Shown here piece by piece: positions 1 through 64,000 of a DNA stretch of 64,000 nucleotides. How positions within the stretch are numbered: the first letter of the stretch is position 1; the number at the start of each line of letters is the position of its first letter. This DNA is from Blastocatellia bacterium (GTDB taxonomy: Bacteria; Acidobacteriota; Blastocatellia; RBC074): assembly GCA_038211695.1 (NCBI GenBank), contig JBBQVH010000010.1, forward strand, positions 2,825 to 66,824, given 5' to 3'. The notes beneath the pieces were generated by a model. That model saw only the letters and a program-made list of their open reading frames with translations. It was not told the DNA's origin and made no database searches. A program made the position numbers and the translations under genes.

Positions 1-20
1 AGTACGGAACCGATCTGGTC

Positions 21-2312
21 TTGAGAAACCTGGCCAACGGCAGCGAACGCACATTTGCCGACGCGCTGGATTACAGCTTCAGCAAGGATGCCAAGTCGCT
101 GGTCTTCACCGTTTCATCCAAAAAAGAAGAGACGAATGGAGTGTACGTCGCTGCTCCTGCGCCAACTCTTAATGACGCCGCGCCTGCTGAACTGCTCAGC
201 GGCAAAGGCAAATATTCGAAGCTGACCTGGGACGAAGAACAAACACAGATGGCGTTTGCCAGCGACCGTGACGACGCGGCAGCCAAACAGCCGAAATCGA
301 AGCTTTATTACTGGAAGCGCGGCGATGCGAAAGCCGCTGAGATTATCTCTACCGCTACGCCTGGCTTCCGCTCCGGGCTGGCCATCAGCGAACGCGGCGC
401 GATTAACTTTTCGCAGGATGGCAGCCGGTTATTTTTCGGCATTGCGCCACCACCCGAACCGGAAAAAGACCCCGCCGATGCAATCGCAGAAGAAGACAAA
501 GTCAGCGTTGATCTGTGGCATTGGAAAGACGATTACATTCAGCCGATGCAGAAAGTCCGCGCCGAACAGGATCGCAACCGTTCGTACCGCGTCGTCTACA
601 ACCTGAAAAATCAGAAGCTGACGCAGTTGGCTGACGAAACAATGCAGAACGTCAACCTGTCGGCATCGGGGCAATGGGCTGTGGGCACGGACGACCGCGC
701 GTATCGTACCTTGGTCGGCGTGGACACGAACTATTCGGACATCTACCTGGTCAACACAGATGACGCCGCCCGTAAACTGCTGCTGAAAAAATTTCAGTTC
801 GGCCTGACATTTTCGCCTTCGGGCAAATACGCAGTCTTTTTCGATGGCAAGGACTGGGGCAGCGTATCCATCCCCGATGGCAAGTTCACCAACCTAACCA
901 AAGACCTGCCCGTCAAATTCTGGCGCGAAGAAACTGACACTCCTGAAATGCCCCGCGCGTATGGCAATGGCGGCTGGGTCAAAAATGACAAGTCCGTTTT
1001 GCTTTATGACAAATACGACATCTGGCAAATCTCGCCCGACGGCTCTTCTGCAAAGAACCTGACCGACGGCGTTGGCCGCAAAGAGAAGACCACATTCCGT
1101 ACCGTCCGGGTGGATCAAGATCGCGGCACAGAGTCCAGTGAGCGCGGCATTGATCCATCAAAACCACTGCTGCTGGCTGCCGAAAACGAATGGACGCGCG
1201 ACAGTGGTTTTTATCGGGATCGAATTGATGGCAGCGCCGCGCCGGAAAAACTGATGATGGCCGCGAAAAGTTTCGGCGCGCCAACCAAAGCCAAAGACGC
1301 TGAGGTGTATCTGCTGACGGCATCGCGCTTCGATGAATTCCCTGATCTGGTGGTGACCGACGGCAGCTTTAAGAATCTGAAGAAAGTCAGTGAAGTCGGC
1401 AAACAGAAAGATCAGTTCACGTGGGGAACGTCGGAACTGGTCCGCTACAAAAACACGGACGGCGTGGCATTGAGCGGGATGCTGATCAAGCCGGAAAACT
1501 TCGACCCGAAGCAGAAGTATCCGATGATTGTTTACATTTACGAGACGCTGTCAGAGGGTGTGAATCGCTTTGTTGATCCACGCCCCGGCCATTCCATCAA
1601 TGCTTCGTTTTACGCTAGCAACGGCTACCTGGTCTTGATGCCGGACATCGTCTACAACATTGGCTATCCGGGTCAGAGCGCGCTCAAGTGCGTGTTGCCC
1701 GCCGTGCAGGCCGTCGTGGATCAAGGCTTCGTCAACGAAAATGCCATCGGCATTCAGGGCCATAGTTGGGGCGGGTATCAAATCGCGTATATGGTCACGC
1801 AGACCAATCGTTTCAAAGCCGCCGCCCCCGGCGCATTGGTGGCGAATATGACCAGCGCCTACAGCGGCATTCGCTGGGGCACTGGCCTCGCGCGCCAGTT
1901 CCAGTACGAACATACGCAAAGCCGCATCGGCGGCAGCCTGTGGGAATACCCGATGCGTTATCTGGAAAACTCGCCCGTCTTCCGCGCAGATCGCGTCCGG
2001 ACGCCGATCCTGATGCTGCACAACGATGCCGACGACGCCGTGCCCTGGTATCAAGGCATTGAGTATTACCTGGCGCTGCGGCGATTGGGCAAAGAGGCAT
2101 ACTTCTTCAGCTACAATGGTGAACCGCACGGCCTGCGCCGCCGCCCGAACCAGAAAGATTACACGCGGCGTTTGCAGGAATTCTTCGACCATTTTCTGAA
2201 AGGCGCGCCCGCGCCGGAATGGATGGAAAAGGGAATTCCCTATCTACAACGGGAAAAAGAGAAGGAAAAGTACAAGTCGCTGTCGGATGTGAGCGAGAAA
2301 AAAGAGAAGTAA
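21..2312 (+). CDS. S9 family serine peptidase (prolyl oligopeptidase/DPP-type) with an N-terminal TolB-like beta-propeller. The ORF is open to the window edge, so the 5' end may be partial.
   Basis: C-terminal alpha/beta-hydrolase triad motifs: GHSWGGY (nucleophile Ser), HNDADDAVP (Asp) and EPHGL (His). The N-terminal half is repeat-rich with WD-like strands. Confidence 0.8.
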   Translation: MRNLANGSERTFADALDYSFSKDAKSLVFTVSSKKEETNGVYVAAPAPTLNDAAPAELLSGKGKYSKLTWDEEQTQMAFASDRDDAAAKQPKSKLYYWKRGDAKAAEIISTATPGFRSGLAISERGAINFSQDGSRLFFGIAPPPEPEKDPADAIAEEDKVSVDLWHWKDDYIQPMQKVRAEQDRNRSYRVVYNLKNQKLTQLADETMQNVNLSASGQWAVGTDDRAYRTLVGVDTNYSDIYLVNTDDAARKLLLKKFQFGLTFSPSGKYAVFFDGKDWGSVSIPDGKFTNLTKDLPVKFWREETDTPEMPRAYGNGGWVKNDKSVLLYDKYDIWQISPDGSSAKNLTDGVGRKEKTTFRTVRVDQDRGTESSERGIDPSKPLLLAAENEWTRDSGFYRDRIDGSAAPEKLMMAAKSFGAPTKAKDAEVYLLTASRFDEFPDLVVTDGSFKNLKKVSEVGKQKDQFTWGTSELVRYKNTDGVALSGMLIKPENFDPKQKYPMIVYIYETLSEGVNRFVDPRPGHSINASFYASNGYLVLMPDIVYNIGYPGQSALKCVLPAVQAVVDQGFVNENAIGIQGHSWGGYQIAYMVTQTNRFKAAAPGALVANMTSAYSGIRWGTGLARQFQYEHTQSRIGGSLWEYPMRYLENSPVFRADRVRTPILMLHNDADDAVPWYQGIEYYLALRRLGKEAYFFSYNGEPHGLRRRPNQKDYTRRLQEFFDHFLKGAPAPEWMEKGIPYLQREKEKEKYKSLSDVSEKKEK

Positions 2313-2438
2313 TTGCCGCCGTTGGAGTGGTTGGTTATTGGTTTGGTAACTAGCCACTCCACATACTTTTCGGGGATTTAGCCGGTTGCAATTTCTCCGA
2401 TGGAAGGTTATAAACTCTCCTTCTTTTCAGGCATATCC

Positions 2439-2514
<76 letters not shown>

Positions 2515-2518
2515 GTAA

Positions 2519-2547
2519 AAAAGGGCGTCTTAGACGCCCTTTTTTAT
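2519..2547. terminator. Rho-independent terminator, probably bidirectional (an A-tract on one side and a T-tract on the other)
   Basis: aaaaAAGGGCGTCttaGACGCCCTTtttttat: a 9-bp GC-rich stem with a 3-nt loop, flanked by an A-run and a T-run. It lies between tRNA-Phe and the convergent phosphatase gene. Confidence 0.8.
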
Positions 2548-2566
2548 ATCAACCGATAGAACCGCC

Positions 2567-4297
2567 TCACTTCATCTTCAGCACAATCAGTGTAATGTCA
2601 TCGCCCTGGGGCAGTCCGCGCGTGAAGCTGATCACTTCATCCAAAATGCGTTGTTTGATCTGTTCGGCGCTCAGGCTCACGCTGGCCCTGACCAACTCTT
2701 CCAGCCTTTCATCACTAAACATCTCATTGTCAGTATTAACGGCTTCGGTCACGCCGTCGGTATACATCACCACGACATCGCCGGAATTCAATCGCGTCTG
2801 GCGCGGTTTGTATTCGACAAAGTCGAACGCGCCGAGCAGGACGGATTTGGTCGTCAGCATCTCGGTTTCGCCCGTGGCGCGGACAAGGATGGGCAGGTTA
2901 TGGCCTGCGTTGATGTAAGTGAAATGGCCGTCGCGGTCGAGCACGCCACAAAACAAAGTGATGAATCGGTTCGAGGCCGAACGCAGCACCAACATTTTGT
3001 TCAAGCTGCTGATGACTTCGGTCAGCGGTTGATTGCTGGCGAACTGGACTTGCAGTGCGCCTTGCGCCATCGCGGCCAGCAGCGCGGCGGCAACGCCTTT
3101 GCCGGAAACATCGCCCAACGCGAAGACGAAACGGCCGTCTTTAATGGGAATCAGGTCGTAAAAATCGCCGCCGACGTAGCGCGAAGGAATGTTGTGCGCG
3201 GCGACGTCGAAGTGATCCATTGATTTAATGGCTGCCGGCGAAAGCGTGACTTGCACCTGCCGCGCCATGTTCAATTCCTGCTCTAAACTTTTCTTCTCCT
3301 GCTCTTCGTGCATCAGCCGCACGCTTTCCAGAGATTTCGTCGCCTCAAACGCCAGCGATTCCAGCAGCTTTAAGCTGGTCTGCGTCAGCCCTCCCCCAGC
3401 CACGTTGCTGTCCACATACAGCACGCCGATCACGTCGCGTTTCAGAATGGACGTGGCATCCATGTTTTCAGTCATCTGAAAACTGCGTAGCGGGATGCAG
3501 GCGATGGCGCGCAGGTCTAAATTACGCACGCTGTCTCGTGGCAATCCCGCCATCGTGATATGGCTGTCGTTGATGATGACGCTGCGGTTTTGTTTGAAGG
3601 TTTCTTCAACGACCGAACGGCTCATTTCGAATTGATTTCCCTGAATCCAGTTCCGTCCCCTGTCGCGCGCGACTTTGAATTCCAGATTGCCGTCCACGTT
3701 GCGCAGCATCAGAAAGCCGCGTTCGGCCTGCGTGATTTCAATCGCCGCGTCCACAATCAGACAGAGCACGTCGTCCGGCGTCATCGAAAACTTGAAGGCC
3801 TGATTGACTTCGACAAAGCGGGAAAGTTTTTGCAGCTCTTCGTTGGCAGAGGTGACCAACGCAAAGCGATCTTTTGATGGCGGCGAAAGCGTCAGGTTGG
3901 GCGTGCTGTTGAAGATGGCCGAAGCGCTTTCGACCGTATCGTCCAGAAAAATGATCTGCTGATCGTCATCACCGCCAATGCGCAAACGATCCTGATGCTG
4001 CAACGCGCAGCGTTCAATGCGCTGATCGTTGACGAAGGTGCCACGCTTGCTGCCGACATCAATCAAAACGTAGCTCTCGTCTTCGTAAATGATCTCGGCG
4101 TGCTGGCGCGAAACGGTGTCTGACAGCAGTTGCAGATCGTTTTCCGCTTTGCGCCCAATGGTGAAGACGGATTTGCCCAGCGGCAGAAACCGCGTCACCC
4201 CGAACCGATTCACCATTTTCAGTTGCGCTGGCTTTTGCATGGAATGCAGAGAGCTTTGACAAAGAGCATGGAGTTCAGGCTTTAGCCTGCATTGCAA
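2567..4297 (-). CDS. FHA-GAF-PP2C (SpoIIE/RsbU-like) serine/threonine phosphatase
   Basis: N-terminal FHA signature (TIGR...[13 protein letters not shown]...[14 protein letters not shown]); central GAF-like region; C-terminal PP2C/SpoIIE motifs ([33 protein letters not shown]). Confidence 0.8.
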
Positions 4298-4345
4298 CTC
4301 AGGCGAGCCAGCAGGCTAAAGCCCGAACTCCATGCTGCGGAGCTA

Positions 4346-4681
4346 TTAGAAAGAAGAGATGGCAGCCTTTTCGTCCTCGTAGGTTTCGAGCACGGAAAGC
4401 AACCCGGTGATCGAGAGCAGTTGCCGCGCCATTCGTGAAGGACGCAGAACTTTCAGTTTGCCGCCGGCCTCTTTGACACTGGTGAATGATTTGATCATCG
4501 CGCCGATGCCTGAACTGTCAATTGTCGGCACATCGGCCAGATTAAGCAGCAGGTGCTTGCGGTCGTCGGCAATCATTTGTTTGATCGTCTCGCGCAGGCT
4601 TTCTTCACTTTTGCCGATAATCAAATTGCCGCTCAGATCAATAATCGTAACGTTGCTGCTGGTTCTAACGTGAATCTCCAT
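4346..4681 (-). CDS. STAS-domain anti-sigma-factor antagonist (SpoIIAA/RsbV-like)
   Basis: 111 aa. Typical STAS pattern: IDLSGNL..., DSSGIGAMI, and a GGKLKVL block with the conserved phosphorylatable Ser region (DSSGIG). Confidence 0.85.
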   Translation of the reverse strand: MEIHVRTSSNVTIIDLSGNLIIGKSEESLRETIKQMIADDRKHLLLNLADVPTIDSSGIGAMIKSFTSVKEAGGKLKVLRPSRMARQLLSITGLLSVLETYEDEKAAISSF

Positions 4682-4797
4682 CTTGAATCCTTTTTTATCT
4701 TTTTATCTTTTTATCTGGGGCTTCTGTCTTGTGATTTCAAACTTACTGTTCGTGGGGGCGGCAAGTTTCTAATGTGCCGCGCGATTATAGCGCAAAG

Positions 4798-5673
4798 TCA
4801 GCGCGGCAAGGTGAAGGAGAATCGGCTGCCTCTGTCGGCTTCGCTTTCGGCTGCCGCTTCGCCGCCGTGCAGTTCAACAATGTGTTTGACAATTGCCAAC
4901 CCCAAGCCAGTTCCTTTCGCACCTGATTCGGTGCTTGATTGCACTTGAAAGAATTTATCGAAGACGCGCGGCAATGATTCGGCGGAGATGCCCCGCCCAG
5001 TGTCTTCGACAGTGAAGCGAACGTTGTCAGGTTCTGCGCTGGCAAAGATTGTCACTTGCCCATTGGCGGGAGTGAATTTGATCGCGTTGGAAACGAGGTT
5101 GGTCAGAACTTGTTCAATGCGTTGGCCATCGCAATTGACTTCGGGCAGTCCGTGGCCCACTTGATTTCGCAGCGTTACGCCAGCCTGGGCGGCGACCGTT
5201 GCCATTTGTTCGACGGTGGCGGCGGCCAGTGAATGCGGATCAAGCATTTCGCGCCGAAGCTTCATCATTCCCGCTTCCATCTTAGACAGATCAAGCAAGT
5301 CATTGACCAGTTGGCGCAGGCGATGTGCTTGCAGCGCGATCTGGCGAATCATTTCGGATTGTCCGGCGGTCAGTTCACCATAAATACCGGCCTCCAGCAT
5401 TTCGGTCGTCCCGCTGATGACCGTCAGCGGCGTGCGCAATTCGTGTGTGACCATCGAAAGGAAGGCGTCCTTCATCCGATCCAGTTCTTGAAGCTGGGTA
5501 TTGGCGGCGGCAAGCGCGTCATTCATTGCCAGGATTTCCCGTTGCGAATCATCCACGGTGCGCAGGAAATTTTCTTCGACCTCGGCCAGCCGCCGCCGCA
5601 ACAAATCGCGTTCGCCGCGCAACCGCTGATTCTCTTCGCGCAACGCCTCGCTCATAGCTTTGAGAACAATCAC
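4798..5673 (-). CDS. Cytoplasmic sensor histidine kinase (N-terminal coiled coil, HisKA and HATPase_c)
   Basis: H-box [11 protein letters not shown]; N/G boxes [17 protein letters not shown] and GTGLGLAIV; no transmembrane segments. Confidence 0.8.
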
Positions 5674-5762
5674 TGGTACTGTACAGGGAGCGGTAGCGAC
5701 CTGGTTTATCCGTAAAACGCGACTTACAAAACAACCAGGTCGCTACCGCTCCCTGTACCGCA

Positions 5763-6692
5763 TCAAGCAACGATGATGAAGGTATTCCTGCCGCCGACCA
5801 CGTCCGAAAAATCCTTGTTGTAACTGACGTCCACGCGGCGGAACTGTTTGATCACGTCGCCCATTTCGGCGGCAGTGATGAAACCGTCTTCGGTGTGGGC
5901 AATGGCCCATTGCTGAATGTGTTTGGCGCGCGCCAGGAAGTTGCTGACCATTTGCAGGTAATGTTCTTTTGAAACGACATCGTCGCCCAGCCTGCCGCGT
6001 TGCGCGGCGATCAACTGATCCCACGCTTCGCCTGTGCCGCGCACCCAGGTTTCGCGCCAACCGGCAACGCTCTGCCGCAATCCGGCCAACCCTTCGGGGC
6101 CTGGGAAGCGCACAAACATCAATTCCGCGCGCGCGCCACGAATGAAATCGTGCGCATCGCGATTGACGCTGTAATTCTCCTTGCCGTTATCCACCACCTG
6201 ACGCTGGTTGCGCCACAAGGCCAGAAAGGCTTCTGACAGGGGCCGCCGCAATTCCATGGTTTCGGGCGTAAAGGAGAAAGCGTAATCGCCCACGCCCAGC
6301 GCCAGCATAATCGCCAGCGCGCGGCGATGTTCGTTTTCGATCTGCTGGACATTCAGCCACAGATTGTCGAACCAAACGGCATCCATCTCGCTCATCATTG
6401 CCCCAAGCGCGGGATTATGCAGCCGCCGGTGCGGGACGTAGGCTTCGCCCAATGCCAGCGAGACATCTTCTTCGGTCAGCGCTTCGCCTGCGTTTTCGAC
6501 CAGCGCGCGCGACATCCACCACGCCCACTGGCACAGGTCATTGTCCAGTACCTGTTTGCCCCAGAATTTAAGGTACCAGCCCAGGTCGGGTTGGCCTGCA
6601 AATGGAATGGCAATTGAATTGAATTTCAGACGGCGCAGCACGCTCAGTTCAAAGCCCAGCCACCGCCGATTCGTTGTTGAATTAGTGAGCAT
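5763..6692 (-). CDS. Hypothetical protein (309 aa), no recognisable domain
   Basis: Long ORF with coding-like composition, between the kinase and the HD-GYP gene; no motif I can place. Confidence 0.4.
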
Positions 6693-6715
6693 AATGTTGG
6701 AGAAGTGAATCCTGG

Positions 6716-7831
6716 TTAGCTTGGAATTTTCGGCGCTGGTTCCTGTTGTTCATCGCGCGCTGAATCGTGATGGACGATTGCAGCACTGTGGGCGACGTCA
6801 GTCTGAGCAGGCGATTCATCATCAGAAGCTTGATGCATCAGAACATCGCCATAAGGAGCAGCCGCCAGCACTTCATGAGGCAGAGCGACAGGCGTTGGAA
6901 TTGCCTCCAATTCTTTTGCCACTGGCGGCACTGATGACGCCAGTGGCAAATCTTCCGGAACCTGAGCGATGTGCTCTTCAATTGGCGCTTTGGTTGGTTC
7001 CAGCGATTGATGTTCCGGGTCAACGGCATCGGCGGCATCGGCGGCCGTCTGCAAGTCCTGCCGTTCGACAGCGCCAAAATCAGTCAGCGTATCGGGAGTG
7101 TAGAGTGGCGATGGAATTTCGCCGTCAATCGCTGCCAGCGCGGGCGATTCTTCTACTGCATGAATAGATGGCGGTTCAAATGCGGGGGGAACGCTCCAGA
7201 CTTCAGCCTCGCGTTGTCTTCTTTCCGCGACGACAACGGCCAGCAACAGTTTGGCAATGTGCGGGTCGAGTTCAATGCCGGACAGATCAGCAATGACCTG
7301 TTCCGCCTCCGGCAATTCATACGCTTGCCGGTAAGGGCGCTGCGAAATCAACGCACAGTAACTATCAACCGCCCGCAGAATGCGCGCGCCGACGGGAATG
7401 GACGCGCCCGCCAAACCATCCGGGTATCCCTGCCCGTTCCACCATTCCTGGTGCCAGCGAATCAAAAGCTGCGTTTGCCGTGGCAGTTGAAGTTCCGCCG
7501 CGGACTGTTCGCCCAGAATTGGGTGCCGCCATAAATCCAGAGTCTCTTCCCAACTGAGCGCGTTCGGTTGTAACAAATAATTGCGCTTCAACCCGCGCTC
7601 GCCGATGTCGTGCGCCAAAGCAGCGAATTTCAGCGCGGTTAAATCCTGGCCATGCAGGCCCACCTGTCTGCCGATGGTTTCGGCCAATCGAGCAATCATG
7701 ACGGCGTGCGGTTCGGTGTATCCCTCTATGCGGTCGGTCTCCAGCGCCAGCTTCATCAGACGTTCGCCCAGCGGGCGTTCCGCGTCAGCGAAGATCAGTG
7801 GCGCCGAGGGTGCTTGTTGTGCTTGCATCAA
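6716..7831 (-). CDS. HD-GYP domain phosphodiesterase (c-di-GMP-type) with a long acidic, Pro/Ala-rich C-terminal tail
   Basis: HD motif LAHDIGE, and downstream [15 protein letters not shown] (the GYP signature). The C-terminal 170 aa or so is low-complexity (P/A/E/D-rich). Confidence 0.7.
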
Positions 7832-8099
7832 TCAATCTCCTTTTATTGGCCCCTGGTTGGCTCCTGGTTGGAACCGTGGCCACTGGTGCTCTGCGGCGAA
7901 GCGCGCCCTTTGTAGGCGATAGTGCCGCGAAAAATCAAGCAGCAACGATTTTTCCTCGCGATCAAGCTTCGGCACCGGCGGCATTCGTTGGGCGTTGGGC
8001 GTTGGGGTACAATCACTGCGTCATCTTCACACATCATTTTGTAACCGCGGCACGAACGCTCAGGTGTCCGCGCTGAATTACAAGAAGGAGAACCTTAAA

Positions 8100-8915
8100 G
8101 TGGACATTCCACTTCTGCACATTGACGCCTTTACTTCAGAAGCGTTCAGGGGCAATCCGGCGGCAGTCTGTTTGCTCGAATCGCCAATGCCAGCCGACTG
8201 GATGCAGAACGTTGCGGCGGAAATGAATCTGCCCATGACCGCCTTCGTTGTGCCGCGCCCGATCGCGAATGAAGCCAGCCTGCGTTGGTTTACGCCCACT
8301 GTCGAAATGCCATTGTGCGGGCACGCCACACTGGCCAGCGCGCACGCGCTATGGGAAACGGGCAGGCTGAAAGAAACACAAGAAGCGCGCTTTCATACGG
8401 CCAGCGGCGTATTGATTTGCCGCCGCGCAGGCAGACAAATCGAGATGGACTTCCCTGCATTGATGATTCAAGAATCGGAATTGCCAGATGCCATCGCCGA
8501 AGCCTTCGGCGTTCATCCACGGAAAACCTTCTGCCAGCGACGCAACGATGGCACGAATGGCAACTTCCTTCTCGAACTTGATTCGGAAGAAGCAGTGCGC
8601 AATTTAAAACCAAACTTTGACTTGCTGCGCACAGCCGCCAAAGTTGGCGTTATCGTGACCGCCCGTGGCACGGCATCAACGTTTGATTTCATCTCGCGCT
8701 ACTTCGCTGGTTATGTCGGAATTGACGAAGACTCAGTGACCGGATCGGCGCATTGCATGCTGGCTCCATACTGGGGCGGTGTGCTGGGCAAAACGGAGAT
8801 GACGGCCTATCAGGCATCAGCGCGCGGCGGCGTGCTTGGCATACAACTAAGCGAAGACAGAGTTTTTCTAGGAGGGGAAGCGATCACCGTCTTGCGCGGC
8901 AGTCTGTTGTGCTAG
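8100..8915 (+). CDS. PhzF family phenazine-biosynthesis-like isomerase
   Basis: GTG start 7 nt after AAGGAG. The N-terminus, IPLLHIDAFTSEAFRGNPAAVC, is characteristic of PhzF/YddE-fold proteins. The ORF track extends upstream to 7995, but the RBS supports 8100. Confidence 0.7.
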   Translation: MDIPLLHIDAFTSEAFRGNPAAVCLLESPMPADWMQNVAAEMNLPMTAFVVPRPIANEASLRWFTPTVEMPLCGHATLASAHALWETGRLKETQEARFHTASGVLICRRAGRQIEMDFPALMIQESELPDAIAEAFGVHPRKTFCQRRNDGTNGNFLLELDSEEAVRNLKPNFDLLRTAAKVGVIVTARGTASTFDFISRYFAGYVGIDEDSVTGSAHCMLAPYWGGVLGKTEMTAYQASARGGVLGIQLSEDRVFLGGEAITVLRGSLLC

Positions 8916-8945
8916 CTGCGGCGCATCTGAAGGAAAGCACGCACG

Positions 8946-9467
8946 ATGAGGATCACTCCACAGATTCGCCAGGCCACCATCGCCGACGCTGAGCTGCTCA
9001 CCGACTTGGCGGCGCGCACGTTTCACTACGCGTTCGTGGATATGAACACGCCGCAAAATATGCAGGCCTATATGTCCAGGGCCTTCACCGTGGCGCAACT
9101 GATCGCCGAACTGAGTGACCCAGGCGCTAGATTTTTCATCGCCGAAGTCGAAGGCGCCGCTGCCGGCTACGCCAAAATTCACAAGGATGAAGCGCCTGCC
9201 TGCGTCACAGGCGCAAACCCCATCGAGTTAGTGCGCTTGTACGTGGATCAGAAATTCCAAGGCGCGGGCGTGGCCAATGATTTGATGCAGACCTGTCTGG
9301 ATGAAGCGCGCAGCCTGGGTCACCGGACGATCTATCTGGGCGTTTGGGAACACAACCACCGCGCGCAATTCTTCTATTTCAAATGGAATTTCCGCGTCGT
9401 CGGCAACCACATTTTTCAAATGGGCACGGATGCACAGATTGACTGGCTGATGGAACGCGAACTCTAA
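8946..9467 (+). CDS. GNAT family N-acetyltransferase
   Basis: Acetyl-CoA-binding motif block LYVDQKFQGAGVANDLM and the overall GNAT pattern. Confidence 0.75.
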   Translation: MRITPQIRQATIADAELLTDLAARTFHYAFVDMNTPQNMQAYMSRAFTVAQLIAELSDPGARFFIAEVEGAAAGYAKIHKDEAPACVTGANPIELVRLYVDQKFQGAGVANDLMQTCLDEARSLGHRTIYLGVWEHNHRAQFFYFKWNFRVVGNHIFQMGTDAQIDWLMEREL

Positions 9468-9472
9468 CTGTT

Positions 9473-9901
9473 ATGAAATCATTTTATCTCCCGATCCTGA
9501 TGGCCATCGGCGGCGGCGTGCTCTATCACGTTTCGCAGAAATCTGTCCCCAAAGAAGTAAGTCCGTTCGCCGCCATCATCATTGCCTACGCGGTTGGCAT
9601 CGTGTTGTGCGCTGTGGCGCTAACGCTTGATTCCGGGGGGCGGTCATTCGCGGCCTCGGTCAAGGCAACCAATTGGGCAGTCATCTCGCTGGGCGTTGGC
9701 GCGGCGGTGATCGAAGTTAGTTTTCTGCTGGCGTATCGCGCCGGATGGAATATCAACTCGGCCTCAGTTGTCATGAGCATCTCGGTCGCGCTGCTGCTGG
9801 TCCCAATTGGCCTGCTGGCCTTCAAAGAGCATTTGTCGTCACGCGGCATCGCTGGCATTGGCTGCTGTCTCGTCGGCCTGTACCTGCTCTCGAAAAGATA
9901 A
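9473..9901 (+). CDS. Small DMT/EamA-like membrane protein (4 predicted TM helices)
   Basis: 142 aa, four hydrophobic helices, directly upstream of a full EamA transporter. Confidence 0.5.
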   Translation: MKSFYLPILMAIGGGVLYHVSQKSVPKEVSPFAAIIIAYAVGIVLCAVALTLDSGGRSFAASVKATNWAVISLGVGAAVIEVSFLLAYRAGWNINSASVVMSISVALLLVPIGLLAFKEHLSSRGIAGIGCCLVGLYLLSKR

Positions 9902-9964
9902 CCCGCGCGCGCGGGCGTCCCGCCCGCTGTGTAAAGCGCGAAGCATTCTTTTTCCTCTCACCAA

Positions 9965-10846
9965 ATGAATCAATATCTTGCCGTCTGGTTGCTGCTCTGC
10001 CTGATCTGGGGTTCGACGTGGATTTTCATCAAGCTGGGGCTGGACGATTGGCCGCCCTTTACGTTTGCCGCCCTGCGCTTTCTGTTGGCGGCAACGATCC
10101 TGTGGATGGTTGTTCTGTTCAGACGGACTCCATTGCCCCGCGCGCGTCGCGACTGGCTGATGATGGCGGGAGTGGGATGTATTTCGTTTGCCCTGAATTT
10201 CGGTTTGATCTTCTGGGGGGGAAATCGAATTCCTTCGGGGCTGACGGCGGTCTTGCAATCGGTGATTCCGGCATTTGGGCTGATCATTGCGCACCACTAT
10301 CTGCCGGGTGAGCGCCTCACAGTGGCCAAATTGATCGGCGTGGCAATCGGAATTGCCGGCGTAGCCGTGATTTTTTCCGGCCAGATGCAAGCCGCTGGCA
10401 GCGCGGCTTTGTGGGGTAGCGCGGCCATTGTGGGCAGCGCGCTCTGTGTGGCCTACAGCAACGTAGTGATCAAAGCCTACTGTGGGCACCTGGATACGTT
10501 CCTGATGGTCGCGGCACAAATGACATTTGGATTGATCCCGCTGTTTGCGCTCAGTTGGATGCTGGAAGGCGGGCCGTTCAAATTGCGCTGGACGATGAAT
10601 GCAACCGTCGCGCTGATCTATCTGGCCATCGTCGGTTCGGCCCTCGCGCTTTCGCTTTATTACTGGATGGTCAAAAAGATTGCCGTGACCAAAACCCTGC
10701 TGATTTCGCTGGTCACGCCAGTCGTTGCATTGCTGATTGGATGGCTGGCACGTGGCGAAGTGCTAACCTGGCGATTGGCGCTGGGCAGCGCAGCGATTCT
10801 GTCGGGCATTGGGATAATCGTCGTGCCGAAGCGTTCAGACACTTGA
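9965..10846 (+). CDS. EamA/RhaT family (DMT superfamily) transporter, 10 TM
   Basis: Two EamA-like halves; WGSTWIFIK and related repeats; highly hydrophobic throughout. Confidence 0.75.
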   Translation: MNQYLAVWLLLCLIWGSTWIFIKLGLDDWPPFTFAALRFLLAATILWMVVLFRRTPLPRARRDWLMMAGVGCISFALNFGLIFWGGNRIPSGLTAVLQSVIPAFGLIIAHHYLPGERLTVAKLIGVAIGIAGVAVIFSGQMQAAGSAALWGSAAIVGSALCVAYSNVVIKAYCGHLDTFLMVAAQMTFGLIPLFALSWMLEGGPFKLRWTMNATVALIYLAIVGSALALSLYYWMVKKIAVTKTLLISLVTPVVALLIGWLARGEVLTWRLALGSAAILSGIGIIVVPKRSDT

Positions 10847-10898
10847 TTGCCCGTTTTTCTCAACGGTTGTTATACTGCGCGCCAAACGGAGGTAGCTT

Positions 10899-11393
10899 AT
10901 GCCAAACATTGATGACTTCTTTATGATTGCCGATAACGCGGGCGTGCGGTTGGAGATCATTGACGGTTTGCCGACTTGGGAGATGCTGCCGAATCTGACG
11001 CATCAAAAAACAATTGATCGCGTCCGGCAAAGCTTTAAACATTCGGAATACGTCAACGGCGGATGCGAGTGCCTGCACTACTCCGACCTGCATATCAAGT
11101 TTCCTGATGGTTCGGATAAACGCCCCGACGTTTCCATCTTCTGCCACGAACCGAGCGAGACCGAATCAGCCGTGACTGAAGTCCCGGAGGCCGTTATTGA
11201 AATCGTCAGCAAGGGCTACGAGAAAAAAGACCTCGAACTCGGCCCGCCGTTCTATCTGGGCCAGGGCGTCAAAGACGTGGTTGTCTATGACCCTTACAGT
11301 AAAGTGACTCGCCACTTTACTGTCGCCGGGCAGCGCGAATATGCGGAGTCAGTCACGTTGACATTGCGGTGCGGCTGTCAGGTAACGCTCTAA
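10899..11393 (+). CDS. Uma2 family (DUF820) putative restriction-endonuclease-like protein
   Basis: Core PEAVIEIVSKGYEKKDLELGPPFYLGQGVKDVVVYDP matches the Uma2 pattern (PD-(D/E)xK-like E...K). Confidence 0.65.
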   Translation: MPNIDDFFMIADNAGVRLEIIDGLPTWEMLPNLTHQKTIDRVRQSFKHSEYVNGGCECLHYSDLHIKFPDGSDKRPDVSIFCHEPSETESAVTEVPEAVIEIVSKGYEKKDLELGPPFYLGQGVKDVVVYDPYSKVTRHFTVAGQREYAESVTLTLRCGCQVTL

Positions 11394-11473
11394 ATTCGAA
11401 GAACAATTCGAGAAAAAGAAAACGGCGGTCACGATGGGCCGCCGTTCTGCTTTTTCCGTCAATCGCTTGCGCA

Positions 11474-13114
11474 TCAAGCAGACTTGTTACGCAGTTTGCT
11501 GTGACGTTGGCCATACAGGAAATAAACGACCAGGCCAATCGCCATCCAGATAATCAAGCGCAGCCAGGTGTCCCCGGGCAGACTGGCCATTAGCAGGATG
11601 CTGGTGATGGCGGAAAGTGGCGCCACGATCCAGACGGCCGGAACCCGGAAGGGGCGTGGCAAATCTGGTCTGGTTTTTCGCAGCACCATAATGCCGATGG
11701 ATACGATTACAAAGGCAAAGAGAGTCCCGATGCTGACCAATTCGCCCAGCAGACTGATCGGAACCAACGCCGCCATGATTGCCACAATCGCGCCGGTCAG
11801 CAACGTTGTAATCCAGGGCGTACGGTATTTCGGATGAATTTTGGCAGCCCATGCAGGCAGCAACCCATCTTTCGCCATGGAATAGAAAACACGCGGCTGT
11901 CCCATCATCATCACCACCATCGTTGAGCTTAAGCCGAGCACCGCGCCGATCTTGATAATCAGCGAAAACGATTTGAGGAGATAGCTGATTGTCGAACCGA
12001 TTACTGCTTTTTGCGATGCGGCATCAATGGCGACTGCAATCGGAGCGGCAGCTTCCTTAAGCTGCGTATAAGAGACCAGCCCAACCATGATTCCTGAAAC
12101 CAGGATGTAAAGCACCGTGCAAATCAGCAATGAGCCGATGATCGCCCGGGGCATATCGCGCTGCGGATTTTTCGCCTCCTGCGCAGCGGTGGAGACGGCA
12201 TCAAAACCGATATAGGCGAAGAAGATGACCGCCGCACCGGTAAAGATTCCGCTGACCCCAAACTCGCCGAAGGTTCCAGTATTCGGCGGAATGAATTGAA
12301 TGCAATCGCCCACGCCGGGCGTGCATCCCATGCCCAGATAGTGCGTGTTGACGTAGCCGATGCCAGCAACAATGAAAAGAACAACCACCGCAATCTTGAT
12401 TATCACGATCACGGTATTGAAGTTCGCTGATTCCTGAATTCCTTTGACCAGCAGCAGCGTGATCGCGATGGAGATAAGAAAAGCAGGAAGGTTGAAAATG
12501 GCGGTGGCCGTTGGCGCGCTGATGCCGGCTTGCGATATGGCCGTCGCCAGTTCAGTGGTCAACATGTTGTACCCGGCAGAGGGGTGCAAGATCGTTTCGC
12601 CAATTTTGACATTGTCGAGTTGAGTAGCAGCAGCCTGCGTCAGACTAGCAAACTTGATTCCAGGAGCCGCACTCATCGTGATGGGAAACGGGATGCCCAA
12701 ACTACCCAACAGACTGACCACATTGCCAGACCAGCCCACTGCCACCGTCGCTGCGCCGAATGCATATTCCAGAATCAAATCCCACCCGATAATCCACGCG
12801 ACAAACTCGCCGAGCGTGGCATAGCCATACGCGTAAGCCGAGCCGGAAATCGGCACGCTGGCAGCAAACTCCGAATAACAAAGCGCGGCAAACAGGCTGA
12901 CGATGCCTGCGATAATCATTGACACAACGACTGCCGGCCCCGCGTGTTTACCCGCAGCCTGTCCGGTCAGCACAAAAATTCCAGTGCCGATAATTGCGCC
13001 AATGCCGAGCATGGTCAGCGCTGTTGCGCTGAGGGTTTTCTTTAGTGTGTGTTCGCCTTCCGATTGCGCCTCGGCGATGATCTGGTCAATGGGCTTGGTT
13101 GCAAACAATGACAT
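11474..13114 (-). CDS. APC superfamily amino-acid permease
   Basis: 12-TM pattern; N-terminal consensus [22 protein letters not shown]...SGSAYAYGY. The start is taken at the ATG 7 nt after a GGAGG; the ORF track extends to 13156. Confidence 0.8.
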
Positions 13115-13311
13115 CCTAGTCCTCCTTGGCCTGACTGTAAGCAGGCCGGTTCGCATTTACTCAAGTAATGCTGGGGTCAGCAGGTGAATTTCTGTTGAAG
13201 TTGCGTTCGATTGCGTGTGGAATCGCGGATTGATCGAAAAACTCGTGCGGCGATTCCGAAGTGGCGCATACTCTAAACGCTGTCTTCGGAAAGCGTCAAT
13301 GCCTGACAGGC

Positions 13312-14817
13312 TTAATCTTCAAGCGCTTCGCTGGGAACGATGCCACGTTTGCGAGCCTGCGCGCGCCAAAGGAAGTAGACCGGCAAGCCGGTCGCGACAA
13401 TCGCCAATCCCGGCAGCGTCGTTTTCGGCTGATAGATGAAGAGCACCAGCAGAATGACCGTCGCGCCAATGATGTATAGCGCAGGCACTACTGGATAGCC
13501 GAAGGCTTTGTAAGGCCGCGGCACGTCCGGCTGTTTGCGGCGCAGCAGGTAAATTCCGGCAATCGTCAGAATGTAGAAGATCAGCGCCGCTGAAATCACA
13601 TAGGTCAGCAAATCGCCGTACAGATTGCCGTAGCTGACCGAGCCGTCCGCTGCCGTTTTTATCGTGCGCGGCAAAACATAAAATGCCGCCAGCAATCCCT
13701 GAATCAACAGTCCCCAAGCCGGGACTGAATGCCGGTTAAATTCGCTCGCCTTTTTGAAAAACAGCCCATCGTGCGACATCGCGTAATAAGCGCGCGCGCC
13801 GGCCAAGATCAATCCGTTGTTACAGCCAAAGGTTGAAATCAGCATCACCGCCGCCATCAGCGTTGCACCAATGCCGGGGAAGATCACGTTGGCCGTGGCC
13901 GCCGCCACGCGATCACTGGGTACTTGCTGAATCGTTTCCAGCGGAAGCGTCACCAGATAAGCGATGTTGGCCAGCAGATAAAGCGTAATTACCAGTCCCG
14001 TGCCCAACGCCAGCGAAAGCGGAATGTTGCGCTTCGGGTCTTTCACTTCGCCCGCGGTGAAGGTGATGTTGTTCCAGGCATCGGCGGAAAACAGCGAATT
14101 GGTCTGCGCCACGCAAAGTCCGACGAACAATCCGAATGTGGTTGCCGCAGTCAACCCCTGCCCAACATCTTGCAAGGTGCCTCGAACCGCCCAGAAGTTG
14201 CCGAAGTTCGCGTGAATTGCGCCGGAGTTCCAGCCAACCAGAATGCCCAGCACAATCAGCGCGATCAATCCGCCGGTTTTGGCCACGGTGAAAACGTTCT
14301 GGACCAGCTTGCCCAGCTTCAGTCCGCGCGTGTTCATCCACGTCAGCAAAGCGATCATCAGCACGCCGACAAGCTGCGCCGTCGAAAGCGAAACTCCATA
14401 GCTTGAACCCAGGTGAATCGGCTTAATGAGGTAATTCGTTTCGGAGATCGTCGGCCACAGCACGCCCAGAAAACGGGCAAAGCCAACGGCCACCGCCGCA
14501 ATCGTTCCCGTCTGAATGACCAGAAACAGCGTCCAGCCGTAAAGGAATCCCCACAACGGAGAAAACGCTTCGCGCAGGTAGACGTATTGTCCGCCTGCTT
14601 TTGGCATCATCGCCGCCAGTTCGCCATAACTGAGCGCGCCAACCAGCGTCAGAAAGCCCGTAATCAACCACACCACCAGCAGCCAGCCGGGCGAACCGAC
14701 CTGCCGTGCAATGTCCGCTGAAACGATAAAGATGCCCGACCCGATCATCGAACCTGCCACGATCATCGTTGAATCGAGCAGACCCAGACCACGAACGAAC
14801 TTTTCTTCTTGTGCCAT
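13312..14817 (-). CDS. APC superfamily amino-acid permease (second paralogue)
   Basis: MIVAGSMIGSGIFIVSADI...GGQYVYLREAF; 12 TM. Confidence 0.8.
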   Translation of the reverse strand: MAQEEKFVRGLGLLDSTMIVAGSMIGSGIFIVSADIARQVGSPGWLLVVWLITGFLTLVGALSYGELAAMMPKAGGQYVYLREAFSPLWGFLYGWTLFLVIQTGTIAAVAVGFARFLGVLWPTISETNYLIKPIHLGSSYGVSLSTAQLVGVLMIALLTWMNTRGLKLGKLVQNVFTVAKTGGLIALIVLGILVGWNSGAIHANFGNFWAVRGTLQDVGQGLTAATTFGLFVGLCVAQTNSLFSADAWNNITFTAGEVKDPKRNIPLSLALGTGLVITLYLLANIAYLVTLPLETIQQVPSDRVAAATANVIFPGIGATLMAAVMLISTFGCNNGLILAGARAYYAMSHDGLFFKKASEFNRHSVPAWGLLIQGLLAAFYVLPRTIKTAADGSVSYGNLYGDLLTYVISAALIFYILTIAGIYLLRRKQPDVPRPYKAFGYPVVPALYIIGATVILLVLFIYQPKTTLPGLAIVATGLPVYFLWRAQARKRGIVPSEALED

Positions 14818-14985
14818 AGGTGAATTTTGGAGTTTCGATTTTTGCTTGTGGATGTGACCAACTTATGGATCGAGATGAAAGCGAAACGTAAGACGTTCGG
14901 TAATTCAAAATCCAAAACCCAAAATTCAGGTTGGAGAAAGAAAAGGGCGATCCGAATTACGAATCGCCCTTGGAAGACTGCCACA

Positions 14986-16422
14986 TTACTTGCCCGGCGA
15001 AGCTGCCGGTTGCGCTGGCGGTGATGCGGGTTGCCCCTGCTGCGGCTGCGCCTGTTGCTGCACCTGCGCCGGTGGTGACTTCTTGTTGAATAAACTCTCG
15101 CCCAGATTCAAAAAGTCATTGCCGAAAACGAAGATGATCAATGCGCCAACGATGGCCAACCCCACGCTTTGAATCCGTTCGCGCAGCTTCATCGTCATCG
15201 TCAGCCCGACCAGACCCATGATCGCTTCGACAAACAGCATCAGAATCATTCCGCCGTCCAGCACTGGAATCGGCAGCAGATTGAAGATGCCCAGGTTCAG
15301 GCTCAGAAAGCCCATCCAGCCGATCATGCTGGCCCATCCGCCAGCGTTATAAGTTTCCACCGTCGCTTTGGCCATTCCCACCGGCCCTTGCAGCGAAGTG
15401 CGCACCGAACGGCTGCCATTGAAAATCTGCCGGAAGCCGATTGCCGTTCCACGCAGAATGCGCCAGTTGAAGTTCCACCCGTAGCTAAATGCCGAAGCCA
15501 GCGAAGACGTCTTAATCAGCACTGAAGTGTCGGGAGTAAAACCCAGCTTGTATTCGCCATCCAGGATCGTCGGGGTCGCCAGCAATTCCTGATTGCTGCC
15601 GTTGCGGTCAACCTTCAGCGCCAACGCCTGGCCATTGCCCGTTTGCAGCACTTCCTTGAACTGATGCCATGAGTTGATGGACTGGCCATTGATGGCAGTG
15701 ATCTTGTCACCGGCTTTCAGACCGGCTGTGTCCGCAGGCATTTTCGACATTACGCCAACCACGCGAATATTCGTCAGCGGGATATAAGATTCAATGCCCG
15801 ATTCGCCGAACTTCTCTTTCTGTACCTGACGGGCATGGGGTTTAAGCGTGACATCCATTTGCTGCCCATTGCGCTCAATTCGCAGCGGGATGGTTTCTTG
15901 CGGCCGCAGGAAAATTTCAAAGCGCAGGTCTTCCCAGCTTGGGTTCTCGTGGCCTTCATACGCCAGAATACGGTCGCCCGGACGCAGCCCAGCTTCTTCC
16001 GCGGCGGAGGCAGGCGCGATGCGGCCAATGACCGGCTGTTGCGCGCGATCCGCCATGTCCCTGTAGCCAATCAAAATACTGATCGTCGGGATTAACAGCG
16101 CCGTCGCAATGTTAAACGCCGGCCCGGCCAGCGCCACCAAAAAGCGTTTCCACTTCGGATGCGAATTGAATTCGTCCGCTGGCGCATCGCTCTTCCCCTG
16201 CAACATCTCTAGATTTTCACCGCGAAACCGCACATAACCGCCCAGCGGCACCGCGCTGAACCGGTAATCGGTTTCGCCGTATTTGAAGCCGAACAACCGT
16301 GGGCCAAACCCGACGGAAAAAACTTCAACGCCGATGCCCAGCATTTTGGCAACAATGAAGTGGCCAAATTCGTGAATGACCACCATCGTGCAAAGCACAA
16401 CGATAAAAGCAACTATACCCAC
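14986..16422 (-). CDS. rseP: RIP metalloprotease RseP (M50 site-2 protease with PDZ domains) plus a Q/P-rich C-terminal tail
   Basis: HEFGHF zinc motif near the N-terminus, two PDZ-like segments, and a C-terminal LDG motif region. GTG start 7 nt after AAGGAG. The tail NKKSPPAQVQQQAQPQQGQPASPPAQPAASPGK is atypical. Confidence 0.8.
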   Translation of the reverse strand: MGIVAFIVVLCTMVVIHEFGHFIVAKMLGIGVEVFSVGFGPRLFGFKYGETDYRFSAVPLGGYVRFRGENLEMLQGKSDAPADEFNSHPKWKRFLVALAGPAFNIATALLIPTISILIGYRDMADRAQQPVIGRIAPASAAEEAGLRPGDRILAYEGHENPSWEDLRFEIFLRPQETIPLRIERNGQQMDVTLKPHARQVQKEKFGESGIESYIPLTNIRVVGVMSKMPADTAGLKAGDKITAINGQSINSWHQFKEVLQTGNGQALALKVDRNGSNQELLATPTILDGEYKLGFTPDTSVLIKTSSLASAFSYGWNFNWRILRGTAIGFRQIFNGSRSVRTSLQGPVGMAKATVETYNAGGWASMIGWMGFLSLNLGIFNLLPIPVLDGGMILMLFVEAIMGLVGLTMTMKLRERIQSVGLAIVGALIIFVFGNDFLNLGESLFNKKSPPAQVQQQAQPQQGQPASPPAQPAASPGK

Positions 16423-16701
16423 CTTGCTACTCCTTATTCTCAGGCCGCAGTGATTTTGCTTTTCCCCGGCCCGTGAAACGCGGCTCATTTGGCCGCAAAC
16501 AACATTTTTTCAATAGGCGCGGAGTGTATTTCAGGCCAGATGGCAGTGTCAAAGTAGCGTCTCTAACCCACTGACAAGCTTTGGTGATGGCCGTCTTGTT
16601 TGGCAGTAACGCTGCTGAAACGTTAGACTGTGGCTTCTGGTTTAGGCAGTTTGCTCAAACCTCGAATGTTTTCGAACACTTCAGAACCCAAAGTAAAAAT
16701 T

Positions 16702-16935
16702 ATGTCAGTACGAGTCAAAGCAATATATGAACAAGGCGTGTTGCGCCCTGTCAAACCGCTGAATTTGCCCGAAGGCGAGCAGGTGGAGTTGAACCTAGTT
16801 ACACTCTCCGAGGCCGAAGCGACGCGGTTATCAAAAGCCGAGAGCGAGGCGAGAGACATTGAGATCATTAATCGGAATCTTGATGAACTAAACGCAGAAG
16901 CCTTGGATGCACTCAGGTATCAGGTAGAACTGTGA
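16702..16935 (+). CDS. Type II antitoxin, DUF104/AF2212-like family
   Basis: MSVRVKAIYEQGVLRPVKPLNLPEGEQVELNLV matches the small antitoxin family signature. The stop is 3 nt before the toxin start. Confidence 0.55.
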   Translation: MSVRVKAIYEQGVLRPVKPLNLPEGEQVELNLVTLSEAEATRLSKAESEARDIEIINRNLDELNAEALDALRYQVEL

Positions 16936-16938
16936 AAC

Positions 16939-17269
16939 GTGGGGAACTATTATTTGGTACCGGATCTGTCTGGCAGAGACCCTAAACGCAATCGTGCGTA
17001 CGTCATTGTCAGCCGCCATGGGTTGATTGAAACAGGTTTCTCCACGGTGATCTGCGCTCCGGTCTATTCGCATCATCATGGCTTAACAACCCAGGTGCGC
17101 GTAGGAATTGATGAGGGCTTGAAACACGATAGCAGCATTCACTGCGATGAATTGATGAGTCTGATCAGATCGCGTTTGACTCGTTACCTCGGCACACTTC
17201 CACCTGAAAAAATCAAAGAACTCAACCAGGCTCTGAAAGCAGCCTTGTCGCTAGATGAGCAAGCAGCAA

Positions 17270-17280
<11 letters not shown>
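16939..17280 (+). CDS. MazF/PemK family toxin (endoribonuclease)
   Basis: [31 protein letters not shown]...VRVG...[15 protein letters not shown] matches the PemK/MazF fold signature. GTG start. Its 3' end overlaps the rimO start. Confidence 0.65.
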
Positions 17281-18653
<1,373 letters not shown>

Positions 18654-18661
<8 letters not shown>

Positions 18662-19223
18662 AAGCAAGATTGAAGAGAGCCGGTCCAAGCGCGGTTCATC
18701 AATGAAGATCAAGGGGCCGATTGATCTGCTGGCTGTCTTCATTGCCACTGGCGGCGGCGCGGGGGTGATTCCGTTCGGCCCTGGCACGTGGGGATCGCTG
18801 GTCGGATTGCTGATGGCGTACGGACTGATCGCCGCTTTCAATCAGAATGTTGCGTTGCTGCAAAACGCCTTGATCATCGTCAGCTTGTTTTTGGCGCTGA
18901 TTGGAATTTGGGCCGGCACGCGGGCTGAGACTATTTTTGATCGCAAAGACGCCGGGCAGATCGTCATTGATGAAGTTTGCGGCCAAGTCATTGCCTTCGT
19001 TTTCATCGCCCCCTTTCTGCCAATTCTGGCCAAATTCGGCGGCCAGTGGCGCTGGTGGCTGATCCCCGGTTTTCTGCTCTTTCGTGCGTTCGATATTTTC
19101 AAACCTTATCCCATCAACCGGCTGCAATCGTTGACCGGCGGCGTAGGCGTGATGATGGATGACATTGTCGCGGGAATATACGCGGCGGTGCTGATGTCGC
19201 TGGCGCTGTGGTTGACAACCTAA
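18654..19223 (+). CDS. pgpA: Phosphatidylglycerophosphatase A
   Basis: GPGTWGSLVG...FDIFKPYPI...GGVGVMMDDIVAGIYA are PgpA signatures. Confidence 0.7.
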
Positions 19224-19262
19224 ACCCGCTCCCTACTGGTTGCGGTACTGACCTGAACTTTT

Positions 19263-20501
19263 ATGCTGAACGCTGAAATTATTGCCATCGGATCAGAGAT
19301 GCTGACGCCGTTTCGTGTGGACACTAATTCGCTGTGGCTGACCGAACGCCTGAATTCAATGGGCATTGACGTCAAGCTGAAGACCGTCGTCGGCGACGAC
19401 GAAGCGCGGTTGGAAGAAACCATCCGCGACGCGATGAAACGATCGGAGATTGTCATCGCCACTGGCGGGCTTGGCCCCACTGAAGACGACATCACACGCA
19501 AGATGTTCGCCCGCGTGTTGAAACGCCAGTTGATCCTGAACGATGAGATTCTGGAAAAGCTTCGCGCTCGATTTGCCAAACGAAACATGCCGATGCCCGA
19601 AATCAACGCCCGGCAAGCGCTGGTGATGAACGGCGCGGACATTCTGGCCAACCCGAACGGCACCGCGCCGGGAATGATGGTGCAGGAAGCCACATGCACG
19701 GTCGTGATGCTGCCCGGCCCGCCGCGCGAGATGAAGCCGATGTTTGACGCTTCGGTCGCGCCTGTACTCAAAAAACGCGTCGGCGACGTGCTGATCCTGC
19801 GCCGCAAACTGAGCATCTTCGGCCTGACCGAATCTCGCACAGACGAACTAGCCGCGCCCATCTACACCAGATACAAAAATCCTTCGACGACGATTCTGTT
19901 CAAAGAAGGCCAGATCGAACTGCATTTGACCGCGCAGGTGAAAAGCGAAGCCGAGGGCAACCGGCTGCTGGATGAACTCAGCGGTCAGTTGGAGGAAGCG
20001 CTGGGCGAATACGTCTATTCACGGCGCGAAAATGAAACGCTGGAACATGTCGTCGGCGAACTACTGCGCTGGCGCGGGTACAGTCTGGCAACGGCTGAAA
20101 GCTGCACCGGCGGGTTGCTGGCCGGACGCATCACCAACGTCGCTGGCAGTTCGGAATACTTTCTGGAAGGCGTCGTGACCTACTCAAACGAAGCCAAGAC
20201 GCGAATGCTGGGCGTGCCGGACGCAATGATCGAAGAACACGGCGCGGTCAGCGAACCGGTCGCCTGCGCAATGGCCGAAGGCGTTCGCGAACTTGCCGGT
20301 TCCACTTTCGGCATCGGCATCACCGGCATTGCCGGGCCAGGCGGCGGCAGCGAAGAGAAACCTGTCGGCCTGGTCTATATCGCACTGGCTGAAGATGGAA
20401 ACGTCACCCCGCGCAAACTGATCTTCCCCGGCGACCGGCAGTTCATTCGCACGCTGGCCGTCAATTCTGCGCTTGATCTGTTGCGGCGACGGATTAAATA
20501 A
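19263..20501 (+). CDS. cinA: Competence/damage-inducible protein CinA (MoCF-binding N-domain plus NMN deamidase C-domain)
   Basis: N-terminus AEIIAIGSEMLTPFRVDTNS...IATGGLGPTEDDIT; C-terminal PncC-like LATAESCTGGLLA. Confidence 0.85.
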   Translation: MLNAEIIAIGSEMLTPFRVDTNSLWLTERLNSMGIDVKLKTVVGDDEARLEETIRDAMKRSEIVIATGGLGPTEDDITRKMFARVLKRQLILNDEILEKLRARFAKRNMPMPEINARQALVMNGADILANPNGTAPGMMVQEATCTVVMLPGPPREMKPMFDASVAPVLKKRVGDVLILRRKLSIFGLTESRTDELAAPIYTRYKNPSTTILFKEGQIELHLTAQVKSEAEGNRLLDELSGQLEEALGEYVYSRRENETLEHVVGELLRWRGYSLATAESCTGGLLAGRITNVAGSSEYFLEGVVTYSNEAKTRMLGVPDAMIEEHGAVSEPVACAMAEGVRELAGSTFGIGITGIAGPGGGSEEKPVGLVYIALAEDGNVTPRKLIFPGDRQFIRTLAVNSALDLLRRRIK

Positions 20502-20534
20502 TGCGGCAACAATATTGAAAGGAGCAGGCAAGAG

Positions 20535-20846
20535 ATGAAAGCAACAACGTCAAAATCCAAAGTCAGAATCGTGATCGCCAACACGCCAAAGAAGACAGCA
20601 GCCCGTCGCCCGAAGCGGAATGTGCCGCCCATTACAATCAATCCTGAGCGGCTGGGAGGAACTCCGACAATTGCCGGTACGCGGCTGCCGGTCGTGACGT
20701 TGATTGATTATCTCAATGACGAGGAAGCCATCAACAATTTCAAACTTGATTTTCCGGGCACGACTGACGAGCAAATTCAAGCCGTCCTTGAGCGTGTTCG
20801 GGAAGCGCTGGAAGAAGGTTGGTTGGCGGAACGAATTGATTATTGA
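20535..20846 (+). CDS. DUF433 domain protein (putative antitoxin)
   Basis: RLGGTPTIAGTRLPVVTLIDYL is the DUF433 core. A 4-nt overlap with the downstream gene couples the two translationally. Confidence 0.6.
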   Translation: MKATTSKSKVRIVIANTPKKTAARRPKRNVPPITINPERLGGTPTIAGTRLPVVTLIDYLNDEEAINNFKLDFPGTTDEQIQAVLERVREALEEGWLAERIDY

Positions 20847-21223
20847 TGCGCTTACTTTTCGACAAAGGGGTGCCGGTCAGACTGCGTCATTCGCTGTCAG
20901 CCCATAGCATAACCACGGTGCAGGCTCTGGACTGGGAAGAACTCAAGAACGGCGCCCTCCTGACAATCGCGCAAACTCAGTTTGATGTGTTGATCACGAC
21001 AGATTCGAACATGAAATATCAGCAGCGCCTGGACGCTTACGACATTGTCCTGGTTGTCTTGCGCGCCTTCAACACCAAGCTCAAATCTTACCTTCCGTTA
21101 GTTCCCGAAATAGAAGCAGTCCTAAACCAGATTCAGCCGGGCAATGTGGTCTACATCTACGCCGATCAAAAACTGGCCTTGAAGGATCAGCGCAAAGGCA
21201 CCAAGAGGAGAAGTCCCGAATGA
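20843..21223 (+). CDS. DUF5615 family PIN-like protein (putative toxin partner of DUF433)
   Basis: MRLLFDKGVP...DVLITTDSNM is the DUF5615 pattern, with the conserved DUF433-DUF5615 gene order. Confidence 0.55.
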   Translation: MMRLLFDKGVPVRLRHSLSAHSITTVQALDWEELKNGALLTIAQTQFDVLITTDSNMKYQQRLDAYDIVLVVLRAFNTKLKSYLPLVPEIEAVLNQIQPGNVVYIYADQKLALKDQRKGTKRRSPE

Positions 21224-21846
21224 TGACTTCAGAGACTCTTGCGCTTGTCGCGGCCTATCTGCTCGGATCAATCCCTTTCGGCTTTTTGATCGTGAAGCTA
21301 AAGAGCGGCGCGGACGTGCGCCAGACAGGCAGCGGTGGCACGGGCGCGACCAACGTCTCGCGCAAAGCAGGCAAGAGCGCGGGGATCATCACGCTGATTC
21401 TGGATGCGTTGAAAGGCACGGCGGCAGTAGCCCTGGCGCGATGGCTGACGGGCGAATCGGGAACTTCGTGGGTTATCGCGGGCGCGGCAGTGCTGGCCGT
21501 CGTCGGGCATTGCTTCTCTGTCTGGTTGAAGTTCAAAGCGGGCAAGGGCGTGGCGACGGGGTTGGGCGTATTCGTGGCAATTGTGCCGTGGTCGGTGCTG
21601 GCGGCGGTTGTAGTTTTTGCGTTTATCTTCTGGCGGACGCGGTATGTTTCGCTGGGGTCGGTGGCGGCGGCGGCGATCATTCCATTGTGGACGCTGATTC
21701 AGCACACGCTGATTTCGCCAATGGCTGATTTCGCGCCGATTCTGGTGGCGCTGTGTGTGGCTTCGGCAATCATCATTGCCAAGCATCACGAAAACATTGG
21801 CCGGTTAATGGCAAGGACAGAAAGCCGGTTCGGCGTGGCGAAGTAG
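21220..21846 (+). CDS. plsY: Glycerol-3-phosphate acyltransferase PlsY
   Basis: AAYLLGSIPFGFL...RQTGSGGTGATNVSR...LDALKG. Confidence 0.85.
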   Translation: MMTSETLALVAAYLLGSIPFGFLIVKLKSGADVRQTGSGGTGATNVSRKAGKSAGIITLILDALKGTAAVALARWLTGESGTSWVIAGAAVLAVVGHCFSVWLKFKAGKGVATGLGVFVAIVPWSVLAAVVVFAFIFWRTRYVSLGSVAAAAIIPLWTLIQHTLISPMADFAPILVALCVASAIIIAKHHENIGRLMARTESRFGVAK

Positions 21847-21885
21847 CGAATTTCAAATCTGAGATTTGGAATTTGAGATTGAGCG

Positions 21886-22890
21886 ATGAAGAAGATCGCA
21901 ATTATCGGGGCGGGGAGTTGGGGAACCGCGTTGGCGCTGGTTGCAGCGCGCGCGGGCAATCAGGTTCGACTGTGGGCGCACAGTGCGGAGGTCGTCGAAG
22001 GCTTATTGTACAGGCGCGAGAACAAGATTTACCTGCCGGGTTTTCCGCTGCCTGATTCGATCCTGCCAACCAATGATCTGGCTGAAGCATTGGCGAAAGC
22101 CGACATTGTTTTGGTTGCCGTTCCATCGCACGTTTGCCGCGACATTTATTCGCAGATGTCGCCGCATTTGCGCCCGCAGATGATCGTTGTCAGCGCGACC
22201 AAAGGCATTGAGATCGCTACTGGAATGCGCATGGAAGAAGTCGTGCGCGATGTGTTGAAAGATCGGTTTGCGCCGAACTACGTCGTGTTGTCCGGGCCAA
22301 GTTTTGCAGAAGAGGTTGCGAAAGATGAACCCTGCGCAATTGTCGCGGCTTCCATATCTGGCGAAAGTGCGGCGGCGGTGCAGCAGGCGCTTTCGTCCAA
22401 TCGCTTTCGCATTTACACCAGTGGCGATGTGATCGGAGTTGAAACCGCAGGCGCGGTCAAAAACGTGATGGCAATTGCGACAGGCGCAGTCAATGGATTG
22501 GGCTTGGGCTACAATAGCGCGGCTGCTTTGGTCACGCGCGGGCTGGCGGAAATCACAAGACTGGCAGTGAAGCTGGGCGGGCGGCCCGAAACGCTGGCGG
22601 GCCTGGCCGGAATGGGCGATCTGGTGCTGACCTGTTTCGGCAATCTTTCGCGCAATCGCAAAGTCGGGGTTGAACTCGGGCGCGGACGCAAATTGGAAGA
22701 CATCATCGGCGAAATGCGCGAAGTGGCCGAAGGCGTCAGGACGGCGAAGGCCGCACACGAACTGGCTGGCAGGCTGGGCGTTGAGATGCCGATCACCACG
22801 GGCGTTTACCAGATGCTGTACGAAGGCAAAAGCCCGCGCGAATTGGAAGTGGAATTGATGGAGCGCCCCTTGAAATCGGAGAGAGTTTAG
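21886..22890 (+). CDS. gpsA: NAD(P)H-dependent glycerol-3-phosphate dehydrogenase
   Basis: Rossmann motif IAIIGAGSWGTALA. GpsA-length protein with a conserved C-terminal region. Confidence 0.9.
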   Translation: MKKIAIIGAGSWGTALALVAARAGNQVRLWAHSAEVVEGLLYRRENKIYLPGFPLPDSILPTNDLAEALAKADIVLVAVPSHVCRDIYSQMSPHLRPQMIVVSATKGIEIATGMRMEEVVRDVLKDRFAPNYVVLSGPSFAEEVAKDEPCAIVAASISGESAAAVQQALSSNRFRIYTSGDVIGVETAGAVKNVMAIATGAVNGLGLGYNSAAALVTRGLAEITRLAVKLGGRPETLAGLAGMGDLVLTCFGNLSRNRKVGVELGRGRKLEDIIGEMREVAEGVRTAKAAHELAGRLGVEMPITTGVYQMLYEGKSPRELEVELMERPLKSERV

Positions 22891-22893
22891 ACG

Positions 22894-23382
22894 TTGATGA
22901 ATGGCGAGTATCGAATTCGAGCCGCAACGCCGGATGACGCAAGCGTGATTGCGCATCACCGTGGAACGATGTTTCGTAGTATGGGAGATTTTGATGAAGC
23001 TGCGGCCGCCAAAGTCGCCGAAGCCTCCTTGCCGCTGTTGAATGAAATGTTGGCGCGCGGTGACTATCTGGGCTGGCTGGTTATGTACAATGACAAATCT
23101 GTGGCGGCAGGAGGCGGAATGATCTTGCGAAAACTGTTGCCGCGCCCACAGGCACTGCAAGGTGGGACTGAAAGCTTGATCGTTAACATCTACACCGAAC
23201 CTGAACATCGCCATCGCGGGCTGGCTCGACTGTTAATGCAAACCATGCTGGATTGGTGCAGAGAGCATCAGGTCGCCAATGTGGTATTACACGCTTCGGA
23301 CGAAGGCCGCCCGCTTTATCAAACGCTGGGCTTTGTTCAGACCAACGAAATGCGCTGGCAGCCCCGTCGGCAAGATCAGTAG
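22894..23382 (+). CDS. GNAT family N-acetyltransferase
   Basis: IYTEPEHRHRGLARLLM acetyl-CoA-binding block. Confidence 0.7.
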   Translation: MMNGEYRIRAATPDDASVIAHHRGTMFRSMGDFDEAAAAKVAEASLPLLNEMLARGDYLGWLVMYNDKSVAAGGGMILRKLLPRPQALQGGTESLIVNIYTEPEHRHRGLARLLMQTMLDWCREHQVANVVLHASDEGRPLYQTLGFVQTNEMRWQPRRQDQ

Positions 23383-23551
23383 AAAATTGGACGGTGGCTC
23401 AAAAGGGGAGAAGAAGAGATGACGGAACAAACGAAAATAACGAAACAAACGGAAACGGAACTCGTCTTTGGCAATGCCTTTTCCGTCTCTTCAGTTATTT
23501 CAGTTTGTTCCGTCATCTCTCCTGATTGACCCACTACCGAAGATTGTTTCA

Positions 23552-24034
23552 ATGGCACAAAAAACACAGGCAGAACAACCCAAGACCGTCGCGACCAATC
23601 GCGAGGCCTATCACAACTACTTCATCCTCGAAACCTATGAAGCAGGCATCGAGTTGATGGGCACCGAGGTCAAATCCGCGCGCGGTGGCCGCGTCAATCT
23701 GAAAGATGGATACGTGATGGTGCGCGACGGACAGGCCTGGCTGCTGAATGTTCACATCAGCCCCTACACCCACGGCAACCGGCAGAATCACGATCCTGAT
23801 CGCGAACGCCGGTTGCTGATGCACAAACGCGAAATCATTCGCATCCAGTCAAACATTCAAGAAAAGGGATTGACCCTGGTCCCGACCAAACTTTATTTCA
23901 AAGGCAATCTGATCAAATGCGAGATCGGACTGGCAAAAGGCAAAAAGCTGTACGACAAACGTGAAACTGAGGCAAAGAAAACTCAGGAGCGTGAAGCGCG
24001 TACCGCAATGAAAAACAGGATGAGAGATGAATAG
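23552..24034 (+). CDS. smpB: SsrA-binding protein SmpB
   Basis: NREAYHNYFILETYEAGIELMGTEVKS...GNLIKCEIGLAKGKK. The ORF track begins at 23468, but homology starts at M29. Confidence 0.9.
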   Translation: MAQKTQAEQPKTVATNREAYHNYFILETYEAGIELMGTEVKSARGGRVNLKDGYVMVRDGQAWLLNVHISPYTHGNRQNHDPDRERRLLMHKREIIRIQSNIQEKGLTLVPTKLYFKGNLIKCEIGLAKGKKLYDKRETEAKKTQEREARTAMKNRMRDE

Positions 24035-24533
24035 TACGATTTTGATTTTGTTGGCATTGGTCGCAGTGGCCATCGCCGTGGTTGTTCTGCGTAAACGAAA
24101 GACGGCAACAGAAGATGGCGGGCAGAGTGGTTCAACATCAATAGGGGCGGGCGCATCTGGCCCAGCCGCTGATTCCGGCAAAGCGAGCAAAGAATCATCC
24201 AGCGCACCGCTTGGCAGTGCCCCCGATGATGACCGGGTCGTGCTGCAACAGTTGCGCGAAGCTGGGTCGGATTTAAGCAAGCCGCACCAGATTGAGTTTT
24301 GTCTTTACTTCCCGACCGAAGAGGCCGCCGGGAAAGCGGCGGAAAAATTGGAAGCGGAAGGCTTCGATGGCGAGTTGCGCCGCGCGCCGGATTTAACACG
24401 TTGGATGTGTCTGGTGTACCAGCAAATGGTGCCGGAGTTGTCGAAGATCACCGCCGGTAAACGCCGTCTGGCAAAGCTGGCGCAGGAATTCGGTGGCGAG
24501 TATGACGGTTGGGAAACAAACATTGAGAAGTAG
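24027..24533 (+). CDS. Membrane-anchored RraB-like (DUF695) domain protein
   Basis: An N-terminal TM helix, then the segment HQIEFCLYFPTEEAAGKAAEKLEAEGFDGELRR...RWMCLV, which resembles the regulator-of-RNase-activity-B fold. Confidence 0.45.
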   Translation: MNSTILILLALVAVAIAVVVLRKRKTATEDGGQSGSTSIGAGASGPAADSGKASKESSSAPLGSAPDDDRVVLQQLREAGSDLSKPHQIEFCLYFPTEEAAGKAAEKLEAEGFDGELRRAPDLTRWMCLVYQQMVPELSKITAGKRRLAKLAQEFGGEYDGWETNIEK

Positions 24534-24644
24534 TTCGATCAATGCCCGGCAAGCTGCCAGCTTGCCGGTGATTCCAGGATGTGTTCAACCGAGACCCCGA
24601 CAAGCTGGCAGCTTGCCGGACATTTTTTTTGAGGAGCCACGAGA

Positions 24645-26135
24645 ATGGAAGTTAAAGCGGATGCAAGGAAGTTTTACGAGATCGAATGCGACGCGCTGGT
24701 CGTTGGCGTGTACGAAGGCGAAGGCCACAAAGAAGGCACCTTGGCCGAACTGGATAAGCGCATTGGTGGCGTGCTGGCTTCGCTGGTGGAAAATGGAGAG
24801 TTCACCGGCAAGGCGGGCGAATCGGCTTACATTCACAACACCGGCGAGATGAAGGCGCGACGGCTGCTGCTGCTGGGCGCGGGCAAACAGGCCGATTTCA
24901 CCGCCGACAATGTCCGCCGGATGGCAGGCACGGCAACGCGCACATTGCGTAGCAAGAAGCTGCGCAGCTTCGCTTTCCTGCGCCGTTCCCAATTGGCTAT
25001 CGGCGAAAGTGCGCAGGCCGCCACCGAAGGCGCGCTGCTATCACTGTTCGACCCTGACAAATATCACACCAGCGACAAGACAGAGAATCATCTGGAAGCC
25101 ATGATCTTGGCAGCATCAAGTCTGGACGGGGAGGGTGACATCGAAGAGTTAAAGCGTGGCGTTGAACGTGGCCGCATTATCGCCGAAGCCACGAACTTCG
25201 GGCGCGAGATTGTTAATGAACCGTCCAACGTCATGACGCCAACCGCCCTGGCACAGAAGGCCGAAGAGCTGGCCAAGGATTACGGACTGGAACTGGACGT
25301 GCTGGACGAAGCGCAAATGAAAGAGCTTGGGATGGGTTCGCTGCTCGGCGTGGCGCAAGGTTCCGCGGAACCGGCCAAGATGATCGTGCTGCGCTACACG
25401 CCGAAAGTTGATTCCGACGAAACCATCGCCATCGTCGGCAAAGGCGTGACCTTCGACACAGGCGGCATTTCGATCAAACCCGCCGACGGGATGGAGAAAA
25501 TGAAGTACGACATGGCGGGCGGCGCAACGACCCTTTCCGCCATGCGCGCCATCGCGCAGCTCAAGCCCACGGTCAACGTCCTGGGTATCGTCCCAGCGGT
25601 CGAAAACATGCCCGGCGGACGTGCGCAACGCCCGGGCGATGTAGTTCGCGCGATGACCGGCAAAACCATCGAAGTCATCAACACCGACGCCGAAGGCCGG
25701 TTGATTCTGGCCGACGCAGTGGCCTATGCACGACAGCTTGGCGCGACCAAAATCGTTGATCTGGCAACGCTGACCGGCGCGGTTTCGATTGCGTTGGGTG
25801 ACGTATACGTCGCGATTCTGGGCAACAATCAGGATTGGATAAACGAAGTGATCGCGGCGGGCAAAAAGTCCGGCGAGAAGCTTTGGCAACTGCCTTTGGA
25901 CAAAGAGTACCGCGAACAAATCAAGAGCGAGATCGCCGACATCAAAAACGTCGGCGGGCGCAAAGCCGGCACCATCACCGGCGCGTACTTCATCCGCGAA
26001 TTCGTCGAAGACACACCGTGGGCGCATCTGGACATTGCAGGTACAGCCTGGAACGACAGCAACAAACCGTATTTGTCGGTCGGCCCCACGGGCGTTTGCG
26101 TGCGGACGCTGGTCAATCTGGTGTGTCGTGACTGA
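24645..26135 (+). CDS. pepA: Leucyl aminopeptidase (M17)
   Basis: NTDAEGRLILADA signature, VGKGVTFDTGGISIKP, MKYDMAGGA. Confidence 0.9.
   Translation: MEVKADARKFYEIECDALVVGVYEGEGHKEGTLAELDKRIGGVLASLVENGEFTGKAGESAYIHNTGEMKARRLLLLGAGKQADFTADNVRRMAGTATRTLRSKKLRSFAFLRRSQLAIGESAQAATEGALLSLFDPDKYHTSDKTENHLEAMILAASSLDGEGDIEELKRGVERGRIIAEATNFGREIVNEPSNVMTPTALAQKAEELAKDYGLELDVLDEAQMKELGMGSLLGVAQGSAEPAKMIVLRYTPKVDSDETIAIVGKGVTFDTGGISIKPADGMEKMKYDMAGGATTLSAMRAIAQLKPTVNVLGIVPAVENMPGGRAQRPGDVVRAMTGKTIEVINTDAEGRLILADAVAYARQLGATKIVDLATLTGAVSIALGDVYVAILGNNQDWINEVIAAGKKSGEKLWQLPLDKEYREQIKSEIADIKNVGGRKAGTITGAYFIREFVEDTPWAHLDIAGTAWNDSNKPYLSVGPTGVCVRTLVNLVCRD
26093..26135. repeat. Left copy of an imperfect direct repeat (the pepA 3' end) bounding the island
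   Basis: ggcgtttgcgtgcGGACGCTGGTCAATCTGGTgtgtcgtgactga encodes GVCVRTLVNLVCRD*. A 19-nt identical core recurs at 31056-31074. Confidence 0.7.
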
Positions 26136-26162
26136 GGAAGAGAAGGCAAATTCGGTAGAGCG

Positions 26163-26648
26163 ATGTCGGTAATGGACATTTACAGCAAGGAAAAAAGAAG
26201 TCAGATAATGTCCGCAGTCCGTTCTTCGGGAACGAAGCCGGAACTCATCGTCAGAAAGGCATTACATTCTCTAGGATTCCGCTTTCGCCTTCATAGCAAG
26301 GCGCTTCCCGGGAAACCGAATATTGTTCTGCCTAAACATAAAGCAGTTGTTTTCGTCCATGGATGTTTTTGGCATCACCACAAGGGATGTGGGAAGTCCA
26401 AGCTTCCCACATCGAATGCCGAATTTTGGCAGACGAAAATATTCGAGAATGTTCGGCGAGATAAGAAAACCATATCGCATCTCAGGAGACTTGGCTGGCG
26501 GGTTTTAATTGTTTGGGAATGTGAAACCAAAGGCGGCATATTCATCAAAAAGCTATACCGTTTCTTCAAGCTGACATGCCCATCGCCCGCTGCAATGTCA
26601 GTCATCAGCCGGGGAAATAAGAGGTCACGCAATGTCGCAACAAGCTAG
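26163..26648 (+). CDS. vsr: Very-short-patch repair endonuclease Vsr
   Basis: RSQIMSAVRSSGTKPELIVRKALHSLGFRFRLH...GKPNIVLPKHKAVVFVHGCFWHHH...LGWRVLIVWECE lines up with canonical Vsr along its whole length. Confidence 0.85.
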   Translation: MSVMDIYSKEKRSQIMSAVRSSGTKPELIVRKALHSLGFRFRLHSKALPGKPNIVLPKHKAVVFVHGCFWHHHKGCGKSKLPTSNAEFWQTKIFENVRRDKKTISHLRRLGWRVLIVWECETKGGIFIKKLYRFFKLTCPSPAAMSVISRGNKRSRNVATS

Positions 26649-28812
26649 GCAATCAAGCGAATCGGAGAAAATCCCGTTCCGCATGCACCCGAGAGTATTC
26701 GAGTCACTGGGTGCGGACTTAGTTACAAGTGACGCTGTGGCAATCATTGAGTTGGTGAAGAACTCTTACGATGCCCACGCAACGAGAGTGGACGTGCGCT
26801 TGAAGAAGAGTACCGAAGATAACGAGTTAATATTGGAGATTGAAGATAACGGCTCCGGTATGAACCATGAGGTAATTGAAAATGCCTGGGCAGTCGTCGC
26901 CACTCCCTACCGCGTCAAGCAAACCAACAGCAAGCAAGGACGAAAAGGGCGGAGAGCTTCCGGCGAAAAAGGGCTTGGAAGGCTATCCGCAGCGCGTTTG
27001 GGCAACAACTTGGAGATGTTTACCAAGCCCGCGAATGAAGATTGTTGGCAAGTAAAAGTTGATTGGGGCATTCTGGCGGCCTCGGATGATTTGAGTTCCT
27101 GCGAAATCCAACTTCAAAAATACAATGGCAATCCTCTTGCCGGGCGCACCGGCACGCTGATACGAATTTGTGAGTTAAAGAGTAATTGGGATGACGAAAA
27201 GATCGCTGAGCTTAAGGATTTGCTATCTAGATTGATTCCCCCCTTTGCTCGGGTTGAAGACTTTAAGATTTGGCTGACTCTTCCAGGTGAAAAAGAGGCA
27301 GAGTCTGAAGAAATTGAACCAGCAAAGTTTCTTTCCAAGCCGCCATACCTGCTGAAAGGGAGTGTAGATAAGTCAGGCAGAGCCAACTGCACCTACACTT
27401 ATGCTCCGCTACAAGGAGCGAGTCGCACGGTTGAGATTGTCCGTGAATTATGGGCTAGCAATTTCGTTGCGGCGGACAACGATCAAGACGACGGTCAAGA
27501 AGTGAACCAAGTGCCCGAGTGTGGGCCATTCAAGTTTGAGATAAGAGTTTGGGATCTCGATAAAGACGCTGAGACGTTTAAGGAAATCTCGCAAGAATTC
27601 AATTTGAATCTTGCGATGCTACGCAGAACCATAAAAAACTATCAGGGACTGTCACTCTATCGCGATGAAATACTGGTTTTGCCAAAATCGGAATCGGCAA
27701 GGGACTGGTTGGGACTTGATCTGCGCCGTGTGAGCAAAACCGGCAAGAGGGTAGGCACCAGTCAACTCATTGGCTACTTGGCAGCTACAGCCGAAAACAA
27801 TCCGAGTCTCAAAGATACAAGTGATCGCGAAAGGCTGGTTGATAATCAGGCCGCTAGGGATTTCAAAAAGCTCTTGTGGGAAATTGCCGGGCTATTGGAG
27901 AACGAGAGAGAGAAGGATCGGCTGGAAATTCGTAAACAGCGATCTTTGAAGGATTTGTTTACTGCACTTTCAACCAAGCCTCTCATTGAGCGGATGTCGG
28001 CTGCCGTGGCACAGGGAGTCGAAGCTAAAAAACTGCTCCCGCTGGTGGAAGAACATGGTGTTGAGGTTGAAAAAGCTATCGGTGAAATTGAGCAAACACT
28101 TATTTATTACAATCAACTCGCCAATCTTGGTGCTTTAGCAGCGGTGTTAGTGCATGAGGTCGGAAATAGGGTAGGCATTATAGGACGATTAACGCGGCGG
28201 ATTCGTAAGCTCATTGAAAGGAAAGATGCTTCCGCTTTGACAGTCGAAGAAGATTTGGGGCGTGCTGAACAGAGCGAGCGTGCCCTTAATCGGTTAGTTG
28301 ACCATCTCGCTCCCCTTGCAAGCCGCACGTTTCGTACCCGGCGACGTGACTCCAACCTCGAAGAGACAATTCTGAATTGCGTGGGAATGCGTGAAGAAGA
28401 GATCAAAGCTAAAAAAATCACCGTCGAGTATAAATCCGATTTGCCTTATGTTGTGGCGATTGACCCGGGCGAGCTTGACGGTATCATCCTCAACTTGCTC
28501 GACAATGCTATTCATTGGCTTTCAACTGTCAAAGATCGCCCGCGCCGCATAGAGTTTCGAGCCTTGCCAAGTAACAAAACATTGCGGGTTAAGATTGAGG
28601 TGCATGACTCTGGCCCTGGCGTAGATAAAGATGATGGAGAACGGATTTTTTTACCAGGAGTCTCCCGTAAGACAGGGGGGCTTGGCATGGGGCTTTTCGT
28701 TGTTGGAGAACTGGTAGCACAGCACAATGGAGCGTTTCATTTGATTACCACGCCGGCACTAGGTGGGGCAAGCTTTGGCTTCGATCTGCCACTTTCCGAG
28801 AGGGCAAAATGA
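26632..28812 (+). CDS. Fusion protein: N-terminal MutL/MORC/HSP90-type GHKL ATPase (HATPase_c_3-like), a central unknown region, and a C-terminal histidine-kinase core (H-box plus HATPase_c)
   Basis: N-terminus: AIIELVKNSYDAHA (N-box), IEDNGSGM (G1), GEKGLGRLS (G2). C-terminus: VLVHEVGNRVGII (H-box-like), ILNLLDNAIHWL (N), VHDSGPGVDKD (G1), GGLGMGLFVVGELV (G2). It overlaps the vsr stop and the next gene start. Confidence 0.7.
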   Translation: MSQQARQSSESEKIPFRMHPRVFESLGADLVTSDAVAIIELVKNSYDAHATRVDVRLKKSTEDNELILEIEDNGSGMNHEVIENAWAVVATPYRVKQTNSKQGRKGRRASGEKGLGRLSAARLGNNLEMFTKPANEDCWQVKVDWGILAASDDLSSCEIQLQKYNGNPLAGRTGTLIRICELKSNWDDEKIAELKDLLSRLIPPFARVEDFKIWLTLPGEKEAESEEIEPAKFLSKPPYLLKGSVDKSGRANCTYTYAPLQGASRTVEIVRELWASNFVAADNDQDDGQEVNQVPECGPFKFEIRVWDLDKDAETFKEISQEFNLNLAMLRRTIKNYQGLSLYRDEILVLPKSESARDWLGLDLRRVSKTGKRVGTSQLIGYLAATAENNPSLKDTSDRERLVDNQAARDFKKLLWEIAGLLENEREKDRLEIRKQRSLKDLFTALSTKPLIERMSAAVAQGVEAKKLLPLVEEHGVEVEKAIGEIEQTLIYYNQLANLGALAAVLVHEVGNRVGIIGRLTRRIRKLIERKDASALTVEEDLGRAEQSERALNRLVDHLAPLASRTFRTRRRDSNLEETILNCVGMREEEIKAKKITVEYKSDLPYVVAIDPGELDGIILNLLDNAIHWLSTVKDRPRRIEFRALPSNKTLRVKIEVHDSGPGVDKDDGERIFLPGVSRKTGGLGMGLFVVGELVAQHNGAFHLITTPALGGASFGFDLPLSERAK

Positions 28813-29963
28813 GTGAAAAAGGTGATGACAAAGTTTGGGTACTGATTGTTGAGGATACGCGTGATAGAGCAGTTACTCTTCGGCAAGAAATCATTGAAAG
28901 GTTGGGGAATGACGTTGAGATTGTCATCGAAGAAGATCACGAGAAAGCCTCGCAGGTCTTACTTCGCCCGCATCCTTACGATGTTGTGATCCTTGACTTG
29001 TTTCGCGGCAATCCGACAAACGGGGATAAGGCGGGCCAAGTTCTTTGGCAGGAAATATTGAATGTAAAGTTCGTCCCCGTGCTTGTTCATACTGCTGGTG
29101 CTTGTGACCTTGAACCGCCTTTTCCCGAAAAACACCCGATTCTTCGCTGCTTCCCGAAAACTTCCGATAGTGATGTGAAGATAGCTGAACACCTGTTGTC
29201 AATTCGCAAGTACGTTATGGAGTTAAGAGAAGTGCAGCAGGAGATCAATGCTGCATTCAAAAGCGTTCTCCTGGTCACGTCGGCAACCATCTGGAAAGAG
29301 GAAGCTGATGAGGAACAGCGTGCTCAATTGCTTCTACGAAGCGCGCGAAGACGAATGGCGGCGACAATGGATTCTGCCACTCAGGTCAGTCAGGAAAAGC
29401 TTCTGTTTTGGGAGCAGTATATTTACCCGCCTATGGAGCCAAGCTTATTGATGGGAGATTTGCTGCGCGCCAAAGACAAAGACAAGCATGATCCGACAGC
29501 TTACCGGCTTGTCTTGACGCCTTCTTGCGATTTGGCTTCCGGAGTCGGCCGCCGCACTATCTGCGACGTTTTAGTAGCAAAGTGTCAGAGTAGAGAGGCT
29601 TATGTGAAGGCGGTTGGCGTGACGATCGGAGATTCGATGACTGACAAAAATAAGGAGCGACTGGCAAGGTCGTTCAACGATGCGCATTACGGCAGCCATG
29701 TCTTTTTGCCGGAGTACAAGTCTGTCCTTCCAACGATGGCCGCTTGCTTGCGTGACTTGGAATTGATTCCGATCAACGAGATTGCATCACAAGATGAATC
29801 GAATGGAAAGTTCACCAGAGTTGTTTCGATTGATAGTCCCTTCCGAGAACAAATAGCGTGGGCTTATCTTCAAATTGCCGCAAGACCGGGAATGCCCGAA
29901 CGTGATTCGGAGCGATGCATTCAAGATAATTTTGCGCCGTCAGAGCCATCCGTAATCTCATAA
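28809..29963 (+). CDS. Receiver (REC)-like domain protein with an unrecognised C-terminal domain of about 270 aa (candidate effector)
   Basis: N-terminus VLIVEDTRD...YDVVILDLF(Asp)...VPVLVHTAG fits the CheY-like receiver layout. The C-terminal two-thirds has no motif I recognise. ATGA overlap with the upstream kinase-like gene. Confidence 0.6.
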   Translation: MSEKGDDKVWVLIVEDTRDRAVTLRQEIIERLGNDVEIVIEEDHEKASQVLLRPHPYDVVILDLFRGNPTNGDKAGQVLWQEILNVKFVPVLVHTAGACDLEPPFPEKHPILRCFPKTSDSDVKIAEHLLSIRKYVMELREVQQEINAAFKSVLLVTSATIWKEEADEEQRAQLLLRSARRRMAATMDSATQVSQEKLLFWEQYIYPPMEPSLLMGDLLRAKDKDKHDPTAYRLVLTPSCDLASGVGRRTICDVLVAKCQSREAYVKAVGVTIGDSMTDKNKERLARSFNDAHYGSHVFLPEYKSVLPTMAACLRDLELIPINEIASQDESNGKFTRVVSIDSPFREQIAWAYLQIAARPGMPERDSERCIQDNFAPSEPSVIS

Positions 29964-29983
29964 TTTTTGAAGGTGATTAAACG

Positions 29984-31040
29984 ATGATTGCGATTGATTT
30001 CTTTTGCGGGGCTGATGGGCCAACCCGAGGGTTGCTGAACGCCGGAATTGAAGTCCGATTTGGAATTGATTATGACGCAGTATGCCGTGAGACTTACGAG
30101 ACAAACAATCAGCCTGCACACTTCCTTAAAGCGGATGTGAAAACGCTTGAAGTCGCGGATATTCGAAGAGAGATTGGTGAGATTGATTCTGACAATTTGT
30201 TACTCGCCGCGTGCGCTCCATGCCAACCTTTCTCACAACTCAACCGTGGAGGAATCAATGATGATGAGGCGACATTGCTCGGGCGGTTCGGGCGATTTGT
30301 TCAAGACTTGCAACCCCGCTACGTGTTTGCGGAGAACGTTCCGGGCCTCAGCCGTGTTCCCGGCCAGAGCACGCATAAGAGATTCCATCGCATGCTGAAA
30401 AAACTCGAATACGGTGTCTGGGAGGGCGTGCTTGATGCGAAGTCGTATGGTGTCCCGCAAACCCGCCGCCGATTCATCATGATTGCGATTCGCGGAATTG
30501 AGCCGACCGCTCCGCCACACACACACGGGCGGGGAGCGGGTTTACTTCCTTTTGAAACGGTGGGGAATGCAATCAGAGATCAGCGTCACTATCCGCCAAT
30601 CCAAGCCGGAGAAACGCATCCGGCAGTCCCTAATCACAGGGCAGCCATTCTCTCCGCCGTTAACCTCGAGCGAATTCGTCATATCTCCTTGCAATGGAGG
30701 GGAACGAACTGCTTGGCCTCAGCACCTATGGCTGAAATGCTATTCGAACGGGCATACCGGCCACACTGACATCTATGGCCGAATGAAATGGGAAGCACCC
30801 TCGCCGACGCTTACTTGCAAATGCATCAGTCTTTCTAATGGCAGGTATGGTCATCCCGAGCAAGATCGTGCCATTTCATTACGCGAAGCTGCGAAACTGC
30901 AAAGTTTCGATGACGATTATGTCTTCCAGGCCGACGGACTTATGCAAGCGGCAAAACAGATCGGGAATGCCGTACCAGTAAAATTTGCCGAAGCGATTGG
31001 GTTGCATATTCGAAGGCTTGCCGGAGAACTCAGCCATTAG
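29984..31040 (+). pseudogene. dcm: Dcm-type DNA (cytosine-5) methyltransferase, interrupted by a single frameshift near 30680-30690
   Basis: Frame 1 carries motifs I (FCGADG), IV (PCQPFS), VI (ENV) and VIII (QTRRRF), and runs to ...NLERIRHIS. Frame 2 continues SPCNGG...YGRMKWEAPSPT...EAAKLQSFDDDYVF...GNAVPV (motifs IX/X). The ORF track shows two overlapping ORFs, 29984..30769 and 30483..31040. Confidence 0.75.
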
Positions 31041-31042
31041 CC

Positions 31043-31084
31043 AGCGTCTTTGTGTGGACGCTGGTCAATCTGGTCTGCGGCTGA
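31043..31084. repeat. Right copy of the direct repeat, a vestigial pepA 3' end
   Basis: gtctttgtgtGGACGCTGGTCAATCTGGTctgcggctga translates as VFVWTLVNLVCG*, a degenerate copy of the PepA C-terminus, immediately after the dcm stop. Confidence 0.7.
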
Positions 31085-31098
31085 CAGCCATCTTATTT

Positions 31099-31665
31099 TC
31101 ACGGTTCCAAATTCAGCCGCCGATCGTCATACAACCGTATGTGGTCGGCGGCTTGCCATTGGGCCAATTGGACGATCTGGCCAGTGTGATAGCTGAAGTG
31201 CTCAACCACATGAAAAACCGCGTCGAACACCGTTTGAGCGTAACCTTGCGGCACGCATTCACGTTGCATGGGCGCGTCAGATTGTGCGGCTGCCAATTCA
31301 TCCTCCAATCCCGCCAACACGGCATCTACTTCATCCAGCGTTCTCGTCAGCAAGATAATCAACTCGTCTTTGCCAATCCCTTCGCGTGCGGCGAATTCGC
31401 TGGCGCGTTGGCGCGTGTCCGCCGCGCCGCCGATGCCGGCAATGATCCACTGGCGCACGTTGCCCACCAGATGCAGAATCAGATTGCCGATGCTGTTGCT
31501 GGCCTCGTTTGGGTGCCACCAAACTTGTTCGTCGTCTAATTCAGCCAGCGCGGCGCTGATCTTGATGAAATAATCTTCGCGCAATCGGAAGCGCGCCTGC
31601 CGCAGAAAGGCAAGTCCGGCAGGCAGTGGCGCGGCAGGTGGTTCAAGTAAAAATGATCTTTTCAT
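31099..31665 (-). CDS. DinB/YfiT-like (DUF1572) family protein
   Basis: EDYF...L..LDDEQVWWHPNEASNSIGNLILHLVGN...HVVEHFSYHTGQI matches the DinB_2 four-helix-bundle pattern. The N-terminus overlaps the tail of the adjacent transposase ORF, so the start is uncertain. Confidence 0.6.
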   Translation of the reverse strand: MKRSFLLEPPAAPLPAGLAFLRQARFRLREDYFIKISAALAELDDEQVWWHPNEASNSIGNLILHLVGNVRQWIIAGIGGAADTRQRASEFAAREGIGKDELIILLTRTLDEVDAVLAGLEDELAAAQSDAPMQRECVPQGYAQTVFDAVFHVVEHFSYHTGQIVQLAQWQAADHIRLYDDRRLNLEP

Positions 31666-32579
31666 TCGGCAATATCTCCTTCCTTAAACTCTCGAATGCT
31701 GATTCGCAAACCTTCTTTCTGAGCGGGATCGGACGTCTTACCCTGTTACGGGCAAAATGCCAACAGCCAAGAGTGCCTTGCCTCGTAAGTGCGAACAGAG
31801 TTTCAATGCCCCATCTTTCCTTGTATTCCCGGTGCGGCTCCGGCGAGTGTTCCGCCGAAACCGGAATCAGGTACTCGCCCGATCCGAGGTAACAACCGCT
31901 TAGATACAGTTCCATCCCCCACATCTGACGCGCTTCGGGCAGGACTAACATCTGATTGACTCTGGTTGAGGTGAATAATCGCCAGGCGTGAACCAGCTTC
32001 CCGCGACTGTTGCAAACCGGCGTATCCTTCTTCAAGCGCATCCGGAATTTGATCCGATGCTGACGCAGAAAACGGAACCATCGTTTGCCGACAAACTCGC
32101 GATCGCCCAATAAACATTGGATATTTTGCGCGCCGAAGAGGTCAATGAAAATCTCGATCAGCGTCTCTCGCTCGATCGTGTCGGAGTTGCCGGTCTTGGG
32201 CAGCGGCAACCAAACGACTGGAAACCCGATCCCGCGATAAACGATTGAGAGCATCAAAATGTTGACGTCAACGGCACCGACTTTCCAGGCGCGTCCGATC
32301 CAGCGCCAGCGTGTAGGGGCCTTCGTCGCCGAGCAGTTTGACGACAAAGTGGGACAGTTCGGCATAAGGCAATTCGAAGTTGTGGAGGAACCGTTGGAGC
32401 CGTTTGTAGTTCGACTCTTCTTTGGCGTTGCCGGAAAAGGCCGTCGCGAGAATCGAGAGGTTGACGGTCCGGACCGCGTAAAGCGCCAACAGAAAGCGCG
32501 TCACAAATTTGATGCGAGCTTTGTTCCAAGGTAAATTCTCAAGCAACGTTTGCTCAAGTGAGCGAATGTCGAGTGCCAT
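31643..32579 (-). mobile_element. IS4/IS5-superfamily DDE transposase gene, split by a frameshift (ORFs 32268..32579 and 31643..32365). The IS ends were not identified.
   Basis: N-terminal ORF LLENLPWNKARIKFVTRFLLALYAVRTVNLSILATAF...YKRLQRFL; C-terminal ORF with DREF...KERWGIETLFALTRQ (DDE_Tnp_1-like). The two overlap by about 100 nt in different frames. Confidence 0.6.
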
Positions 32580-32798
32580 CGTGCGATCTCCTTTCAGTTT
32601 TGGTGGACCGAAAGTTTAATCGTGCGATGGCCTTAGCCGTCAAGCCCACAAGTCAGACTCATTTTTTGTCCTGTAGAGAAGTGTCAGGCACTACGTTTTC
32701 AACTACTTTCCCAACCACGCCTGGGGCGTACAAAACCGTTGGCGGAAGAAAAAGCACGGTCATCCCAGAAGATGAAAACCCGGATTGCTTTGTTACTA

Positions 32799-33919
32799 AC
32801 TGATGTTACGCAGTGGCCAATTGTGACTTCAACTTGACAAGCTCGGCGTAGGCGGATTTTACCGCCGACAGATAGAGCTTGGATTTCAAGGCGAAGTGGT
32901 TGAGCTTGGTCTTTATTTTGAGCTTCTCCAGTTTGATATAAGCGCACAAACTGGCAAATAGATGATTGCGTTGACTCGTCTCGGTGCGCGTCGGCGACTT
33001 CTCCGGCGAGGCATTCTGCTTGAGCGATTTGTGGTAGACCTCGATGCCCCATCGTTTTTGAAAGAGCTTCGCGATACGGTCAGCGTTGAGCGTCAAGTCG
33101 CTCGTCACCAGGTAGCGCACGCCCACCGAGCCGTCTTCGTTTTTGAAGATCTGCTTGAGCAAGAGGACTGCAAAAGGCACGCCCTCGAGCCAAACCTGGC
33201 GGGTTGTGTCTGCTGGCAAATCGAGTGTACTGACTGCCACGTAGGGACCGCGTTGATTGTCGGTTTCGCCCAAGGCCACCTTGCGGTTCTCCTTGAGCGG
33301 CATGATGAAGTCTTTCTTGAGATCGAGTTTGATGAACTTCATATTGTCGGCGGACGCATACCAGAGGTCATTGAGCACGTATTGGAAGAGCACCTGATTA
33401 TGCACCGCCACGCGCAGCAACATCCGGTAACGCTGGTTTTTGGTGATCGGAGAGCGACGCGCGGGTTTTGCCGGTCTTGGCGTCAACATATTCTTCTGTC
33501 TTCTCGACCGGATCGAAGGCAATCGGCAAAGACACTTCGCCGACGTTATAGAAAGCCGTCAAGAACTCGATTCCTTTGACGTGCCTGCTCAGAGAATGGC
33601 TCCAGTGCCAGCAGATAATGTCATTCTGGTCGGTGTAGAGCTTCTTGCTCAGAGAGTCATCAATGCTGATGACCCCGTCCGGACGTTCGATCTGACGGAC
33701 AAGCGGTTTGCTGACGCGCCACAAATCGGCACTGGTCTTGGGAGCATCGGCAAGCAGGCGGGTCACCTGATCGTGGCTGACCTGACCGTCAAGCATCCGC
33801 GCCATCCCGGTTGCAGTCGCTGGCCCGAAGCTGCTGATCAAGAAGTCAGTGTAGAGGTCGAACAGTTCATCATTCATCTGTCAAGTTTACTCTTGGCAGC
33901 CCGACTGCGTAACATCAGG
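32799..33919 (-). mobile_element. Insertion sequence (about 1.12 kb, IS5/IS4-superfamily) with 15-bp perfect terminal inverted repeats. The transposase is split by a frameshift (33398..33877 and 32806..33522).
   Basis: IR-L aaCTGATGTTACGCAGTgg (32799-32817) against IR-R ccgACTGCGTAACATCAGg (33901-33919). C-terminal ORF contains FQKRWGIEVYHKSLKQ (a DDE transposase signature). The two ORFs overlap out of frame. Confidence 0.7.
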
Positions 33920-33921
33920 AA

Positions 33922-34671
33922 TTAAGTCGGCCTTTTCTTCTGTTTTGCCGGTTTGATCTGCTTAACCCGCCGCTTGGAGCGTTCGCGCAGCGCGGCCCGC
34001 GCATTCCTGACCGCATCGCTTTGACCGAGAGGCGAAAGGGCGGCGAAGTTCGGATCGGCTTCGCTCAATGCCTGCCGCAGTTTCATCCCTTCTTTGATCG
34101 CTTTCTCGACTTCGTCGTAGATCGCATTGCGCGGCGCGCCTTTAATCCGCTCCTGTTCGGATTTGGGCGAGTCAATGAAGAGGAGATAGAGCAGAAGCGG
34201 GCCGATGCTTTCGCCGGTGGCCAGAGCACGAACGATCTGGCGAGGAAGCGGCTTGAAGGCAACGGCCCCGGCGTGGATGAAGATGTAGAGCGCCTGCACC
34301 GGGACGAGCTTGACCGGCTGAGGATTAGGGCTGCTGACTTTGCCGAGCGGATATGCGACGGCCACGAATTCCCCGCCCCCGAATCGTTGTGCGATGGCCG
34401 CCGTCAGATGGATCACCGCGCAGTCACATTCGCCCGCGATGTCGAGATGGTGGATGTCTCTCTGATACTTAAACACCAGCCAGGAAAACATCGTTTTGTT
34501 CAGATCGATGATGATGAACTCGTCCGGATTTACCATTGATGAGATACCTCGTTTTGATGACGTTGATGCGAGCGCCGTAAGCACACGACAGCGCGGCTTG
34601 GGTTGTTGAATGTTTGTGTGGGAAGTAGGCGAGCAGAGACGGCTCGCCAGGAAAGGCTGGAGGGACTTCAA
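33922..34671 (-). CDS. Hypothetical protein (249 aa), mobile-element associated. True start possibly at MVNPDEF.
   Basis: Long ORF next to the IS with a basic C-terminal tail (KRRVKQIKPAKQKKRPT). No confident domain assignment. Confidence 0.4.
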   Translation of the reverse strand: MKSLQPFLASRLCSPTSHTNIQQPKPRCRVLTALASTSSKRGISSMVNPDEFIIIDLNKTMFSWLVFKYQRDIHHLDIAGECDCAVIHLTAAIAQRFGGGEFVAVAYPLGKVSSPNPQPVKLVPVQALYIFIHAGAVAFKPLPRQIVRALATGESIGPLLLYLLFIDSPKSEQERIKGAPRNAIYDEVEKAIKEGMKLRQALSEADPNFAALSPLGQSDAVRNARAALRERSKRRVKQIKPAKQKKRPT

Positions 34672-34892
34672 CTACAAGAACTAAGATATAACAGAGATTG
34701 AAAGACCAGCCAATCCGAAAGATGAAATGCCAATGGCAAAACTGCCGACTGACAAGATGACGTGAGAACATTGAGATGCCTCGAATATGTGAATGATTCG
34801 GCTTGGAGTATCACTATCATTGCCGACGCTGAATCCGGACGCTGTAAGCGGTCAGGCATTGCTCAGCCTGGCCGCTTGCGCGGTGGTATTCC

Positions 34893-35186
34893 CTACCCTC
34901 TCCGAAAAGCCGCGACGATGCGGCTGGCCTCGTCCCGTGATGGCGGCGACAGGCGTTTGACCGCCTTTTGATATTGCTCGCGCCGTTGTTGTTTGAGTCC
35001 GGTCGCTTGCGTGATCAGGCGATTGATCCACTCCTGAACCTCGCTAAAGGAAAAGGCGACTTTCCTTTTCCCGATGCGGATGCGGGTGAATTCATCCGTC
35101 CCGGCTTTGCCCGCCAGAATGGTCTTGACCGCCAGCCCGGTCATTTCCGCGACCTGCTGCGCGTTGATCAGTTTTTCCGTCTTCAT
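34893..35186 (-). CDS. Helix-turn-helix DNA-binding protein (excisionase/AlpA/MerR-like)
   Basis: LINAQQVAEMTGLAVKTILAGKAGT...RIGKRKVAFSFSEVQEWI is the typical short HTH excisionase-type layout. Confidence 0.55.
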   Translation of the reverse strand: MKTEKLINAQQVAEMTGLAVKTILAGKAGTDEFTRIRIGKRKVAFSFSEVQEWINRLITQATGLKQQRREQYQKAVKRLSPPSRDEASRIVAAFRRG

Positions 35187-35508
35187 TCCGCACCTCCGCT
35201 TTGGTCGGAGATCGCCTTGCGCATCGCCTCGACCGCAGCTTCGGCCCTGGCCGCGATGCTGGCCTGAATGTCGCCCACGGAGATGAAAGCCTGATCAATC
35301 TCTCTCTCATCGCGATTTCCATCTCGATCGGAGAGACATCGGTGCAGATTTTCGCCAGAGAAAAATGTTTGATCAGGCAGCCGATGCCGCCCAGATGGCT
35401 GATGGCCGTGAGCGCGATCAGCCGCTGTTTTTCGTGTTCGGGAGTTTTGGAGGTGACGCCGTGAAGCTCGTACTCGATGGCGCGAAGCGAAGAGATCGGT
35501 GTAGACAT

Positions 35509-35805
35509 TTAGGCAGCCTCCTTGCTTTCGTCTTCGGTTTCATCTTCGTTGAGGATCGTGATTCCGGCCTCGGTCACGAGGTGAAGCAATTCGCCGAGAT
35601 TGGCCATCATCAAATGAAGGCTGTCGCCGGTCAGGTCGTTGATCTTGTTTTCGTCCACCATCTCCATCAGCGCGCCAATGGCCCCCGTGTGGCGAAGGGC
35701 GGCAAACATGGCATCGGATCGGGTGGCAGCGGATTGCGGCAGCAATCGGATTCCATCGTAGTGACTGGTCCGGTATTCAATGTGCAACGCCGTGTTGTTT
35801 TTCAT
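35509..35805 (-). CDS. Hypothetical small protein
   Basis: 98-aa ORF, coupled by a 4-nt overlap to the upstream ORF. Confidence 0.3.
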   Translation of the reverse strand: MKNNTALHIEYRTSHYDGIRLLPQSAATRSDAMFAALRHTGAIGALMEMVDENKINDLTGDSLHLMMANLGELLHLVTEAGITILNEDETEDESKEAA

Positions 35806-36164
35806 TGGGCTGCCTCCTCGATTTGCCGCAGCCGCGATGCGAGTTTCGGGCGGTCGCCTTCCGTGGCTTTGGCGATCCGTTCACGCAACTTGTTTTTGAC
35901 CAGGCGCAGGAATGCGGCGGTGTCGTTCTCGACCGCTGCCCACTCCGAACGGCGCAGCGACACCAGGTAAGGCTCTCGCCGTTGCCCTTCCCCGTTGGTC
36001 AGTAACATCACGCGCAGGCCGCGATCATTGAGGCGAACGCGGAACGTCAGGTGAGGCAATTTGATCGTTTTTGATTTCTGGCCATTCCCTTTGGAAGCAG
36101 CGACTTTGGGCCATTTGTGGCTAGCCACAAATGGCGGCTCGGCTGGCGGTTTGTGGCTGGCCAC
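35802..36164 (-). CDS. Hypothetical protein. The annotated 5' end runs through the palindromic repeats, so the start is uncertain.
   Basis: The ORF N-terminus (ASHKPP...ASHKWPK) is encoded by the two palindromes, which suggests that part is regulatory DNA rather than coding. Confidence 0.3.
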   Translation of the reverse strand: MASHKPPAEPPFVASHKWPKVAASKGNGQKSKTIKLPHLTFRVRLNDRGLRVMLLTNGEGQRREPYLVSLRRSEWAAVENDTAAFLRLVKNKLRERIAKATEGDRPKLASRLRQIEEAAQ

Positions 36165-36167
36165 AAA
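36111..36167. promoter_or_regulatory. Two operator-like palindromes, TTTGTGGC-N2-GCCACAAA
   Basis: CCATTTGTGGCTAGCCACAAATGG (36111-36134, a perfect 24-nt palindrome) and TTTGTGGCTGGCCACAAA (36150-36167), 15 nt apart, upstream of the small-gene cluster. Confidence 0.45.
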
Positions 36168-36217
36168 GGGCGCGACGGTTGCGGGCTGAAGGATTCGAGC
36201 CGATGAGTTAGCCGGAC

Positions 36218-36964
36218 TCAGCGGCTCGAATGTTTTGGGAGCAGGCCCTTGATGTCTCTGGCTTCGAGCATCGCCGCCTGTTGCTCGAATTCGATAAAAG
36301 CGGAAACGACTTCCTCGCTCCCGTATGCTTTCATCCGAGCATTGTGCAGGGCGCGCGCTTTGGCCAGCTCGAATTCAAGATCGGCTTCCGTTTGTTCGAT
36401 CTCGAATTCTTTGACCTTGACGCCGAGTTCGTGCGCCTTGGCCGATGCGCGTTCGTTGAGCCTGGCTTCCTCTTCGTGCTGTTTGACGCGGCTGTCGAAG
36501 TGAATGAGCAAAATCCAGATGCCGAGCACGAGCAGGAAGGAAACGTAGATGCCGACCTGAAGATACGTCTTCATCCCGTCGCTGAGAGGCGATCCGGTCT
36601 TGAGCGAATTGTTGAGCACGGTGTGAACGCCGACGATGACGAAGAGCACGACGTGCGAAAGCCCGGCGATGGTGCGTTGAAGCGGGGAAGTGAACCACCA
36701 GATACCGGCAGGGATGAGCAGGATCAAGGAACCGTCGAGGAGCGTGGCCGGGAAGGCGGCGACGATCTTGGATGAGGTGCCGCGTTGAAAGAGTTCGTAG
36801 TTATGCCACCAGGTGTAGCCAGCGGCCAAAATGATGAAGAGCGCGGCCACGACCATCACGATTAAGGCAATGGGATGCATCTTGGTTTTCGCGCTCTTCA
36901 CCGAGTCTTGAACGTTTTTGAGTTGTTCTTGCGATTGTTTGTAGAATGCTAAGACTTGCGCCAT
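36218..36964 (-). CDS. Membrane protein (4 TM) with a C-terminal coiled-coil
   Basis: Four hydrophobic helices, then a charged heptad-like segment HEEEARLNERASAKAHELGVKVKEFEIEQTEADLEFELAKARALH. Confidence 0.5.
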   Translation of the reverse strand: MAQVLAFYKQSQEQLKNVQDSVKSAKTKMHPIALIVMVVAALFIILAAGYTWWHNYELFQRGTSSKIVAAFPATLLDGSLILLIPAGIWWFTSPLQRTIAGLSHVVLFVIVGVHTVLNNSLKTGSPLSDGMKTYLQVGIYVSFLLVLGIWILLIHFDSRVKQHEEEARLNERASAKAHELGVKVKEFEIEQTEADLEFELAKARALHNARMKAYGSEEVVSAFIEFEQQAAMLEARDIKGLLPKHSSR

Positions 36965-37450
36965 TTCTGAAATACCTCAAGAAAATGGCGAGAAGTGCAG
37001 GGGAAGGCTTTTACGGGTTTGCTATCATTCCCGCAGCCGTCATCCGCAATACTCGCGGTTGCTGGTCAGGGGTGGCCGAATGGTGAGACATTCGATCATC
37101 CCGAAAACTGGCGGCTCGCGATCGGGATAATTACGAGCCGCCGAATAAAGCAATAGGCAAGCCCGAAGCGTTGATCGTTTCGGGCTTGTGCTGTTTTTAC
37201 CTGAGGCATCTCAGAGGCAAAAACTGCCAGCTACAGGTCAAACTACAGATTGCTGCACGCTGTTTCCTGCGGCCTGCAAAATGAACAAACAGCAGCAAAC
37301 AGAGCGAAACCGTAACAAAACGCATCCTACCCGCGTTGACACCTTGTGAAATCATGTGCTACTTATCCGCCCTTAAATTCCAAGCAGTAATTTCAGCTAT
37401 CGCAGACTGTAGAGCGAAACTTTTTTAGAGAGGAGCGGCGAAACCTAATC

Positions 37451-37918
37451 GTGATCGTCTTAGCCTTGGCAGGCGGTGTACTGAGCATTGATGGATCGTT
37501 TCTGGTTGTTTTCATATCCATCTTTTTGCTGATCTTCATTTTAAACCGCACGTTATTCAAACCCATCAATCAGGTGTTGGACGAACGCGAGCATCTGGGC
37601 GCGGGGCGTATGTCCGAAGCCAGGCAGTTGCTGGCGAAATACGAAGAGCGGCTGACGCGCTACGAACAGCAGTTGCAGGCGGCGCGCGGCGAAGCGTACC
37701 AGTATATGGAAGCGCAGCGTCGTGAAGCGCAAGGAGACCGGCTGCAGGTTTTGGCGCAGGTCAAGGCAGAAACCGCTTTGCAAGTGGCCGCCGCGCGCGA
37801 TGAGATTGCCCAGCAAACCAACGCGGCCAAACAGAGCCTGGAAGGCGAAGCGCGAGCGATGGCTTCGGTCATCTCGTCTCAGATTTTGCATCGCCCGGTT
37901 AGCGTCACAGAGAGCTGA
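37451..37918 (+). CDS. atpF': F0F1 ATP synthase subunit b' (b-like)
   Basis: N-terminal TM helix followed by a long charged helix ([24 protein letters not shown]...). GTG start. Precedes the canonical b subunit. Confidence 0.65.
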
Positions 37919-37940
37919 GGAATTGCCAGAGAGAGTTGAA

Positions 37941-38519
37941 ATGATCCATCCTGACCTGTTTTCTTCCAATCCAATCAGTTCAATCGCATTCCTGATACCC
38001 GGCTTTTTGAATGCCCTTCCTGCCATCTTTCTGGCTGGCGCTGGGACTTCGATGGCGGTGTCGAAGGCGGTGAATCTGGTCATCTTTTTAGGCTTGCTCT
38101 ACTTCCTGTTGCGCAAGCCCGCGCGCGAATTCTTTACCACGCGTCTTGCTGAGGTGCGCGCCACGCTGCAACAAGCCGCCAAAGAGAAAGATGCCGCGAC
38201 GGCCAAGATGGCCGAACTGGATGGGCGGCTGAGCCGTTTGGACACGGAACTGGCCGAAATCAAATCCCAGGCCCAACGCGAAGCTGCTGCAGAACGCGAA
38301 CGCTTGCAAGTTGAAGCGCAGCGCGATGCTGAAAAGATTCGCGTGACTTCACAGCGCGAGATTGAATCCGCCAAACAGATCGCAATGTCTGAACTGCGCG
38401 AGTTTGCCGCGACCAAAGCCGTTGACCTGGCTGAACAGATGATCCGCCGAGAGTTGAAGCCCGAAGACGATGCGAGGCTGTTACAACGCATGGGCGAGGA
38501 GATGAGCAAAGTTTCCTAA
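37941..38519 (+). CDS. atpF: F0F1 ATP synthase subunit b
   Basis: TM helix then a coiled-coil (REFFTTRLAEVRATLQQAAKEKDAATAKMAELDGRL...). ATG after a GAGAG RBS. The ORF track starts upstream in an overlapping frame. Confidence 0.75.
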   Translation: MIHPDLFSSNPISSIAFLIPGFLNALPAIFLAGAGTSMAVSKAVNLVIFLGLLYFLLRKPAREFFTTRLAEVRATLQQAAKEKDAATAKMAELDGRLSRLDTELAEIKSQAQREAAAERERLQVEAQRDAEKIRVTSQREIESAKQIAMSELREFAATKAVDLAEQMIRRELKPEDDARLLQRMGEEMSKVS

Positions 38520-38579
38520 TCAGTCATTGTCCGCCGTCAGTTAAAGGCTCGCGACGGACAACTGACAACTGACGAATTT

Positions 38580-39122
38580 ATGAGCGTAACCACCATTGCC
38601 AATCGTTATGCGCGCGCACTGGCTGATGTCATCACAGAGCGTGGCGAGATGAATGAAGTCGTGGCTGAGTTGAACGGCTTCGAAGGCCTGATGTCAGGGC
38701 ACGAACAGTTGCGCGACGTATTTGCCAGTCCTGTGATTTCCCTGGAACGCAAACGCGGCGTGTTGAATGATCTGCTGGCGCGACTGGCCTTGCATCCGAC
38801 ATCCGGTAACTTCCTGCAGCTTCTGCTAGTCAATTCGCGCTTGCACAATCTGGATCAGATGTTGCGGGCTTTGTCGCGTGAACTGGATGTACGCACGAAC
38901 ATCGTTTCGGCAGAAGTGACGACTGCACGCGAAATCAGCGAGCAGGAGAAGACGATGTTGCGCGACAAACTGCGCGCGGCCACAGGCAAAGACGTGAGGC
39001 TGCAATTCCGCATCGACACCAACATTATTGGCGGCGTCGTGACGCGCATTGGCAGTCTGGTGTACGACGGTTCGATCAAAAATCAATTGGCGCAGATGAA
39101 GCAGCGCCTGATGAGTGCATAA
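38580..39122 (+). CDS. atpH: F0F1 ATP synthase subunit delta (OSCP)
   Basis: [13 protein letters not shown]... N-terminus and [22 protein letters not shown]-terminus. Confidence 0.8.
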
Positions 39123-40721
<1,599 letters not shown>

Positions 40722-40762
40722 TTTTCGATTGCGGATCGTGGACTGCTGATTGACTAAACGTC

Positions 40763-40797
40763 GCAATCCGCAATCCGCAATCCGCAATCCGCAATCC
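40763..40797. repeat. Tandem heptamer array (GCAATCC)x5, immediately upstream of atpG
   Basis: gcaatccgcaatccgcaatccgcaatccgcaatcc. An inverted copy, cgattgcggat, lies at 40726-40736, just after the atpA stop. Confidence 0.8.
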
Positions 40798-40801
40798 AAT
40801 T

Positions 40802-41695
40802 ATGCCTAGCTTACAAGACCTCCGGCGGCGTGTTCGCGCCGTTAAAAACATGCGGCAGATTACGAAGGCCATGAAGATGGTCTCGGCAGCGCGCTTGCGC
40901 CGGGCGCAGGAACGCGTCACCGCCGCCCGGCCCTACACGACCAAGATGATGCAGATTTTGGGTGATGCGGGCAGGCGAGCAGGAGATTACACAGACCCAT
41001 TGCTGGTCGGCCACAGCCGCGAACTTGATGGCCGGAGAGAGCGCGTGGTGCTGGCGCTGGTGACTGCGGACAAAGGTCTGTGCGGCGGATTTAACACCAA
41101 CCTGGTGAAAGCCGCGCAGGAGTTCATTCGTCAAAATACGGACAAAGACGTTGAACTGGTCTTGGTCGGGCGCAAAGGACTGGAATACTTTCGCCGCCGC
41201 CCGGTCAAAATTCGTCGCGACCACGTGGGCATTACTGGCACTGGCAAGGTCAATGGCGCTGACGCCATTACCATTGGGCAGGGGCTGGTCGCCGATTATA
41301 AGTCTGAAGAAAATCTGGTTGACCGCGTTTATCTGCTCTACAACGAATTCAAATCGGCGCTTTCACAACGCCCAGTGGTCGAACAGTTGCTGCCCATTGG
41401 CCATCTGGACGCGCCTGAAGGCGGGCAGCCGGAAACGCTGGTGGATTACATTTATGAACAACCGGCAAACGTCATCTTCAGCGAACTTTTGCCGAAGCTG
41501 ATTGAGAATCAGGTGTATCACGCGCTGCTGGAATCCGTGGCTTCTGAACTTGGCGCGCGAATGACAGCAATGGATTCCGCGTCGAAGAATGCTTCGGAAG
41601 TGATTGATAAACTGACCCTGGTGATGAACCGTGTGCGTCAGGCCAGGATCACGCGCGAAATTATTGAAGTCGTCAGCGGCGCGGAAGCACTTTAA
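40802..41695 (+). CDS. atpG: F0F1 ATP synthase subunit gamma
   Basis: N-terminus LQDLRRRVRAVKNMRQITKAMKMVSAARLRRAQ, C-terminus RITREIIEVVSGAEAL. Confidence 0.9.
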   Translation: MPSLQDLRRRVRAVKNMRQITKAMKMVSAARLRRAQERVTAARPYTTKMMQILGDAGRRAGDYTDPLLVGHSRELDGRRERVVLALVTADKGLCGGFNTNLVKAAQEFIRQNTDKDVELVLVGRKGLEYFRRRPVKIRRDHVGITGTGKVNGADAITIGQGLVADYKSEENLVDRVYLLYNEFKSALSQRPVVEQLLPIGHLDAPEGGQPETLVDYIYEQPANVIFSELLPKLIENQVYHALLESVASELGARMTAMDSASKNASEVIDKLTLVMNRVRQARITREIIEVVSGAEAL

Positions 41696-41698
41696 GAA

Positions 41699-42271
41699 TT
41701 GCGGATTGTGGATTGCGGAATACTAGACGTTCCGATAATGATTTCACCCAGCAATACTAACAACTCCGACAATCCACAATCCGCATCCAGCTTGGGCCGC
41801 AATCCGCATTCAAAGCTTTTCTATTGGCTGCCACCGATTATCTGGATGGCAGCCATTTTCTCTTTTTCCACCGACACCTTTTCAGGGGAAAACACTGGCT
41901 CGCTGTTATTCAGTATTTTTCACGCCATCGTTCCCAGTCTGACGCCTGAGCAGTTCCAGCCGATCCATTACCTGATTCGCAAAACGGCGCATTTCACTGA
42001 GTATGGGATTCTGGCCTTACTGCTCTTTCGTGCCTTTCGCGGCAATGCAGGCTCGCGCTGGGCATGGCGTTGGGCGATTTATGCGTGGTTGATTCTGGCG
42101 TTGTATTCATTGTCGGATGAATTTCATCAGAGCTTCACGCATCATCGCACCAGTTCGATTTATGACAGTTTGATTGATACTTCGGGCGGGACGGCGGTGT
42201 TATTGTTGTTGTGGCTGATTAGTAGATTCAGGCAGGATCAGTTGTCGCCAGGCTCCACGCGCAACGATTGA
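41699..42271 (+). CDS. VanZ-like family membrane protein. True start probably downstream of the repeat region.
   Basis: LIRKTAHFTEYGILALLLF...SDEFHQSFTHHRTSSIYDSLIDTSGG is the VanZ core. The first 45 codons or so read through the repeat DNA. Confidence 0.55.
   Translation: MRIVDCGILDVPIMISPSNTNNSDNPQSASSLGRNPHSKLFYWLPPIIWMAAIFSFSTDTFSGENTGSLLFSIFHAIVPSLTPEQFQPIHYLIRKTAHFTEYGILALLLFRAFRGNAGSRWAWRWAIYAWLILALYSLSDEFHQSFTHHRTSSIYDSLIDTSGGTAVLLLLWLISRFRQDQLSPGSTRND
41701..41809. repeat. 15-bp perfect inverted repeat (GCGGATTGTGGATTG ... CAATCCACAATCCGC) plus a further CCGCAATCCGCA copy, downstream of atpG
   Basis: Arms at 41701-41715 and 41770-41784, separated by 54 nt. Another member of the same GCAATCC family lies at 41798-41809. 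Confidence 0.75.
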
Positions 42272-42594
42272 ACGGGTGAGGTCACGATGCGCTGGCCGCC
42301 AGAGTAGAATTCGATGCGGAAGCCAATGCCCAGCCAACCCATCTTCAACATACAACCGCCGAAGGTCGAACCGCTGATGGTGGCCTCAATCGGCTCTTCA
42401 AAATAACGACCGCCTTGGACCAGCGCTTTACCGGTTTCAGGCTCAAGCACAAAAATATAGTAATCGGTGTTCAGCGTGCGCGCGCAAACAGTATCGAATT
42501 GAGTGAGTGTGCGCAGGACTACTCCTTCGAGTGAAGAACTCAACTCTGTGAAGCCGTCAAGCGAACAATAACGCGGAATTCGATGCACACGCAC
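42238..42594 (-). CDS. Hypothetical protein (118 aa)
   Basis: ORF only; no recognisable motif. Confidence 0.25.
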   Translation of the reverse strand: MRVHRIPRYCSLDGFTELSSSLEGVVLRTLTQFDTVCARTLNTDYYIFVLEPETGKALVQGGRYFEEPIEATISGSTFGGCMLKMGWLGIGFRIEFYSGGQRIVTSPVQSLRVEPGDN

Positions 42595-43221
42595 CTCCTA
42601 AGCTAAAAATTAAAGCTGCACGAATTGATCGGGCAGCTCTCTATTGGTTGCGACTTTTACTCCACTCTTCCCATCCGGTCAAGCAACCCGCAATCGAAAC
42701 CGCCTTCAGTCATCTAGCGATAAAAGACAACTGGCCCAAGGGCAGCGCGATTGAGTGTGAGGGGGAATTGCCTGACAACGGATGGGAACGTCAGTGGTTC
42801 TGGGGTGAGGAGGAAAACTTTTTGGTGGCAGCGAAAAGGCCGATTGCTCACTGGGTACAATCGGCCTTTTTCGCGCCAAAGAGCTAATCGAGCGGGTAGC
42901 AGCGGGGGTTGTTAGTTACCGGCATCGGACCGCCACATCCTTACTCAACACCAGCAGATCTTGCTGGCACTGGTAAGAAACGCGCAATCGGCTGATTCTT
43001 CCAGCAAATCAGTGATTTTTTTTGTGCGGCAGGCAACCCGGCGCTTGGCGCCTGAAGGGAATGGTGATGGTGGAGTTGAAAGCATTGCTTTCAACTCCAC
43101 CAGACAAGAAATTTAAGGATGACGCGGGAAAAGCCTTCCCATCGAATCCAATCAGCGAATAAGATACACGGCGTCCACATCCAGCAAATACAAAATCATC
43201 AACAAGGAGAACTCTTCGCGT

Positions 43222-43998
43222 ATGAGCACGGGAAGTGATACAGGTAGTTTAGAGGGCAAGGTCGCGATTGTTACCGGCGGCGGGCGAGGCATTGGCAAGG
43301 CCATTACCAAACGTCTGGCCGGGGCCGGCGCAAACGTCGTCATCGCCAGCCGCAAGCTGGAAAATCTGGAAGCAACGGTGCAGGAGTTTTCCGCGCTGCC
43401 GGGCAAAATCGCGCCGGTGGAATGCCACGTTGGACGCGCGGATCAATTGGAACATCTGGTCAGCGAGACTGAAAAGCTCTTCGGCCCGGCGGACATTCTA
43501 GTCAACAACAGCGCGACCAATATTGGCCAGGGGCCGTCGCTGAATGTCACAGACGAGATGTTCGCCAAGATGTTCGAGGTCAACGTGGTCTCTTCGCTGC
43601 GGCTGATTCGTTTGACCGTGCCGAAGATGATTGCGCGCGGCACGGGCGGTTCGATCATCAACATCGCTTCGATTGCGGGGTTGCATCCGCAGCCCGGCGG
43701 ATTGCTGTACAGCGCAACCAAAGCCGCGTTGATTATGATGTCGCGCAACTGGGCGATGGAATTTGGCAAACACAATATCCGCGTCAATACGATCGCGCCC
43801 GGATTGATCGAAACCGATTTCAGCGAATATTTCTGGAAGAACGAAAACTACTTGAAGAAGCTGGAAGCAACACAGCCGATTCCCCGTGTTGGCACGCCGG
43901 ATGAAATCGGCGGCATTGCTTTGTATCTAGCTTCGGACGAATCGTCGTTTGTCACCGGCCAGGTCTTCGTTGTGGACGGCGGCGCGACGGCAATGTAA
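43222..43998 (+). CDS. SDR family oxidoreductase (3-oxoacyl-ACP reductase-like)
   Basis: [11 protein letters not shown] Rossmann motif, NNSA, catalytic YSATKAAL (YxxxK), PG...D. Confidence 0.85.
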
Positions 43999-44139
43999 GG
44001 CTTGGCAAGTGATGCCGGGCAAGTCATGTTTGGCGGAATCTGGCCCGGCACACAGCTTCCGTTCGTCCTTTTGACTTCTCACTTGATTGTCTATACTGCC
44101 CCTTACTCAAACCGGCTTAATCAACAAAGCAATAAAATT

Positions 44140-45549
44140 ATGTTCGACAAGTTTCACGAAGAGTGTGGGGTCTTCGGCATCTACGGACGCGAAGAAGCCT
44201 CGCGGTTGTCCTATCTGGGGCTGTACGCGCTGCAACATCGCGGGCAGGAGTCCGCAGGCATTGTTTCTTCTGACGGGACACGGCTGTATTCCGACCGCGG
44301 AATGGGGCACGTCGGCGATATCTTCAAGGAAGAGAATTTGGTGCGATTGCCGGGTCGTCTGGCCATCGGCCACGTCCGCTATTCGACCGCTGGAAAGGTC
44401 AGCATCAACGAAGCGCAACCGTTCGCGGTCAAATGCAGCTTTGGCCAGATCGCGCTTTGCCACAATGGCAACCTGCCGGATGCGACCGAATCGCGCTACC
44501 AGCTTGAACAGGACGGCGCGATTTTTTCTTCCACCTCTGATACGGAAGTCGTGCTTCATCGCATCGCGCGTTCGCGCGCGGGCAGCGTGGTAGAAGCGAT
44601 TACCGAAGCCTTGCGGAACGAAGACGGCGCATTTTCGATGTTATTCGCCACGCCCAACAGCTTGATTGCCGCGCGCGATCCGCGTGGATTCCGCCCGCTG
44701 TGTATGGGCGAACTGGAAGGCGCGACGGTCTTCGCTTCGGAGACCTGCGCGTTCGATCTGATCGGCGCGAAATACGTGCGCGATGTTGCGCCGGGCGAGA
44801 TCGTCGTCGTAGATGACTTCGGCGTGCGCTCGCTGCATCCGTTCGCGATCAAGCCGATTTCGCATTGCATCTTTGAGCACGTCTATTTTTCGCGCCCTGA
44901 TTCGCTGGTGTTCGGGCGCAGCGTCAACAAAAGCCGCCACCTGTTTGGCCGCCACTTGGCGCGCGAATGCCCTGCGCCCGCGGACATTGTCGTGCCGGTG
45001 CCGGATTCGGGTGTCGCGGCGGCGATTGGCTTTGCGGCGGAATCGGGATTGAAGTTTCGCTTCGGACTGATGCGCAATCATTACGTCGGGCGCACCTTCA
45101 TCGAACCGCGATCTTCCATTCGTCACTTCGGCGTGAAGATCAAACTGAATCCGGTGCGTGACCTGATCGAAGGCAAGCGCGTTGTGCTGATTGATGATTC
45201 CATCGTTCGTGGCACAACTTCCAAAAAGATCGTCAAGATGGTGCGCGAGGCAGGCGCGCGCGAAGTTCACATGCGCATCAGTTGTCCGCCCACCATTGCG
45301 CCCTGTTATTACGGCGTGGACACGCCAACGCACAAAGAATTGATTGCCGCGCAAAATTCGGTGGATGAGATTCGCGACTATTTGGAAGCTGATTCCCTGG
45401 GCTATCTGAGCATGCAAGGGATGCTGGATGCGGTCGGCGATGGAGGCAACACAAAGTTCTGCACGGCCTGTTACACGGGCAAATACCCGACTCAGCTTGG
45501 CATGAACGTCCAGACGGCGAGCCAGCGCGAAGCGGTTGCGGCGGATTGA
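44140..45549 (+). CDS. purF: Amidophosphoribosyltransferase
   Basis: Propeptide then CGVFGIYG (Ntn Cys); PRTase motif VVLIDDSIVRGTT; C-terminal Fe-S cysteines (CYYGVDTP...CTACYTG). The ORF track extends upstream to 44002. Confidence 0.9.
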   Translation: MFDKFHEECGVFGIYGREEASRLSYLGLYALQHRGQESAGIVSSDGTRLYSDRGMGHVGDIFKEENLVRLPGRLAIGHVRYSTAGKVSINEAQPFAVKCSFGQIALCHNGNLPDATESRYQLEQDGAIFSSTSDTEVVLHRIARSRAGSVVEAITEALRNEDGAFSMLFATPNSLIAARDPRGFRPLCMGELEGATVFASETCAFDLIGAKYVRDVAPGEIVVVDDFGVRSLHPFAIKPISHCIFEHVYFSRPDSLVFGRSVNKSRHLFGRHLARECPAPADIVVPVPDSGVAAAIGFAAESGLKFRFGLMRNHYVGRTFIEPRSSIRHFGVKIKLNPVRDLIEGKRVVLIDDSIVRGTTSKKIVKMVREAGAREVHMRISCPPTIAPCYYGVDTPTHKELIAAQNSVDEIRDYLEADSLGYLSMQGMLDAVGDGGNTKFCTACYTGKYPTQLGMNVQTASQREAVAAD

Positions 45550-45602
45550 AGTTGAAGAACTGTTTGAGACGCGTAAGATGTTTTCCTGAAACGGAGGTCA
45601 TT

Positions 45603-45875
45603 ATGAGTCCGAGAGAAATCTTAGTTGAAATCGGCAAGCTACCTTTTACGGAGAGGCAGCGATTGATCGAAGCATTAACTGGCAATGGGACGGCATCGTC
45701 TCTGTTCAATTCTTCGGGTTCAATCAGCGAGGACGATTTCCATTTGCTTCTTCAAGCCAAAGGAGTGATCACTCTTCCCACTCTGACTGATTATACGGAT
45801 GAGGATGAGGATTTTGAGCCGATTGAAGTCGAGGGAGAACCATTGTCCGAGCAAATCATCAGAGAGAGACGTTAA
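45603..45875 (+). CDS. Putative type II antitoxin (partner of the downstream PIN toxin)
   Basis: Small acidic protein, GGAGG RBS, stop abutting the PIN gene start. The ORF track extends upstream to 45546. Confidence 0.5.
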   Translation: MSPREILVEIGKLPFTERQRLIEALTGNGTASSLFNSSGSISEDDFHLLLQAKGVITLPTLTDYTDEDEDFEPIEVEGEPLSEQIIRERR

Positions 45876-46339
45876 TGGCAGCCTACTTTCTGGACAGCAG
45901 CGCGCTTGTTAAACGCTACGCCCGCGAAACCGGCACGGCTTGGGTAGTCAGCCTTTTCAAACCGGCGGCGGCAAATTTTATTTACGCCGCGCGAATTACG
46001 TTTGTGGAGGTCGTTGCCGCGTTGACGCGACGAACGCGCAGCGGGCGTCTTGTGCCCACCGCGACTGCAAAGTCGCTGATCAGGTTCCGCCGCGCCTTTG
46101 CTGGGAAATTTCTGATTGTGGATGTAACGGCATCATTGGTTGAGAACGCAGCCGCATTGGCCGAAAAGCATGTCTTGCGCGGTTACGACGCCGTGCAGTT
46201 GGCGGCGGCATTGCAAATCAACTCAGATAGATTGGCCGCAGGCACATTGGCGATCACGCTCATCTCAGCCGACGTGACGCTCAATGCAGCGGCATTGGCT
46301 GAAGGCCTCGCGGTGGATAATCCGAATCATCATCCTTAA
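45875..46339 (+). CDS. PIN-domain toxin (VapC-like)
   Basis: YFLDSSALVKRY (the N-terminal PIN Asp), central D...VTASL, and C-terminal acidic residues. Length matches VapC. Confidence 0.7.
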   Translation: MAAYFLDSSALVKRYARETGTAWVVSLFKPAAANFIYAARITFVEVVAALTRRTRSGRLVPTATAKSLIRFRRAFAGKFLIVDVTASLVENAAALAEKHVLRGYDAVQLAAALQINSDRLAAGTLAITLISADVTLNAAALAEGLAVDNPNHHP

Positions 46340-46372
46340 TCAACAAGGCAACCAACTCCCTGACAATCGCAG

Positions 46373-47398
46373 ATGCGTTTTTTAAAGGTTCTTTTTGCCA
46401 TCGTGATCGTCGCCGGGATTGTCGCTGGTGTCATTTACTGGGTGCGCCGGCATCAGCAACCGATTCCGGTGCCCGTGCCATTTGAAACACAGGGCAAACT
46501 GCAAATCTTCGCACTCGACGTTGGGCAGGGCGATGGCTTGCTGATTATTTCGCCCGGCGGCAAGACGGTGTTGATTGACGCGGGGAACGCGCGTGCGGGC
46601 GATGGCGTTGTCGCTGCACTGCAACGCCGCAACATCCGGTCGCTGGATTTGGTTGTCGCCACGCATCCCCACGCCGATCATATCGGCGGTCTGCGGCGCG
46701 TGATCGGCAAACTGACAGTCGGCAAGCTGCTGGACAGCGGCCAGAATTTTTCCAGCGATGAATATGGCCGGTTACAGCGCGCAGTTAAAAGCCGGAAGGT
46801 TGAATTGCTGATCGCGAAAAAAGGCTGGACATACGATCTGGGCGCGGGCGCGAAGCTGGAAGCCTTCAATCCGCACGGCGGCAATCAGTGGATTACCAAA
46901 GTTCGTGAAGGCGGCAGCGCTGAAAACGCTAATTCTGTCGTCTTGCGATTAAGCTACGGCAATTTTGCGATGATCTTTACCGGCGATGCTGAAACCGAAA
47001 CGGAGGCTGAAATCTTGCGCGCAAAGCTTCCACTGGGCGCACAGGTTTTGAAGATTGGTCATCACGGCTCGCGTTACGCCACCAGCGACAAGTTTCTGAA
47101 TGCCGTTCATCCACAAGCCGCCATCATTTCGTGCGGCGCGGAGAATGGTTATGGTCACCCGTCGCAGCCGACGCTCGACCGATTGAAAAGATCGAACATT
47201 CAGGTGTATCGCACAGACCTTGGCGGCGAGATCGCCATTGTTTCTGACGGCAACACCTTTCAAATATTCCCAACGCGGCAGGCCAACGTCGCTTCCCTGT
47301 TTGAGGGAAGAGTTGGATTGGAGGATTTGCCAATCACGCAATTTCCAAAAGATGCCGCCGCCGCAAAAACATTATTGAAACAAAAAGAAATTGATTAA
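46373..47398 (+). CDS. MBL-fold metallo-hydrolase (ComEC C-terminal domain-like) with an N-terminal TM anchor
   Basis: IFALDVGQGDGLLI...VATHPHADHIGG...KIGHHGS...YGHPS is the metallo-beta-lactamase motif series. Confidence 0.7.
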   Translation: MRFLKVLFAIVIVAGIVAGVIYWVRRHQQPIPVPVPFETQGKLQIFALDVGQGDGLLIISPGGKTVLIDAGNARAGDGVVAALQRRNIRSLDLVVATHPHADHIGGLRRVIGKLTVGKLLDSGQNFSSDEYGRLQRAVKSRKVELLIAKKGWTYDLGAGAKLEAFNPHGGNQWITKVREGGSAENANSVVLRLSYGNFAMIFTGDAETETEAEILRAKLPLGAQVLKIGHHGSRYATSDKFLNAVHPQAAIISCGAENGYGHPSQPTLDRLKRSNIQVYRTDLGGEIAIVSDGNTFQIFPTRQANVASLFEGRVGLEDLPITQFPKDAAAAKTLLKQKEID

Positions 47399-47421
47399 CC
47401 ACCCACTCCAAACTTCAAAAT

Positions 47422-48459
<1,038 letters not shown>

Positions 48460-48527
48460 CCACGTACTGCTGCACATCCACTGTTGTCCACTTTCGTTTT
48501 ACCCAACTTCTTGATCGGGAGATTCAA

Positions 48528-51134
48528 ATGGGAAGATCGCTTTTTCATCGCGTGCTCGTATCCGTCTGTTTGTGTGGGCTGCTGCTGCCCGCGCCAGCTT
48601 TCGCGCAACAGTCGCAAGCGCAAACCAAGAAGTTTGACCTGACCATTGACAACATCATGCGCGGGCCGGATTTGGTCGGCTACGAACCGTCGCGGCCTTA
48701 CTGGTCACAAGACGGCCAGCGCCTCTATTTTCGCTGGAAGCGCGCCGGCGAACCGCGATTGAAAGAGCTTGATCTGTATGTCGTCAATCGCGACGGTAGC
48801 GGTTTGCGCAAGTTGACCGAAGACGAAGCGAAGCAGGCGCCGCCAGCGACGGGCGAGTTGTCGAAGGACAAGAAGCTGACGGTTTTTGCCGAAGACGGCG
48901 ACATCTTTCTGTACGACCACGCGAAGAACGAACGCCGCCCGCTTGTCAGCACAACCGAAGGCGAAGGCAGCCCACGCTTCACCGGCGATCAAAAACACAT
49001 TGTCTTCACGCGGCAGAACAATCTTTATTCGATGGCGCTGGATGGCGGATCGCTGGTGCAATTGACGGACGTTCGTACGGGTGGCGGTGCGCCTGAACCA
49101 GCGGCTGCGCAACGTGGCGGCGGCGGCTTTGGCGGAGGAAGGCAGGGCGGCGGCGGCAATGCAATTGGTCAGGGCGGTCAGGGCGGACAAGCTGGACAAG
49201 CTGGACAAGCGCCGCCGCAGACGAGCAGCAGCCAGGACTTCATCAAGAAAGAAGAGCGCGAACTGATCGAAGCCATCAAAGAGCGCGCGCAGAATCGTGA
49301 AGAGCAGGAGGCCAAACGCAAAGCGCGCGAAAAACGGAAACCGTTTACGCCTCCCGCCGGACAAAGCGTTGGCTCTTTGACGCTTTCGCCCGATGGCAAA
49401 CAGGTTTTGGCCACGCTCTTCCAACCTGCCGCAGGCGCGAAAAATATCATCGTGCCGAACTACGTCACCGAATCCGCTTACACCGAAGATATTCCTGGCC
49501 GCAGTAAAGTTGGCGACGCGCAAGGCCGCAGCAGCCTGACAATCCTTTCCGTTGAAACGGGCGAATCGAAGTTGGTGGATCACGGTCAGAAACAAACCAC
49601 CGCACAACAGACAGGCCAAACGCCAGATCAGGGACAAGCTCAAGGGCAGGGACAACAGGGACAGCGCCCACAACCGCGCGCTCAGGAACGCGACCGCGAT
49701 GTGCAATTGATGAATGCGCAATGGGCAGAAGACAGCAAGCACGCCGTGGTCATGGCGCGCGCAGCGGACAACAAAGACCGCTGGGTGCTGCTGGTAGACG
49801 CGGCGACGGGTAAAACGACGTCGCTGGATCACCAACGCGACGAAGCCTGGGTGGGCGGTCCCGGATCGTTCACGCTGGGCTGGCTGGCGGATAACAAAAC
49901 CATCTACTTCCAATCAGAGCGTGATGGCTGGGCGCACCTGTACACGGTTTCTGCCGATGGAGGCGAGCCGAAGCAACTGACCTCCGGCAAATTTGAAGTC
50001 TCCGACGTGCGGCTGTCAGAAGACAAAACGAAGTTTTATTTCACGTCCAGCGAAGGCAGTCCGTTTGAACATCACTTGTATTCAATGCCCGTCGCGGGCG
50101 GCACGCGAACACGCATCACGACAATGGCGGGCGAAAACAACGTGACAATCTCTCCGGATGAGACGATGCTGGCCATTCTGCGGTCATACAGCAACAAACC
50201 GCCAGAGTTATACATCGCGCCGAATAAGACGAACGCAGCCGCCAGTGAGATCAAACAGGTCACCACGTCGCCAACCGAAGAATTCTCAAGCTACAAATGG
50301 ATTGATCCGCCGATTGTCACCTTCAAGGCGCGCGACGGCGCGGAAGTGCCCGCGCGGTTGTACAAGCCCGTCAATTGGCGGCCTGGCGGCCCGGCGGTTT
50401 TCTTCGTTCACGGCGCGGGCTACCTGCAAAACGTCCACAAATGGTGGAGCAGTTATTTCCGCGAATATATGTTCCATCACTTGTTGATGGAACGCGGCTA
50501 CTTGGTAATGGATGTGGATTATCGCGGCTCTGCTGGTTATGGCCGCGATTGGCGCACGGGCATCTACCGGCATATGGGCGGCAAAGATTTAACCGACCAC
50601 GTGGACGCGGCGAAGTACCTGGTGGCCGAGCACGGCGTTGATCCCAAGCGCATCGGATTGTATGGCGGCAGCTACGGCGGGTTCATCACGCTAATGGCGA
50701 TGTTTACAGAAGCTGACGTGTTTGCGGCGGGCGCTGCGCTGCGGCCTGTCACCGATTGGGCGCATTACAATCACGGTTACACGGCGAACATCCTGAATGC
50801 CCCGCAAAACGACGCTGAAGCTTATAAGCTCAGTTCGCCGATCTACTTTGCTTCGGGCTTGAAAGGCGCGTTGTTGATTTGCCACGGCGTGGTGGACGTC
50901 AACGTCAATTTCCAGGATTCGGTCAGGTTGGCGCAGCGGCTGATTGAGTTGAAAAAAGAGAATTGGGAGCTGGCGATGTATCCGGTTGAAGACCACGGCT
51001 TTGTCCAGCCGGCCAGTTGGGCGGATGAGTACAAGCGGATTCTGAAGTTGTTTGAAACCAATTTGAAAAGCAGCGCGACTGTAACGCCAGTGTCTGCCAA
51101 TCCTAAGAGTTCAAACCGCAAGTCGCAGCGCTGA
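48528..51134 (+). CDS. Secreted S9 family peptidase (DPP IV-like, TolB-type propeller) with a Gly/Gln-rich low-complexity insert
   Basis: Signal peptide; catalytic GGSYGGF (Ser), HGVVDVNV (Asp) and EDHGF (His); insert GGGGFGGGRQGGGGNAIGQGGQGGQAGQAGQ encoded by caagctggacaagctggacaagc tandem repeats. Confidence 0.8.
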   Translation: MGRSLFHRVLVSVCLCGLLLPAPAFAQQSQAQTKKFDLTIDNIMRGPDLVGYEPSRPYWSQDGQRLYFRWKRAGEPRLKELDLYVVNRDGSGLRKLTEDEAKQAPPATGELSKDKKLTVFAEDGDIFLYDHAKNERRPLVSTTEGEGSPRFTGDQKHIVFTRQNNLYSMALDGGSLVQLTDVRTGGGAPEPAAAQRGGGGFGGGRQGGGGNAIGQGGQGGQAGQAGQAPPQTSSSQDFIKKEERELIEAIKERAQNREEQEAKRKAREKRKPFTPPAGQSVGSLTLSPDGKQVLATLFQPAAGAKNIIVPNYVTESAYTEDIPGRSKVGDAQGRSSLTILSVETGESKLVDHGQKQTTAQQTGQTPDQGQAQGQGQQGQRPQPRAQERDRDVQLMNAQWAEDSKHAVVMARAADNKDRWVLLVDAATGKTTSLDHQRDEAWVGGPGSFTLGWLADNKTIYFQSERDGWAHLYTVSADGGEPKQLTSGKFEVSDVRLSEDKTKFYFTSSEGSPFEHHLYSMPVAGGTRTRITTMAGENNVTISPDETMLAILRSYSNKPPELYIAPNKTNAAASEIKQVTTSPTEEFSSYKWIDPPIVTFKARDGAEVPARLYKPVNWRPGGPAVFFVHGAGYLQNVHKWWSSYFREYMFHHLLMERGYLVMDVDYRGSAGYGRDWRTGIYRHMGGKDLTDHVDAAKYLVAEHGVDPKRIGLYGGSYGGFITLMAMFTEADVFAAGAALRPVTDWAHYNHGYTANILNAPQNDAEAYKLSSPIYFASGLKGALLICHGVVDVNVNFQDSVRLAQRLIELKKENWELAMYPVEDHGFVQPASWADEYKRILKLFETNLKSSATVTPVSANPKSSNRKSQR

Positions 51135-51151
51135 TTTGTCTGTTGGAGGGG

Positions 51152-54109
51152 ATGCCGGTGGACAAGCCTATCGTTTTTATCAGCTACAGCCACGATTCAG
51201 ACCACCATCGAGAGAAAGTCCTCGCGCTTTCCGAGCGGCTTCGAGATGACGGGATCGAGACGCGCCTGGATCAATACGTGAACGGCACACCCACCGAAGG
51301 CTGGTCACGATGGATGCTCAATCAATTGGACGAAGCGGACTTTGTGCTGGTGATTTGCACTGAAACTTACTACAAGCGATTTCGCGGCTGGGATGAATCC
51401 GCCAAGGGCGTGGATTGGGAAGGCGCGCTGATTACGCAAGACATCTACAACAACAAGAGCAGAACGGTGAAGTACGTCCCCGTTCTGTTTTCAGATGATC
51501 ACCAGCAATTCATTCCCGAACCTATCGGATCAGTGACGCGGTATGTCTTAACTTCTGATTCCAATTACCAAGCGCTTTACGATTTTCTGCTCGGTCAAGC
51601 TGGCGTAGAACCTCGCGCAATCGGCGAACCCAAATTGAAACCCCGCCGCAAAGCCACGCCGCTCAGCTTCGACGACCAACCCACCCAATCCGCCTCAGCG
51701 CAGCGCGAACAGGAGTTGGCCTACCTGGACAATCTCAAGGCTGAACATCTGCGCAAGCTCGACCTATACACGCCAATCAGCGGCGGGTCGCAACAGCAGC
51801 GGCGCGTTCGCATGCACATCGTTTGCGACCTGGAATCGTTTAACAGGGAACAGCCGGTGCGTTCGTTTGTTGACGCTGTCGAAGAGCTTCACCGCATTCG
51901 GCACAGTTCTGGTAATTCCAAGCGCGCGGTTCTGCTGGGCAAACCGGGTAGTGGCAAAACAACCATCCTTTGGAAGTTGGCGGATGATCTGGTCGCCGCC
52001 GCGCGCAAAGACCCTGCGGCTCCGATCCCGCTGCTAATCCGATTGGGCTTCTGGGATCAATCTGACCAGTCCCTGTTTGAATTCGTCGCCGAACAATTGG
52101 AAGAAGTGGGCGGGCTTGGCGATTATCTGGGTTTGTTACTGGCGCAAAAACGCGCGGCGCTCCTGCTGGATGGATTGAACGAACTGCCCGTCGCTGAACG
52201 TCGCAGTAAGTATGCGCAGGTTCGGCAATTCATCGAAGCGCATCCGAAGTTGCTGGCCGTCGTTTCCTGCCGCAAAGACGATTACGCGCCTAATTACGAT
52301 TTCGACCTCGGCTGTGACCGCATCACCATCCTGCCGCTCGACGCCATACGAATTCGCCAGTTTGCGCTGAAATATTTGCCGGAACAGGGCGAAGCTTTCT
52401 TTTGGGATTTGGCCGGAAAAGACACGCGTGGTTATTACGACGATTTCATTGCCACGGTTGGCGCGCCAGATGAAGATCGCTTCTGGCTGGAGCCGCAACC
52501 GCCGCCCGATTTGAAATGGACGTACGACGGGGACACCGAAAACGAATACAGCTATTGGCCACAATGGATCGAACACCGCGATAAGACTGCCAGTTTGATG
52601 ATGTTGGCGTGCAATCCGTACATGCTCTCGATGCTGCTTTACATCTATCAAAAGCAAGGCGAACTGCCTGCCAATCGCGGCGATCTTTTTCAATGGTTTG
52701 TGGAGGTATTGCTGGAACGTGAAGGAATTCTGGCTGACGAGCAGAATCCGTTGGTTGCCGGGCTGGCGCAGGTGGCCTACGCAATGCAAAGCCAGCGCGC
52801 GCCCGGCAACGAAGACAACGAAAACAGTGAAGCAGAGGAAGGCAATGCGCTGACCGTGCTGCCACAAACAGAAGTGCGCAAAATCCTGGATGAACAGTCG
52901 CTCAAGCTGGCCGTCAGCGCCAGCTTGCTCAGTCCGGGTGAACAAGTGCGCTTCACGCATCAACTGTTACAGGAATACTTTGCCGCCTGCTATCTGAAAA
53001 GCCAGATGACCACGGCGCGATCCGATGCCTCGGCCTTCTGGCCGCCGGATCGCTGGTGGCAGCGCACCAACTGGGAAGAAGTCGCCATTCAACTCGCCGG
53101 TTTGTATCCCAAAGATTGCTCGGAAGTCGTCGAATGGATTGCGTCGGCCAACCCGAAAGTCGCCGCACAGTGTGCAACTCGCAGCGGCGCTGCTCCATTG
53201 CCCGCCGCCACGCTTGAAAGATTGCGCGAACAGTGGCGTCCGCGTCTGGAAGGCCCAACAAGCGACACTGAACTTAAAGCGCGCGTAGACATTGGATGGG
53301 CGATGGGATTGCTGGATTTGGACAATCGCCCGGGCGTCGGAGTTGTTGACGGTCTTCCCGACATTGCTTGGGTCGAAATTTCCGACGGCAAGTTCAAGTA
53401 TGGTGATAAGAGTGGATATGCCGCCAAGCCGCGCAAGCTGACGCTGCCTGATTTCTACATCAGTCGCTTTCCGGTGACGCAGGCGCAGTTCAAAACTTTT
53501 CTGGACGATCCGGAAGGTTACGGCAATAGGCAGCGTTGGTTTGAAGGATTGACAGAAGACGAAGACGACCGCCGGATCGAAGAACCTTATTTCAAATTCG
53601 CCAATCATCCACGCGACAATGTCACCTGGTATCAGGCGATGGCTTTTTGCCGTTGGTTGTCGTGGCGGAAAGGCACGACCCACGATCTGGACAAGGTGAC
53701 GGAATGGGCGGTGCGATTGCCAACGGAGTTTGAATGGGAGAAAGCAGCGCGCGGCACTGATGGACGGGTTTATCCATACGAAGGCGATTACGATCCGGCA
53801 AAGGCCAACACCGGCAACACCGGCATCGGCCAGACCAGCGCGGTGGGTATCTTCCCGGACGGTGCATCGCCTTATGGTGTGGAAGAAATGAGCGGAAACG
53901 TCTGGGAATGGTGTCTGAGCAGCCACGACAATCCTGCGGACAAGGCAGAAGATGAAGACTTGCGAACGGACGAAGCTCGCCTCCTGCGGGGCGGTTCGTG
54001 GATCGGCGATCTAGACTTCGCGCGTGCCGTCTATCGTAGCGGCCTTCATCCGGGCGGTCGTGTCCTCATTGCCGGTTTTCGGTTGTTGTTGGTGCGTCCC
54101 CCTTCCTGA
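51152..54109 (+). CDS. TIR - NACHT-type STAND NTPase - FGE-sulfatase (SUMF1-like) domain protein. Candidate anti-phage or immune receptor.
   Basis: N-terminal TIR_2-like segment (IVFISYSHDSDHH...FVLVICTETYYKRF). Walker A LLGKPGSGKTT and Walker B LLLDGLNELP. C-terminus RLPTEFEWEKAARGTDGRVYPYEG...SGNVWEWCLS...RGGSW, the FGE-sulfatase fold. ATG follows a GGAGGGG RBS, 17 nt after the peptidase stop. Confidence 0.8.
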   Translation: MPVDKPIVFISYSHDSDHHREKVLALSERLRDDGIETRLDQYVNGTPTEGWSRWMLNQLDEADFVLVICTETYYKRFRGWDESAKGVDWEGALITQDIYNNKSRTVKYVPVLFSDDHQQFIPEPIGSVTRYVLTSDSNYQALYDFLLGQAGVEPRAIGEPKLKPRRKATPLSFDDQPTQSASAQREQELAYLDNLKAEHLRKLDLYTPISGGSQQQRRVRMHIVCDLESFNREQPVRSFVDAVEELHRIRHSSGNSKRAVLLGKPGSGKTTILWKLADDLVAAARKDPAAPIPLLIRLGFWDQSDQSLFEFVAEQLEEVGGLGDYLGLLLAQKRAALLLDGLNELPVAERRSKYAQVRQFIEAHPKLLAVVSCRKDDYAPNYDFDLGCDRITILPLDAIRIRQFALKYLPEQGEAFFWDLAGKDTRGYYDDFIATVGAPDEDRFWLEPQPPPDLKWTYDGDTENEYSYWPQWIEHRDKTASLMMLACNPYMLSMLLYIYQKQGELPANRGDLFQWFVEVLLEREGILADEQNPLVAGLAQVAYAMQSQRAPGNEDNENSEAEEGNALTVLPQTEVRKILDEQSLKLAVSASLLSPGEQVRFTHQLLQEYFAACYLKSQMTTARSDASAFWPPDRWWQRTNWEEVAIQLAGLYPKDCSEVVEWIASANPKVAAQCATRSGAAPLPAATLERLREQWRPRLEGPTSDTELKARVDIGWAMGLLDLDNRPGVGVVDGLPDIAWVEISDGKFKYGDKSGYAAKPRKLTLPDFYISRFPVTQAQFKTFLDDPEGYGNRQRWFEGLTEDEDDRRIEEPYFKFANHPRDNVTWYQAMAFCRWLSWRKGTTHDLDKVTEWAVRLPTEFEWEKAARGTDGRVYPYEGDYDPAKANTGNTGIGQTSAVGIFPDGASPYGVEEMSGNVWEWCLSSHDNPADKAEDEDLRTDEARLLRGGSWIGDLDFARAVYRSGLHPGGRVLIAGFRLLLVRPPS

Positions 54110-54376
54110 TCACTGTTGGGGGCGGTGCGCGAAGCGCAGGTGCGACACGCGCAGAATCCGCAGTACGCCGAACAGATAGTTGTCCAGATTGCGAATGCCA
54201 TCGAGTTCAGGCGCGGCGAGCGTGAATTGAATAAACGCATCGTGCAGCAAGTCTTCCGCCTGCGCGCGGTCGTGATCGGTCAAATGCAGCGCCCAGCCGA
54301 GCAAGCGGTCGTAACGTTCAGCGAAATGCTCAGCGTGGCTCTTCAAAGCGGGATTGATCTTCAGCAGTTGTAACAT
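54110..54376 (-). pseudogene. ECF sigma-70 fragment (region 2 only), a truncated remnant
   Basis: AERYDRLLGWALHLTDHDRAQAEDLLHDAFIQFTLAAPELDGIRNLDNYLFGVLRILR is sigma-70 region 2. No region 4. Its stop abuts the STAND gene stop. Confidence 0.5.
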
Positions 54377-56939
54377 CGAATAAGAAACTTCCTGGGAGCG
54401 CAGTGCCTCCGCCGCTCGTGATGGTGACGGTCGCCGCGCCGCTGGCCGTGCCCGAAGGTAGCAGATAATTGACCTGTGTCGGCGAAACGAAAAAGAGCGC
54501 CGCCGCACGTTCGACGCCATCGCTGTCTTTCACTTTGGCACTGGTATCAGCCAACTTTATCGGCAGCGGATTCGAGGTGGCTATCTGAGTCGCAGTTGCC
54601 AGCTTTGATCCGAACGCCGCGATGATCGAATCGCTCGCGAAAGCCGAACCGGCGTAGCTGGCGGCGGAAACGTTCGAGATTGGGCGCGTGACTGAGGCGT
54701 CACTGATCTTGCTGACAAAGGCATCCGTCCCCGCACCGGGCAAGTTGCCCAGTCTCTGCTGAAATGCGTTTGAGGTGACCGGGAATTTGTCCGATTTGGT
54801 TTCTCCCGTGACGAAGACGTTGCCGTGTGCGTCTGCCGCAATACCTCTGCCCAACCCCTCGCCTATGACTACGGAATAGATAAACGCGCCGCCCGCCGGA
54901 TCAATCTTTGCCACGAAGACGCCGCCTGTCGCTAGAAACGGATTCTCCGTTGTTGTTCTGACAAACGTGTTGGCAGACACCGTTCCGGCTATACAGGCAT
55001 TACCCCCTGCGCCAACAGCGAGCGATGGCCCGTCATACGGTTCCCCCGCTGCGCCATTGATGTAGGTCGAATAAACGAGCGCGCTTCCCTGTGGATTCAA
55101 CTTCGTGATGAAGGCAGCCTGCGTTGTGGGCGCGCCGATGATCTCTGATTGCAACGCTCCGGGCGTGATCGGAAACCCGTTGCCTTTCGTGGTGATTCCG
55201 GTCACGTAAGCGTTGCCGGTCGCGTCAACCGCGATGCGCCCGCCGAATCCTGCGCCAAGCAGCGTCGAAAACCCAAGCGTTCCATCGGCTTTGAACTTCG
55301 TCACGAACGCCAATCTGTTCTCACCCGATGGGACGCATCCTTGCCCGGTGTCGCGGCGGTATGCGCCCTCGGTCGTTGGAAAAGGCTCAACGGGTGGCGC
55401 GTCGTTTCTGGAGCAGGAAGAACTCGTCGTGCCGCCGACGTAGGCATTGCCGCCTGCGTCCACCGCGATACCCGCGCCCGCCTCTCCGCTGCCGCTACTC
55501 AGGTAGGTCGCGTAAAGCAACTGAGTGGCTGTGGGATTCAGCTTTGCCACGAAGATGCTGCTGCTGGTGTTCTTCATCGTTTTCTGAAAAGCATCGGGTG
55601 TAACCGGGAAATTGCGTGACGATGTTTCGCCAGTCACCCAGGCTTGCCCTTGCCCATCTACAGCGACGCCGTTGCCTTCCGCCGCGCCGCGCCCAAGCAG
55701 TGTTGAATATGCCAATGTCGTGCCCTTGCTGTTGAGCTTGAATACGAAAGCTTCATTGCTGAACTGGCTGGGCAGAGAAAAAGGCTGAATCGTTCCGGCT
55801 GTAGTCGGGAAGTTTTCGCTGTGGGTTTGGCCAGCTACGTAAACGTTGCCCTGCGCATCAACCGCGATAGCCCGGCTGCGATTGTCGAGCGCGTAATTCG
55901 TACTTTGAAAGTCGCGTATGCCGCGCGTCCCGCCGATGATGACTGAATAAAGCACATCGCTACCGTCGGCACTCAGTTTGGTAACGAAGATGAATGCACC
56001 CGACTTGGTCGGCGGAGTCACCGTGGGCGGCGGCGCGCCAGGCACCATCGGGAAAGTGAACGGGAAATTTTCCGACAAAGTAGTCGAGCCGGTCACGTAA
56101 GCATTTCCCTCATTATCCACCGCAATCGCCTGGGCAACGTCCGCGTCCTGCCCGCCGAGAAAGGTCGAATAACTGAGCATTGGGTCTATCACCGGCGGCT
56201 TGCCACCATCGTAACGCGCGATGTCGAAACGCACCTGCTCCCCTTCGATCACGTAGCGACCGGTGATTTCATGCTTCTCGCCTTTTGTTTCCTGGTAAAC
56301 GAACGGTTTGGGCTGCCGCACTTCTCCCGCGCCGGTTTCGATCAGCAAATCGCCATCGGCTGCCAGCCCCAGCCTGCGCGCGCCCTTGAACCGCAGCTTG
56401 ATCGCCCGCGGATTCGCGCCCGGCGCGATGACGAAATCGTATTCAAGCTGCTGCCGTTCGCTGCCCCCGCCGTAAAAGAGCAGGTCAATGCCCGGATAGA
56501 CGGCTTCGTATTTGATCCCGGCGTACAGCGGCGCGTTCGTCACCCACAGCCGAGGATTGTCGCCGAGAAAGTAATGGCTCTTGCCCGGTAATTCGCCCAC
56601 GCCGCTGATGCGCGGTTGCGCGTTGGCACCGGCGAATTGCAGGCGAACCGGCCCCGCCGCCGCTTCTGTTGCCGTGAAAAAGAGCGCGCCGCCGCGCCCG
56701 CGGGCGATGAACTTGACGACGGACTGCGCCTGTCCGCGATTGGCCTCGAAGTGAAGTGGCGTCTGGCCGTAGGCAGCGTGATGTTCCGACACGGTTCGAT
56801 TGCGGCGCGGCGATGGGCTGCCGTCCGTGCCAGTGGCTTTCGACGCCTGCGGTAGCGATGCACCGAACGTAAAGGCGGCCAGCAGCCAGACCAGCAATCT
56901 TGAGGCGCATAATGAAAGTGAGGAATATGGGTGTTTCAT
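54330..56939 (-). CDS. Secreted SBBP (beta-propeller) repeat protein with a truncated Solibacter-type C-terminal domain
   Basis: Signal peptide, then more than 10 repeats of the G(N/Q)AYVTG...(S/T)xNFPxTxxAFQ type. The C-terminus aligns to only the first half or so of the C-terminal domain of the neighbouring paralogue, then stops. Confidence 0.75.
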   Translation of the reverse strand: MKHPYSSLSLCASRLLVWLLAAFTFGASLPQASKATGTDGSPSPRRNRTVSEHHAAYGQTPLHFEANRGQAQSVVKFIARGRGGALFFTATEAAAGPVRLQFAGANAQPRISGVGELPGKSHYFLGDNPRLWVTNAPLYAGIKYEAVYPGIDLLFYGGGSERQQLEYDFVIAPGANPRAIKLRFKGARRLGLAADGDLLIETGAGEVRQPKPFVYQETKGEKHEITGRYVIEGEQVRFDIARYDGGKPPVIDPMLSYSTFLGGQDADVAQAIAVDNEGNAYVTGSTTLSENFPFTFPMVPGAPPPTVTPPTKSGAFIFVTKLSADGSDVLYSVIIGGTRGIRDFQSTNYALDNRSRAIAVDAQGNVYVAGQTHSENFPTTAGTIQPFSLPSQFSNEAFVFKLNSKGTTLAYSTLLGRGAAEGNGVAVDGQGQAWVTGETSSRNFPVTPDAFQKTMKNTSSSIFVAKLNPTATQLLYATYLSSGSGEAGAGIAVDAGGNAYVGGTTSSSCSRNDAPPVEPFPTTEGAYRRDTGQGCVPSGENRLAFVTKFKADGTLGFSTLLGAGFGGRIAVDATGNAYVTGITTKGNGFPITPGALQSEIIGAPTTQAAFITKLNPQGSALVYSTYINGAAGEPYDGPSLAVGAGGNACIAGTVSANTFVRTTTENPFLATGGVFVAKIDPAGGAFIYSVVIGEGLGRGIAADAHGNVFVTGETKSDKFPVTSNAFQQRLGNLPGAGTDAFVSKISDASVTRPISNVSAASYAGSAFASDSIIAAFGSKLATATQIATSNPLPIKLADTSAKVKDSDGVERAAALFFVSPTQVNYLLPSGTASGAATVTITSGGGTALPGSFLFDVTTAEDQSRFEEPR

Positions 56940-56956
56940 AGTTCGTCTCTCTGGCT

Positions 56957-59900
56957 TTACTTAATCCACACTTTGACCGGGTTGGCCGGTTTGCCTTCCA
57001 CGCTCAGGGTGAAATCCACTTCGCCCCGGCCCGCCAGGGCGCGCGGCAACAGTAAATTGACCTGGTCCAGTCCGGCGAATTCGCCTTGAGCTCCCGCGAA
57101 GATCACCTGTGTGCTGACGCCGCCGAACTGTGCGCTGACGGCGGTCATCGCGCTGCGATTGCGAACGCCCGTGCCGAAACTGATCAGGTAAACCTGCTCG
57201 GTCGCTGCTCCCAAATCAATTGGAATCGGCACCAGTTTGTTTTGCATCGCATCGAAACGCGCGATGGGTTCGTAGCTTTGCGCGCCGTTGGCTTTGACGC
57301 GCAGCGCCACGCCCGCCAACAAACCGCGCCCGCTGGCATCGGCGGTGAACAATCCCGGCGCGGTCGCTTCGATCTGTAATCCGGAGCCGGATGTCATGCC
57401 ATCACCGCTGGTAATGACAACCGTGGCCAAGCCCGGTGCGACTTCCGGTGGAATCAGATAGTTGACCTGCGTCGGCGAAACGAAAAAGAGCGGCGCAAAA
57501 TACTCCTCGCTGCGGCTGTCCCGAATGATGACCGTTGTGCCGACCAGATACACCGGTAGCGGCATGGACGCCGCCACTTGCGTTTCCACCGCCAGTTTCG
57601 CGCCGAAGGCCGTGACAATTGAATCGGCGGCGAACCGCGTTGAGTCGTAACTGGCGGCGGAAAGATTCGCCAGTGGCTGCGGCAGAGGGGATCGCTTGAA
57701 GTGGGCGGACTGATTGGTACTCAAATTGGTGAAAGTTTGACTGCGCGGCACGAAATCCAGGCCCCCTTGTTTGGCGGGCGAAACCGTGTAATTCCCGCCA
57801 CCGGGCAAATCCTGGAACGAGTAGAACCCTTGCGAATTGGTTGTCGCCGTGGCCGTGCGTCCGCCGCTCAATCCCACTTTGGCGCCACTGAGGCCTACAT
57901 TGTTATCGTCCGTCAGATAACCGCTGATCTGAAACTTGTCCCCTGGCAGGGCAACCAAGGTGAAGAGAACGGTCTGACTTTCGCTGAGGTTATTGATGGT
58001 GAAGCTCGGCGGGCTGAAGGTGCGCCCGGGGAGCGTCGCGGTAATGACGTAGTTACCACCCGACGGCAAGTCTCCGAAGAGTATACCGCCGATGATATAC
58101 CCCCGGGTGCCACTGGCCGTGCCCATACAACTGAACTCCACGGACGGGATGGCGTATCCATTGGCGTCTAACGCCTTGGCAGCAATCTCGTAGGTGCTGG
58201 GGCGGGGGATTGGCGTCGGCACAGGCAGTGGCGAAGGAATCAATGGCTCGGCATTGGGCGCAGCGGCGATTTTCGTGGCGAAGGCATGGTTGTAGCCTTT
58301 GCCGGAGCCGGGCGGCAACTCTGTCAGTCCTTCGTAATGGGGCTGATAAGAACCGGGCGTCGTGGCGTAGCCAAATCTCGCGCCGCCAGTGATGTAGGCA
58401 TTGCCCACCGGGTCAAGGGCAATTCCATATGCGCGGCTGTCGTTGTTGCCAATCATCGTTGAATAAATCAGCCCGGTGCCCGCCGGGTTGAACTTGGTCA
58501 CGAATGCTCCCTTGCCGGTGGCAACCGGGCGATAACTGTCTGAGGTGACCGGGAAGCGTGGGGAGAATGCATAGCCGGTTACATAGGCGCTGCCCGCCGC
58601 ATCCACCGCGATGCCTCTGATCACCTCACGGTCATCCAGGCTGCCGAAGTACGTGGCGTAAACTAGTGCCGTCGCGTTCGGGTTGAGTTTCACCACAAAG
58701 CCGTCCGTGTTGGGGAAATCGCGATTGGGGCTGCCGCCTGTCGGCTGAAATGCGCCGGGCGTGGTCGGGAACTTCTCCCATTCACACGCGCCAGCGATAT
58801 AAGCATTGCCCTGTGCATCCACGGCAATGTGCTGATCCCAGTTGGAAAACGGCGCAACACCCAGCGTCGTCGAGTAGGCGAGCACGCCCGCGGCGCTGAA
58901 CTTTGTGACGAAGACATAGCCGGGCGCGTGATAAACGCCGGGCGTCAAAGGGAAACTCGTTCCGAAGTTGCGCCCGGTGACGTAGGCGTTGCCTTGCGCA
59001 TCCAGCGCGATGCCAGACCCCACGCCGCCAGCGGTGCCTTCAGTCGGGCTGAACGTGCCGCCCAAATAAGTCGAATAAAGCAGCGCACTGCCCGTCGCGT
59101 TGAGTTTGGTGACGATGACCGGCGCGCCGCCTTTGCTCAATTGTTGATATGCGTTCAAGGTTGTCGGATATCCATTGCCCGACGAAACACCAGTAATCCA
59201 AGCTTCGCCGGAGGCGTTGACCGCAATGGCAAAACTTTTATCACTACCAACGCCACTAAGTAACGTGGCATAGGCCAGCGCATTGCCGCTCGCATTGAGT
59301 TTAATTACGAAAGCATCCGTAGGCGGATGGCGGTCGTCAGTCCCCGGTGCGATGGTGCGCTGAAAGGCGTTGGGCGTCGTGGGAAAGTTCGCCGTCGTCG
59401 TTTCGCCCGTTACGTAAGCATTCCCCTGCGGGTCCACCGCGATTCCGTAAGCGCGGTTGTCCAGATAAAGGATCGGATTGCTGTCCGCTCCGTTGGAGAC
59501 ATAAAAACCGTTCGTGCCGCCGATCAACGCGGAATACAGCGCCGTGCTACCCGTGGGATCGAGTTTAACGACGAAGACGAATTGCGCTGACGGGGCAGGG
59601 TTTGTCTGCCTGACCGCGCCAGGCGTCGTTGGAAACTCACCGCCGCCATAACCGGTGATATAAGCATTGCCCTGCGCATCTACCGCAATTGCTTCGCCGT
59701 GTCCTGCGCCGCCGTTGCTGGTTGCGCCCAGATACGTGCTGTAGCTGAGCACAGGGTCAATCACCAGCGGGCGGCTCGCATCGTACGCGCCAACCCCGAA
59801 TGCGACTTCGTTTTTGCCCCGCAGCAGATAAGCGCCGACGACCTGCTGTCTGCGCCCGCCAATTTTCTGATAAACGACGGGCCGGTGCTGCCGAACTTTC

Positions 59901-60628
59901 CCAGCCGTTGTTTCAATCAGCAAATCTCCCTGTTCATCAAGCCGCAACTTCCGCGCGCCCGCAAAGCTCAGCTTGATGCGCTTTGGATCAGCGCCGGGTG
60001 CCAGGCGGAAGTCGTATTCCAGTTGTTGCTGATTGCCGTAGTAAATAACATCAATGCCCGGATAGACGCCTTCGTATTTGACCCGTGCGTAATTGGGCAC
60101 ATCGGTCTTCCACCCGTTGGCGTCGCTGCCGAGGAAGTAGTTGCTCCTGCCAGGCAGTTCGCCCGCGCCGGTGATGCGCAGATTTTGATTCGCGCCCGCG
60201 AGTTTCATTCGCAGAGTGGCCGATTGTTGGGTTGATTGCGGAGCGCGGAGTTCCGGCGGCGCATCAAGAGAGTTTTGCGCGCTCCCCATTGACCTTGAGC
60301 CGAAATCCGCTTTCCGCAATTCCATGACCGCCTCGTTGGCGGTCAGAAAGAAGGTGTAGTCTTGTCCGCGCGAAAGGAATTTCACACGGGCGGAGGTCTG
60401 TCCTTGATTGGCTTCAAAGCTTAACGGCAACTTGCCGTAATTTTCCTGGATCAGTGCTTTCTTTGCCGAGTCATTCGCGGCGGGTTTGTTCCCTTCGGCG
60501 CTGGCCGCCATTGAGCTTCCGAAGATCGGTTTCGGCCACGATGCTTGTAAATTCAGCGTCAACAAACAGATGGCCAACATGGCCTTCAGGTGGGATTTCC
60601 GGTGATTCGTAAATTTCATGAGATTCAT
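56957..60628 (-). CDS. Large secreted SBBP repeat protein with CarboxypepD_reg-like domains and a complete Soli_cterm-type C-terminal domain
   Basis: Signal peptide; many GNAY(V/I)TG...FPTTPGA repeats; FQISGYLTDDNNVGLSGAKVGLSGGRTATATTNSQGFYSF (CarboxypepD_reg); C-terminus ...QVIFAGAQGEFAGLDQVNLLLP...FTLSVEGKPANPVKVWIK. Confidence 0.75.
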   Translation of the reverse strand: MNLMKFTNHRKSHLKAMLAICLLTLNLQASWPKPIFGSSMAASAEGNKPAANDSAKKALIQENYGKLPLSFEANQGQTSARVKFLSRGQDYTFFLTANEAVMELRKADFGSRSMGSAQNSLDAPPELRAPQSTQQSATLRMKLAGANQNLRITGAGELPGRSNYFLGSDANGWKTDVPNYARVKYEGVYPGIDVIYYGNQQQLEYDFRLAPGADPKRIKLSFAGARKLRLDEQGDLLIETTAGKVRQHRPVVYQKIGGRRQQVVGAYLLRGKNEVAFGVGAYDASRPLVIDPVLSYSTYLGATSNGGAGHGEAIAVDAQGNAYITGYGGGEFPTTPGAVRQTNPAPSAQFVFVVKLDPTGSTALYSALIGGTNGFYVSNGADSNPILYLDNRAYGIAVDPQGNAYVTGETTTANFPTTPNAFQRTIAPGTDDRHPPTDAFVIKLNASGNALAYATLLSGVGSDKSFAIAVNASGEAWITGVSSGNGYPTTLNAYQQLSKGGAPVIVTKLNATGSALLYSTYLGGTFSPTEGTAGGVGSGIALDAQGNAYVTGRNFGTSFPLTPGVYHAPGYVFVTKFSAAGVLAYSTTLGVAPFSNWDQHIAVDAQGNAYIAGACEWEKFPTTPGAFQPTGGSPNRDFPNTDGFVVKLNPNATALVYATYFGSLDDREVIRGIAVDAAGSAYVTGYAFSPRFPVTSDSYRPVATGKGAFVTKFNPAGTGLIYSTMIGNNDSRAYGIALDPVGNAYITGGARFGYATTPGSYQPHYEGLTELPPGSGKGYNHAFATKIAAAPNAEPLIPSPLPVPTPIPRPSTYEIAAKALDANGYAIPSVEFSCMGTASGTRGYIIGGILFGDLPSGGNYVITATLPGRTFSPPSFTINNLSESQTVLFTLVALPGDKFQISGYLTDDNNVGLSGAKVGLSGGRTATATTNSQGFYSFQDLPGGGNYTVSPAKQGGLDFVPRSQTFTNLSTNQSAHFKRSPLPQPLANLSAASYDSTRFAADSIVTAFGAKLAVETQVAASMPLPVYLVGTTVIIRDSRSEEYFAPLFFVSPTQVNYLIPPEVAPGLATVVITSGDGMTSGSGLQIEATAPGLFTADASGRGLLAGVALRVKANGAQSYEPIARFDAMQNKLVPIPIDLGAATEQVYLISFGTGVRNRSAMTAVSAQFGGVSTQVIFAGAQGEFAGLDQVNLLLPRALAGRGEVDFTLSVEGKPANPVKVWIK

Positions 60629-60984
60629 TGCAACTACTCTCCAGCTTTAAGATTGAGCAGGTTGGGAAAAGAGAAACAGCTTGTATGGACGATCGGGCCT
60701 GGTGAAGATCGGTGGCGGACTGCCTTGTCATTGCCACTCACACCATAGTGGTCGGAACTTGGGGCAATCCCACACGGGCGAAGAAATTTAATTTGCGCCT
60801 CCTGGTGTACGCACAGCCTCCGGAGTGCGGACTTGTTTGAAGAGCCATTTGAATTCCACCAGGCCTGCCCGGCCACGCCTACACGCCGGAGGCGGTGTGT
60901 ACTCAGGCTGTCTTGCAAGTTCTACGGCGTGGGCGAATAATCCCGCGCTTCTGACATCAATCTAAAAATCTGTGACGCCATTTT

Positions 60985-61587
60985 ATGAAGCGAATTGGAA
61001 TTTTGATCTCAGGTCGCGGCTCGAACATGGTTGCGATTGCCGAAGCCGCGCGCGACGGGCGCATCGCAAATGCCGAAGTCGCGCTGGCCATCAGCAATAT
61101 TGAAACAGCGGCGGGGCTGCGGCGGGCGCGCGAGATGGGCATCCCGACGTTCGTTCACAGCCATCGCGGCTCGACGCGCGAACAGCATGACCGCGCGATG
61201 GCGGCTGAGCTTCGCGCCCGCGAAGTTGATCTGGTCTGCCTGGCCGGTTATATGCGGTTGCTCTCGCCGTGGTTCATTCGCGAATTCGAGCATCGCATCT
61301 TGAACATTCATCCATCATTGCTTCCGGCCTTCCCCGGCCTGGACGCGCAGAAACAGGCGCTGGATTACGGCGTCAAATTCACCGGCTGCACGGTGCATCT
61401 GGTGGATGAGGAATTGGATCACGGCCCGATCGTCAAACAATCAGTCGTGCCGGTGATGACGGGCGATACCGTCGAAACTCTTTCTGGCCGCATTCTTGCC
61501 GAAGAACACAATGCCTACAGCGAAGCCGTTGCGCTGATCGTCGGCGGAAAGTTTCGGATCGAAGGCCGTCGTGTGATTGAGCTTTGA
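60985..61587 (+). CDS. purN: Phosphoribosylglycinamide formyltransferase
   Basis: RIGILISGRGSNM...CLAGYMRLL...NIHPSLLPAFPG. Confidence 0.9.
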   Translation: MKRIGILISGRGSNMVAIAEAARDGRIANAEVALAISNIETAAGLRRAREMGIPTFVHSHRGSTREQHDRAMAAELRAREVDLVCLAGYMRLLSPWFIREFEHRILNIHPSLLPAFPGLDAQKQALDYGVKFTGCTVHLVDEELDHGPIVKQSVVPVMTGDTVETLSGRILAEEHNAYSEAVALIVGGKFRIEGRRVIEL

Positions 61588-61615
61588 AGTTGTTTCGCTG
61601 GAACGCCTGCCAGAT

Positions 61616-63049
61616 TCAACCTTCCACTTTCAATTCGTTGATCAAACGGTGCAGATATTGACGGCTGATTTTAAGCCTGTGCGCGGCTTCTGATCGCGAT
61701 GCGTTACATTCGCGCAAGGCTTGGGCGACCAACTGGCGTTTGAACTGCTGGAGAGCAGTTTCAAACGAAAGGTCAGGCGGCAACACGCCGTTGACCAATT
61801 CCACTTGGGGCACGGCGGTTTGTTTGGGCGTGTTCTGAACGGTGTTTTCCTGCGCAACGACTTTTGGCGGCAACAGGCTGTCATCCAGTATCGCGGATTG
61901 ATTGATGACTACGGCGCGTTCGATGACGTTCTCAAGTTCGCGGATGTTGCCCGGCCAGCGGTAAGCAACCAGGTTGTCCAGAAAACTTTGTGTTGGCGTT
62001 GACGGCTGCTTGCCGTGTTTGGCTGCGGCTTTGGTGGCGAAGTGGTTGGCCAAAATCGGAATATCTTCGGGGCGTTCGCGCAATGGTGGCAGTTCCAGAT
62101 TGATGACGTTCAAGCGGTAATAAAGGTCTTCGCGGAACTGTCCGGCTTCGATCATCTGTTCCAGGTTGCGGTTGGTGGCTGCCACGACGCGAATGTCGAC
62201 GGTGATTTTTTGCTGGCCGCCCAGCCGTTCGAATTCGCGCTCCTGCAAAACACGCAGCAACTTCACCTGCATCGCCGGCGTCATCTCGCCGATCTCATCC
62301 AGAAACAGCGTGCCCGTGTCGGCAAGTTCAAAACGGCCTTGGCGGCGCGTGGCTGCGCCGGTGAAGGCGCCTTTTTCGTGGCCGAACAGTTCCGATTCAA
62401 CCAGCGTTTCGGGCAGCGCGGCGATATTGCAGGCAATGAACGGAGCGCGCGCGCGCGGGCTGTTTTCGTGAATGAAGCGCGCCATCATCTCTTTGCCGGT
62501 GCCGGATTCGCCTGTGACAAGCACCGTCGCGCTGGTTTCGGCGACGGCGCGGGCTTGATTCATGACGCGCGCCAGCGTCGGGCTGGAACCGACGATTCCT
62601 TTCTGCCAGTCGCCGCTGCGGCGCAGTTCGTTGCGCAGGTCGAGATTGTCCTTTTCCAGCAGGTAATGCTGCGCGGCGCGGCGGACGATGATTTCGACCT
62701 CATCCACATTGAATGGCTTGTAGAAAAGATCATATGCGCCGCGTTGTACGACTTTCAGCGCCGTCTCGCGGTCTTCGTCGCCGGTGATGACAATGACCGG
62801 CAGCAGCGGATTGAATTTCCGGACGGCTTCCAGAACGGCCAAGCCTTCACTGATGTCGTCTTTATTGGGCGGCATGCGCAGGTCGCACAGCACGACGTCG
62901 AGCGGCTCCTGTTCGACGATTGCCAGTGCCTGTGTGCGTGAGTCCGCTTCCAGCACGCGGTAGTTTTCTTCCAGCGCCCAGTAAAGCTGTTTGCGCACGT
63001 TCTCGTGGTCGTCCACCACCAGCACGGTTTGTTTCGGTTGGTCAGACAT
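61616..63049 (-). CDS. Sigma-54-dependent response regulator (NtrC family: REC, AAA+ sigma-54 activator, Fis-type HTH)
   Basis: VLVVDDHENVR...DVVLCDLRMP (REC); GESGTGKEMMARFIH and GAFTGA (sigma-54 interaction); C-terminal HTH SRSEAAHRLKISRQYLHRL. Confidence 0.9.
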   Translation of the reverse strand: MSDQPKQTVLVVDDHENVRKQLYWALEENYRVLEADSRTQALAIVEQEPLDVVLCDLRMPPNKDDISEGLAVLEAVRKFNPLLPVIVITGDEDRETALKVVQRGAYDLFYKPFNVDEVEIIVRRAAQHYLLEKDNLDLRNELRRSGDWQKGIVGSSPTLARVMNQARAVAETSATVLVTGESGTGKEMMARFIHENSPRARAPFIACNIAALPETLVESELFGHEKGAFTGAATRRQGRFELADTGTLFLDEIGEMTPAMQVKLLRVLQEREFERLGGQQKITVDIRVVAATNRNLEQMIEAGQFREDLYYRLNVINLELPPLRERPEDIPILANHFATKAAAKHGKQPSTPTQSFLDNLVAYRWPGNIRELENVIERAVVINQSAILDDSLLPPKVVAQENTVQNTPKQTAVPQVELVNGVLPPDLSFETALQQFKRQLVAQALRECNASRSEAAHRLKISRQYLHRLINELKVEG

Positions 63050-63116
63050 AAATACTTTCGAGGTCGGCAGTTGGCAGGGCAGAAGGTTGAAAGATTTCCG
63101 TCCGGCTGCAACTGAA

Positions 63117-64000
63117 TTATGCGGTTGCCGATTTCACTTCGGCCTTTTGTTCTTCGATGTGTTGGGGAAGGACGATTCTGAATTCGGTGCCGGAATCCAC
63201 TTTGCTGCTGACCTCAATCCGCCCGTTGTGCTGTTCCACAATATCGCGGCATGAATAAAGGCCGAGGCCAATGCCTTTCTTTTTGGTCGTCGCGAAAGGA
63301 TGAAACAACCGGTCACGGACGAACTCTTCCGTCATTCCTTTGCCGGAATCGGCAACCGCCACAATTGCGGTTCCATTTTCTACCTTGGTCACCACTCGCA
63401 ACGATCCCCCGTCAGGCATGGCTTCCAGCGCATTGATAATCAGATTTTCAATCACGCGTTCGATGGCTTTGCCATCCACAGTGGCAAAGAGTTCCGGCGT
63501 CAGCTGAGTTGATACTTTGTACTTGCTGGTTGCTTGCGCGGCAGTGCGCTGCAAAACTCGTTCGACCAGCACCGTCAGATTCGACTTTTCGCGAATGCGC
63601 TTGGTCGGCGTGCGCGGGTCGGACATCTTCGAAACCAGACTCTGCAAATTGTTGACTGTTTCCGACAACGTTCGCATGGCGTCTTCGCGGAAGCCTTCGC
63701 GGTGGAACTTGCGCTCCATATTATTAACCAGCAGCGAGAGCGACAGAATTTGATTCTTCAGATCGTGCGTCAATACCGCCGACAATCGCGCGAACGATTC
63801 AAACTGCTTCTGCTCGCCTTCCTTGCGAATCATATCGCGCAGCCGCGAGGCCATGCGGTTAAACGATTCCGCCAGCACGCGCGTTTCGTCCTTGGCCTTG
63901 ATTTTGATCTGATACCCCAGATTGCCTGTGGCGATGGCTCGTGCTCCGCTGGTTACTTTGCGGATCGAATCGGTGATGCCGCTGATCAGGTAATACAGCG
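63117..64000 (-). CDS. Sensor histidine kinase, cognate to the NtrC-like regulator. The N-terminal portion runs off the window.
   Basis: H-box LTHDLKNQILSL; N/G boxes NLIINALEAM, VADSGKGM and GIGLGLYSCRDIV. The frame continues open beyond 63878 toward the window end. Confidence 0.75.
   Translation of the reverse strand, partial: LYYLISGITDSIRKVTSGARAIATGNLGYQIKIKAKDETRVLAESFNRMASRLRDMIRKEGEQKQFESFARLSAVLTHDLKNQILSLSLLVNNMERKFHREGFREDAMRTLSETVNNLQSLVSKMSDPRTPTKRIREKSNLTVLVERVLQRTAAQATSKYKVSTQLTPELFATVDGKAIERVIENLIINALEAMPDGGSLRVVTKVENGTAIVAVADSGKGMTEEFVRDRLFHPFATTKKKGIGLGLYSCRDIVEQHNGRIEVSSKVDSGTEFRIVLPQHIEEQKAEVKSATA

Follow-up and report, generated by a model that had tools for sequence, protein, structure and literature searches.

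How did a group of four AT-rich genes come to lie within the last codons of a housekeeping aminopeptidase gene, and what might such a group do? This question is raised by a 64,000-nt stretch of DNA from a Blastocatellia bacterium (GCA_038211695.1, JBBQVH010000010.1:2825-66824), which we refer to as the window. Integrative islands and prophages may target the 3' ends of genes (tRNA, tmRNA and some protein-coding genes), with the replacement terminus carried in attP. A preliminary description of the window, made from the sequence alone, had seen such an island at the 3' end of pepA. Here we describe the locus, its relatives with and without the insert, the four genes it carries and the mechanisms by which it may have arisen.

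Results

The pepA gene (24645-26135, plus strand) encodes an M17 leucyl aminopeptidase of 496 aa (Pfam Peptidase_M17, E 1e-126, together with Peptidase_M17_N). Its last two codons and stop are CGT GAC TGA, giving a protein that ends LVCRD*. This terminus is non-native, as the PepA proteins of close relatives end LVCG*, LVCD* or LVCS*. Gene order is common to the window and 13 related species up to the 3' end of pepA and is lost beyond it (13 of the 13 closest). On the far side of the four genes, the right-hand chromosomal flank begins with a gene of the DinB/DUF1572 family (31099-31665, minus strand; Pfam DUF1572, DinB_2 and MST).

A repeat search of the window aligned the end of pepA with the sequence following dcm as an ungapped direct repeat of 34 nt (26092-26125 and 31044-31077), identical at 29 of 34 positions (about 85%). 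Gapped alignment extends the repeat to both TGA stops (26135 and 31084) and gives a distal copy of 44 nt, 31041-31084, which begins right after the TAG of dcm. The two copies have an exact 19-nt core in common, GGACGCTGGTCAATCTGGT, which was found at 26104-26122 and 31056-31074 and nowhere else in the whole window with up to two mismatches allowed; a match occurred in none of 100 shuffles. The local alignment score of the repeat was 21.5, as compared to a mean of 10.7 (sd 1.0, maximum 14.5) for shuffled queries, none of which reached the observed value in 300 trials. When real 60-mers were each compared with their own downstream 10 kb, only 1 of 359 scored as high. These results confirm the degenerate copy of the pepA 3' end that the preliminary description had placed after dcm, including the identical 19-nt core. 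The limits it gave for the repeats were off by an immaterial 2-3 nt.

Each copy of the repeat is a hybrid. In the proximal, attL-like copy (26091-26135, plus strand) a native left arm, which matches pepA of the relatives, is followed by the core and by a right arm, GTGTGTCGTGACTGA (CGT GAC TGA), which does not match. The distal, attR-like copy (31041-31084, plus strand) holds the displaced native pepA terminus: a diverged, non-native left arm, CCAGCGTCTTTGTGT (AGC GTC TTT GTG T), precedes the core, and the right arm, CTGCGGCTGA, which reads LVCG*, matches the pepA ends of contigs L096, L097 and L002. The in-frame stop contributed by the insert lies one codon past the native position. All nine differences among 40 comparable bases fall outside the 19-nt core (P = 0.011 under uniform decay). 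As the repeat arms are just 10-15 nt long, few positions underlie the hybrid pattern. A leader of 27 nt (26136-26162, plus strand) separates the pepA stop from the vsr start. Similarity to other cassettes starts at 26160-26173, and as far as about 26158 the leader corresponds to nothing in the empty sites or the other cassette copies. A scan for promoters and terminators returned nothing at either island junction.

Homologues of the DinB-like protein led to three informative contigs, L096, L097 and L099. Two of them, the metagenomic contigs L096 and L097, carry an empty site in which pepA, a spacer of 15-17 nt and the DinB-like gene follow one another without the cassette and with a single copy of the repeat. 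The DinB-like gene, which directly adjoins pepA in both, is the native convergent neighbor of pepA. The pepA genes of these contigs are 89-90% identical to that of the window at the nucleotide level, and both proteins end ...VRTLVNLVCG*, which is the reading of the distal vestige in the window and not that of its working pepA. A site rebuilt by joining the left part of the proximal copy to the core, the right part of the distal copy and the DNA downstream is colinear with both empty sites. The preliminary description had pointed to relatives as the place to look for an empty site, and these two contigs provide it.

Other searches defined the limits of this arrangement. Among GTDB species genomes searched with PepA, 80 loci were recovered; the cassette follows pepA in 0 of 80, the DinB-like gene lies beside pepA in 0 of 80, and the empty site was not found there. 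In JGI metagenomes, an exact-pattern scan for the native-type junction gave no match, an exact look-up of the PepA protein gave no record, and that of the DinB-like protein gave a single return, L086. A further contig, L100, proved to be an unrelated context. In a scan downstream of pepA in the 80 relatives, a strong case of a pepA-end repeat in L055 was traced to REP-like repeats on the two sides of a RAYT-type transposase, unconnected with the pepA coding sequence. In L078, a 25-nt match to the pepA end lies downstream of pepA with two kinase genes between.

At the level of sequence, the comparisons with L096 and L097 establish an ancestral arrangement in which pepA, ending ...LVCG*, converged on the DinB-like gene with a spacer of about 15 nt between the two, and they likewise establish that a foreign unit of about 4.95 kb was inserted inside the last pepA codons. 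The working pepA now ends in insert-derived sequence, and the native end is left immediately behind the dcm stop as a vestige of 44 nt that is not translated. That the insert supplied the new end of pepA and displaced the native one follows from the distal vestige, which ends LVCG* as in the empty sites. A replacement terminus with a displaced native end, as originally proposed for this locus, is thus borne out by the contrast between LVCG* in the empty sites and LVCRD* in the working gene.

Base composition also sets the island apart. The GC content of 26136-31042 is 0.493, as compared to 0.555 and 0.563 in the flanks, and no segment of equal size outside the island falls below 0.539. Third-position GC is 0.47-0.53 in the island genes, as compared to 0.672 +/- 0.037 in 32 genes of the flanks (z = -3.9 to -5.3). 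The AT-richness first noticed by eye therefore holds in the windowed GC and GC3 check, and the cassette is AT-richer than its flanks in five other loci too. The insert measures 4.9 kb and holds four genes, none of them related to mobility.

A chance repeat match, or a chimeric contig that joins unrelated DNA at a short shared sequence, might produce a similar picture, since the window contig is metagenome-derived and assemblers can join contigs at short repeats. We consider such an artefact extremely improbable. The repeat score is far beyond chance, the junctions fall at gene ends with the pepA reading frame intact, and L099, from a different lineage, has the same order of dcm, vestige and DinB-like gene. 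In addition, the Logan contig L086, a separate assembly, is 100% identical to the window over 28932-31821. The left junction of the island has no second assembly across it.

The first gene of the cassette, vsr (26163-26648, plus strand), is an intact ORF for a very-short-patch T:G mismatch endonuclease (Pfam Vsr, E 1.9e-33; TIGR00632, 151.9 bits against a cut-off of 97.85). When 5' ends are aligned, the ATG at 26172 is a possible alternative start. The second (26632-28812, plus strand) encodes a soluble sensor kinase of 726 aa, assigned with Pfam and NCBIfam. Its N-terminus holds a paraMORC-type GHKL domain (HATPase_c_3, residues 35-164) and its C-terminus a histidine-kinase core, with an H-box, LVHEVGN, recognized by eye and HATPase_c at residues 611-722. 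Residues 489-724 match ZraS/AtoS-type kinases (NCBIfam, E 1e-22). Full-length homologues of the kinase number more than 1,300, and a metagenome scan with the kinase returned the L083-type locus again and nothing else.

The third gene (28809-29963, plus strand) encodes a response-regulator-like effector of 384 aa, composed of a receiver domain, in which D16 and D63 are invariant and K117 is near-invariant, a helical linker and a C-terminal domain (about residues 186-384; window 29364-29960) with the SH3-like barrel toxin fold of MazF, CcdB and Kid. This C-terminal domain had no match to Pfam PemK_toxin/CcdB at E up to 1. A PD-(D/E)xK nuclease, suggested by eye as the output domain, was abandoned after the fold search.

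The fourth gene, dcm (29984-31040, plus strand), encodes a C5 cytosine DNA methyltransferase and is a pseudogene in the window, where two overlapping ORFs each match DNA_methylase. The gene is split by one extra base near 30683; a tblastn search with the intact Dcm of L081 changes frame at 30682/30684, and the same split is present in L086. Furthermore, AdoMet motif I has changed from FCGAGGL to FCGADGP, as seen in an alignment with five other cassettes. The gene content given in the preliminary description (vsr, a GHKL-kinase fusion, a receiver-domain effector and dcm) stands, with the exception that dcm is not an intact gene. The dN/dS of the window against L081 is 0.074, a value from which only long-term purifying selection would be readable, as dS between cassettes is saturated. 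The inactivation of dcm in this genome appears to be recent, and because of it the four-gene module is probably decaying here. To call the island an immobilized remnant is accordingly reasonable, on the basis of the dead dcm instead of the absent integrase.

With the PADLOC-DB v2 profiles, only the Vsr, MTase_II/DruM and weak REase_II models matched, and the regulator had 0 matches. A screen of every island ORF, and of the larger ORFs between 21.9 and 38.5 kb, revealed no recombinase domain, in agreement with the earlier observation that the island has no integrase; none lies within about 10 kb either. The sole mobility-type sequences nearby are IS4 DDE transposase fragments beyond the DinB-like gene.

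The four-gene unit was found in two further chromosomal contexts, represented by six contigs, which makes three contexts counting the window. In those six contigs the unit begins no more than a few bases from the vsr start and ends equally close to the dcm stop. The kinase, regulator, vsr and dcm are all called as genes in the window, L081, L091 and L098; in L083, L090 and L093 three of them are called (kinase, regulator and dcm), and for vsr there is a nucleotide alignment of its region. The conjugative plasmids pREB1 and pCCDM224L likewise carry kinase, regulator and dcm together. None of the six other cassette contigs has an integrase, flanking repeats or a pepA-like segment after dcm, so the unit does not in general come with an att site of its own. 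Flanking-repeat scores around five other copies of the cassette were not above chance (about 10).

Discussion

Based on the hybrid structure of the two repeats, we favor Campbell-type recombination at a pepA-like site. A segment resembling the pepA 3' end would have lain next to a copy of the cassette on a circle or plasmid, and a reciprocal crossover of this segment with the end of the chromosomal pepA, within or close to the 19-nt core, would leave a native left arm, the core and a foreign right arm at the proximal site, and a foreign left arm, the core and a native right arm at the distal site. Candidate agents are an integrase, either supplied in trans or lost after the event, and homologous recombination by the host over a short stretch of homology. 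The complete account, in which insertion, a Campbell-type crossover and a methylation-linked two-component cargo are combined, is the one we lean towards, with somewhat more confidence than doubt. The reading of the locus as classic site-specific integration by an integrase goes further than the evidence: no recombinase gene is present in or near the island, which also counts against a Campbell-type crossover, the six other copies of the unit lack repeats, and the vestige in L099 fits target duplication equally well.

The third relative, L099, is occupied. Its junction is identical in layout to that of the window (the dcm TAG, then CC), and its vestige, of about 90 nt, aligns with the pepA 3' ends of L096 and L097, as does the 34-44 nt repeat of the window. 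The core of the L099 vestige has synonymous variants in common with pepA of L096, the lineage closest to L099 by the DinB-like gene, and the window vestige likewise has such variants in common with the window's own pepA. Both the length of this vestige and the shared synonymous variants argue against a Campbell-type event, as target duplication or gene conversion would yield shared variants and a perfect core without a crossover site.

The cassette may instead have been inserted between the Cys and Gly codons of the pepA end with a long target duplication, in which 40-90 nt of upstream target were duplicated with no mobility gene or attP-like site. The copies would first have been identical, the untranslated distal copy would have decayed and lost about 46 nt in the window lineage, and the perfect core would be due to chance or gene conversion. 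We regard this as possible and rather unlikely. Vestiges of about 90 nt in L099 and 44 nt in the window fit the "long and variable target duplication" described at insertions of restriction-modification (R-M) units, and, as in the published cases, the insert is below 20 kb, the repeat exceeds 30 bp, no mobility gene is present and the repeats align to a single empty-site sequence (PMC2853133). Each vestige, moreover, has the synonymous variants of its own lineage's pepA or of that of the closest relative, and identities between the window and L099 of 83% (3' part of dcm) and 85% (DinB-like gene) suggest that the event may be old enough for 15-20% neutral decay. Against it, no difference between the copies falls in the central 19 nt; divergence in the L099 vestige is much stronger on the left, where there are also indels, than on the right; a chance in-frame stop two codons into the insert is needed, estimated at ~0.13; and a canonical restriction endonuclease is absent from the insert. 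The clustering of differences leads us to down-weight target duplication with uniform decay, not to reject it.

The distribution of the island raises a separate possibility. Nucleotide identities of the DinB-like gene are 0.864 between L096 and L099, 0.847 between the window and L099 and 0.831 between the window and L096, and in a tree from this one 567-nt gene the occupied and empty lineages do not sort by relatedness. Following a single old insertion, the allele comprising pepA, cassette and dinB could have been passed between related lineages, or lost, through homologous exchange within pepA and the DinB-like gene, with the empty sites of L096 and L097 partly secondary, their LVCG* end restored by direct-repeat recombination. 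The cassettes of the window and L099 are closer to each other than to any other (0.83, as compared to at most 0.765 for other cassettes), their dcm junction is the same, and dcm was knocked out independently in the two lineages, all of which would fit such a history. On the other hand, it accounts for the distribution of the island and not for the origin of the repeat, in which respect it complements the other models, and the cassette is absent at pepA in the 80 related species. We consider it doubtful.

It is similarly improbable, in our view, that the cassette is itself a minimal mobile element of about 5 kb without an integrase. Such an element would carry a mimic of the pepA 3' end in its junction of about 76 nt and would insert repeatedly and site-specifically at pepA by host recombination or by its own proteins (the Vsr nickase, the topoisomerase-like GHKL domain), and its cargo would be a new kind of defense, a methylation-aware two-component relay switching a MazF/CcdB-fold toxin. 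Some room for it is left by the occupied and empty sites, which are interleaved among near-equidistant lineages, and by the same dcm-vestige junction in the window and L099.

The cargo itself is a methylation-linked two-component module of four genes with a putative function. Dcm would methylate cytosine and Vsr would repair the T:G mismatches that arise from methylation. The soluble kinase, with a paraMORC-type GHKL domain in the sensor position, may report a methylation-linked state of DNA or nucleotides and phosphorylate the receiver domain of the response regulator, and its MazF/CcdB-fold output domain, a toxin-like effector, would be switched on or off. Overall, the cargo may act in an R-M-like or abortive-infection defense.

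This style of insertion is already known, and the locus is a clean natural example from Acidobacteriota, an understudied phylum. It shows a defense-type methylase cassette entering the chromosome without a visible mobility gene, at the last codons of a housekeeping gene, and the occupied and empty alleles are concrete sequences for testing integration and repeat-mediated loss. The kinase/regulator/Dcm/Vsr module is widespread, with its many kinase homologues and some members on conjugative plasmids, and has so far only been catalogued; the MazF/CcdB fold offers a first mechanistic hypothesis for it. Neither the insertion mode nor the lead on the module upsets current understanding.

Compared with integrative islands that target gene 3' ends, the locus has the expected attL/attR-like repeats, element-borne sequence that keeps the target intact, the native end at the far junction, foreign composition and empty sites in relatives. 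Unlike those islands, it lacks an integrase, an excisionase or an element backbone and consists of four cargo genes and about 76 nt, and other copies of the unit have no att-like repeat.

The R-M insertions defined by Furuta et al. 2010 are alike in size (4.9 kb here, less than 20 kb), in the link to a methylase, in having no mobility gene, in a GC content unlike that of the genome and in flanking direct repeats longer than 30 bp that can both be aligned to a single-copy empty-site sequence; published examples of long target duplication have repeats of 46-47 bp (PMC2853133). In contrast, the window repeats are only 85% identical and have a perfect core with hybrid arms, the proximal copy is without the native right end so that the copies are not native over their whole length, and a protein-coding gene has its 3' end rebuilt by the insert. 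Those units hold R and M genes; the window has an M gene, as a pseudogene, and on the R side no canonical restriction endonuclease but a sub-threshold GHKL match to BbrUII/HgiDII and a MazF-fold effector.

That match joins kinase residues 20-200 to the N-terminal GHKL part of the BbrUII/HgiDII Type II restriction enzymes (NCBIfam NF050001, E 2.5e-21), and the PADLOC REase_II models match the same region. However, it scores 75.9 bits against a cut-off of 550 and covers only the N-terminal 185 of 659 profile positions, and the rest of the window protein is a histidine-kinase core instead of a restriction enzyme body. The effector domain likewise differs from the MazF, Kid and CcdB type II toxins, with identity of just 10-15% and no Pfam PemK match; it is fused to a receiver and not paired with an antitoxin, and an RNase or gyrase-poison activity is putative.

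A further parallel is found in the two-component-like HEF_HK/Response_reg_2 loci, for which a link to C5-methylases, Vsr and paraMORC ATPases has been described (Bellieny-Rabelo, Pretorius & Moleleki 2021, PMC8011034). As in those loci, the window has a soluble kinase with an N-terminal HATPase_c_3, an H-box and a C-terminal HATPase_c, adjoining a receiver-domain protein, with a C5 DNA methylase and Vsr alongside. The window proteins match neither of the two Pfam models of these loci, a point against the function proposed for the cargo. The HEF_HK profile PF19191 matched none of 5 kinase family members at E up to 10, and Response_reg_2 (PF19192) matched 0 of 54 regulators, 31 of which have the canonical Response_reg (PF00072). 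The window also differs in its gene order, vsr-HK-RR-dcm, and in the MazF/CcdB-fold output domain of its regulator, which is not described in PMC8011034. Together, these comparisons make the cassette a sister branch of the architecture already described (PMC8011034).

Results

The pepA gene (24645-26135; M17 aminopeptidase, Pfam E 1e-126) is followed by four co-directional open reading frames (26163-26648, 26632-28812, 28809-29963 and 29984-31040), namely vsr, a GHKL kinase, a receiver-domain regulator and dcm, and then by a convergent DinB/DUF1572-family gene on the minus strand (31099-31665). The preliminary description read the four genes as an AT-rich island integrated into the 3' end of pepA, with a repeat of that end after dcm. 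A repeat search of the window identified a 34-nt direct repeat (29/34 identical) at 26092-26125 and 31044-31077. The 19-nt core shared exactly by both copies, GGACGCTGGTCAATCTGGT, has no occurrence in the 64 kb other than 26104-26122 and 31056-31074, even with up to 2 mismatches allowed, and was matched in none of 100 shuffled sequences. Gapped similarity of the two copies reaches both TGA stops, at 26135 and 31084, and the distal copy (31041-31084) begins directly past the dcm TAG. The alignment scores 21.5, compared with 10.7 +/- 1.0 for shuffled queries (0/300 reached 21.5), while only 1 of 359 real 60-mers equalled this score against its own downstream 10 kb. Together, the repeat's length and identity, its unique core and the shuffles demonstrate that the repeat is real. 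Separately, an inverted repeat of 28 nt (93% complementary) that doubles as a 29-nt direct repeat lies at 24541-24624, between an RraB-like gene and pepA, overlapped by a terminator-like hairpin at 24605-24619.

The atypical composition of the island was likewise borne out. Its GC content is 0.493 versus 0.555 and 0.563 in the flanks, and no same-sized window elsewhere in the 64 kb falls below 0.539. The island genes have a GC3 of 0.47-0.53 versus 0.672 +/- 0.037 in 32 flanking genes (z -3.9 to -5.3). Two other gene pairs in the window are also low in GC. The pair at 16630-17280 (GC 0.47-0.49), coding for an AF2212-like protein and a toxin resembling PemK/MazF, is probably a type II toxin-antitoxin module that was inserted between genes of higher GC, and a DUF433 and DUF5615 pair (20535-21223; GC 0.51) is probably another toxin-antitoxin-like module.

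A query with PepA recovered 80 related species genomes, all Blastocatellia-like MAGs whose PepA is no more than 87% identical. In these relatives the upstream gene order is kept as far as the pepA stop, nothing beyond it is shared with the window, and none of the 80 carries the cassette 3' of pepA. Among the closest species genomes examined (loci L001-L013 and L027), the pepA stop (26135) is the break in conserved order in 13 of 13; GpsA, SmpB, the RraB-like gene and others are colinear upstream and no gene is shared downstream. One further locus, from a Ca. Acidoferrum MAG (L055), has just 3' of pepA a 180-aa ORF (6575-7200) resembling by eye an IS200/RAYT-type tyrosine transposase. The 41-nt REP-like palindromic direct repeats on either side of this ORF were at first taken for a pepA-end repeat and then rejected, since they bear no relation to the coding sequence of pepA.

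Homologues of the DinB-like protein led to two metagenomic contigs, L096 and L097, in which pepA converges straight on the DinB-like gene across spacers of 17 and 15 nt, with nothing between. Their pepA genes are 90.5% and 89.3% identical to that of the window in nucleotides, and identity between the DinB-like proteins is about 80-83%. Both PepA proteins end ...GVCVRTLVNLVCG, whereas the working pepA of the window ends LVCRD and the distal vestige reads ...TLVNLVCG*. A site spliced from the left part of the proximal copy, the core, the right part of the distal copy and the DNA downstream is colinear with both empty sites. Because the empty sites end as the vestige does and the spliced site is colinear with them, we conclude that the cassette was inserted within the last codons of pepA. 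As read from these alignments, the present pepA terminus comes from the insert, and the native one has been moved 4.95 kb downstream, as the preliminary description had proposed from the window alone.

A second occupied site, from another lineage, was found on contig L099 (ENA ERZ27315166, 1-1065, reverse-complemented), whose DinB-like protein is 84% identical to that of the window. The contig begins within a dcm gene whose nucleotide identity to that of the window is 83% and which has its own premature stop (SLR*AAKL). Between this gene and the DinB-like gene lie about 90 nt of pepA-like vestige, ending GVCIRTLVNLVCG*, and then a spacer of 15 nt. The 44-nt vestige of the window looks like that of L099 minus about 46 nt. 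The synonymous variants CGA ACC TTG are common to the L099 vestige and L096 pepA, L096 being the closest lineage to L099 by the DinB-like gene, and CGG/TGG ACG CTG are common to the window vestige and the window's own pepA. Nucleotide identities of the DinB-like gene (L096-L099, 0.864; window-L099, 0.847; window-L096, 0.831), taken over one 567-nt gene, fail to split occupied from empty lineages. The sequences hint either that the island was lost when its repeats recombined, an event that would restore the LVCG* end, or that it was gained repeatedly.

The two repeat copies have a hybrid character. The proximal left and distal right arms match the pepA of relatives, and the proximal right arm (GTG TGT CGT GAC TGA) and distal left arm (AGC GTC TTT GTG T) are unlike it. 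Of the 40 bases that can be compared, nine differ, and none of the nine falls within the 19-nt core (P = 0.011 under uniform decay). Since the arms are hybrid and the differences avoid the core, we lean toward a Campbell-type reciprocal crossover as the origin of the repeats, in which the cassette would have travelled with a pepA-like but non-identical segment that crossed over with the chromosomal pepA end. The insert gives an in-frame stop one codon past the native stop. The within-lineage resemblance of the vestige would also arise from a long target duplication with later decay or conversion, and gene conversion between the copies would yield the same resemblance and explain the perfect core. 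Furuta et al. described R-M units of <20 kb, without a mobility gene and with target-derived flanking repeats of >30 bp, and read such cases as long target duplications or site-specific integrations (PMC2853133); the insert in the window fits this description in its size, its lack of a mobility gene and its target-derived repeats. We therefore favour the crossover, with a long target duplication as a substantial though less likely alternative.

The cassette encodes an intact vsr (26163-26648; TIGR00632, 151.9 bits versus a cut-off of 97.85) and a soluble 726-aa kinase (26632-28812) with a GHKL N-terminus and a histidine-kinase C-terminus. The N-terminal domain is of the paraMORC type, with HATPase_c_3 at residues 35-164. 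Over its first 200 residues the kinase resembles the N-terminal portion of the BbrUII/HgiDII restriction-enzyme family (E 2.5e-21, with a score far under the family cut-off), and PADLOC REase_II models match the same residues. The histidine-kinase core at residues 489-724 matches ZraS/AtoS-type kinases (E 1e-22), with HATPase_c spanning residues 611-722. The regulator (28809-29963) itself has no Pfam match, but Response_reg was matched by 31/54 of its homologues. An AlphaFold model of the regulator from the 54 homologues (pLDDT 90.9) returned 27 Foldseek matches at E <= 0.001, every one a MazF-type toxin with probability 1.0. The regulator is thus modelled as a fusion of a receiver domain with a MazF/CcdB-fold domain.

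The dcm gene (29984-31040) is a pseudogene. In tblastn, the intact dcm protein of another cassette copy, L081, changes frame at 30682/30684 owing to one extra base (CATATCTCC in the window versus CATA-CCCC), and AdoMet motif I reads FCGADGP versus FCGAGGL in five other cassettes. A separately assembled Logan contig (L086) carries the identical split at 100% identity; this contig ends at 31821, within the transposase fragment at 31643-32365. Because dN/dS between dcm of the window and of L081 is 0.074, the loss of dcm appears recent relative to cassette divergence.

Full-length homologues of the kinase number more than 1,300 and extend across phyla, and the closest (68-79% identical in protein) lie within the same vsr-kinase-regulator-dcm unit. 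This unit stands 3' of an aldo-keto-reductase gene in L081, L083, L090, L093 and L098, and 3' of a BNR-repeat gene in L091. Five of these loci were aligned to the window. Similarity at the DNA level begins near the vsr start (26160-26173) and stops at the dcm C-terminus (about 31000-31011), with cassette nucleotide identity of 70-81% where DNA aligned, and in every one of the five the cassette is more AT-rich than the sequence on either side. No integrase and no pepA-like segment 3' of dcm is present in any of the five, and no flanking repeat exceeds chance level. The conjugative plasmids Acaryochloris pREB1 and Campylobacter pCCDM224L likewise carry kinase, regulator and dcm together. The window dcm is nearest that of L081 (dN 0.077), and the window regulator gene is nearer L090/L091 (dN 0.17-0.18) than L081 (0.25). 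Such mosaic cassette genes suggest recombination among cassettes. Decay or added genes are seen in other cassette copies too: the L093 kinase (10001-11746) is shortened to 581 aa; L083, L090 and L093 (about 9520-10000) have DNA that aligns to vsr, yet no vsr gene is called; and L081 has, 4 kb from the cassette, another dcm accompanied by an HNH endonuclease (18306-19867).

No recombinase was found in the island or in the larger neighbouring ORFs screened in the window. The insertion topology given in the preliminary description stands; its reading as a classic footprint of site-specific integration is not demonstrated by these data. Beyond the DinB-like gene lie two IS4-family DDE transposase fragments on the minus strand (31643-32365 and 32806-33522; NF033591, E 1e-30; Pfam DDE_Tnp_1), followed by ORFs without a family match until an ATP-synthase B gene at 37722.

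Discussion

The results lead to the conclusion that the repeat-bounded island is a real feature and that its insertion topology is right. The cargo probably works as a methylation-linked, kinase-controlled effector. Dcm would mark the cell's own DNA and Vsr would limit the mutational cost of methylation, while the GHKL "sensor" domain would report DNA or nucleotide state and the kinase, via the receiver domain, would control the MazF/CcdB-fold effector, leading to cell arrest or nucleic-acid degradation. The logic of this proposed action resembles that of Detocs, a two-component defence system. Since dcm was inactivated independently in both occupied lineages (the window and L099) while in the window the ORFs for kinase and regulator are still full length, the cell evidently tolerates being without methylation, or else changes not visible in sequence have silenced the effector.

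PADLOC matched the cassette to no named system. Like the window, the class described by Bellieny-Rabelo et al. in 2021 combines a soluble kinase, with N-terminal HATPase_c_3, a DHp-like H-box and C-terminal HATPase_c, with a neighbouring receiver-domain protein, a C5 methylase and Vsr; these authors propose a regulatory R-M link and descent from paraMORC ATPases (PMC8011034). In contrast to that class, 31/54 regulators of the window family match the canonical Response_reg instead, with Response_reg_2 in 0/54 and HEF_HK in 0/5 kinases. By domain content, the window family is a sister branch of the PMC8011034 class and not a member of it. A toxin-like output domain is absent from the PMC8011034 account, and no such description was found in the literature searched. 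Both the mode of insertion and the cassette architecture belong to known kinds. The window provides an Acidobacteriota case with well-resolved occupied and empty alleles, and the predicted fusion of a receiver to a MazF/CcdB-fold domain is a new structural lead for a widespread, uncharacterised methylase-linked two-component module.

Follow-up and report, generated by a model that had tools for sequence, protein, structure and literature searches.

A methylase-linked cassette of a paraMORC-type histidine kinase and a receiver protein with a toxin-like output fold, a putative defence or addiction module in a Blastocatellia bacterium

The window analyzed here is a stretch of 64,000 nucleotides from a Blastocatellia bacterium (assembly GCA_038211695.1, contig JBBQVH010000010.1, forward-strand positions 2,825 to 66,824). 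In this window a kinase gene and a receiver gene sit between vsr and dcm, inside a low-GC island where an AlpA gene and the remnants of insertion sequences are also found. Immediately downstream of the cassette are two DDE transposase genes, both fragmented. The positions given to the four genes in the first-pass annotation all agree with the placement of the ORFs, and the features are as follows.

26163..26648, + strand: vsr, a very-short-patch repair T:G mismatch endonuclease of 161 aa (Pfam Vsr 1.9e-33; TIGR00632 8.5e-45)
26632..28812, + strand: paraMORC-type GHKL ATPase fused to a histidine kinase, whole gene, 726 aa, soluble
26689..27231, + strand: N-terminal MutL/MORC-type GHKL ATPase domain, aa ~20-200 (HATPase_c_3 7e-18)
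27232..28041, + strand: middle domain, aa ~201-470, conserved and unassigned (strong conservation in the kinase alignment)
28042..28812, + strand: histidine-kinase core, DHp helices followed by the catalytic ATP-binding domain (HATPase_c 2e-24)
28809..29963, + strand: receiver-effector protein, whole gene, 384 aa
28830..29168, + strand: receiver (CheY-like) domain, aa ~8-120
29169..29378, + strand: long helical linker, aa ~121-190 (secondary structure of the models and alignment)
29379..29933, + strand: MazF/CcdB-fold effector domain, aa ~191-375
29984..31040, + strand: dcm, a C5 cytosine DNA methyltransferase, frameshifted (PF00145, DNA_methylase, 8e-36 and 3e-14 in two ORFs)

Only two of the cassette junctions overlap. 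The vsr and kinase genes share 17 nt, as read in the sequence, and the kinase and receiver genes share 4 nt (ATGA), with the receiver start on the kinase stop codon. The receiver gene is followed by a 20-nt spacer, containing GAAGGTGA, before dcm begins. Therefore, the earlier statement that all four genes overlap holds for the first two junctions and not for the third. One frameshift, near 30681-30689, divides dcm into two ORFs (29984-30769 and 30483-31040); it was located by reading the three frames and by tblastn against the intact 345-aa Dcm of a relative (L081). The frameshift is outside any homopolymer, and the break falls between motifs VIII and IX, in a variable region that is also where the natural two-subunit methylase M.AquI is split. 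Vsr, encoded at the other end of the cassette, repairs T:G mismatches arising from 5-methylcytosine.

The 726-aa kinase lacks a transmembrane segment (highest 19-residue hydropathy 1.41). It has more than 1300 homologues, all of which contain PF13589 and PF02518. The first-pass annotation had placed a MutL/MORC-type ATPase at the N-terminus and a conventional histidine-kinase core at the C-terminus, and the profile searches bear out both. The HATPase_c_3 match spans aa 35-164, and the domain is of the paraMORC type and not an ordinary kinase ATPase. Its motifs begin at aa 40 (ELVKNSYDA), aa 70 (IEDNGSGM) and aa 111 (GEKGLGRLS), and an alignment of 27 kinases shows E40, N44, D47, D72-G74-G76 and G111-K113-G114-G116 to be invariant. 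The N-terminal domain also has a partial match to the NCBIfam model for the BbrUII/HgiDII restriction enzyme (model positions 7-185 of 659, 2.5e-21), and the kinase family profile matches MutL/PMS2 N-termini over aa 31-92 (5e-5). The kinase core is complete, with an HEVGN box at aa 508, a HATPase_c match over aa 611-722 and the invariant residues H508-E509 (DHp), N621, N625, D659-G661-G663, F673 and G683-G685-G687. Over aa 470-718 the family profile aligns with the kinase cores of FixL, ZraS and ThkA, whose structures are solved (4e-27), and the ZraS, AtoS and FixL models match from aa ~480.

The ATPase and the middle domain occupy the place of the sensor domain of ordinary kinases. The middle domain contains the invariant motifs FEIRxWD, YRDxILVLPKSE and DWLGLDLRR...TSDRE, and it is common to the kinases of other methylase-linked plasmid systems (tblastn over aa 13-472). 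Searches of Pfam and the PDB gave no sequence match to it. Presumably this domain is an S5-like transducer or a DNA-facing part of the sensor.

The receiver-effector protein has 431 homologues at 90% clustering, and the profile of its C-terminal domain is matched by 954 clusters at 50% identity. As predicted at first pass, the protein begins with a CheY-like receiver, which is intact (phospho-acceptor D63, acidic pocket E15-D16, T95 and K117). The unassigned C-terminal domain of about 270 aa that had been proposed is not a single domain: the models divide this part into a helical linker of ~70 aa and a domain of ~190 aa. The linker ends with a conserved RSARRRxAAxMD helix in which R181 and D188 are invariant. 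The domain that follows has the MazF/CcdB toxin fold and is toxin-like; it is not a transcription-factor domain, the ordinary output that would have spoken against the candidate module of the earlier note. Its motifs are GD217, YR233LVLTPSC240D241 and SID342SPFR346E347. The catalytic and phospho-transfer residues are all invariant across the 27 kinases and 28 receiver proteins aligned.

Sequence searches of the PDB and Pfam gave no hit to the effector domain. Its hhalign comparison with MazF has a probability of 0.9%, which is not significant, and in it GD217 aligns with MazF G10-D11 and R233 with the catalytic R29. The position of the catalytic Thr52 of MazF is Q260 in the effector domain and is variable. 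Because this position is not conserved and the sequence similarity to MazF is not significant, RNase activity is a guess from the fold. We know of no counterpart of the invariant Cys-Asp in MazF or CcdB.

Across 80 loci, drawn from many phyla, the kinase and receiver genes are always neighbours. In 77 the kinase gene lies immediately upstream, and the remaining three loci are cut by contig ends. The first-pass annotation expected homologues to be tied to methyltransferases, and this is so across phyla: a C5 methylase is directly adjacent to the pair, on either side, in 74/80 loci and a Vsr gene is nearby, in variable position, in 43. Thus, the C5 methylase is almost always attached and Vsr is an optional companion. 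The recurrence of the same gene set in so many loci and phyla means that the arrangement is not due to chance, and as no further conserved neighbour gene was found among the 80 loci, the cassette is one without a classical restriction nuclease. The kinase and effector co-vary (Spearman rho 0.72) and the methylase is exchangeable (rho 0.44); for example, kinases that are 60-64% identical lie beside Dcm proteins that are ~36% identical. Relatives are present on conjugative plasmids of Campylobacter, Acaryochloris and Burkholderia, beside toxin-antitoxin genes and integrases, and related kinases are also paired with N6 methylases and HNH nucleases. The best explanation, to which we give about even confidence, is that the cassette is a horizontally acquired member of a methylase-associated class, 'paraMORC-histidine kinase plus receiver protein', with the co-evolving pair as its core.

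From this context we infer a function in defence. Our best reading, which we consider about as likely to be right as wrong, is a defence or addiction module linked to methylation, with the kinase as the switch that activates the toxin-fold effector. Precedents for it are the anti-phage system Ambrosia and the paraMORC ATPases of restriction-modification systems, including those fused to HEPN RNase domains, all of which are compared below. Dcm would mark the host DNA, and the ATPase-sensor part of the kinase would detect DNA that is foreign or unmodified, or the fact that the cassette had been lost. The kinase would then autophosphorylate on H508 and hand the phosphate to D63 of the receiver, which would turn on the toxin-fold domain, probably by dimerisation via the long helical linker. 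The effector may attack a nucleic acid, with RNA, the target of MazF, as the likeliest, or it may poison an essential enzyme, and so halt the growth of an infected cell or of a cell that had lost the cassette.

Some observations count against this reading. Close relatives of the kinase have swapped methylase lineages while the middle domain of the kinase is highly conserved, which speaks against recognition by the kinase of the particular site that its own Dcm methylates. In Ambrosia the methylase gave phage no protection, and transcriptional control is the explanation that its authors prefer (bioRxiv 10.1101/2025.09.30.679545). One locus (L010) has the pair and no methylase within 6-8 kb. In the window itself, a frameshifted dcm beside intact kinase and effector genes fits poorly with strict methylation-protected killing, although an assembly error at the frameshift, or a silent copy, would remove the difficulty.

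Other explanations have to be weighed against the defence or addiction module. Whatever the function of the family, the window copy could be a decaying, non-functional remnant, which we regard as possible but doubtful. The single frameshift outside any homopolymer, the degraded insertion sequences in the island and the transposase fragments downstream would suit decay. However, the other three ORFs (vsr, kinase and receiver) are complete in length and keep all their conserved residues, single-base errors occur in metagenome assemblies, which the source probably is, and the break lies where M.AquI is naturally split. It is unlikely that the pair is instead a regulatory two-component system that controls the neighbouring methylase or unlinked restriction genes and is not itself the effector. 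The kinase and receiver are complete and, judged by their sequences, look functional, as this reading would have it. It was proposed for the class in 2021 by Bellieny-Rabelo et al. (PMC8011034), who suggest a signalling role that controls restriction-modification systems, and for Ambrosia in 2025 (bioRxiv 10.1101/2025.09.30.679545), where infection induced reporter genes placed in the cluster and the receiver protein reportedly has a winged-helix domain.

We also think it improbable that the two proteins form a true restriction enzyme, in which the Cys-Asp-bearing toxin-fold domain would act as a DNA nuclease of a new kind, cutting unmethylated DNA when licensed by the ATPase-kinase and thereby depending on ATP and phosphorylation. 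The near-obligatory C5 methylase linkage, the lack of another nuclease in the cassette and the resemblance of the N-terminal ATPase to BbrUII/HgiDII and to PADLOC type II restriction models would agree with this, as would the ability of MazF to bind single-stranded DNA analogues (PDB 5cr2) and the proposal that paraMORCs work with nucleases in restriction systems (PMC2292703). However, the effector has no known nuclease motif or metal-binding constellation typical of DNases, one locus has no methylase, and a broken dcm beside intact partners would be lethal with a classical restriction enzyme. To our knowledge, no member of the MazF/CcdB fold cleaves DNA. Least probable is an accessory role in very-short-patch repair, with the MutL-like ATPase assisting Vsr at Dcm-derived T:G mismatches and the kinase reporting DNA damage. 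E. coli MutL stimulates Vsr, their interaction being established (cited in PMC2292703), and here a kinase with a MutL-like N-terminus is encoded between vsr and dcm in a gene that overlaps vsr. However, Vsr is absent from 37/80 loci and varies in position, a toxin-fold output fits repair poorly, the cassette is mobile and plasmid-borne, and Vsr has no function in those systems where a related kinase accompanies an N6 methylase and an HNH nuclease.

A methylase-linked two-component module of this kind was already predicted by others in 2021. The first-pass annotation had recognised no described system that combines these parts, which proved incorrect since Bellieny-Rabelo, Pretorius & Moleleki (PMC8011034) reported this architecture and found it linked with both C5 methylases and Vsr. 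Their description, which is computational only, covers 644 regions in which kinases with HATPase_c_3, DHp and HATPase_c lie beside receiver-like proteins; these HEF_HK / Response_reg_2 'two-component-like' elements are strongly tied to C5 methylases and Vsr. The authors derive the kinases from paraMORCs, give no fold for the receiver C-terminus and propose a regulatory role. The window proteins resemble these elements in the soluble kinase with an N-terminal HATPase_c_3, a DHp-like H-box and a C-terminal HATPase_c, and in the adjoining receiver-like protein with its conserved Asp, Thr and Lys and a C-terminus otherwise unknown there. The Pfam models from that study, PF19191 and PF19192, matched none of the window proteins or ~150 relatives; PF19191, which is present in the library, weakly matches more distant kinases from Devosia, Acinetobacter and Rhizorhabdus.

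Ambrosia (AbrR, AbrA, AbrB, AbrC and AbrD) is a five-gene system with tested anti-phage protection that needs the receiver Asp (bioRxiv 10.1101/2025.09.30.679545, a preprint). Like the window cassette, it groups a methylase with a HATPase-type sensor kinase and a receiver protein. By its description, Ambrosia has an N6-adenine methylase where the window encodes a C5 methylase, and the winged-helix domain reported for its receiver protein stands against the MazF/CcdB-fold output of the window protein. It further contains an XRE regulator and a separate HNH nuclease, whereas the window cassette has Vsr and lacks an HNH gene. One Bacteroides plasmid carries a locus that matches Ambrosia in gene content, and the kinase encoded there is homologous to that of the window over aa 13-405 (tblastn 2e-23).

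Detocs consists of the DtcA kinase, the DtcB buffer receiver and the DtcC receiver-PNP effector. The analogy drawn with it at first pass stands for the logic only, that an infection-sensing kinase phosphorylates a receiver fused to a toxic effector, and does not extend to sequence: PADLOC found no Detocs protein and returned only restriction and methylase models. Unlike Detocs, the cassette has no buffer receiver and no PNP effector, its sensor is a MutL/MORC-type ATPase and a DNA methylase is attached. The toxins MazF, Kid and CcdB of type II toxin-antitoxin systems differ from the effector domain, which shows no significant sequence similarity to them, has an insertion of ~40 aa and the distinct invariant Cys-Asp motif, is accompanied by no MazE-like antitoxin gene and is fused to a receiver instead of standing alone.

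The paraMORC GHKL ATPases were described as components of restriction-modification systems by Iyer, Abhiman & Aravind in 2008 (PMC2292703), and the window cassette resembles them in having a MutL/MORC-type N-terminal ATPase in an operon with a cytosine methylase and Vsr. The S5 domain defines MORC/paraMORC modules; in the window kinase an S5-like part is presumed, in the middle domain. HEPN RNase domains are fused to paraMORC ATPases in restriction-modification neighbourhoods (PMC3710099), and the coupling of an effector of RNase-type fold to the ATPase is a further likeness. However, unlike the paraMORCs, the ATPase of the window protein is fused to a histidine-kinase core and would reach its effector by phosphotransfer, not by fusion.

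Four genes on one strand fill positions 26163 to 31040 of the window, and their order is the one proposed in the first-pass annotation, with a kinase gene and a receiver gene lying between vsr and dcm:

26163-26648, plus strand, vsr, very-short-patch repair endonuclease (Pfam Vsr PF03852, 1.9e-33; TIGR00632, 8.5e-45)
26632-28812, plus strand, kinase, 726 aa
28809-29963, plus strand, receiver protein, 384 aa
29984-31040, plus strand, dcm, C5 methylase with one frameshift (PF00145, TIGR00675)

The overlap of coding regions that had been claimed for all four genes exists at two junctions, where vsr and the kinase gene share 17 nt and the kinase and receiver genes share 4 nt (ATGA). It does not extend to the receiver gene and dcm, which are separated by a 20-nt spacer containing a GAAGGTGA ribosome-binding site. 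The single frameshift in dcm, near 30681-30689, lies outside any homopolymer and within the variable region that separates motif VIII from motif IX; a relative that is 58-71% identical has an intact dcm gene of 345 aa. The frameshift may stem from an error of assembly, may be genuine decay or may reflect a two-subunit methylase. The closest relative on a long contig (locus L081) has a gene with an R2K_3/R2K_2 domain after dcm (10210-11058 of that locus), and no vsr was called there.

The cassette is part of an island (26100-36000) with a low GC content, 0.47-0.53 as compared to 0.55-0.59 outside of it; the stretch that holds the cassette is at 0.47-0.50. The island is flanked by pepA (24645-26135) on one side and by an ATP-synthase operon, which begins at 37451, on the other. 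Its remaining genes are as follows:

31099-31665, minus strand, DinB-family gene
31643-32579, minus strand, broken DDE transposase gene
32806-33877, minus strand, second broken DDE transposase gene
34893-35186, minus strand, AlpA-like gene

No integrase was seen between 26100 and 36000, and no tRNA lies near the island that would explain its insertion site, the sole tRNA in the window being tRNA-Phe (2439-2514). The smpB gene is present at 23468-24034, and ARAGORN found no tmRNA gene in the 64-kb window.

The kinase has two ATPase domains in Pfam, HATPase_c_3 (PF13589, aa 35-164, 7e-18) and HATPase_c (PF02518, aa 611-722, 2e-24), and the complete architecture of HATPase_c_3, H-box helices and HATPase_c is present in the window protein. 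A profile built from 27 family members matches the N-termini of MutL and PMS2 at aa 31-92 (5e-5) and the solved kinase cores of FixL, ZraS and ThkA at aa 470-718 (4e-27); many sensor-kinase models also match from about aa 480 onward. The motifs quoted in the first-pass annotation are located at aa 40, 70, 111 and 508. The family invariants are E40, N44, D47, D72, G74, G76, G111, K113, G114 and G116 in the N-terminal ATPase, H508-E509 in the H-box, and N621, N625, D659, G661, G663, F673, G683, G685 and G687 in the N, G1, F and G2 boxes of the second ATP-binding domain. Therefore, the annotation was right in placing a MutL/MORC-type ATPase at the N-terminus and a histidine-kinase core at the C-terminus. 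Judging from these residues, the N-terminal domain is a predicted GHKL ATPase of the kind found in MORC and paraMORC proteins, and both the catalytic Glu and the lid motifs are of the MutL type. Over its first 200 residues, the kinase additionally matches the ATPase portion of the BbrUII/HgiDII restriction enzyme model NF050001 (2.5e-21), although the match scores 75.9 bits over model positions 7-185 of 659, against a curated cut-off of 550 bits, and there is no full-length match. No transmembrane segment is present, and the protein is soluble.

Although the middle domain (aa ~200-470) shows strong conservation across the family, it has no sequence match: Pfam at E<=10 is empty, and phmmer against the PDB with aa 166-480 returned chance matches only. 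A YRDxILVLPKSE motif in this domain is only suggestive of an S5-fold transducer. Homologues of the kinase number more than 1300, and every one of them has the double-ATPase architecture.

The receiver protein has no usable match in Pfam, NCBIfam or PADLOC scans, and phmmer against the PDB returned only noise. In an alignment of the family, the receiver pocket is intact: D16 and D63 do not vary, position 95 holds either Thr or Ser, and conservation of K117 is 90% or higher. Response_reg weakly matches 21 of the 28 relatives. This agrees with the receiver domain that had been predicted at the start of the second gene. Together, the kinase and the receiver protein carry the complete set of phosphorelay residues, and phosphotransfer between them is predicted.

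Three parts can be distinguished in the receiver protein, i.e., the receiver domain (aa ~8-120), a helical linker of ~70 residues and an output domain. Since matches to the receiver masked the remainder of the protein, aa 166-384 were modelled separately, against 48 relatives (pLDDT 89.3). All of the 50 top Foldseek matches to this model are MazF or CcdB, with probabilities of 0.99-1.00 and target-normalised TM-scores of 0.56-0.73. The modelled output domain is thus assigned the SH3-like barrel fold of MazF/CcdB, with an insertion of ~40 residues. The likeness is one of fold and not of family. An output-domain profile has no match among PDB sequences, Pfam at E<=10 finds nothing in the domain, including no PemK_toxin or CcdB, and hhalign against a small MazF/Kid/ChpBK/EndoA alignment, in which the E. 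coli MazF sequence was verified against the PDB, gives a non-significant probability of 0.9%. In that non-significant alignment, GD217 falls on G10-D11 of MazF and R233 on its catalytic R29. Thr52 of MazF, on the other hand, corresponds to the variable Q260, leaving the R29/Thr52 catalytic pair incomplete, and because this Thr is missing, an RNase activity of the output domain is only a guess.

The invariant residues of the output domain are W201, E202, D217, C240-D241, S340, D342, S343, R346 and E347. The Cys-Asp pair has equivalents at the same position in very distant partner proteins, namely NPSCDF in Acaryochloris, TPSCDI in Campylobacter, NPQCDL in Devosia, AACDY in Burkholderia and ASCDY in Agrobacterium, and so it is likely to be the functional core of the domain. 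The Burkholderia glumae and Agrobacterium partners (7073-8266 of L086 and 7122-8441 of L089, respectively) adjoin kinase genes and are invisible to the family HMMs; their AACDYAQN and ASCDYAQN motifs resemble TPSCDL of the window receiver protein. Effector families that have diverged widely may thus have the Cys-Asp pair in common. A reading of 'SCD...VAK' as a PD-(D/E)xK nuclease motif was ruled out, as K258 is unconserved and the fold is MazF-like. The C-terminal domain profile matches 954 clusters at 50% identity, 271 of them below 1e-30, and the best 150 of the 954 all share the receiver and output-domain architecture.

A genome scan yielded 80 loci with the cassette pair, in Acidobacteriota, Planctomycetota, Chloroflexota, Nitrospirota, Desulfobacterota, Bacteroidota, Verrucomicrobiota, Spirochaetota and others. 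The kinase gene is immediately upstream of the receiver gene in 77 of them, the remaining three being truncated by contig ends. A C5 methylase gene adjoins the pair in 74 of the 80 loci, immediately downstream in 62 and immediately upstream in 12, and a Vsr gene is in the vicinity, in variable positions, in 43. Consequently, the linkage to methyltransferases that the annotation had proposed to survey is borne out. Clustering of the remaining flanking ORFs at the 80 loci produced no further conserved gene, only antisense artefacts, which implies that the cassette has neither a classical restriction nuclease nor an antitoxin-like gene; no conserved MazE- or CcdA-like small gene was found among these ORFs. 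One locus (L010, 5762-9128, Thermodesulfobacteriota) has an orphan kinase-receiver pair, which is flanked by purH and an outer-membrane efflux gene; neither a methylase nor Vsr occurs within 6-8 kb of it.

The sequence identities of kinase and effector co-vary (Spearman rho 0.72, n=20 loci), whereas the methylase co-varies less (rho 0.44, same 20 loci). Kinases that are 60-64% identical are accompanied by methylases that are merely ~36% identical, which indicates that the methylase is exchanged.

More distant relatives are encoded by plasmids, where the cassettes are set among toxin-antitoxin, integrase and conjugation genes. Acaryochloris pREB1 has Dcm, kinase and receiver protein; pTet-type conjugative plasmids of Campylobacter have kinase, receiver protein and dcm; and Burkholderia glumae has kinase, partner protein, Vsr and Dcm. 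For example, Campylobacter coli pCCDM224L (L085, 4989-9442) encodes a kinase and a 340-aa receiver-effector, with dcm on the opposite strand. About 40 similar pTet-type conjugative plasmids occur in C. jejuni and C. coli; the cassette adjoins vapD and type IV secretion genes and provides an accessible experimental model.

Homology to the sensor half of the window kinase (aa 1-480) extends to kinases that have different partners. A Bacteroides finegoldii plasmid (L087, 4995-10097) encodes a homologous ATPase-kinase together with a 209-aa receiver-like protein, an HNH nuclease and an N6 methylase. The Devosia, Acinetobacter and Rhizorhabdus kinases have a partner protein of ~635 aa, and the Agrobacterium kinase has a 439-aa partner, a helicase and an EcoRII-N protein. 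The ATPase-kinase is thus a common sensor module with swappable outputs.

What, then, does the cassette do? It is mobile and almost always linked to a C5 methylase, it has no restriction nuclease, and it combines a complete phosphorelay and a toxin-fold output domain with a MutL/MORC-type ATPase at the sensor position. Our favoured reading, which we hold at about even odds, is a defence or addiction module with a toxin effector. In such a module, Dcm would mark the host DNA, and the ATPase-sensor would respond to DNA that is foreign or lacks the modification, or else to an effect of infection or of losing the cassette. H508 would then be phosphorylated and the phosphate passed to D63. MazF is active as a dimer; dimerisation of the receivers would, via the helical linker, join two toxin-fold domains, and the effector would cleave RNA or block an essential enzyme, leading to cell arrest. 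A more specific version is that a MORC-like clamp tells Dcm-marked from unmarked DNA and signals by a His-Asp relay to a MazF/CcdB-fold toxin with an unprecedented Cys-Asp active site, so that the modification check would amount to abortive infection or addiction. We offer this version tentatively and with considerable doubt. Several observations count against a defence or addiction module. The Thr of MazF is missing, and RNase activity is a guess; the methylase is swapped but the middle domain of the kinase remains highly conserved, an argument against recognition of a specific site by the kinase; L010 has no methylase; the dcm in the window is broken and its partner genes are intact; and methylation did not protect phage in the Ambrosia system discussed below.

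A purely regulatory two-component system is unlikely, because the output fold is not a DNA-binding one. We consider a restriction enzyme formed by two proteins, with a novel DNase, to be just as improbable, given that there is no nuclease motif and that dcm is broken. A role as a helper of Vsr repair would be very hard to reconcile with the absence of Vsr from 46% of the loci. Independently of these explanations, the window copy may be decaying, which we regard as possible, though less likely than not.

If the cassette does act through a direct effector, a modification system would be wired by phosphorelay to a growth-arresting toxin, which would widen the notion of restriction-modification and add to the known outputs of response regulators. 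The more specific version, if true, would be restriction without a restriction enzyme, a new output class for response regulators and a widespread immune logic (~950 clusters at 50% identity, in many phyla and on conjugative plasmids). The family is large, it spans many phyla and it occurs on Campylobacter conjugative plasmids, and so it lends itself to experiments and bears on plasmid maintenance. The cassette is a good candidate for experiment.

Known systems resemble the cassette to different degrees. Detocs consists of the proteins DtcA, DtcB and DtcC and has a PNP-type, ATP-degrading effector. The first-pass annotation had drawn an analogy to Detocs, which applies to the logic but not to the proteins; a PADLOC scan of the window finds type II restriction, methylase and Vsr models only and no Detocs proteins, and the output fold is MazF/CcdB rather than PNP. 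Much closer are the elements described by Bellieny-Rabelo et al. 2021 (PMC8011034), who reported 644 regions in 628 strains with kinases that combine HATPase_c_3, a new DHp domain (HEF_HK, PF19191) and HATPase_c, 91.6% of which are linked to receiver-like proteins (Response_reg_2, PF19192). Type II restriction-modification genes, C5 methylases above all, are over-represented in those regions, Vsr is often just downstream, and a paraMORC origin was proposed for the HEF_HK kinases (PMC8011034). The window cassette has the same architecture feature by feature, with the same linkage to a C5 methylase and often Vsr; hence, the claim that this combination was undescribed has to be withdrawn. PF19191 has no match in the window kinase at E<=0.1 and is absent from all 120 homologues among the matches listed. 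It weakly matches the more distant Devosia, Acinetobacter and Rhizorhabdus kinases, which means that the model was present in the scanned library. PF19192 does not match the window protein, its 28 relatives or the plasmid partners, and this model was possibly absent from the library copy. ParaMORCs have also been linked to restriction systems (PMC2292703), and fusions of HEPN RNase domains with paraMORC ATPases occur in the neighbourhood of restriction-modification genes (PMC3710099).

The closest tested system is Ambrosia, which has an XRE regulator, an N6-adenine methylase, a HATPase kinase, a winged-helix receiver protein and an HNH nuclease (bioRxiv 10.1101/2025.09.30.679545). It protects Pseudomonas and requires the receiver Asp; its methylation gave phage no protection, and the authors' model is transcriptional control (bioRxiv 10.1101/2025.09.30.679545). 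Compared by description only, the window cassette differs in its C5 methylase, Vsr and MazF-fold output, and it contains no XRE or HNH gene. The gene content of the Bacteroides finegoldii plasmid locus, in contrast, is that reported for Ambrosia minus the XRE gene.

In conclusion, this kind of system is known computationally and has one experimental relative, and so it is not categorically new, as had been proposed. Methylase-linked kinase-receiver modules are common yet mechanistically unexplained, Ambrosia being the single tested relative; the toxin fold of the receiver protein and the lack of a restriction nuclease point to a direct effector mechanism. We found no paper that joins receiver domains, MazF and paraMORCs. 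As compared to the known systems, three features therefore appear to be new, namely, the modelled MazF/CcdB-like fold of the output domain with its invariant Cys-Asp, the existence of a large branch that has no restriction nuclease, and an exchangeable methylase beside a co-evolving kinase-effector pair.

Follow-up and report, generated by a model that had tools for sequence, protein, structure and literature searches.

The window, a 64,000-nucleotide stretch of DNA from a Blastocatellia bacterium (GCA_038211695.1 JBBQVH010000010.1:2825-66824), contains four consecutive genes on the + strand (vsr, then a sensor kinase, a response regulator and dcm), and these are best explained as a single, horizontally mobile cassette. 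The first gene, vsr (26163..26648), encodes a very-short-patch repair endonuclease of 161 aa (PF03852, E 1.9e-33; TIGR00632, 8.5e-45) and overlaps the start of the kinase by 17 nt. The regulator's ATG shares bases with the stop codon of the kinase (ATGA), and dcm, a pseudogene in this copy, begins 21 nt downstream of the regulator. Within the cassette no ORF is left that might be an HNH or XRE gene, and the flanking ORFs that were scanned are of neither type. Nor does the cassette contain a recognised endonuclease domain of a classical Type II restriction-modification (R-M) system; the methylase family is present, here as the pseudogene.

The sensor histidine kinase (26632..28812, + strand; 726 aa) was defined by Pfam and NCBIfam matches, by conservation and by alignment with AbrB, the kinase of the Ambrosia system. 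Its N-terminal module (aa ~15-450) is a GHKL ATPase of MutL/paraMORC-like type; a DHp H-box (H508-E509) follows, and a HATPase_c domain (aa 611-722; Pfam, 1.9e-24) occupies the C-terminus. The GHKL (Bergerat) ATP-binding domain (26734..27123, +), supported by Pfam (HATPase_c_3, aa 35-164, 7.3e-18) and by conservation, carries the N-box ELVKNSYDA and the G1 box DNGSGM. The N-terminus resembles BbrUII/HgiDII restriction enzymes (2.5e-21), in the GHKL part only, and MutL/PMS2 (5e-4); among PADLOC models the kinase matches Type II REase models only and the regulator none. The most conserved stretch of the sensor module, according to the conservation profile and the AbrB alignment, spans aa 296-402 (27517..27837, +; CGPF..., YRD..LPKSE.ARDWLGLDLRR, NP...DTSDRE); it is common to AbrB and is presumably an S5/transducer or DNA-contacting part. 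Across 75 sequences, residues H508, E509, N621, N625, D659xGxG and G683xGxG of the kinase are at least 95% conserved.

The response regulator (28809..29963, +) is an ATG-to-stop ORF of 384 aa with exactly the limits given in the earlier note, and all three peptides quoted there lie inside it. It comprises a receiver (REC) domain, a helical hairpin and a domain with a predicted MazF/CcdB fold. The ORF is far beyond chance, because it has 431 full-length homologues at E<=1e-3 and its C-terminal domain alone matches 1,079 clusters at 50% identity. Among the best 150 of these 1,079 clusters, the domain starts at residue ~94-144 in every protein of ~340 aa or more, a position that, judged by length, leaves room for a receiver in those proteins. 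About 14 shorter entries among the same best 150 resemble fragments.

Profile matches, invariant residues and the AF2 model together define the receiver as aa 1-118 (28809..29162, +). A profile of the 62-member family matches, over residues ~5-100, the solved receivers YycF, ArlR and PhoP (E 1e-9 to 1e-7), and 40 of the 62 members individually match PF00072; taken alone, the window regulator gives no Pfam Response_reg match at E<=0.1. The receiver has an alternating beta/alpha pattern with pLDDT >90 in the AF2 model, which for the full-length regulator has a pLDDT of 91.4. The acidic pair E15-D16, the phospho-acceptor D63 (codon 28995-28997), T95 and K117 can be recognised; in the regulator family D16 and D63 are invariant, K117 is at least 90% conserved and T95 is present. 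Given the profile matches and the invariance of D16 and D63, the REC-like N-terminus proposed previously is real. As read from the alignments, the phosphotransfer residues of kinase and regulator are invariant or at least 95% conserved.

The C-terminal part had been described as belonging to no recognisable family, and at the sequence level this is borne out: the C-terminal ~266 aa has no match in Pfam, NCBIfam or PADLOC. When the domain was searched by profile against PDB sequences no MazF was returned, only chance matches at E~0.7; bunyavirus glycoproteins, matched through the PSCD segment, were dismissed as such. The PemK and CcdB models of Pfam do not match even at E<=5, and comparison of the barrel region with two MazF alignments by hhalign gave probabilities of 0.1-0.2%, which are not significant. 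One of these alignments comprised E. coli MazF (verified against PDB) and database homologues; the other also included MazF from B. subtilis and S. aureus, together with Kid and ChpBK, in what we take to be their correct sequences. The best local match to the latter pairs LRDLELIP...RVVSIDSPF with the MazF N-terminus, which is a different segment.

By predicted structure, the C-terminal domain has the fold of MazF/Kid/CcdB toxins. The AF2 model of this domain alone has a pLDDT of 87.1, and all of the top 50 Foldseek matches in the PDB are MazF or CcdB, the best and most numerous being MazF RNases; in a BFVD fold search, PemK-like proteins or an endoribonuclease account for five of the six top matches. 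When tested against the MazF/PemK/Kid/CcdB superfamily, the predicted structure contains the characteristic barrel with its C-terminal helix. The order of elements, b1-b2-a1-b3-[insert]-b4-b5/6-b7-aC, was read from the DSSP string against what we take to be the MazF topology. The remote-homology search suggested by the earlier note, carried out with Foldseek on the predicted structure, therefore points to a toxin fold rather than to a housekeeping DNA-binding output, and a winged-helix output was rejected on the AF2 model and fold search.

Between the receiver and the barrel lie two long helices, aa 121-164 and 168-187 (29169..29369, +), identified from AF2 secondary structure and conservation, which carry an RRR motif (R180-R182, with R181 invariant) and the invariant D188. 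This linker hairpin may serve as a dimerisation or autoinhibitory element. The barrel, aa ~213-358 (29445..29882, +), is interrupted by a helical insertion of ~35 aa (aa 262-289) and contains the motifs G216-D217, P238-S-C240-D241 (29520-29531) and D342-SPFRE347 (29832-29849); a further motif, R359-x-G-x-P363 (29883-29897), lies just past its end.

There are 22 invariant positions in the regulator family, including C240, D241, D342 and E347. Conserved Cys, Asp and His positions had been anticipated in this domain; this is correct for Cys and Asp (C240, D241, D342), but no His is conserved. Across the wider family, G216, D217, P238, C240, D241, S340, R359, G361 and P363 are universally conserved; distant relatives lack D342 and E347. 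To our knowledge, no role has been described in MazF or CcdB for any of the nine universal positions. That Cys-Asp, Ser and Arg are so strictly conserved points to chemistry and not to a binding surface alone, and the P-x-C-D motif offers a precise target for mutation. R233 is at least 90% conserved in the close family and, in a topology-guided alignment of our own, falls at what we take to be the position of the MazF catalytic Arg (b1-b2 loop/b2). However, in the relatives from Bacillus, Acaryochloris, Campylobacter, Fusobacterium and Enterobacter this position is W, F, K or Y, and b3 is not followed by a conserved Thr/Ser, the dyad partner in MazF, in the relatives compared. On these alignments the catalytic Arg/Thr dyad of MazF is not conserved family-wide. 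An equation of 'GDLLR...YRLVLTPSCD' with MazF 'GDLIWV...HRPAVVLSP', with R233 as the catalytic residue, was abandoned as distant relatives are without that Arg.

The association of kinase and regulator was traced through 80 loci. The kinase is directly upstream of the regulator in 77 of these under a strict distance rule, and the remaining three comprise two loci truncated at a contig end and one overlap; the pairing is obligate. A C5 methylase (Dcm) adjoins the pair in 75 of the 80 loci and Vsr in 47, across more than ten phyla. Kinase, Dcm and Vsr are the only conserved neighbours in the 80 loci, with no Hpt or buffer protein among them. Where dcm is downstream (62 loci), about 25-110 nt separate the end of the regulator match from the start of the dcm match, and an antitoxin gene would not fit between the regulator and its neighbours. 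A matching layout is found on Bacillus, Acaryochloris, Campylobacter and Fusobacterium replicons. An Enterobacter plasmid carries the kinase-regulator pair with no methylase listed nearby, in a gene table that is incomplete, and at another locus, L010, the pair is present without a methylase nearby.

The last gene of the cassette, the Dcm-type C5 cytosine DNA methyltransferase (29984..31040, +), matches PF00145 on both of its halves and is broken by a frameshift near 30680-30686, located by two-frame tblastn against the intact homologue from locus L002, which leaves the ORFs 29984..30769 and 30483..31040. Its AdoMet motif I reads FCGADG and not FxGxGG, whereas GxGG is kept in all 72 of the related methylases. 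The methylase of the window is inactivated and, because of this, the local copy of the cassette may be decaying. There is some prospect, though a doubtful one, that the window copy no longer functions and is what remains of a decaying island, whatever the family does elsewhere. Besides the frameshift and the unique G-to-D change in dcm, each of the two DDE transposases just downstream is broken into two ORFs, and GC drops to 0.487 at 26-30 kb, compared with ~0.55 in the flanks. However, the ORFs of kinase and regulator are both full-length and have lost no family-invariant residue, and the frameshifts could be assembly errors.

Our preferred reading is that the regulator is probably the toxic effector of an R-M-like phage-defence cassette, controlled by phosphotransfer. 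We favour this because it brings together the predicted toxin fold, the obligate kinase partner, the methylase-linked mobile cassette and the homology of the kinase to that of a validated defence system. What the GHKL module would monitor is DNA: in the simplest case invading DNA that does not carry the methylation of the cassette, or else DNA structures associated with infection. Sensing would lead to autophosphorylation of the kinase at H508 and transfer of the phosphoryl group to D63 of the regulator; phosphorylation of the receiver would then turn on the MazF-fold domain, probably through dimerisation or release of the hairpin. The activated domain would arrest the cell or the phage, most likely by cleaving RNA, or alternatively by a CcdB-like poisoning of a protein target. 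In sister systems a short regulator is followed by a separate enzyme, an HNH nuclease in the case of Ambrosia and a hydrolase of the MBL fold on a Burkholderia plasmid, whereas here the best explanation of the models is that the effector is built into the regulator. Taken as a whole, a methylation-linked two-component module in which phosphorylation switches on a MazF-fold toxin is the best explanation that we can offer, and we hold it with middling confidence. A more specific version is put forward only tentatively: a single-chain, phosphorylation-gated toxin, whose MazF-fold domain would stay inactive while monomeric or through its own hairpin and be switched on by a MutL-like kinase that reads DNA methylation, giving growth arrest or RNA-targeting abortive infection and not DNA cleavage, perhaps with a new Cys-Asp chemistry on a MazF scaffold.

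Several observations count against this explanation. The toxin assignment is one of predicted structure only. The non-significant profile comparisons with MazF, the Arg/Thr dyad that is not kept family-wide, the universal residues without a described MazF or CcdB role and the lack of space for an antitoxin gene all weigh on this side too. The pair is intact beside a dead dcm in the window and exists without a methylase nearby at L010; a simple model in which unmethylated DNA triggers death would predict autoimmunity in both. Furthermore, methylation by AbrA did not protect phage in Ambrosia, whose authors prefer transcriptional control by the regulator (bioRxiv 10.1101/2025.09.30.679545).

The C-terminal domain might instead be the restriction subunit that cleaves DNA in a Type II-like R-M system driven by ATP, in which the GHKL kinase would find unmethylated sites and the phosphorylated regulator would cut them. 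The pair occupies the R-gene place of a V-R-M cassette that offers no nuclease candidate other than Vsr, the restriction-enzyme matches of the kinase N-terminus (BbrUII/HgiDII and the PADLOC Type II REase models) fit such a role, sister systems use DNA nucleases (HNH, MBL), and the invariant acidic residues D217, D241, D342 and E347 could bind metal. Yet two of these four, D342 and E347, are the residues that distant relatives have lost, the domain has no signature of or fold match to PD-(D/E)xK, HNH, GIY-YIG or PLD nucleases, and an intact R beside a dead methylase would be lethal. We also know of no DNA endonuclease described with the MazF/CcdB fold, which we count against a restriction subunit, and we consider it unlikely. 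Alternatively, the regulator may be regulatory only, controlling the expression or activity of the adjoining methylase and Vsr or of unlinked genes, without being an effector. Response regulators are mostly transcription factors, which counts in favour of such a role. Moreover, a regulatory role has been suggested for pairs resembling two-component systems at R-M loci (Bellieny-Rabelo et al. 2021, PMC8011034), and infection-induced expression has been reported for Ambrosia, with transcriptional control by AbrC proposed (bioRxiv 10.1101/2025.09.30.679545); we nevertheless think a purely regulatory function rather improbable. Least probable is a non-enzymatic, CcdB-like module that, once phosphorylated, would sequester or trap a host or phage protein such as gyrase; the predicted fold is shared, but MazF RNases dominate the structural matches and the strictly conserved Cys-Asp, Ser and Arg argue for chemistry.

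Two-component pairs that lie within R-M loci have been on record since 2021, one relative, Ambrosia, was shown in 2025 to protect against phages, and the output of such pairs has been assumed to be transcriptional. The family described here suggests another wiring, in which phosphorylation would couple a methylation-linked DNA sensor directly to a toxin. If true, MazF-fold toxins would gain a new mode of regulation, in which covalent activation replaces the antitoxin, and R-M-like immunity would gain a new type of output, in a family of ~1,000 clusters that extends over many phyla and also to Campylobacter, Bacillus and Enterobacter plasmids.

The Detocs system consists of a DtcA kinase, a DtcB buffer and DtcC, a receiver-PNP effector, and the earlier note had interpreted the locus along these lines. 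The concept is shared, namely a two-component phosphorelay and a regulator in which a cell-arresting effector domain replaces the DNA-binding domain. The assignment to Detocs itself fails: no PADLOC Detocs model matches, the conserved neighbours supply no Hpt or buffer protein, the cassette is without a third phosphorelay protein, and the effector is not a PNP-type nucleosidase. Both the sensor (GHKL/paraMORC) and the effector fold are unlike those of Detocs, and the linkage here is to a methylase and Vsr. With MazF/PemK/Kid and CcdB (type II) or ToxN/CptN (type III) the C-terminal domain has no detectable sequence similarity. Those toxins are paired with an antitoxin gene, whereas this domain is joined to a receiver and a helical hairpin in one protein; it also has the ~35-aa insertion, and its conserved residues are P-x-C-D, S340 and R-x-G-x-P instead of an Arg/Thr dyad, which is not family-wide.

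The kinase of the validated defence system is AbrB. Ambrosia (AbrR-AbrA-AbrB-AbrC-AbrD, Pseudomonas) protects against phages, and the D60A mutation of AbrC abolishes protection (bioRxiv 10.1101/2025.09.30.679545). Compared with the first 399 aa of AbrB, the window kinase is 28% identical over aa 15-404 (BLASTP, E 4e-39), an alignment that covers the CGP, YRD, DWLGL-RR and NP-D-T/S-RE motifs. Both systems combine a DNA methylase, a soluble HATPase_c_3 + HATPase_c kinase and a receiver protein in one cassette. However, the N6-adenine methylase AbrA, the XRE regulator AbrR, the 209-aa AbrC, which has no barrel, and the separate HNH nuclease AbrD are absent here; the window cassette has instead a C5 methylase and Vsr, neither XRE nor HNH, and a 384-aa regulator with a MazF-fold domain that shows no similarity to AbrC.

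HEF_HK (PF19191)/Response_reg_2 (PF19192) pairs also adjoin R-M genes (Bellieny-Rabelo et al. 2021, PMC8011034). As here, a HATPase_c_3 + DHp + HATPase_c kinase stands beside a receiver-like protein without other known domains, linked to a C5 methylase and Vsr, and a regulator of this type on the Enterobacter plasmid has a C-terminal domain homologous to that of the window (hhalign probability 99.6%, E 5.8e-25). Neither PF19191 nor PF19192 was matched by the window proteins, by 62 members of the family, by five relatives on plasmids or by the 120 best hits of a distant-profile search, in a Pfam copy in which the presence of both models is uncertain; matches were to ordinary Response_reg instead. 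In that work the regulator's C-terminal domain was not analysed and the role proposed was regulatory rather than that of an effector (PMC8011034).

The kinase-regulator pair is not described in the eLife 2020 paper on conflict systems or in Iyer et al. 2008 (PMC2292703), the latter of which reported paraMORC GHKL modules in R-M systems, in neighbourhoods with Dcm and Vsr. GHKL-nuclease fusions (paraMORC3/VcSduA, Shedu-type) are validated defence proteins (PMC12137116). The window kinase shares with paraMORC and BbrUII/HgiDII proteins an N-terminal MutL-like GHKL ATPase as a DNA-directed sensor or engine. In those proteins the effector (an RE-fold nuclease, TIR or others) is fused directly to the GHKL module, whereas in the window kinase a histidine-kinase transmitter takes the place of the effector and the putative effector is carried on a separate, phospho-accepting protein.

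The regulator lies at window positions 28809..29963 on the forward strand, exactly where the earlier note had placed it, encodes 384 aa and contains the peptides quoted there; it is clearly a real gene. It stands third in a compact run of four forward-strand genes, preceded by a Vsr gene (26163-26648) and the gene for a 726-aa sensor histidine kinase (26632-28812), and followed by a C5 cytosine methylase gene (29984-31040). The first 17 nt of the kinase gene lie within vsr, and the start codon of the regulator overlaps the kinase stop in the sequence ATGA. At its N-terminus the kinase carries a GHKL domain of the HATPase_c_3 type, which resembles the BbrUII/HgiDII restriction enzymes (NCBIfam, 2.5e-21) as well as MutL/PMS2 and the Type II REase models of PADLOC; beyond it lie a middle region of strong conservation, the H-box (H508-E509) and an entire HATPase_c domain, and all these motifs are at least 95% conserved across 75 sequences.

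Searches of Pfam, NCBIfam and PADLOC gave no match to the regulator, even for Response_reg at E<=0.1, bearing out the earlier view that its C-terminal ~270 aa have no recognisable sequence family. A database search recovered 431 full-length homologues, and when the C-terminal domain was used on its own, an exhaustive HMM search returned 1,079 clusters at 50% identity, 599 of them at E<=1e-10. Among the best 150 of these 1,079 clusters, in every protein of at least ~340 aa the domain starts at residue ~94-144, the stretch ahead of it having room for a receiver, while about 14 shorter entries look like fragments. Many homologues (P0003, P0011, P0013, P0014 and others) are named 'CTP synthase' in JGI annotation, which domain analysis does not back and which looks like a propagated mis-annotation. 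The family profile matches solved receiver domains (YycF, ArlR, PhoP and others) over residues ~5-100 with E-values of 1e-9 to 1e-7, and PF00072 is matched individually by 40 of the 62 family members. The alignment of these 62 sequences has 22 invariant positions; within the receiver, D16 and the phospho-acceptor D63 are invariant, K117 is at least 90% conserved and T95 is present. The REC-like N-terminus proposed in the earlier note is thereby upheld: it is a genuine REC domain that can probably be phosphorylated.

The association of kinase and regulator is widely distributed. Of 80 loci drawn from collections with one genome per species, 77 have the kinase gene immediately upstream of the regulator gene under a strict rule, the remainder comprising two contig-end truncations and one overlapping case. 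These loci come from Acidobacteriota, Planctomycetota, Chloroflexota, Nitrospirota, Desulfobacterota, Rhodothermales, Verrucomicrobiota, Spirochaetota, Elusimicrobia, Bacteroidota and others. A Dcm-type methylase adjoins the pair in 75 of the 80 (62 downstream, 13 upstream) and Vsr in 47. Intact cassettes occur, for example, at Blastocatellia locus L002 and in the 20.7 kb region of Bacillus sp. H8-1 plasmid CP095861. On conjugative plasmids of ~51-55 kb from clinically sampled Campylobacter jejuni/coli (L082, H4-H57), the kinase and dcm genes are accompanied by a regulator of 331 aa that contains TPSCD. Some 15 of the plasmid records listed have a kinase match broken into two or three parts and spread over several annotated features, a sign that these copies may be frameshifted.

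The C-terminal part was approached through its predicted fold. AlphaFold2 models built with the family alignment were confident, with a pLDDT of 91.4 and pTM of 0.81 for the whole regulator, and a pLDDT of 87.1 for residues 119-384 alone. In the model, two long helices (aa 121-164 and 168-187) lead to a mainly beta domain (aa ~213-358). Foldseek comparison of the predicted structure with the PDB returned MazF/CcdB chains for all of the top 50 matches (best E 3.6e-4; probability 1.0 for nearly all; TM-score per target 0.57-0.75), and five of the six top matches among viral models were PemK-like proteins and an endoribonuclease, the sixth being unnamed. The DSSP string gives b1 at 218-221, b2 at 232-235, a1 at 239-242, b3 at 253-261, a helical insertion at 262-289, b4 at 297-300, b5/6 at 310-321, b7 at 335-341 and a C-terminal helix at 343-357; this order would correspond to MazF topology, a mapping drawn from the string and not from residue-level superposition. 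Sequence methods are blind to the relationship: an HMM of the domain found no MazF relationship among PDB sequences, hhalign of the barrel against MazF alignments gave only 0.1-0.2% probability, and Pfam PemK and CcdB did not match the regulator even at E<=5. The assignment is therefore made at the level of the fold, on the basis of predicted structure. Two barrel segments are alike, GDLLR...YRLVLTPSCD (aa 216-242, window 29454-29534) and RDLELI...TRVVSIDSPF (aa 314-347, 29748-29849), and may constitute an internal pseudo-repeat; it was the second, not the first, that hhalign aligned with the MazF N-terminal motif, without significance. In the literature that could be searched, neither the MazF-fold assignment of this regulator's output domain nor its P-x-C-D signature is described.

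Of the Cys, Asp and His positions that the earlier note had picked out as conserved-looking, the Cys and Asp are confirmed in the close family, for example in the C240, D241 and D342 motifs, and no His is conserved. The close-family motifs are RRR (180-182), D188, WEQY (201-204), G216-D217, YR233LVLTPSC240D241, VLVAKC259, S340-x-D342-SPFRE347, W351 and R359-P-G-x-P363. Distant relatives found by tblastn on plasmids and other replicons, in Bacillus sp. H8-1, Acaryochloris pREB1, the ~51-kb conjugative Campylobacter plasmids, Fusobacterium and Enterobacter mori, keep only G216, D217, P238, C240, D241, S340, R359, G361 and P363, the motif taking the form P-A-C-D in the Fusobacterium and Enterobacter relatives. 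R233, which by topology occupies the position of the MazF catalytic Arg, is not conserved in these relatives, and there is no conserved Thr/Ser after b3; the modelled domain is therefore MazF-shaped yet probably not a textbook MazF RNase.

As a proposed mechanism, and taking MutL, MORC and restriction enzymes with GHKL modules as the analogy, we suggest that the GHKL sensor would monitor DNA, with methylation by the cassette Dcm probably marking self and Vsr repairing the T:G mismatches that arise when 5-methylcytosine is deaminated. An activated sensor would autophosphorylate at H508 and transfer the phosphate to D63. MazF and CcdB work as dimers, with the functional surface lying at the subunit interface or close to it, so dimerisation of the receiver on phosphorylation would offer a simple route to assembling an active toxin. 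Another possibility is that the helical hairpin, in which R181 and D188 are invariant, serves as an internal inhibitor and is then released. By cleaving RNA or poisoning a target, the module would arrest growth or bring about abortive infection.

Several observations count against this scheme. The window methylase is a pseudogene, split by a frameshift of one base near 30680-30686, outside any homopolymer (catatctcc), and its AdoMet motif I (29999-30016) reads FCGADG where 72 of 72 related methylases keep G-x-G-G; despite this, the kinase and regulator retain all invariant residues, which under a simple restriction-modification model would mean autoimmunity. In one Thermodesulfobacteriota genome an orphan kinase-regulator pair (L010, 5762-9128) sits between purH and an outer-membrane efflux gene, and no methylase or Vsr was found within ~5 kb of it. 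Together, the dead methylase and the orphan pair argue against the simple logic that loss of methylation kills, unless the local copy is silenced or decaying. Decay is favoured by the neighbourhood, a decaying mobile island with two DDE transposase genes, each broken into a pair of overlapping ORFs (31643-32365/32268-32579 and 32806-33522/33398-33877), a gene for an AlpA-like excisionase (34893-35186) and a GC content that drops to 0.487 at 26-30 kb from ~0.55 in the flanks; pepA (24645-26135) adjoins the cassette. Matches split across frames elsewhere, in the kinase of loci L032 and L039 and the methylase of L044, are either further pseudogenes or long-read assembly indels, and bear on how the window dcm frameshift is read.

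The cassette has the same architecture as gene pairs described from Proteobacteria and Bacteroidetes, in which an 'HK-like' protein (HATPase_c_3, DHp and HATPase_c) adjoins an 'RR-like' protein without other known domains, in association with C5 methylases and Vsr (Bellieny-Rabelo et al. 2021, PMC8011034). For the two domains that study introduced the names HEF_HK (PF19191) and Response_reg_2 (PF19192). It suggested that the pair is connected with restriction-modification through regulation, and left the C-terminal part of the regulator unanalysed. Neither Pfam family matched the window proteins or the relatives tested. The C-terminal domain of an enterobacterial-type regulator, from an Enterobacter mori plasmid, is clearly homologous to that of the window regulator (hhalign 99.6%, E 5.8e-25), and on this homology we place the window regulator in the same superfamily, as a branch that has diverged.

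A further parallel is Ambrosia, a five-gene Pseudomonas system of XRE, N6 methylase AbrA, HATPase kinase AbrB, receiver AbrC and HNH protein AbrD, which is reported in a 2025 preprint to protect against phages, to depend on all five genes and to lose its activity with AbrC D60A (10.1101/2025.09.30.679545). Using sequences from Table S1 of that preprint, the first 399 aa of AbrB align with window kinase residues 15-404 (28% identity, E 4e-39), whereas AbrC, a 209-aa receiver with helices and no barrel domain, has no detectable similarity to the window regulator. In Ambrosia, methylation gave phage no protection and the authors favour transcriptional control, which we count as evidence against the proposed mechanism. 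On Burkholderia sp. IDO3 plasmid p1 (L086, 3607-8776), an N6-type methylase and a kinase of the same family accompany a 228-aa regulator without the MazF-fold domain, an MBL-fold hydrolase and a DEAD/DEAH helicase, a variant suggesting that effectors are exchanged on a shared chassis. Established defence proteins also include direct fusions of GHKL/paraMORC modules to nucleases, both paraMORC3/VcSduA (PMC12137116) and the paraMORC families (Iyer et al. 2008, PMC2292703). The effector that the earlier note envisaged is supported in kind, by toxin fold, defence context and phospho-control, but not as a Detocs component. The pattern is one of a conserved methylase, paraMORC-kinase and receiver chassis with interchangeable effectors, the effector's place in the window family being taken by a predicted MazF-fold domain fused to the receiver, and the system belongs with paraMORC-kinase/receiver modules embedded in restriction-modification loci.

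Follow-up and report, generated by a model that had tools for sequence, protein, structure and literature searches.

The dcm gene at positions 29984-31040 of the window (by which we mean the entire 64,000-nucleotide stretch of DNA analyzed here) is probably a genuine and evolutionarily recent pseudogene within a horizontally mobile operon that encodes Vsr, a GHKL-histidine kinase, a response regulator with a receiver and a MazF-like domain, and the Dcm methyltransferase itself. Taken by itself, a frameshift in dcm is an ordinary gene-decay event. Its value derives from its context, which is a large and experimentally untouched class of methylase-linked two-component cassettes distributed over many phyla. 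A copy without functional Dcm and Vsr that still has the kinase and putative toxin genes offers a test case for the idea that methylation keeps the toxin off.

A single inserted base divides the dcm gene

The region from 29984 to 31040 encodes a C5 cytosine methyltransferase that is divided over two reading frames on the forward strand. The ORF at 29984-30769 (261 aa) corresponds to positions 3-164 of Pfam PF00145, and the +1 frame, which is open from 30483 to 31040, corresponds to positions 240-322 of the same profile. With its frame repaired, Dcm scores 133.7 bits against TIGR00675 (cutoff 100.65), and what it lacks is the single uninterrupted frame of a C5-methylase, due to one extra base. 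A database search with the repaired protein returned 5,495 homologs. The closest intact homolog (P0001, 349 aa) is 86-87% identical, and a further entry (P0006) is the truncated 261-aa protein encoded by the window itself, as recorded on an 88.5-kb NCBI contig. The earlier sequence-only reading had placed the frame break at about 30680-30690, and both tblastn and nucleotide alignment agree, assigning it to 30683/30684. In the tblastn alignment of P0001 with the window, residues 1-231 map to 29984-30682 and residues 232-349 map to 30684-31037, with one base skipped in between. The nucleotide alignment identifies the extra base as T30684, since the sequence is CGC CAT ACC CCT in the relative and CGT CAT A[T]CT CCT in the window. 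Removal of T30684 results in a 351-aa protein containing ERIRHTPCNGG, which fits the family consensus ERIRHTPxDGG.

The insertion site itself (A30683/T30684, 30683..30684, forward strand) shifts the gene into the +1 frame within the context CGTCATATCTCC, which has neither a homopolymer nor a short repeat. Upstream of it, the 5' part of dcm (29984..30682, forward strand) encodes residues 1-233, comprising motifs I-VIII and the proximal variable region, and then runs out of register to the stop at 30769; the next zero-frame stop lies 86 nt 3' of the shift. Downstream, the 3' part (30684..31040, forward strand, +1 frame) encodes residues 234-351 with the distal variable region and motifs IX-X. 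The sole ATG of the +1 frame upstream of the shift is found at 30567, where a GGTGGGGA tract directly abuts it. The window Dcm also includes a 6-nt in-frame insertion (30530..30535, forward strand), which adds an Arg-Gly pair that is not present in the 11 relatives of alignment A1. No second C5-methylase gene was found within the 64-kb window, and a search of JGI metagenome contigs for an intact dcm allele, using the exact shift-site sequence with one or two bases allowed, likewise returned no match.

Dcm carries a motif I lesion and an excess of non-synonymous changes

It had been stated previously that all ten C5-methyltransferase motifs are present in the divided gene. This is correct for the others, including PCQPFS with the catalytic Pro-Cys (IV), ENVPGL (VI), QTRRRF (VIII), and GNAVPV (X), which are all kept in invariant columns, but motif I is degenerate and reads FCGADG for FCGAGG. 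Here, the residues are F7-C-G9-A-D11, such that the second glycine of the SAM-binding FxGxG is replaced by aspartate (G11D, codon GAT at 30014-30016). Position 11 is a glycine in 117/117 homologs, and the adjacent L13P replacement affects a position that is a leucine in 97% of homologs. Both FxGxG residues are strictly conserved parts of the SAM pocket, and a G-to-D replacement of the first FxGxG glycine leaves M.SssI and M.HpaII with very low residual methylase activity (PMC3804486). The published mutants concern the first glycine and the window's mutation the second, and the presumed effect of G11D is read from the invariance of the position. The frame break had also been taken to inactivate the methyltransferase. 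For a single-chain enzyme this holds, but the frameshift alone is no proof, as natural two-chain C5-methylases exist, and division of the enzyme does not by itself abolish its activity. It is the motif I lesion that makes the inactivity of Dcm likely.

Because the cassette is a recombination mosaic, as described below, rate tests of the whole dcm gene were replaced by a test of its 5' part only (two-thirds of the gene), in which the window and the related cassette L001 are sisters, with the cassette L085 serving as outgroup. Synonymous codon changes in this part numbered 16 in the window vs. 15 in L001, and non-synonymous codon changes numbered 10 vs. 1 (Fisher p=0.03). Similarly, the window had 14 unique residues vs. 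2 in L001 (p=0.004), and 7 of the 14 are located within residues 11-33. With a more distant outgroup (L087), the result was weaker at 9 vs. 2 (p=0.065). The dN/dS between the window and L001 is 0.07 for dcm, which is the same as for the kinase gene; the loss is therefore recent compared with the time since the two cassettes diverged.

Vsr has lost a catalytic aspartate

The first gene of the operon, vsr (26163..26648, forward strand), encodes a very-short-patch repair endonuclease (PF03852, 1.9e-33) and may instead start at 26172, as called in the assembled contig L084 described below. Its product scores 151.9 bits against TIGR00632 (cutoff 97.85). The sequence-only reading considered the three genes other than dcm to be intact, which is true of their ORF lengths but does not extend to the function of Vsr. 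When the window protein is aligned with 1CW0, the structure of E. coli Vsr, its N53 (codon AAT, 26319-26321) is opposite Asp51, while H71 and D100 are the kept equivalents of His69 and Asp97, so that the catalytic triad Asp51/His69/Asp97 is incomplete. Asp51 of Vsr binds the catalytic Mg2+ directly and belongs to the enzyme's invariant catalytic residues (PMC4081097, PMC2677866). This position is occupied by Asp in 48/48 other cassette Vsr proteins, and the Asn of the window is unique among all 49. The AAT codon is seen in L084 as well. A relative-rate test of vsr with L085 as outgroup was discarded, as L001 and L085 are sisters in this gene (90% identical) and the window is the outgroup.

As the Vsr D51N replacement demonstrates, an intact ORF should not be equated with an intact gene. 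The enzyme that would make 5mC and the enzyme that would repair its deamination both carry active-site lesions, which together present a coherent picture of a lost methylation half. The suggestion that the module is decaying is supported for its Dcm/Vsr half.

The adjacent genes encode a histidine kinase and a receiver protein with a toxin-like fold

Between vsr and dcm are two genes, a GHKL/REC pair, that had been considered as possibly restriction-like. Our analysis identifies a histidine kinase together with a receiver protein that has a MazF/CcdB-fold output domain, rather than a restriction endonuclease. The kinase gene (26632..28812, forward strand) encodes 726 aa with Pfam and NCBIfam matches. 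Its N-terminus is a paraMORC-type GHKL ATPase (HATPase_c_3, residues 35-164) resembling the N-terminus of BbrUII/HgiDII restriction enzymes. After a middle domain come a DHp helix bearing His508-Glu and, at the C-terminus, the catalytic HATPase_c domain (611-722). The match to the BbrUII/HgiDII family profile NF050001 reaches 75.9 bits over profile positions 7-185, compared with a family cutoff of 550. All of the kinase motifs were found (ELVKNSYDA, DNGSGM, GEKGLG, HEVGN at residue 508, NLLDNA, DSGPG, and GGLGMG), the H, N, G1, and G2 boxes can be recognized, and the C-terminal 240 residues align with bona fide sensor kinases including ZraS, AtoS, and NtrB. Compared with relatives, the kinase has accumulated changes symmetrically, with 60 vs. 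53 unique residues and N:S values of 33:84 vs. 28:93. Four window-only substitutions (S375G, I385A, R489T, and F559L) do fall in columns that are at least 90% conserved, while the sister has none, which is a weak hint that the kinase may not be pristine. S375G and I385A are both located in the motif RLSTSQ.VGYV (residues 375-393, window 27754-27810), and R489T (28096-28098) is 19 residues before the phospho-acceptor His508.

The response regulator gene (28809..29963, forward strand) encodes a (beta-alpha)5 receiver domain with the acidic pair E15-D16, the phospho-acceptor D63, and K117, followed at approximately residues 192-375 by a C-terminal domain that fold searches assign to the SH3-like barrel of the MazF/CcdB (PemK) superfamily, i.e., a fold like that of the MazF/CcdB/Kid toxins. 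Pfam, NCBIfam, and PADLOC gave no match of this domain to the MazF/CcdB superfamily, and a profile search of PDB sequences with it returned only noise. A reading of the regulator's conserved TPSCD motif as a PD-(D/E)xK nuclease was dropped, because both fold searches yielded only MazF/CcdB. All 26 of the 26 family-invariant residues are present in the window regulator, which also has the fewest unique changes among four close relatives. The toxin fold of the output domain favors the earlier idea that the effector could act in a manner similar to abortive infection.

The methylase is a near-obligatory partner of the kinase/regulator pair

The distribution of the pair was examined using a one-genome-per-species scan with alignment of the regulator, for which there are at least 431 homologs. 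This yielded 80 loci, all from MAGs of uncultured organisms belonging to Acidobacteriota, Planctomycetota, Chloroflexota, Nitrospirota, Desulfobacterota, Verrucomicrobiota, and others. In 78/80 loci, namely all those whose contig reaches the kinase gene, the genes of the pair lie next to each other. A C5-methylase gene is found near the pair in 78 of the 79 evaluable loci, the 80th locus being cut by a contig end; it directly follows the pair in 62 loci, directly precedes it in 14, and is located ~3.5 kb upstream in 2. A vsr gene is nearby in 44/80 loci. The sole locus of the 80 in which a well-conserved pair has no C5-methylase or vsr gene within 8 kb is that of a Thermodesulfobacteriota MAG (L013, 5762-9128), where only purH and a gene for outer-membrane efflux were found in the flanks. 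Among the 78 cassette methylases, there is just one other frameshift, which occurs at a CCC run in a long-read MAG (L045, 9366-9400). Frameshifts in the kinase gene were likewise observed in long-read MAGs (L033 at 6286-6299 and L040 at 6664-7079), and these three cases are probably sequencing errors. From this distribution, we can conclude that the methylase is a near-obligatory partner of the pair and that the window is a rare decayed copy. With 78/79 loci retaining a C5-methylase, the comparative data also do not support the proposal that the activity of the pair is independent of methylation.

The cassette is mobile and mosaic

The four genes are tightly spaced, with an overlap of 17 nt between vsr and the kinase gene, an overlap of 4 nt between the kinase and regulator genes, and a gap of 20 nt before dcm. 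Scans of the cassette for promoters and terminators found no more than were found in shuffled controls. The GC content of the cassette is 0.47-0.50 vs. 0.55-0.58 for its flanks, and the homologous cassettes L001, L085, and L087 are found in different, unrelated flanks, with L001 and L085 both bordered by an aldo-keto reductase gene on one side and a LysR gene on the other. Given the differing flanks and the contrast in GC content, we conclude that the cassette is horizontally mobile. In L087, a nucleotidyltransferase/HEPN pair directly follows the cassette (8087-8915) in a neighborhood resembling a defense island. On the contig of L001, the closest relative, a second and unrelated module of a methylase, an HNH gene, and a Vsr-like gene (14529-16499) is located 3.5 kb downstream of the cassette. 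Beyond dcm, the window contains two DDE transposase genes on the reverse strand (31643..33877), each broken into a pair of overlapping ORFs (31643-32365 with 32268-32579, and 32806-33522 with 33398-33877). Together with an AlpA-like regulator at 34893-35186, the split transposases constitute mobile-element debris beside the cassette.

A comparison of the window (29900-31040) with L001 (10001-11050) revealed that nucleotide identity is 85-88% within the 5' portion of dcm and drops to ~75% outside of it. The breakpoint was placed at approximately 30622 by a maximum chi-square analysis, with mismatches of 13.6% to the left and 26.3% to the right, and 0/500 permutations reached the observed chi-square. 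This breakpoint is ~60 nt upstream of the inserted base. One might speculate that the dcm indel arose at or near a homeologous recombination joint.

Alternative explanations of the divided gene

The inactivation of dcm had originally been proposed with the proviso that the indel could be a sequencing error. In that case, the true genome would carry an intact 351-aa dcm, and the extra base would be an artefact of metagenome assembly. The source is indeed a metagenome-assembled contig, the dN/dS of dcm against its closest relative is as low as that of its functional neighbors and is what would be expected of a working gene, and the frameshift of L045 is probably an error of exactly this kind. 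Nevertheless, we consider an error unlikely. The independent k-mer assembly of Logan (run SRR19962015) includes one contig (L003) corresponding to 28932-31821 that is 100% identical to the window over 2890 bp, frameshift included, and a second (L084) corresponding to 25666-28958 that is also 100% identical, including the codon for N53 of Vsr. As the Logan contigs may share reads with the deposited assembly, their identity excludes an assembler artefact and not a systematic read error. L084 and L003 abut at 28932-28958, inside the regulator gene, and this junction suggests a branch in the assembly graph resulting from a variant or a repeat. ORF tiling of the window gave a coding density of 90% with unbroken ORFs of up to 1223 aa, and the only split genes are those of the mobile region at 29.9-33.9 kb, namely dcm and the two transposases; no other ORF is split in ~55 kb of housekeeping sequence. 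Given the long unbroken ORFs elsewhere in the window, random indel errors are presumably rare. Moreover, the shift site of dcm is not a homopolymer, and an indel error could not produce G11D, L13P, the tenfold excess of non-synonymous changes, or the D51N replacement of Vsr. A broader form of decay deserves more weight, in which the entire cassette is dead, with the kinase and regulator non-functional as well, such that loss of the methylase is tolerated for this reason. The four kinase substitutions at highly conserved columns, which have no counterpart in the sister, and the broken transposases littering the neighborhood would agree with this, and we regard it as possible, though it is not the reading we favor. 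Both ORFs are full length, the recognized catalytic motifs and the invariant regulator residues are all kept, the amino acid rates and N:S ratios of the kinase equal those of its relatives, and the regulator copy of the window is the least diverged of the four compared.

Two other explanations would preserve a working methyltransferase. Two-chain C5-methylases occur naturally, as in M.AquI and M.EcoHK31I, and monomeric enzymes can be reconstituted in vivo from complementing fragments (PMC3404938), so both dcm ORFs might be translated separately to form an active two-subunit enzyme in the manner of M.AquI. The break does fall between motifs VIII and IX, within the variable region, and the +1 frame is open from 30483 with its ATG at 30567. 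However, the break severs the conserved ERIRH|TPxDGG element, none of 117 close homologs is split, and 77 of the 78 cassette methylases are unsplit, with the exception of L045 being a probable sequencing error. In addition, the purine tract abuts the ATG at 30567 directly, which leaves no spaced ribosome-binding site, motif I is without its invariant glycine, and the catalytic Asp is missing from Vsr, an enzyme that has no use unless 5mC is produced. A functional split enzyme is therefore quite improbable in our estimation. Restriction-modification and methylase genes are sometimes phase variable, and on this general precedent a phase-variable switch or a programmed +1 ribosomal frameshift could be envisioned as a means to set the level of Dcm. 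This appears highly improbable, as the shift site lies in neither a repeat tract nor a homopolymer, no slippery codon with a stop or rare codon after it is present (the zero-frame stop being 86 nt downstream), and the arrangement is conserved in no relative. A genuine and recent loss of dcm remains the reading that we prefer.

A putative methylation-guarded toxin module

From the identities of the domains and the linkage of the genes, we can propose how intact copies of the cassette might function. Dcm would mark host DNA with 5-methylcytosine, Vsr would repair the T:G mismatches that result from deamination of 5mC and thereby limit the mutational cost of the mark, and the paraMORC-type GHKL domain of the kinase would monitor the state of the DNA. 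Upon activation, His508 would be phosphorylated and the phosphate would pass to Asp63 of the receiver, which in turn would release the predicted MazF/CcdB-like toxin domain to arrest the cell. Such a cassette would not cut DNA as a restriction enzyme does, but would constitute a module of the abortive-infection or addiction type that is guarded by methylation. Both marking and repair have been lost in the window, as seen in the insertion at 30683/30684, G11D, the cluster of lineage-specific replacements in residues 11-33, and D51N of Vsr at a catalytic metal ligand.

The kinase and regulator of the window are apparently intact, as judged from their full length and the catalytic residues that they retain. 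A seemingly intact toxin-type partner beside a dead methylase runs against the near-universal linkage of the pair to a methylase, and this counts against our best explanation. There are several candidate reasons for which the host might tolerate this combination. The kinase or the regulator may have been silently inactivated, activation may require a trigger beyond unmethylated self DNA, or a redundant methylase may be encoded outside of the 64-kb window. It is conceivable, but rather doubtful, that the window represents a natural knock-out of Dcm and Vsr in which the kinase/REC-MazF-like pair is under purifying selection and functions without the methylation half. If the pair were active, the methylase would be no simple antidote, and release of the toxin would require infection or some other second signal, rather than merely unmethylated self DNA. 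It would also imply that a kinase/toxin pair can outlive its methylation half.

Comparison with known systems

PADLOC reported no named defense system for the cassette; its matches were limited to Vsr, the methylase, and, weakly, REase_II at the GHKL N-terminus. As in classical type II restriction-modification systems that include Vsr, such as the Dcm/Vsr pair, a C5-methylase and vsr are encoded in one operon. The GHKL N-terminus of the window kinase resembles those of BbrUII/HgiDII-type restriction enzymes, albeit with a score far below the family cutoff. Unlike the HgiDII/BbrUII enzymes, the C-terminal two-thirds of the protein is a histidine kinase and not a nuclease, and the toxin-fold effector is encoded separately, as a receiver protein. 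The output domain in turn differs from the MazF/CcdB/Kid toxins in that it has no detectable sequence similarity to them and is fused to a receiver, rather than being paired with an antitoxin. With regard to the methylase, the dcm of the window is similar to M.AquI and M.EcoHK31I in that the coding sequence consists of two overlapping ORFs divided in the variable region (PMC3404938). It is dissimilar in that its split is unique to one lineage, it has lost the invariant glycine of motif I, and its second chain has no evident translation start.

The closest parallel is found in the work of Bellieny-Rabelo et al. (2021), who gave a bioinformatic description of TCS-like pairs of paraMORC kinases and regulators that show linkage to a C5-methylase and Vsr (PMC8011034). 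The window kinase shares with their HEF_HK systems the order of HATPase_c_3, a DHp domain with His-Glu, and HATPase_c, as well as the lack of membrane segments, and the cassette shares with them the adjacent receiver gene, the tight linkage of a C5-methylase, and the frequent presence of vsr. In contrast, 0/7 of the kinases match PF19191 (HEF_HK) and 0/29 of the regulators match PF19192 (Response_reg_2), even at E<=1; the present regulators instead match the canonical PF00072. The relatives of the window cassette come only from uncultured MAGs of the Acidobacteriota, Planctomycetota, Chloroflexota, and other phyla, the MazF/CcdB-like output domain of the present regulators has no mention in PMC8011034, and the window copy further differs from the systems described there by being without Dcm and Vsr function. 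Thus, the cassette is kin to known but experimentally uncharacterized TCS-like pairs, while falling outside of the families PF19191 and PF19192.
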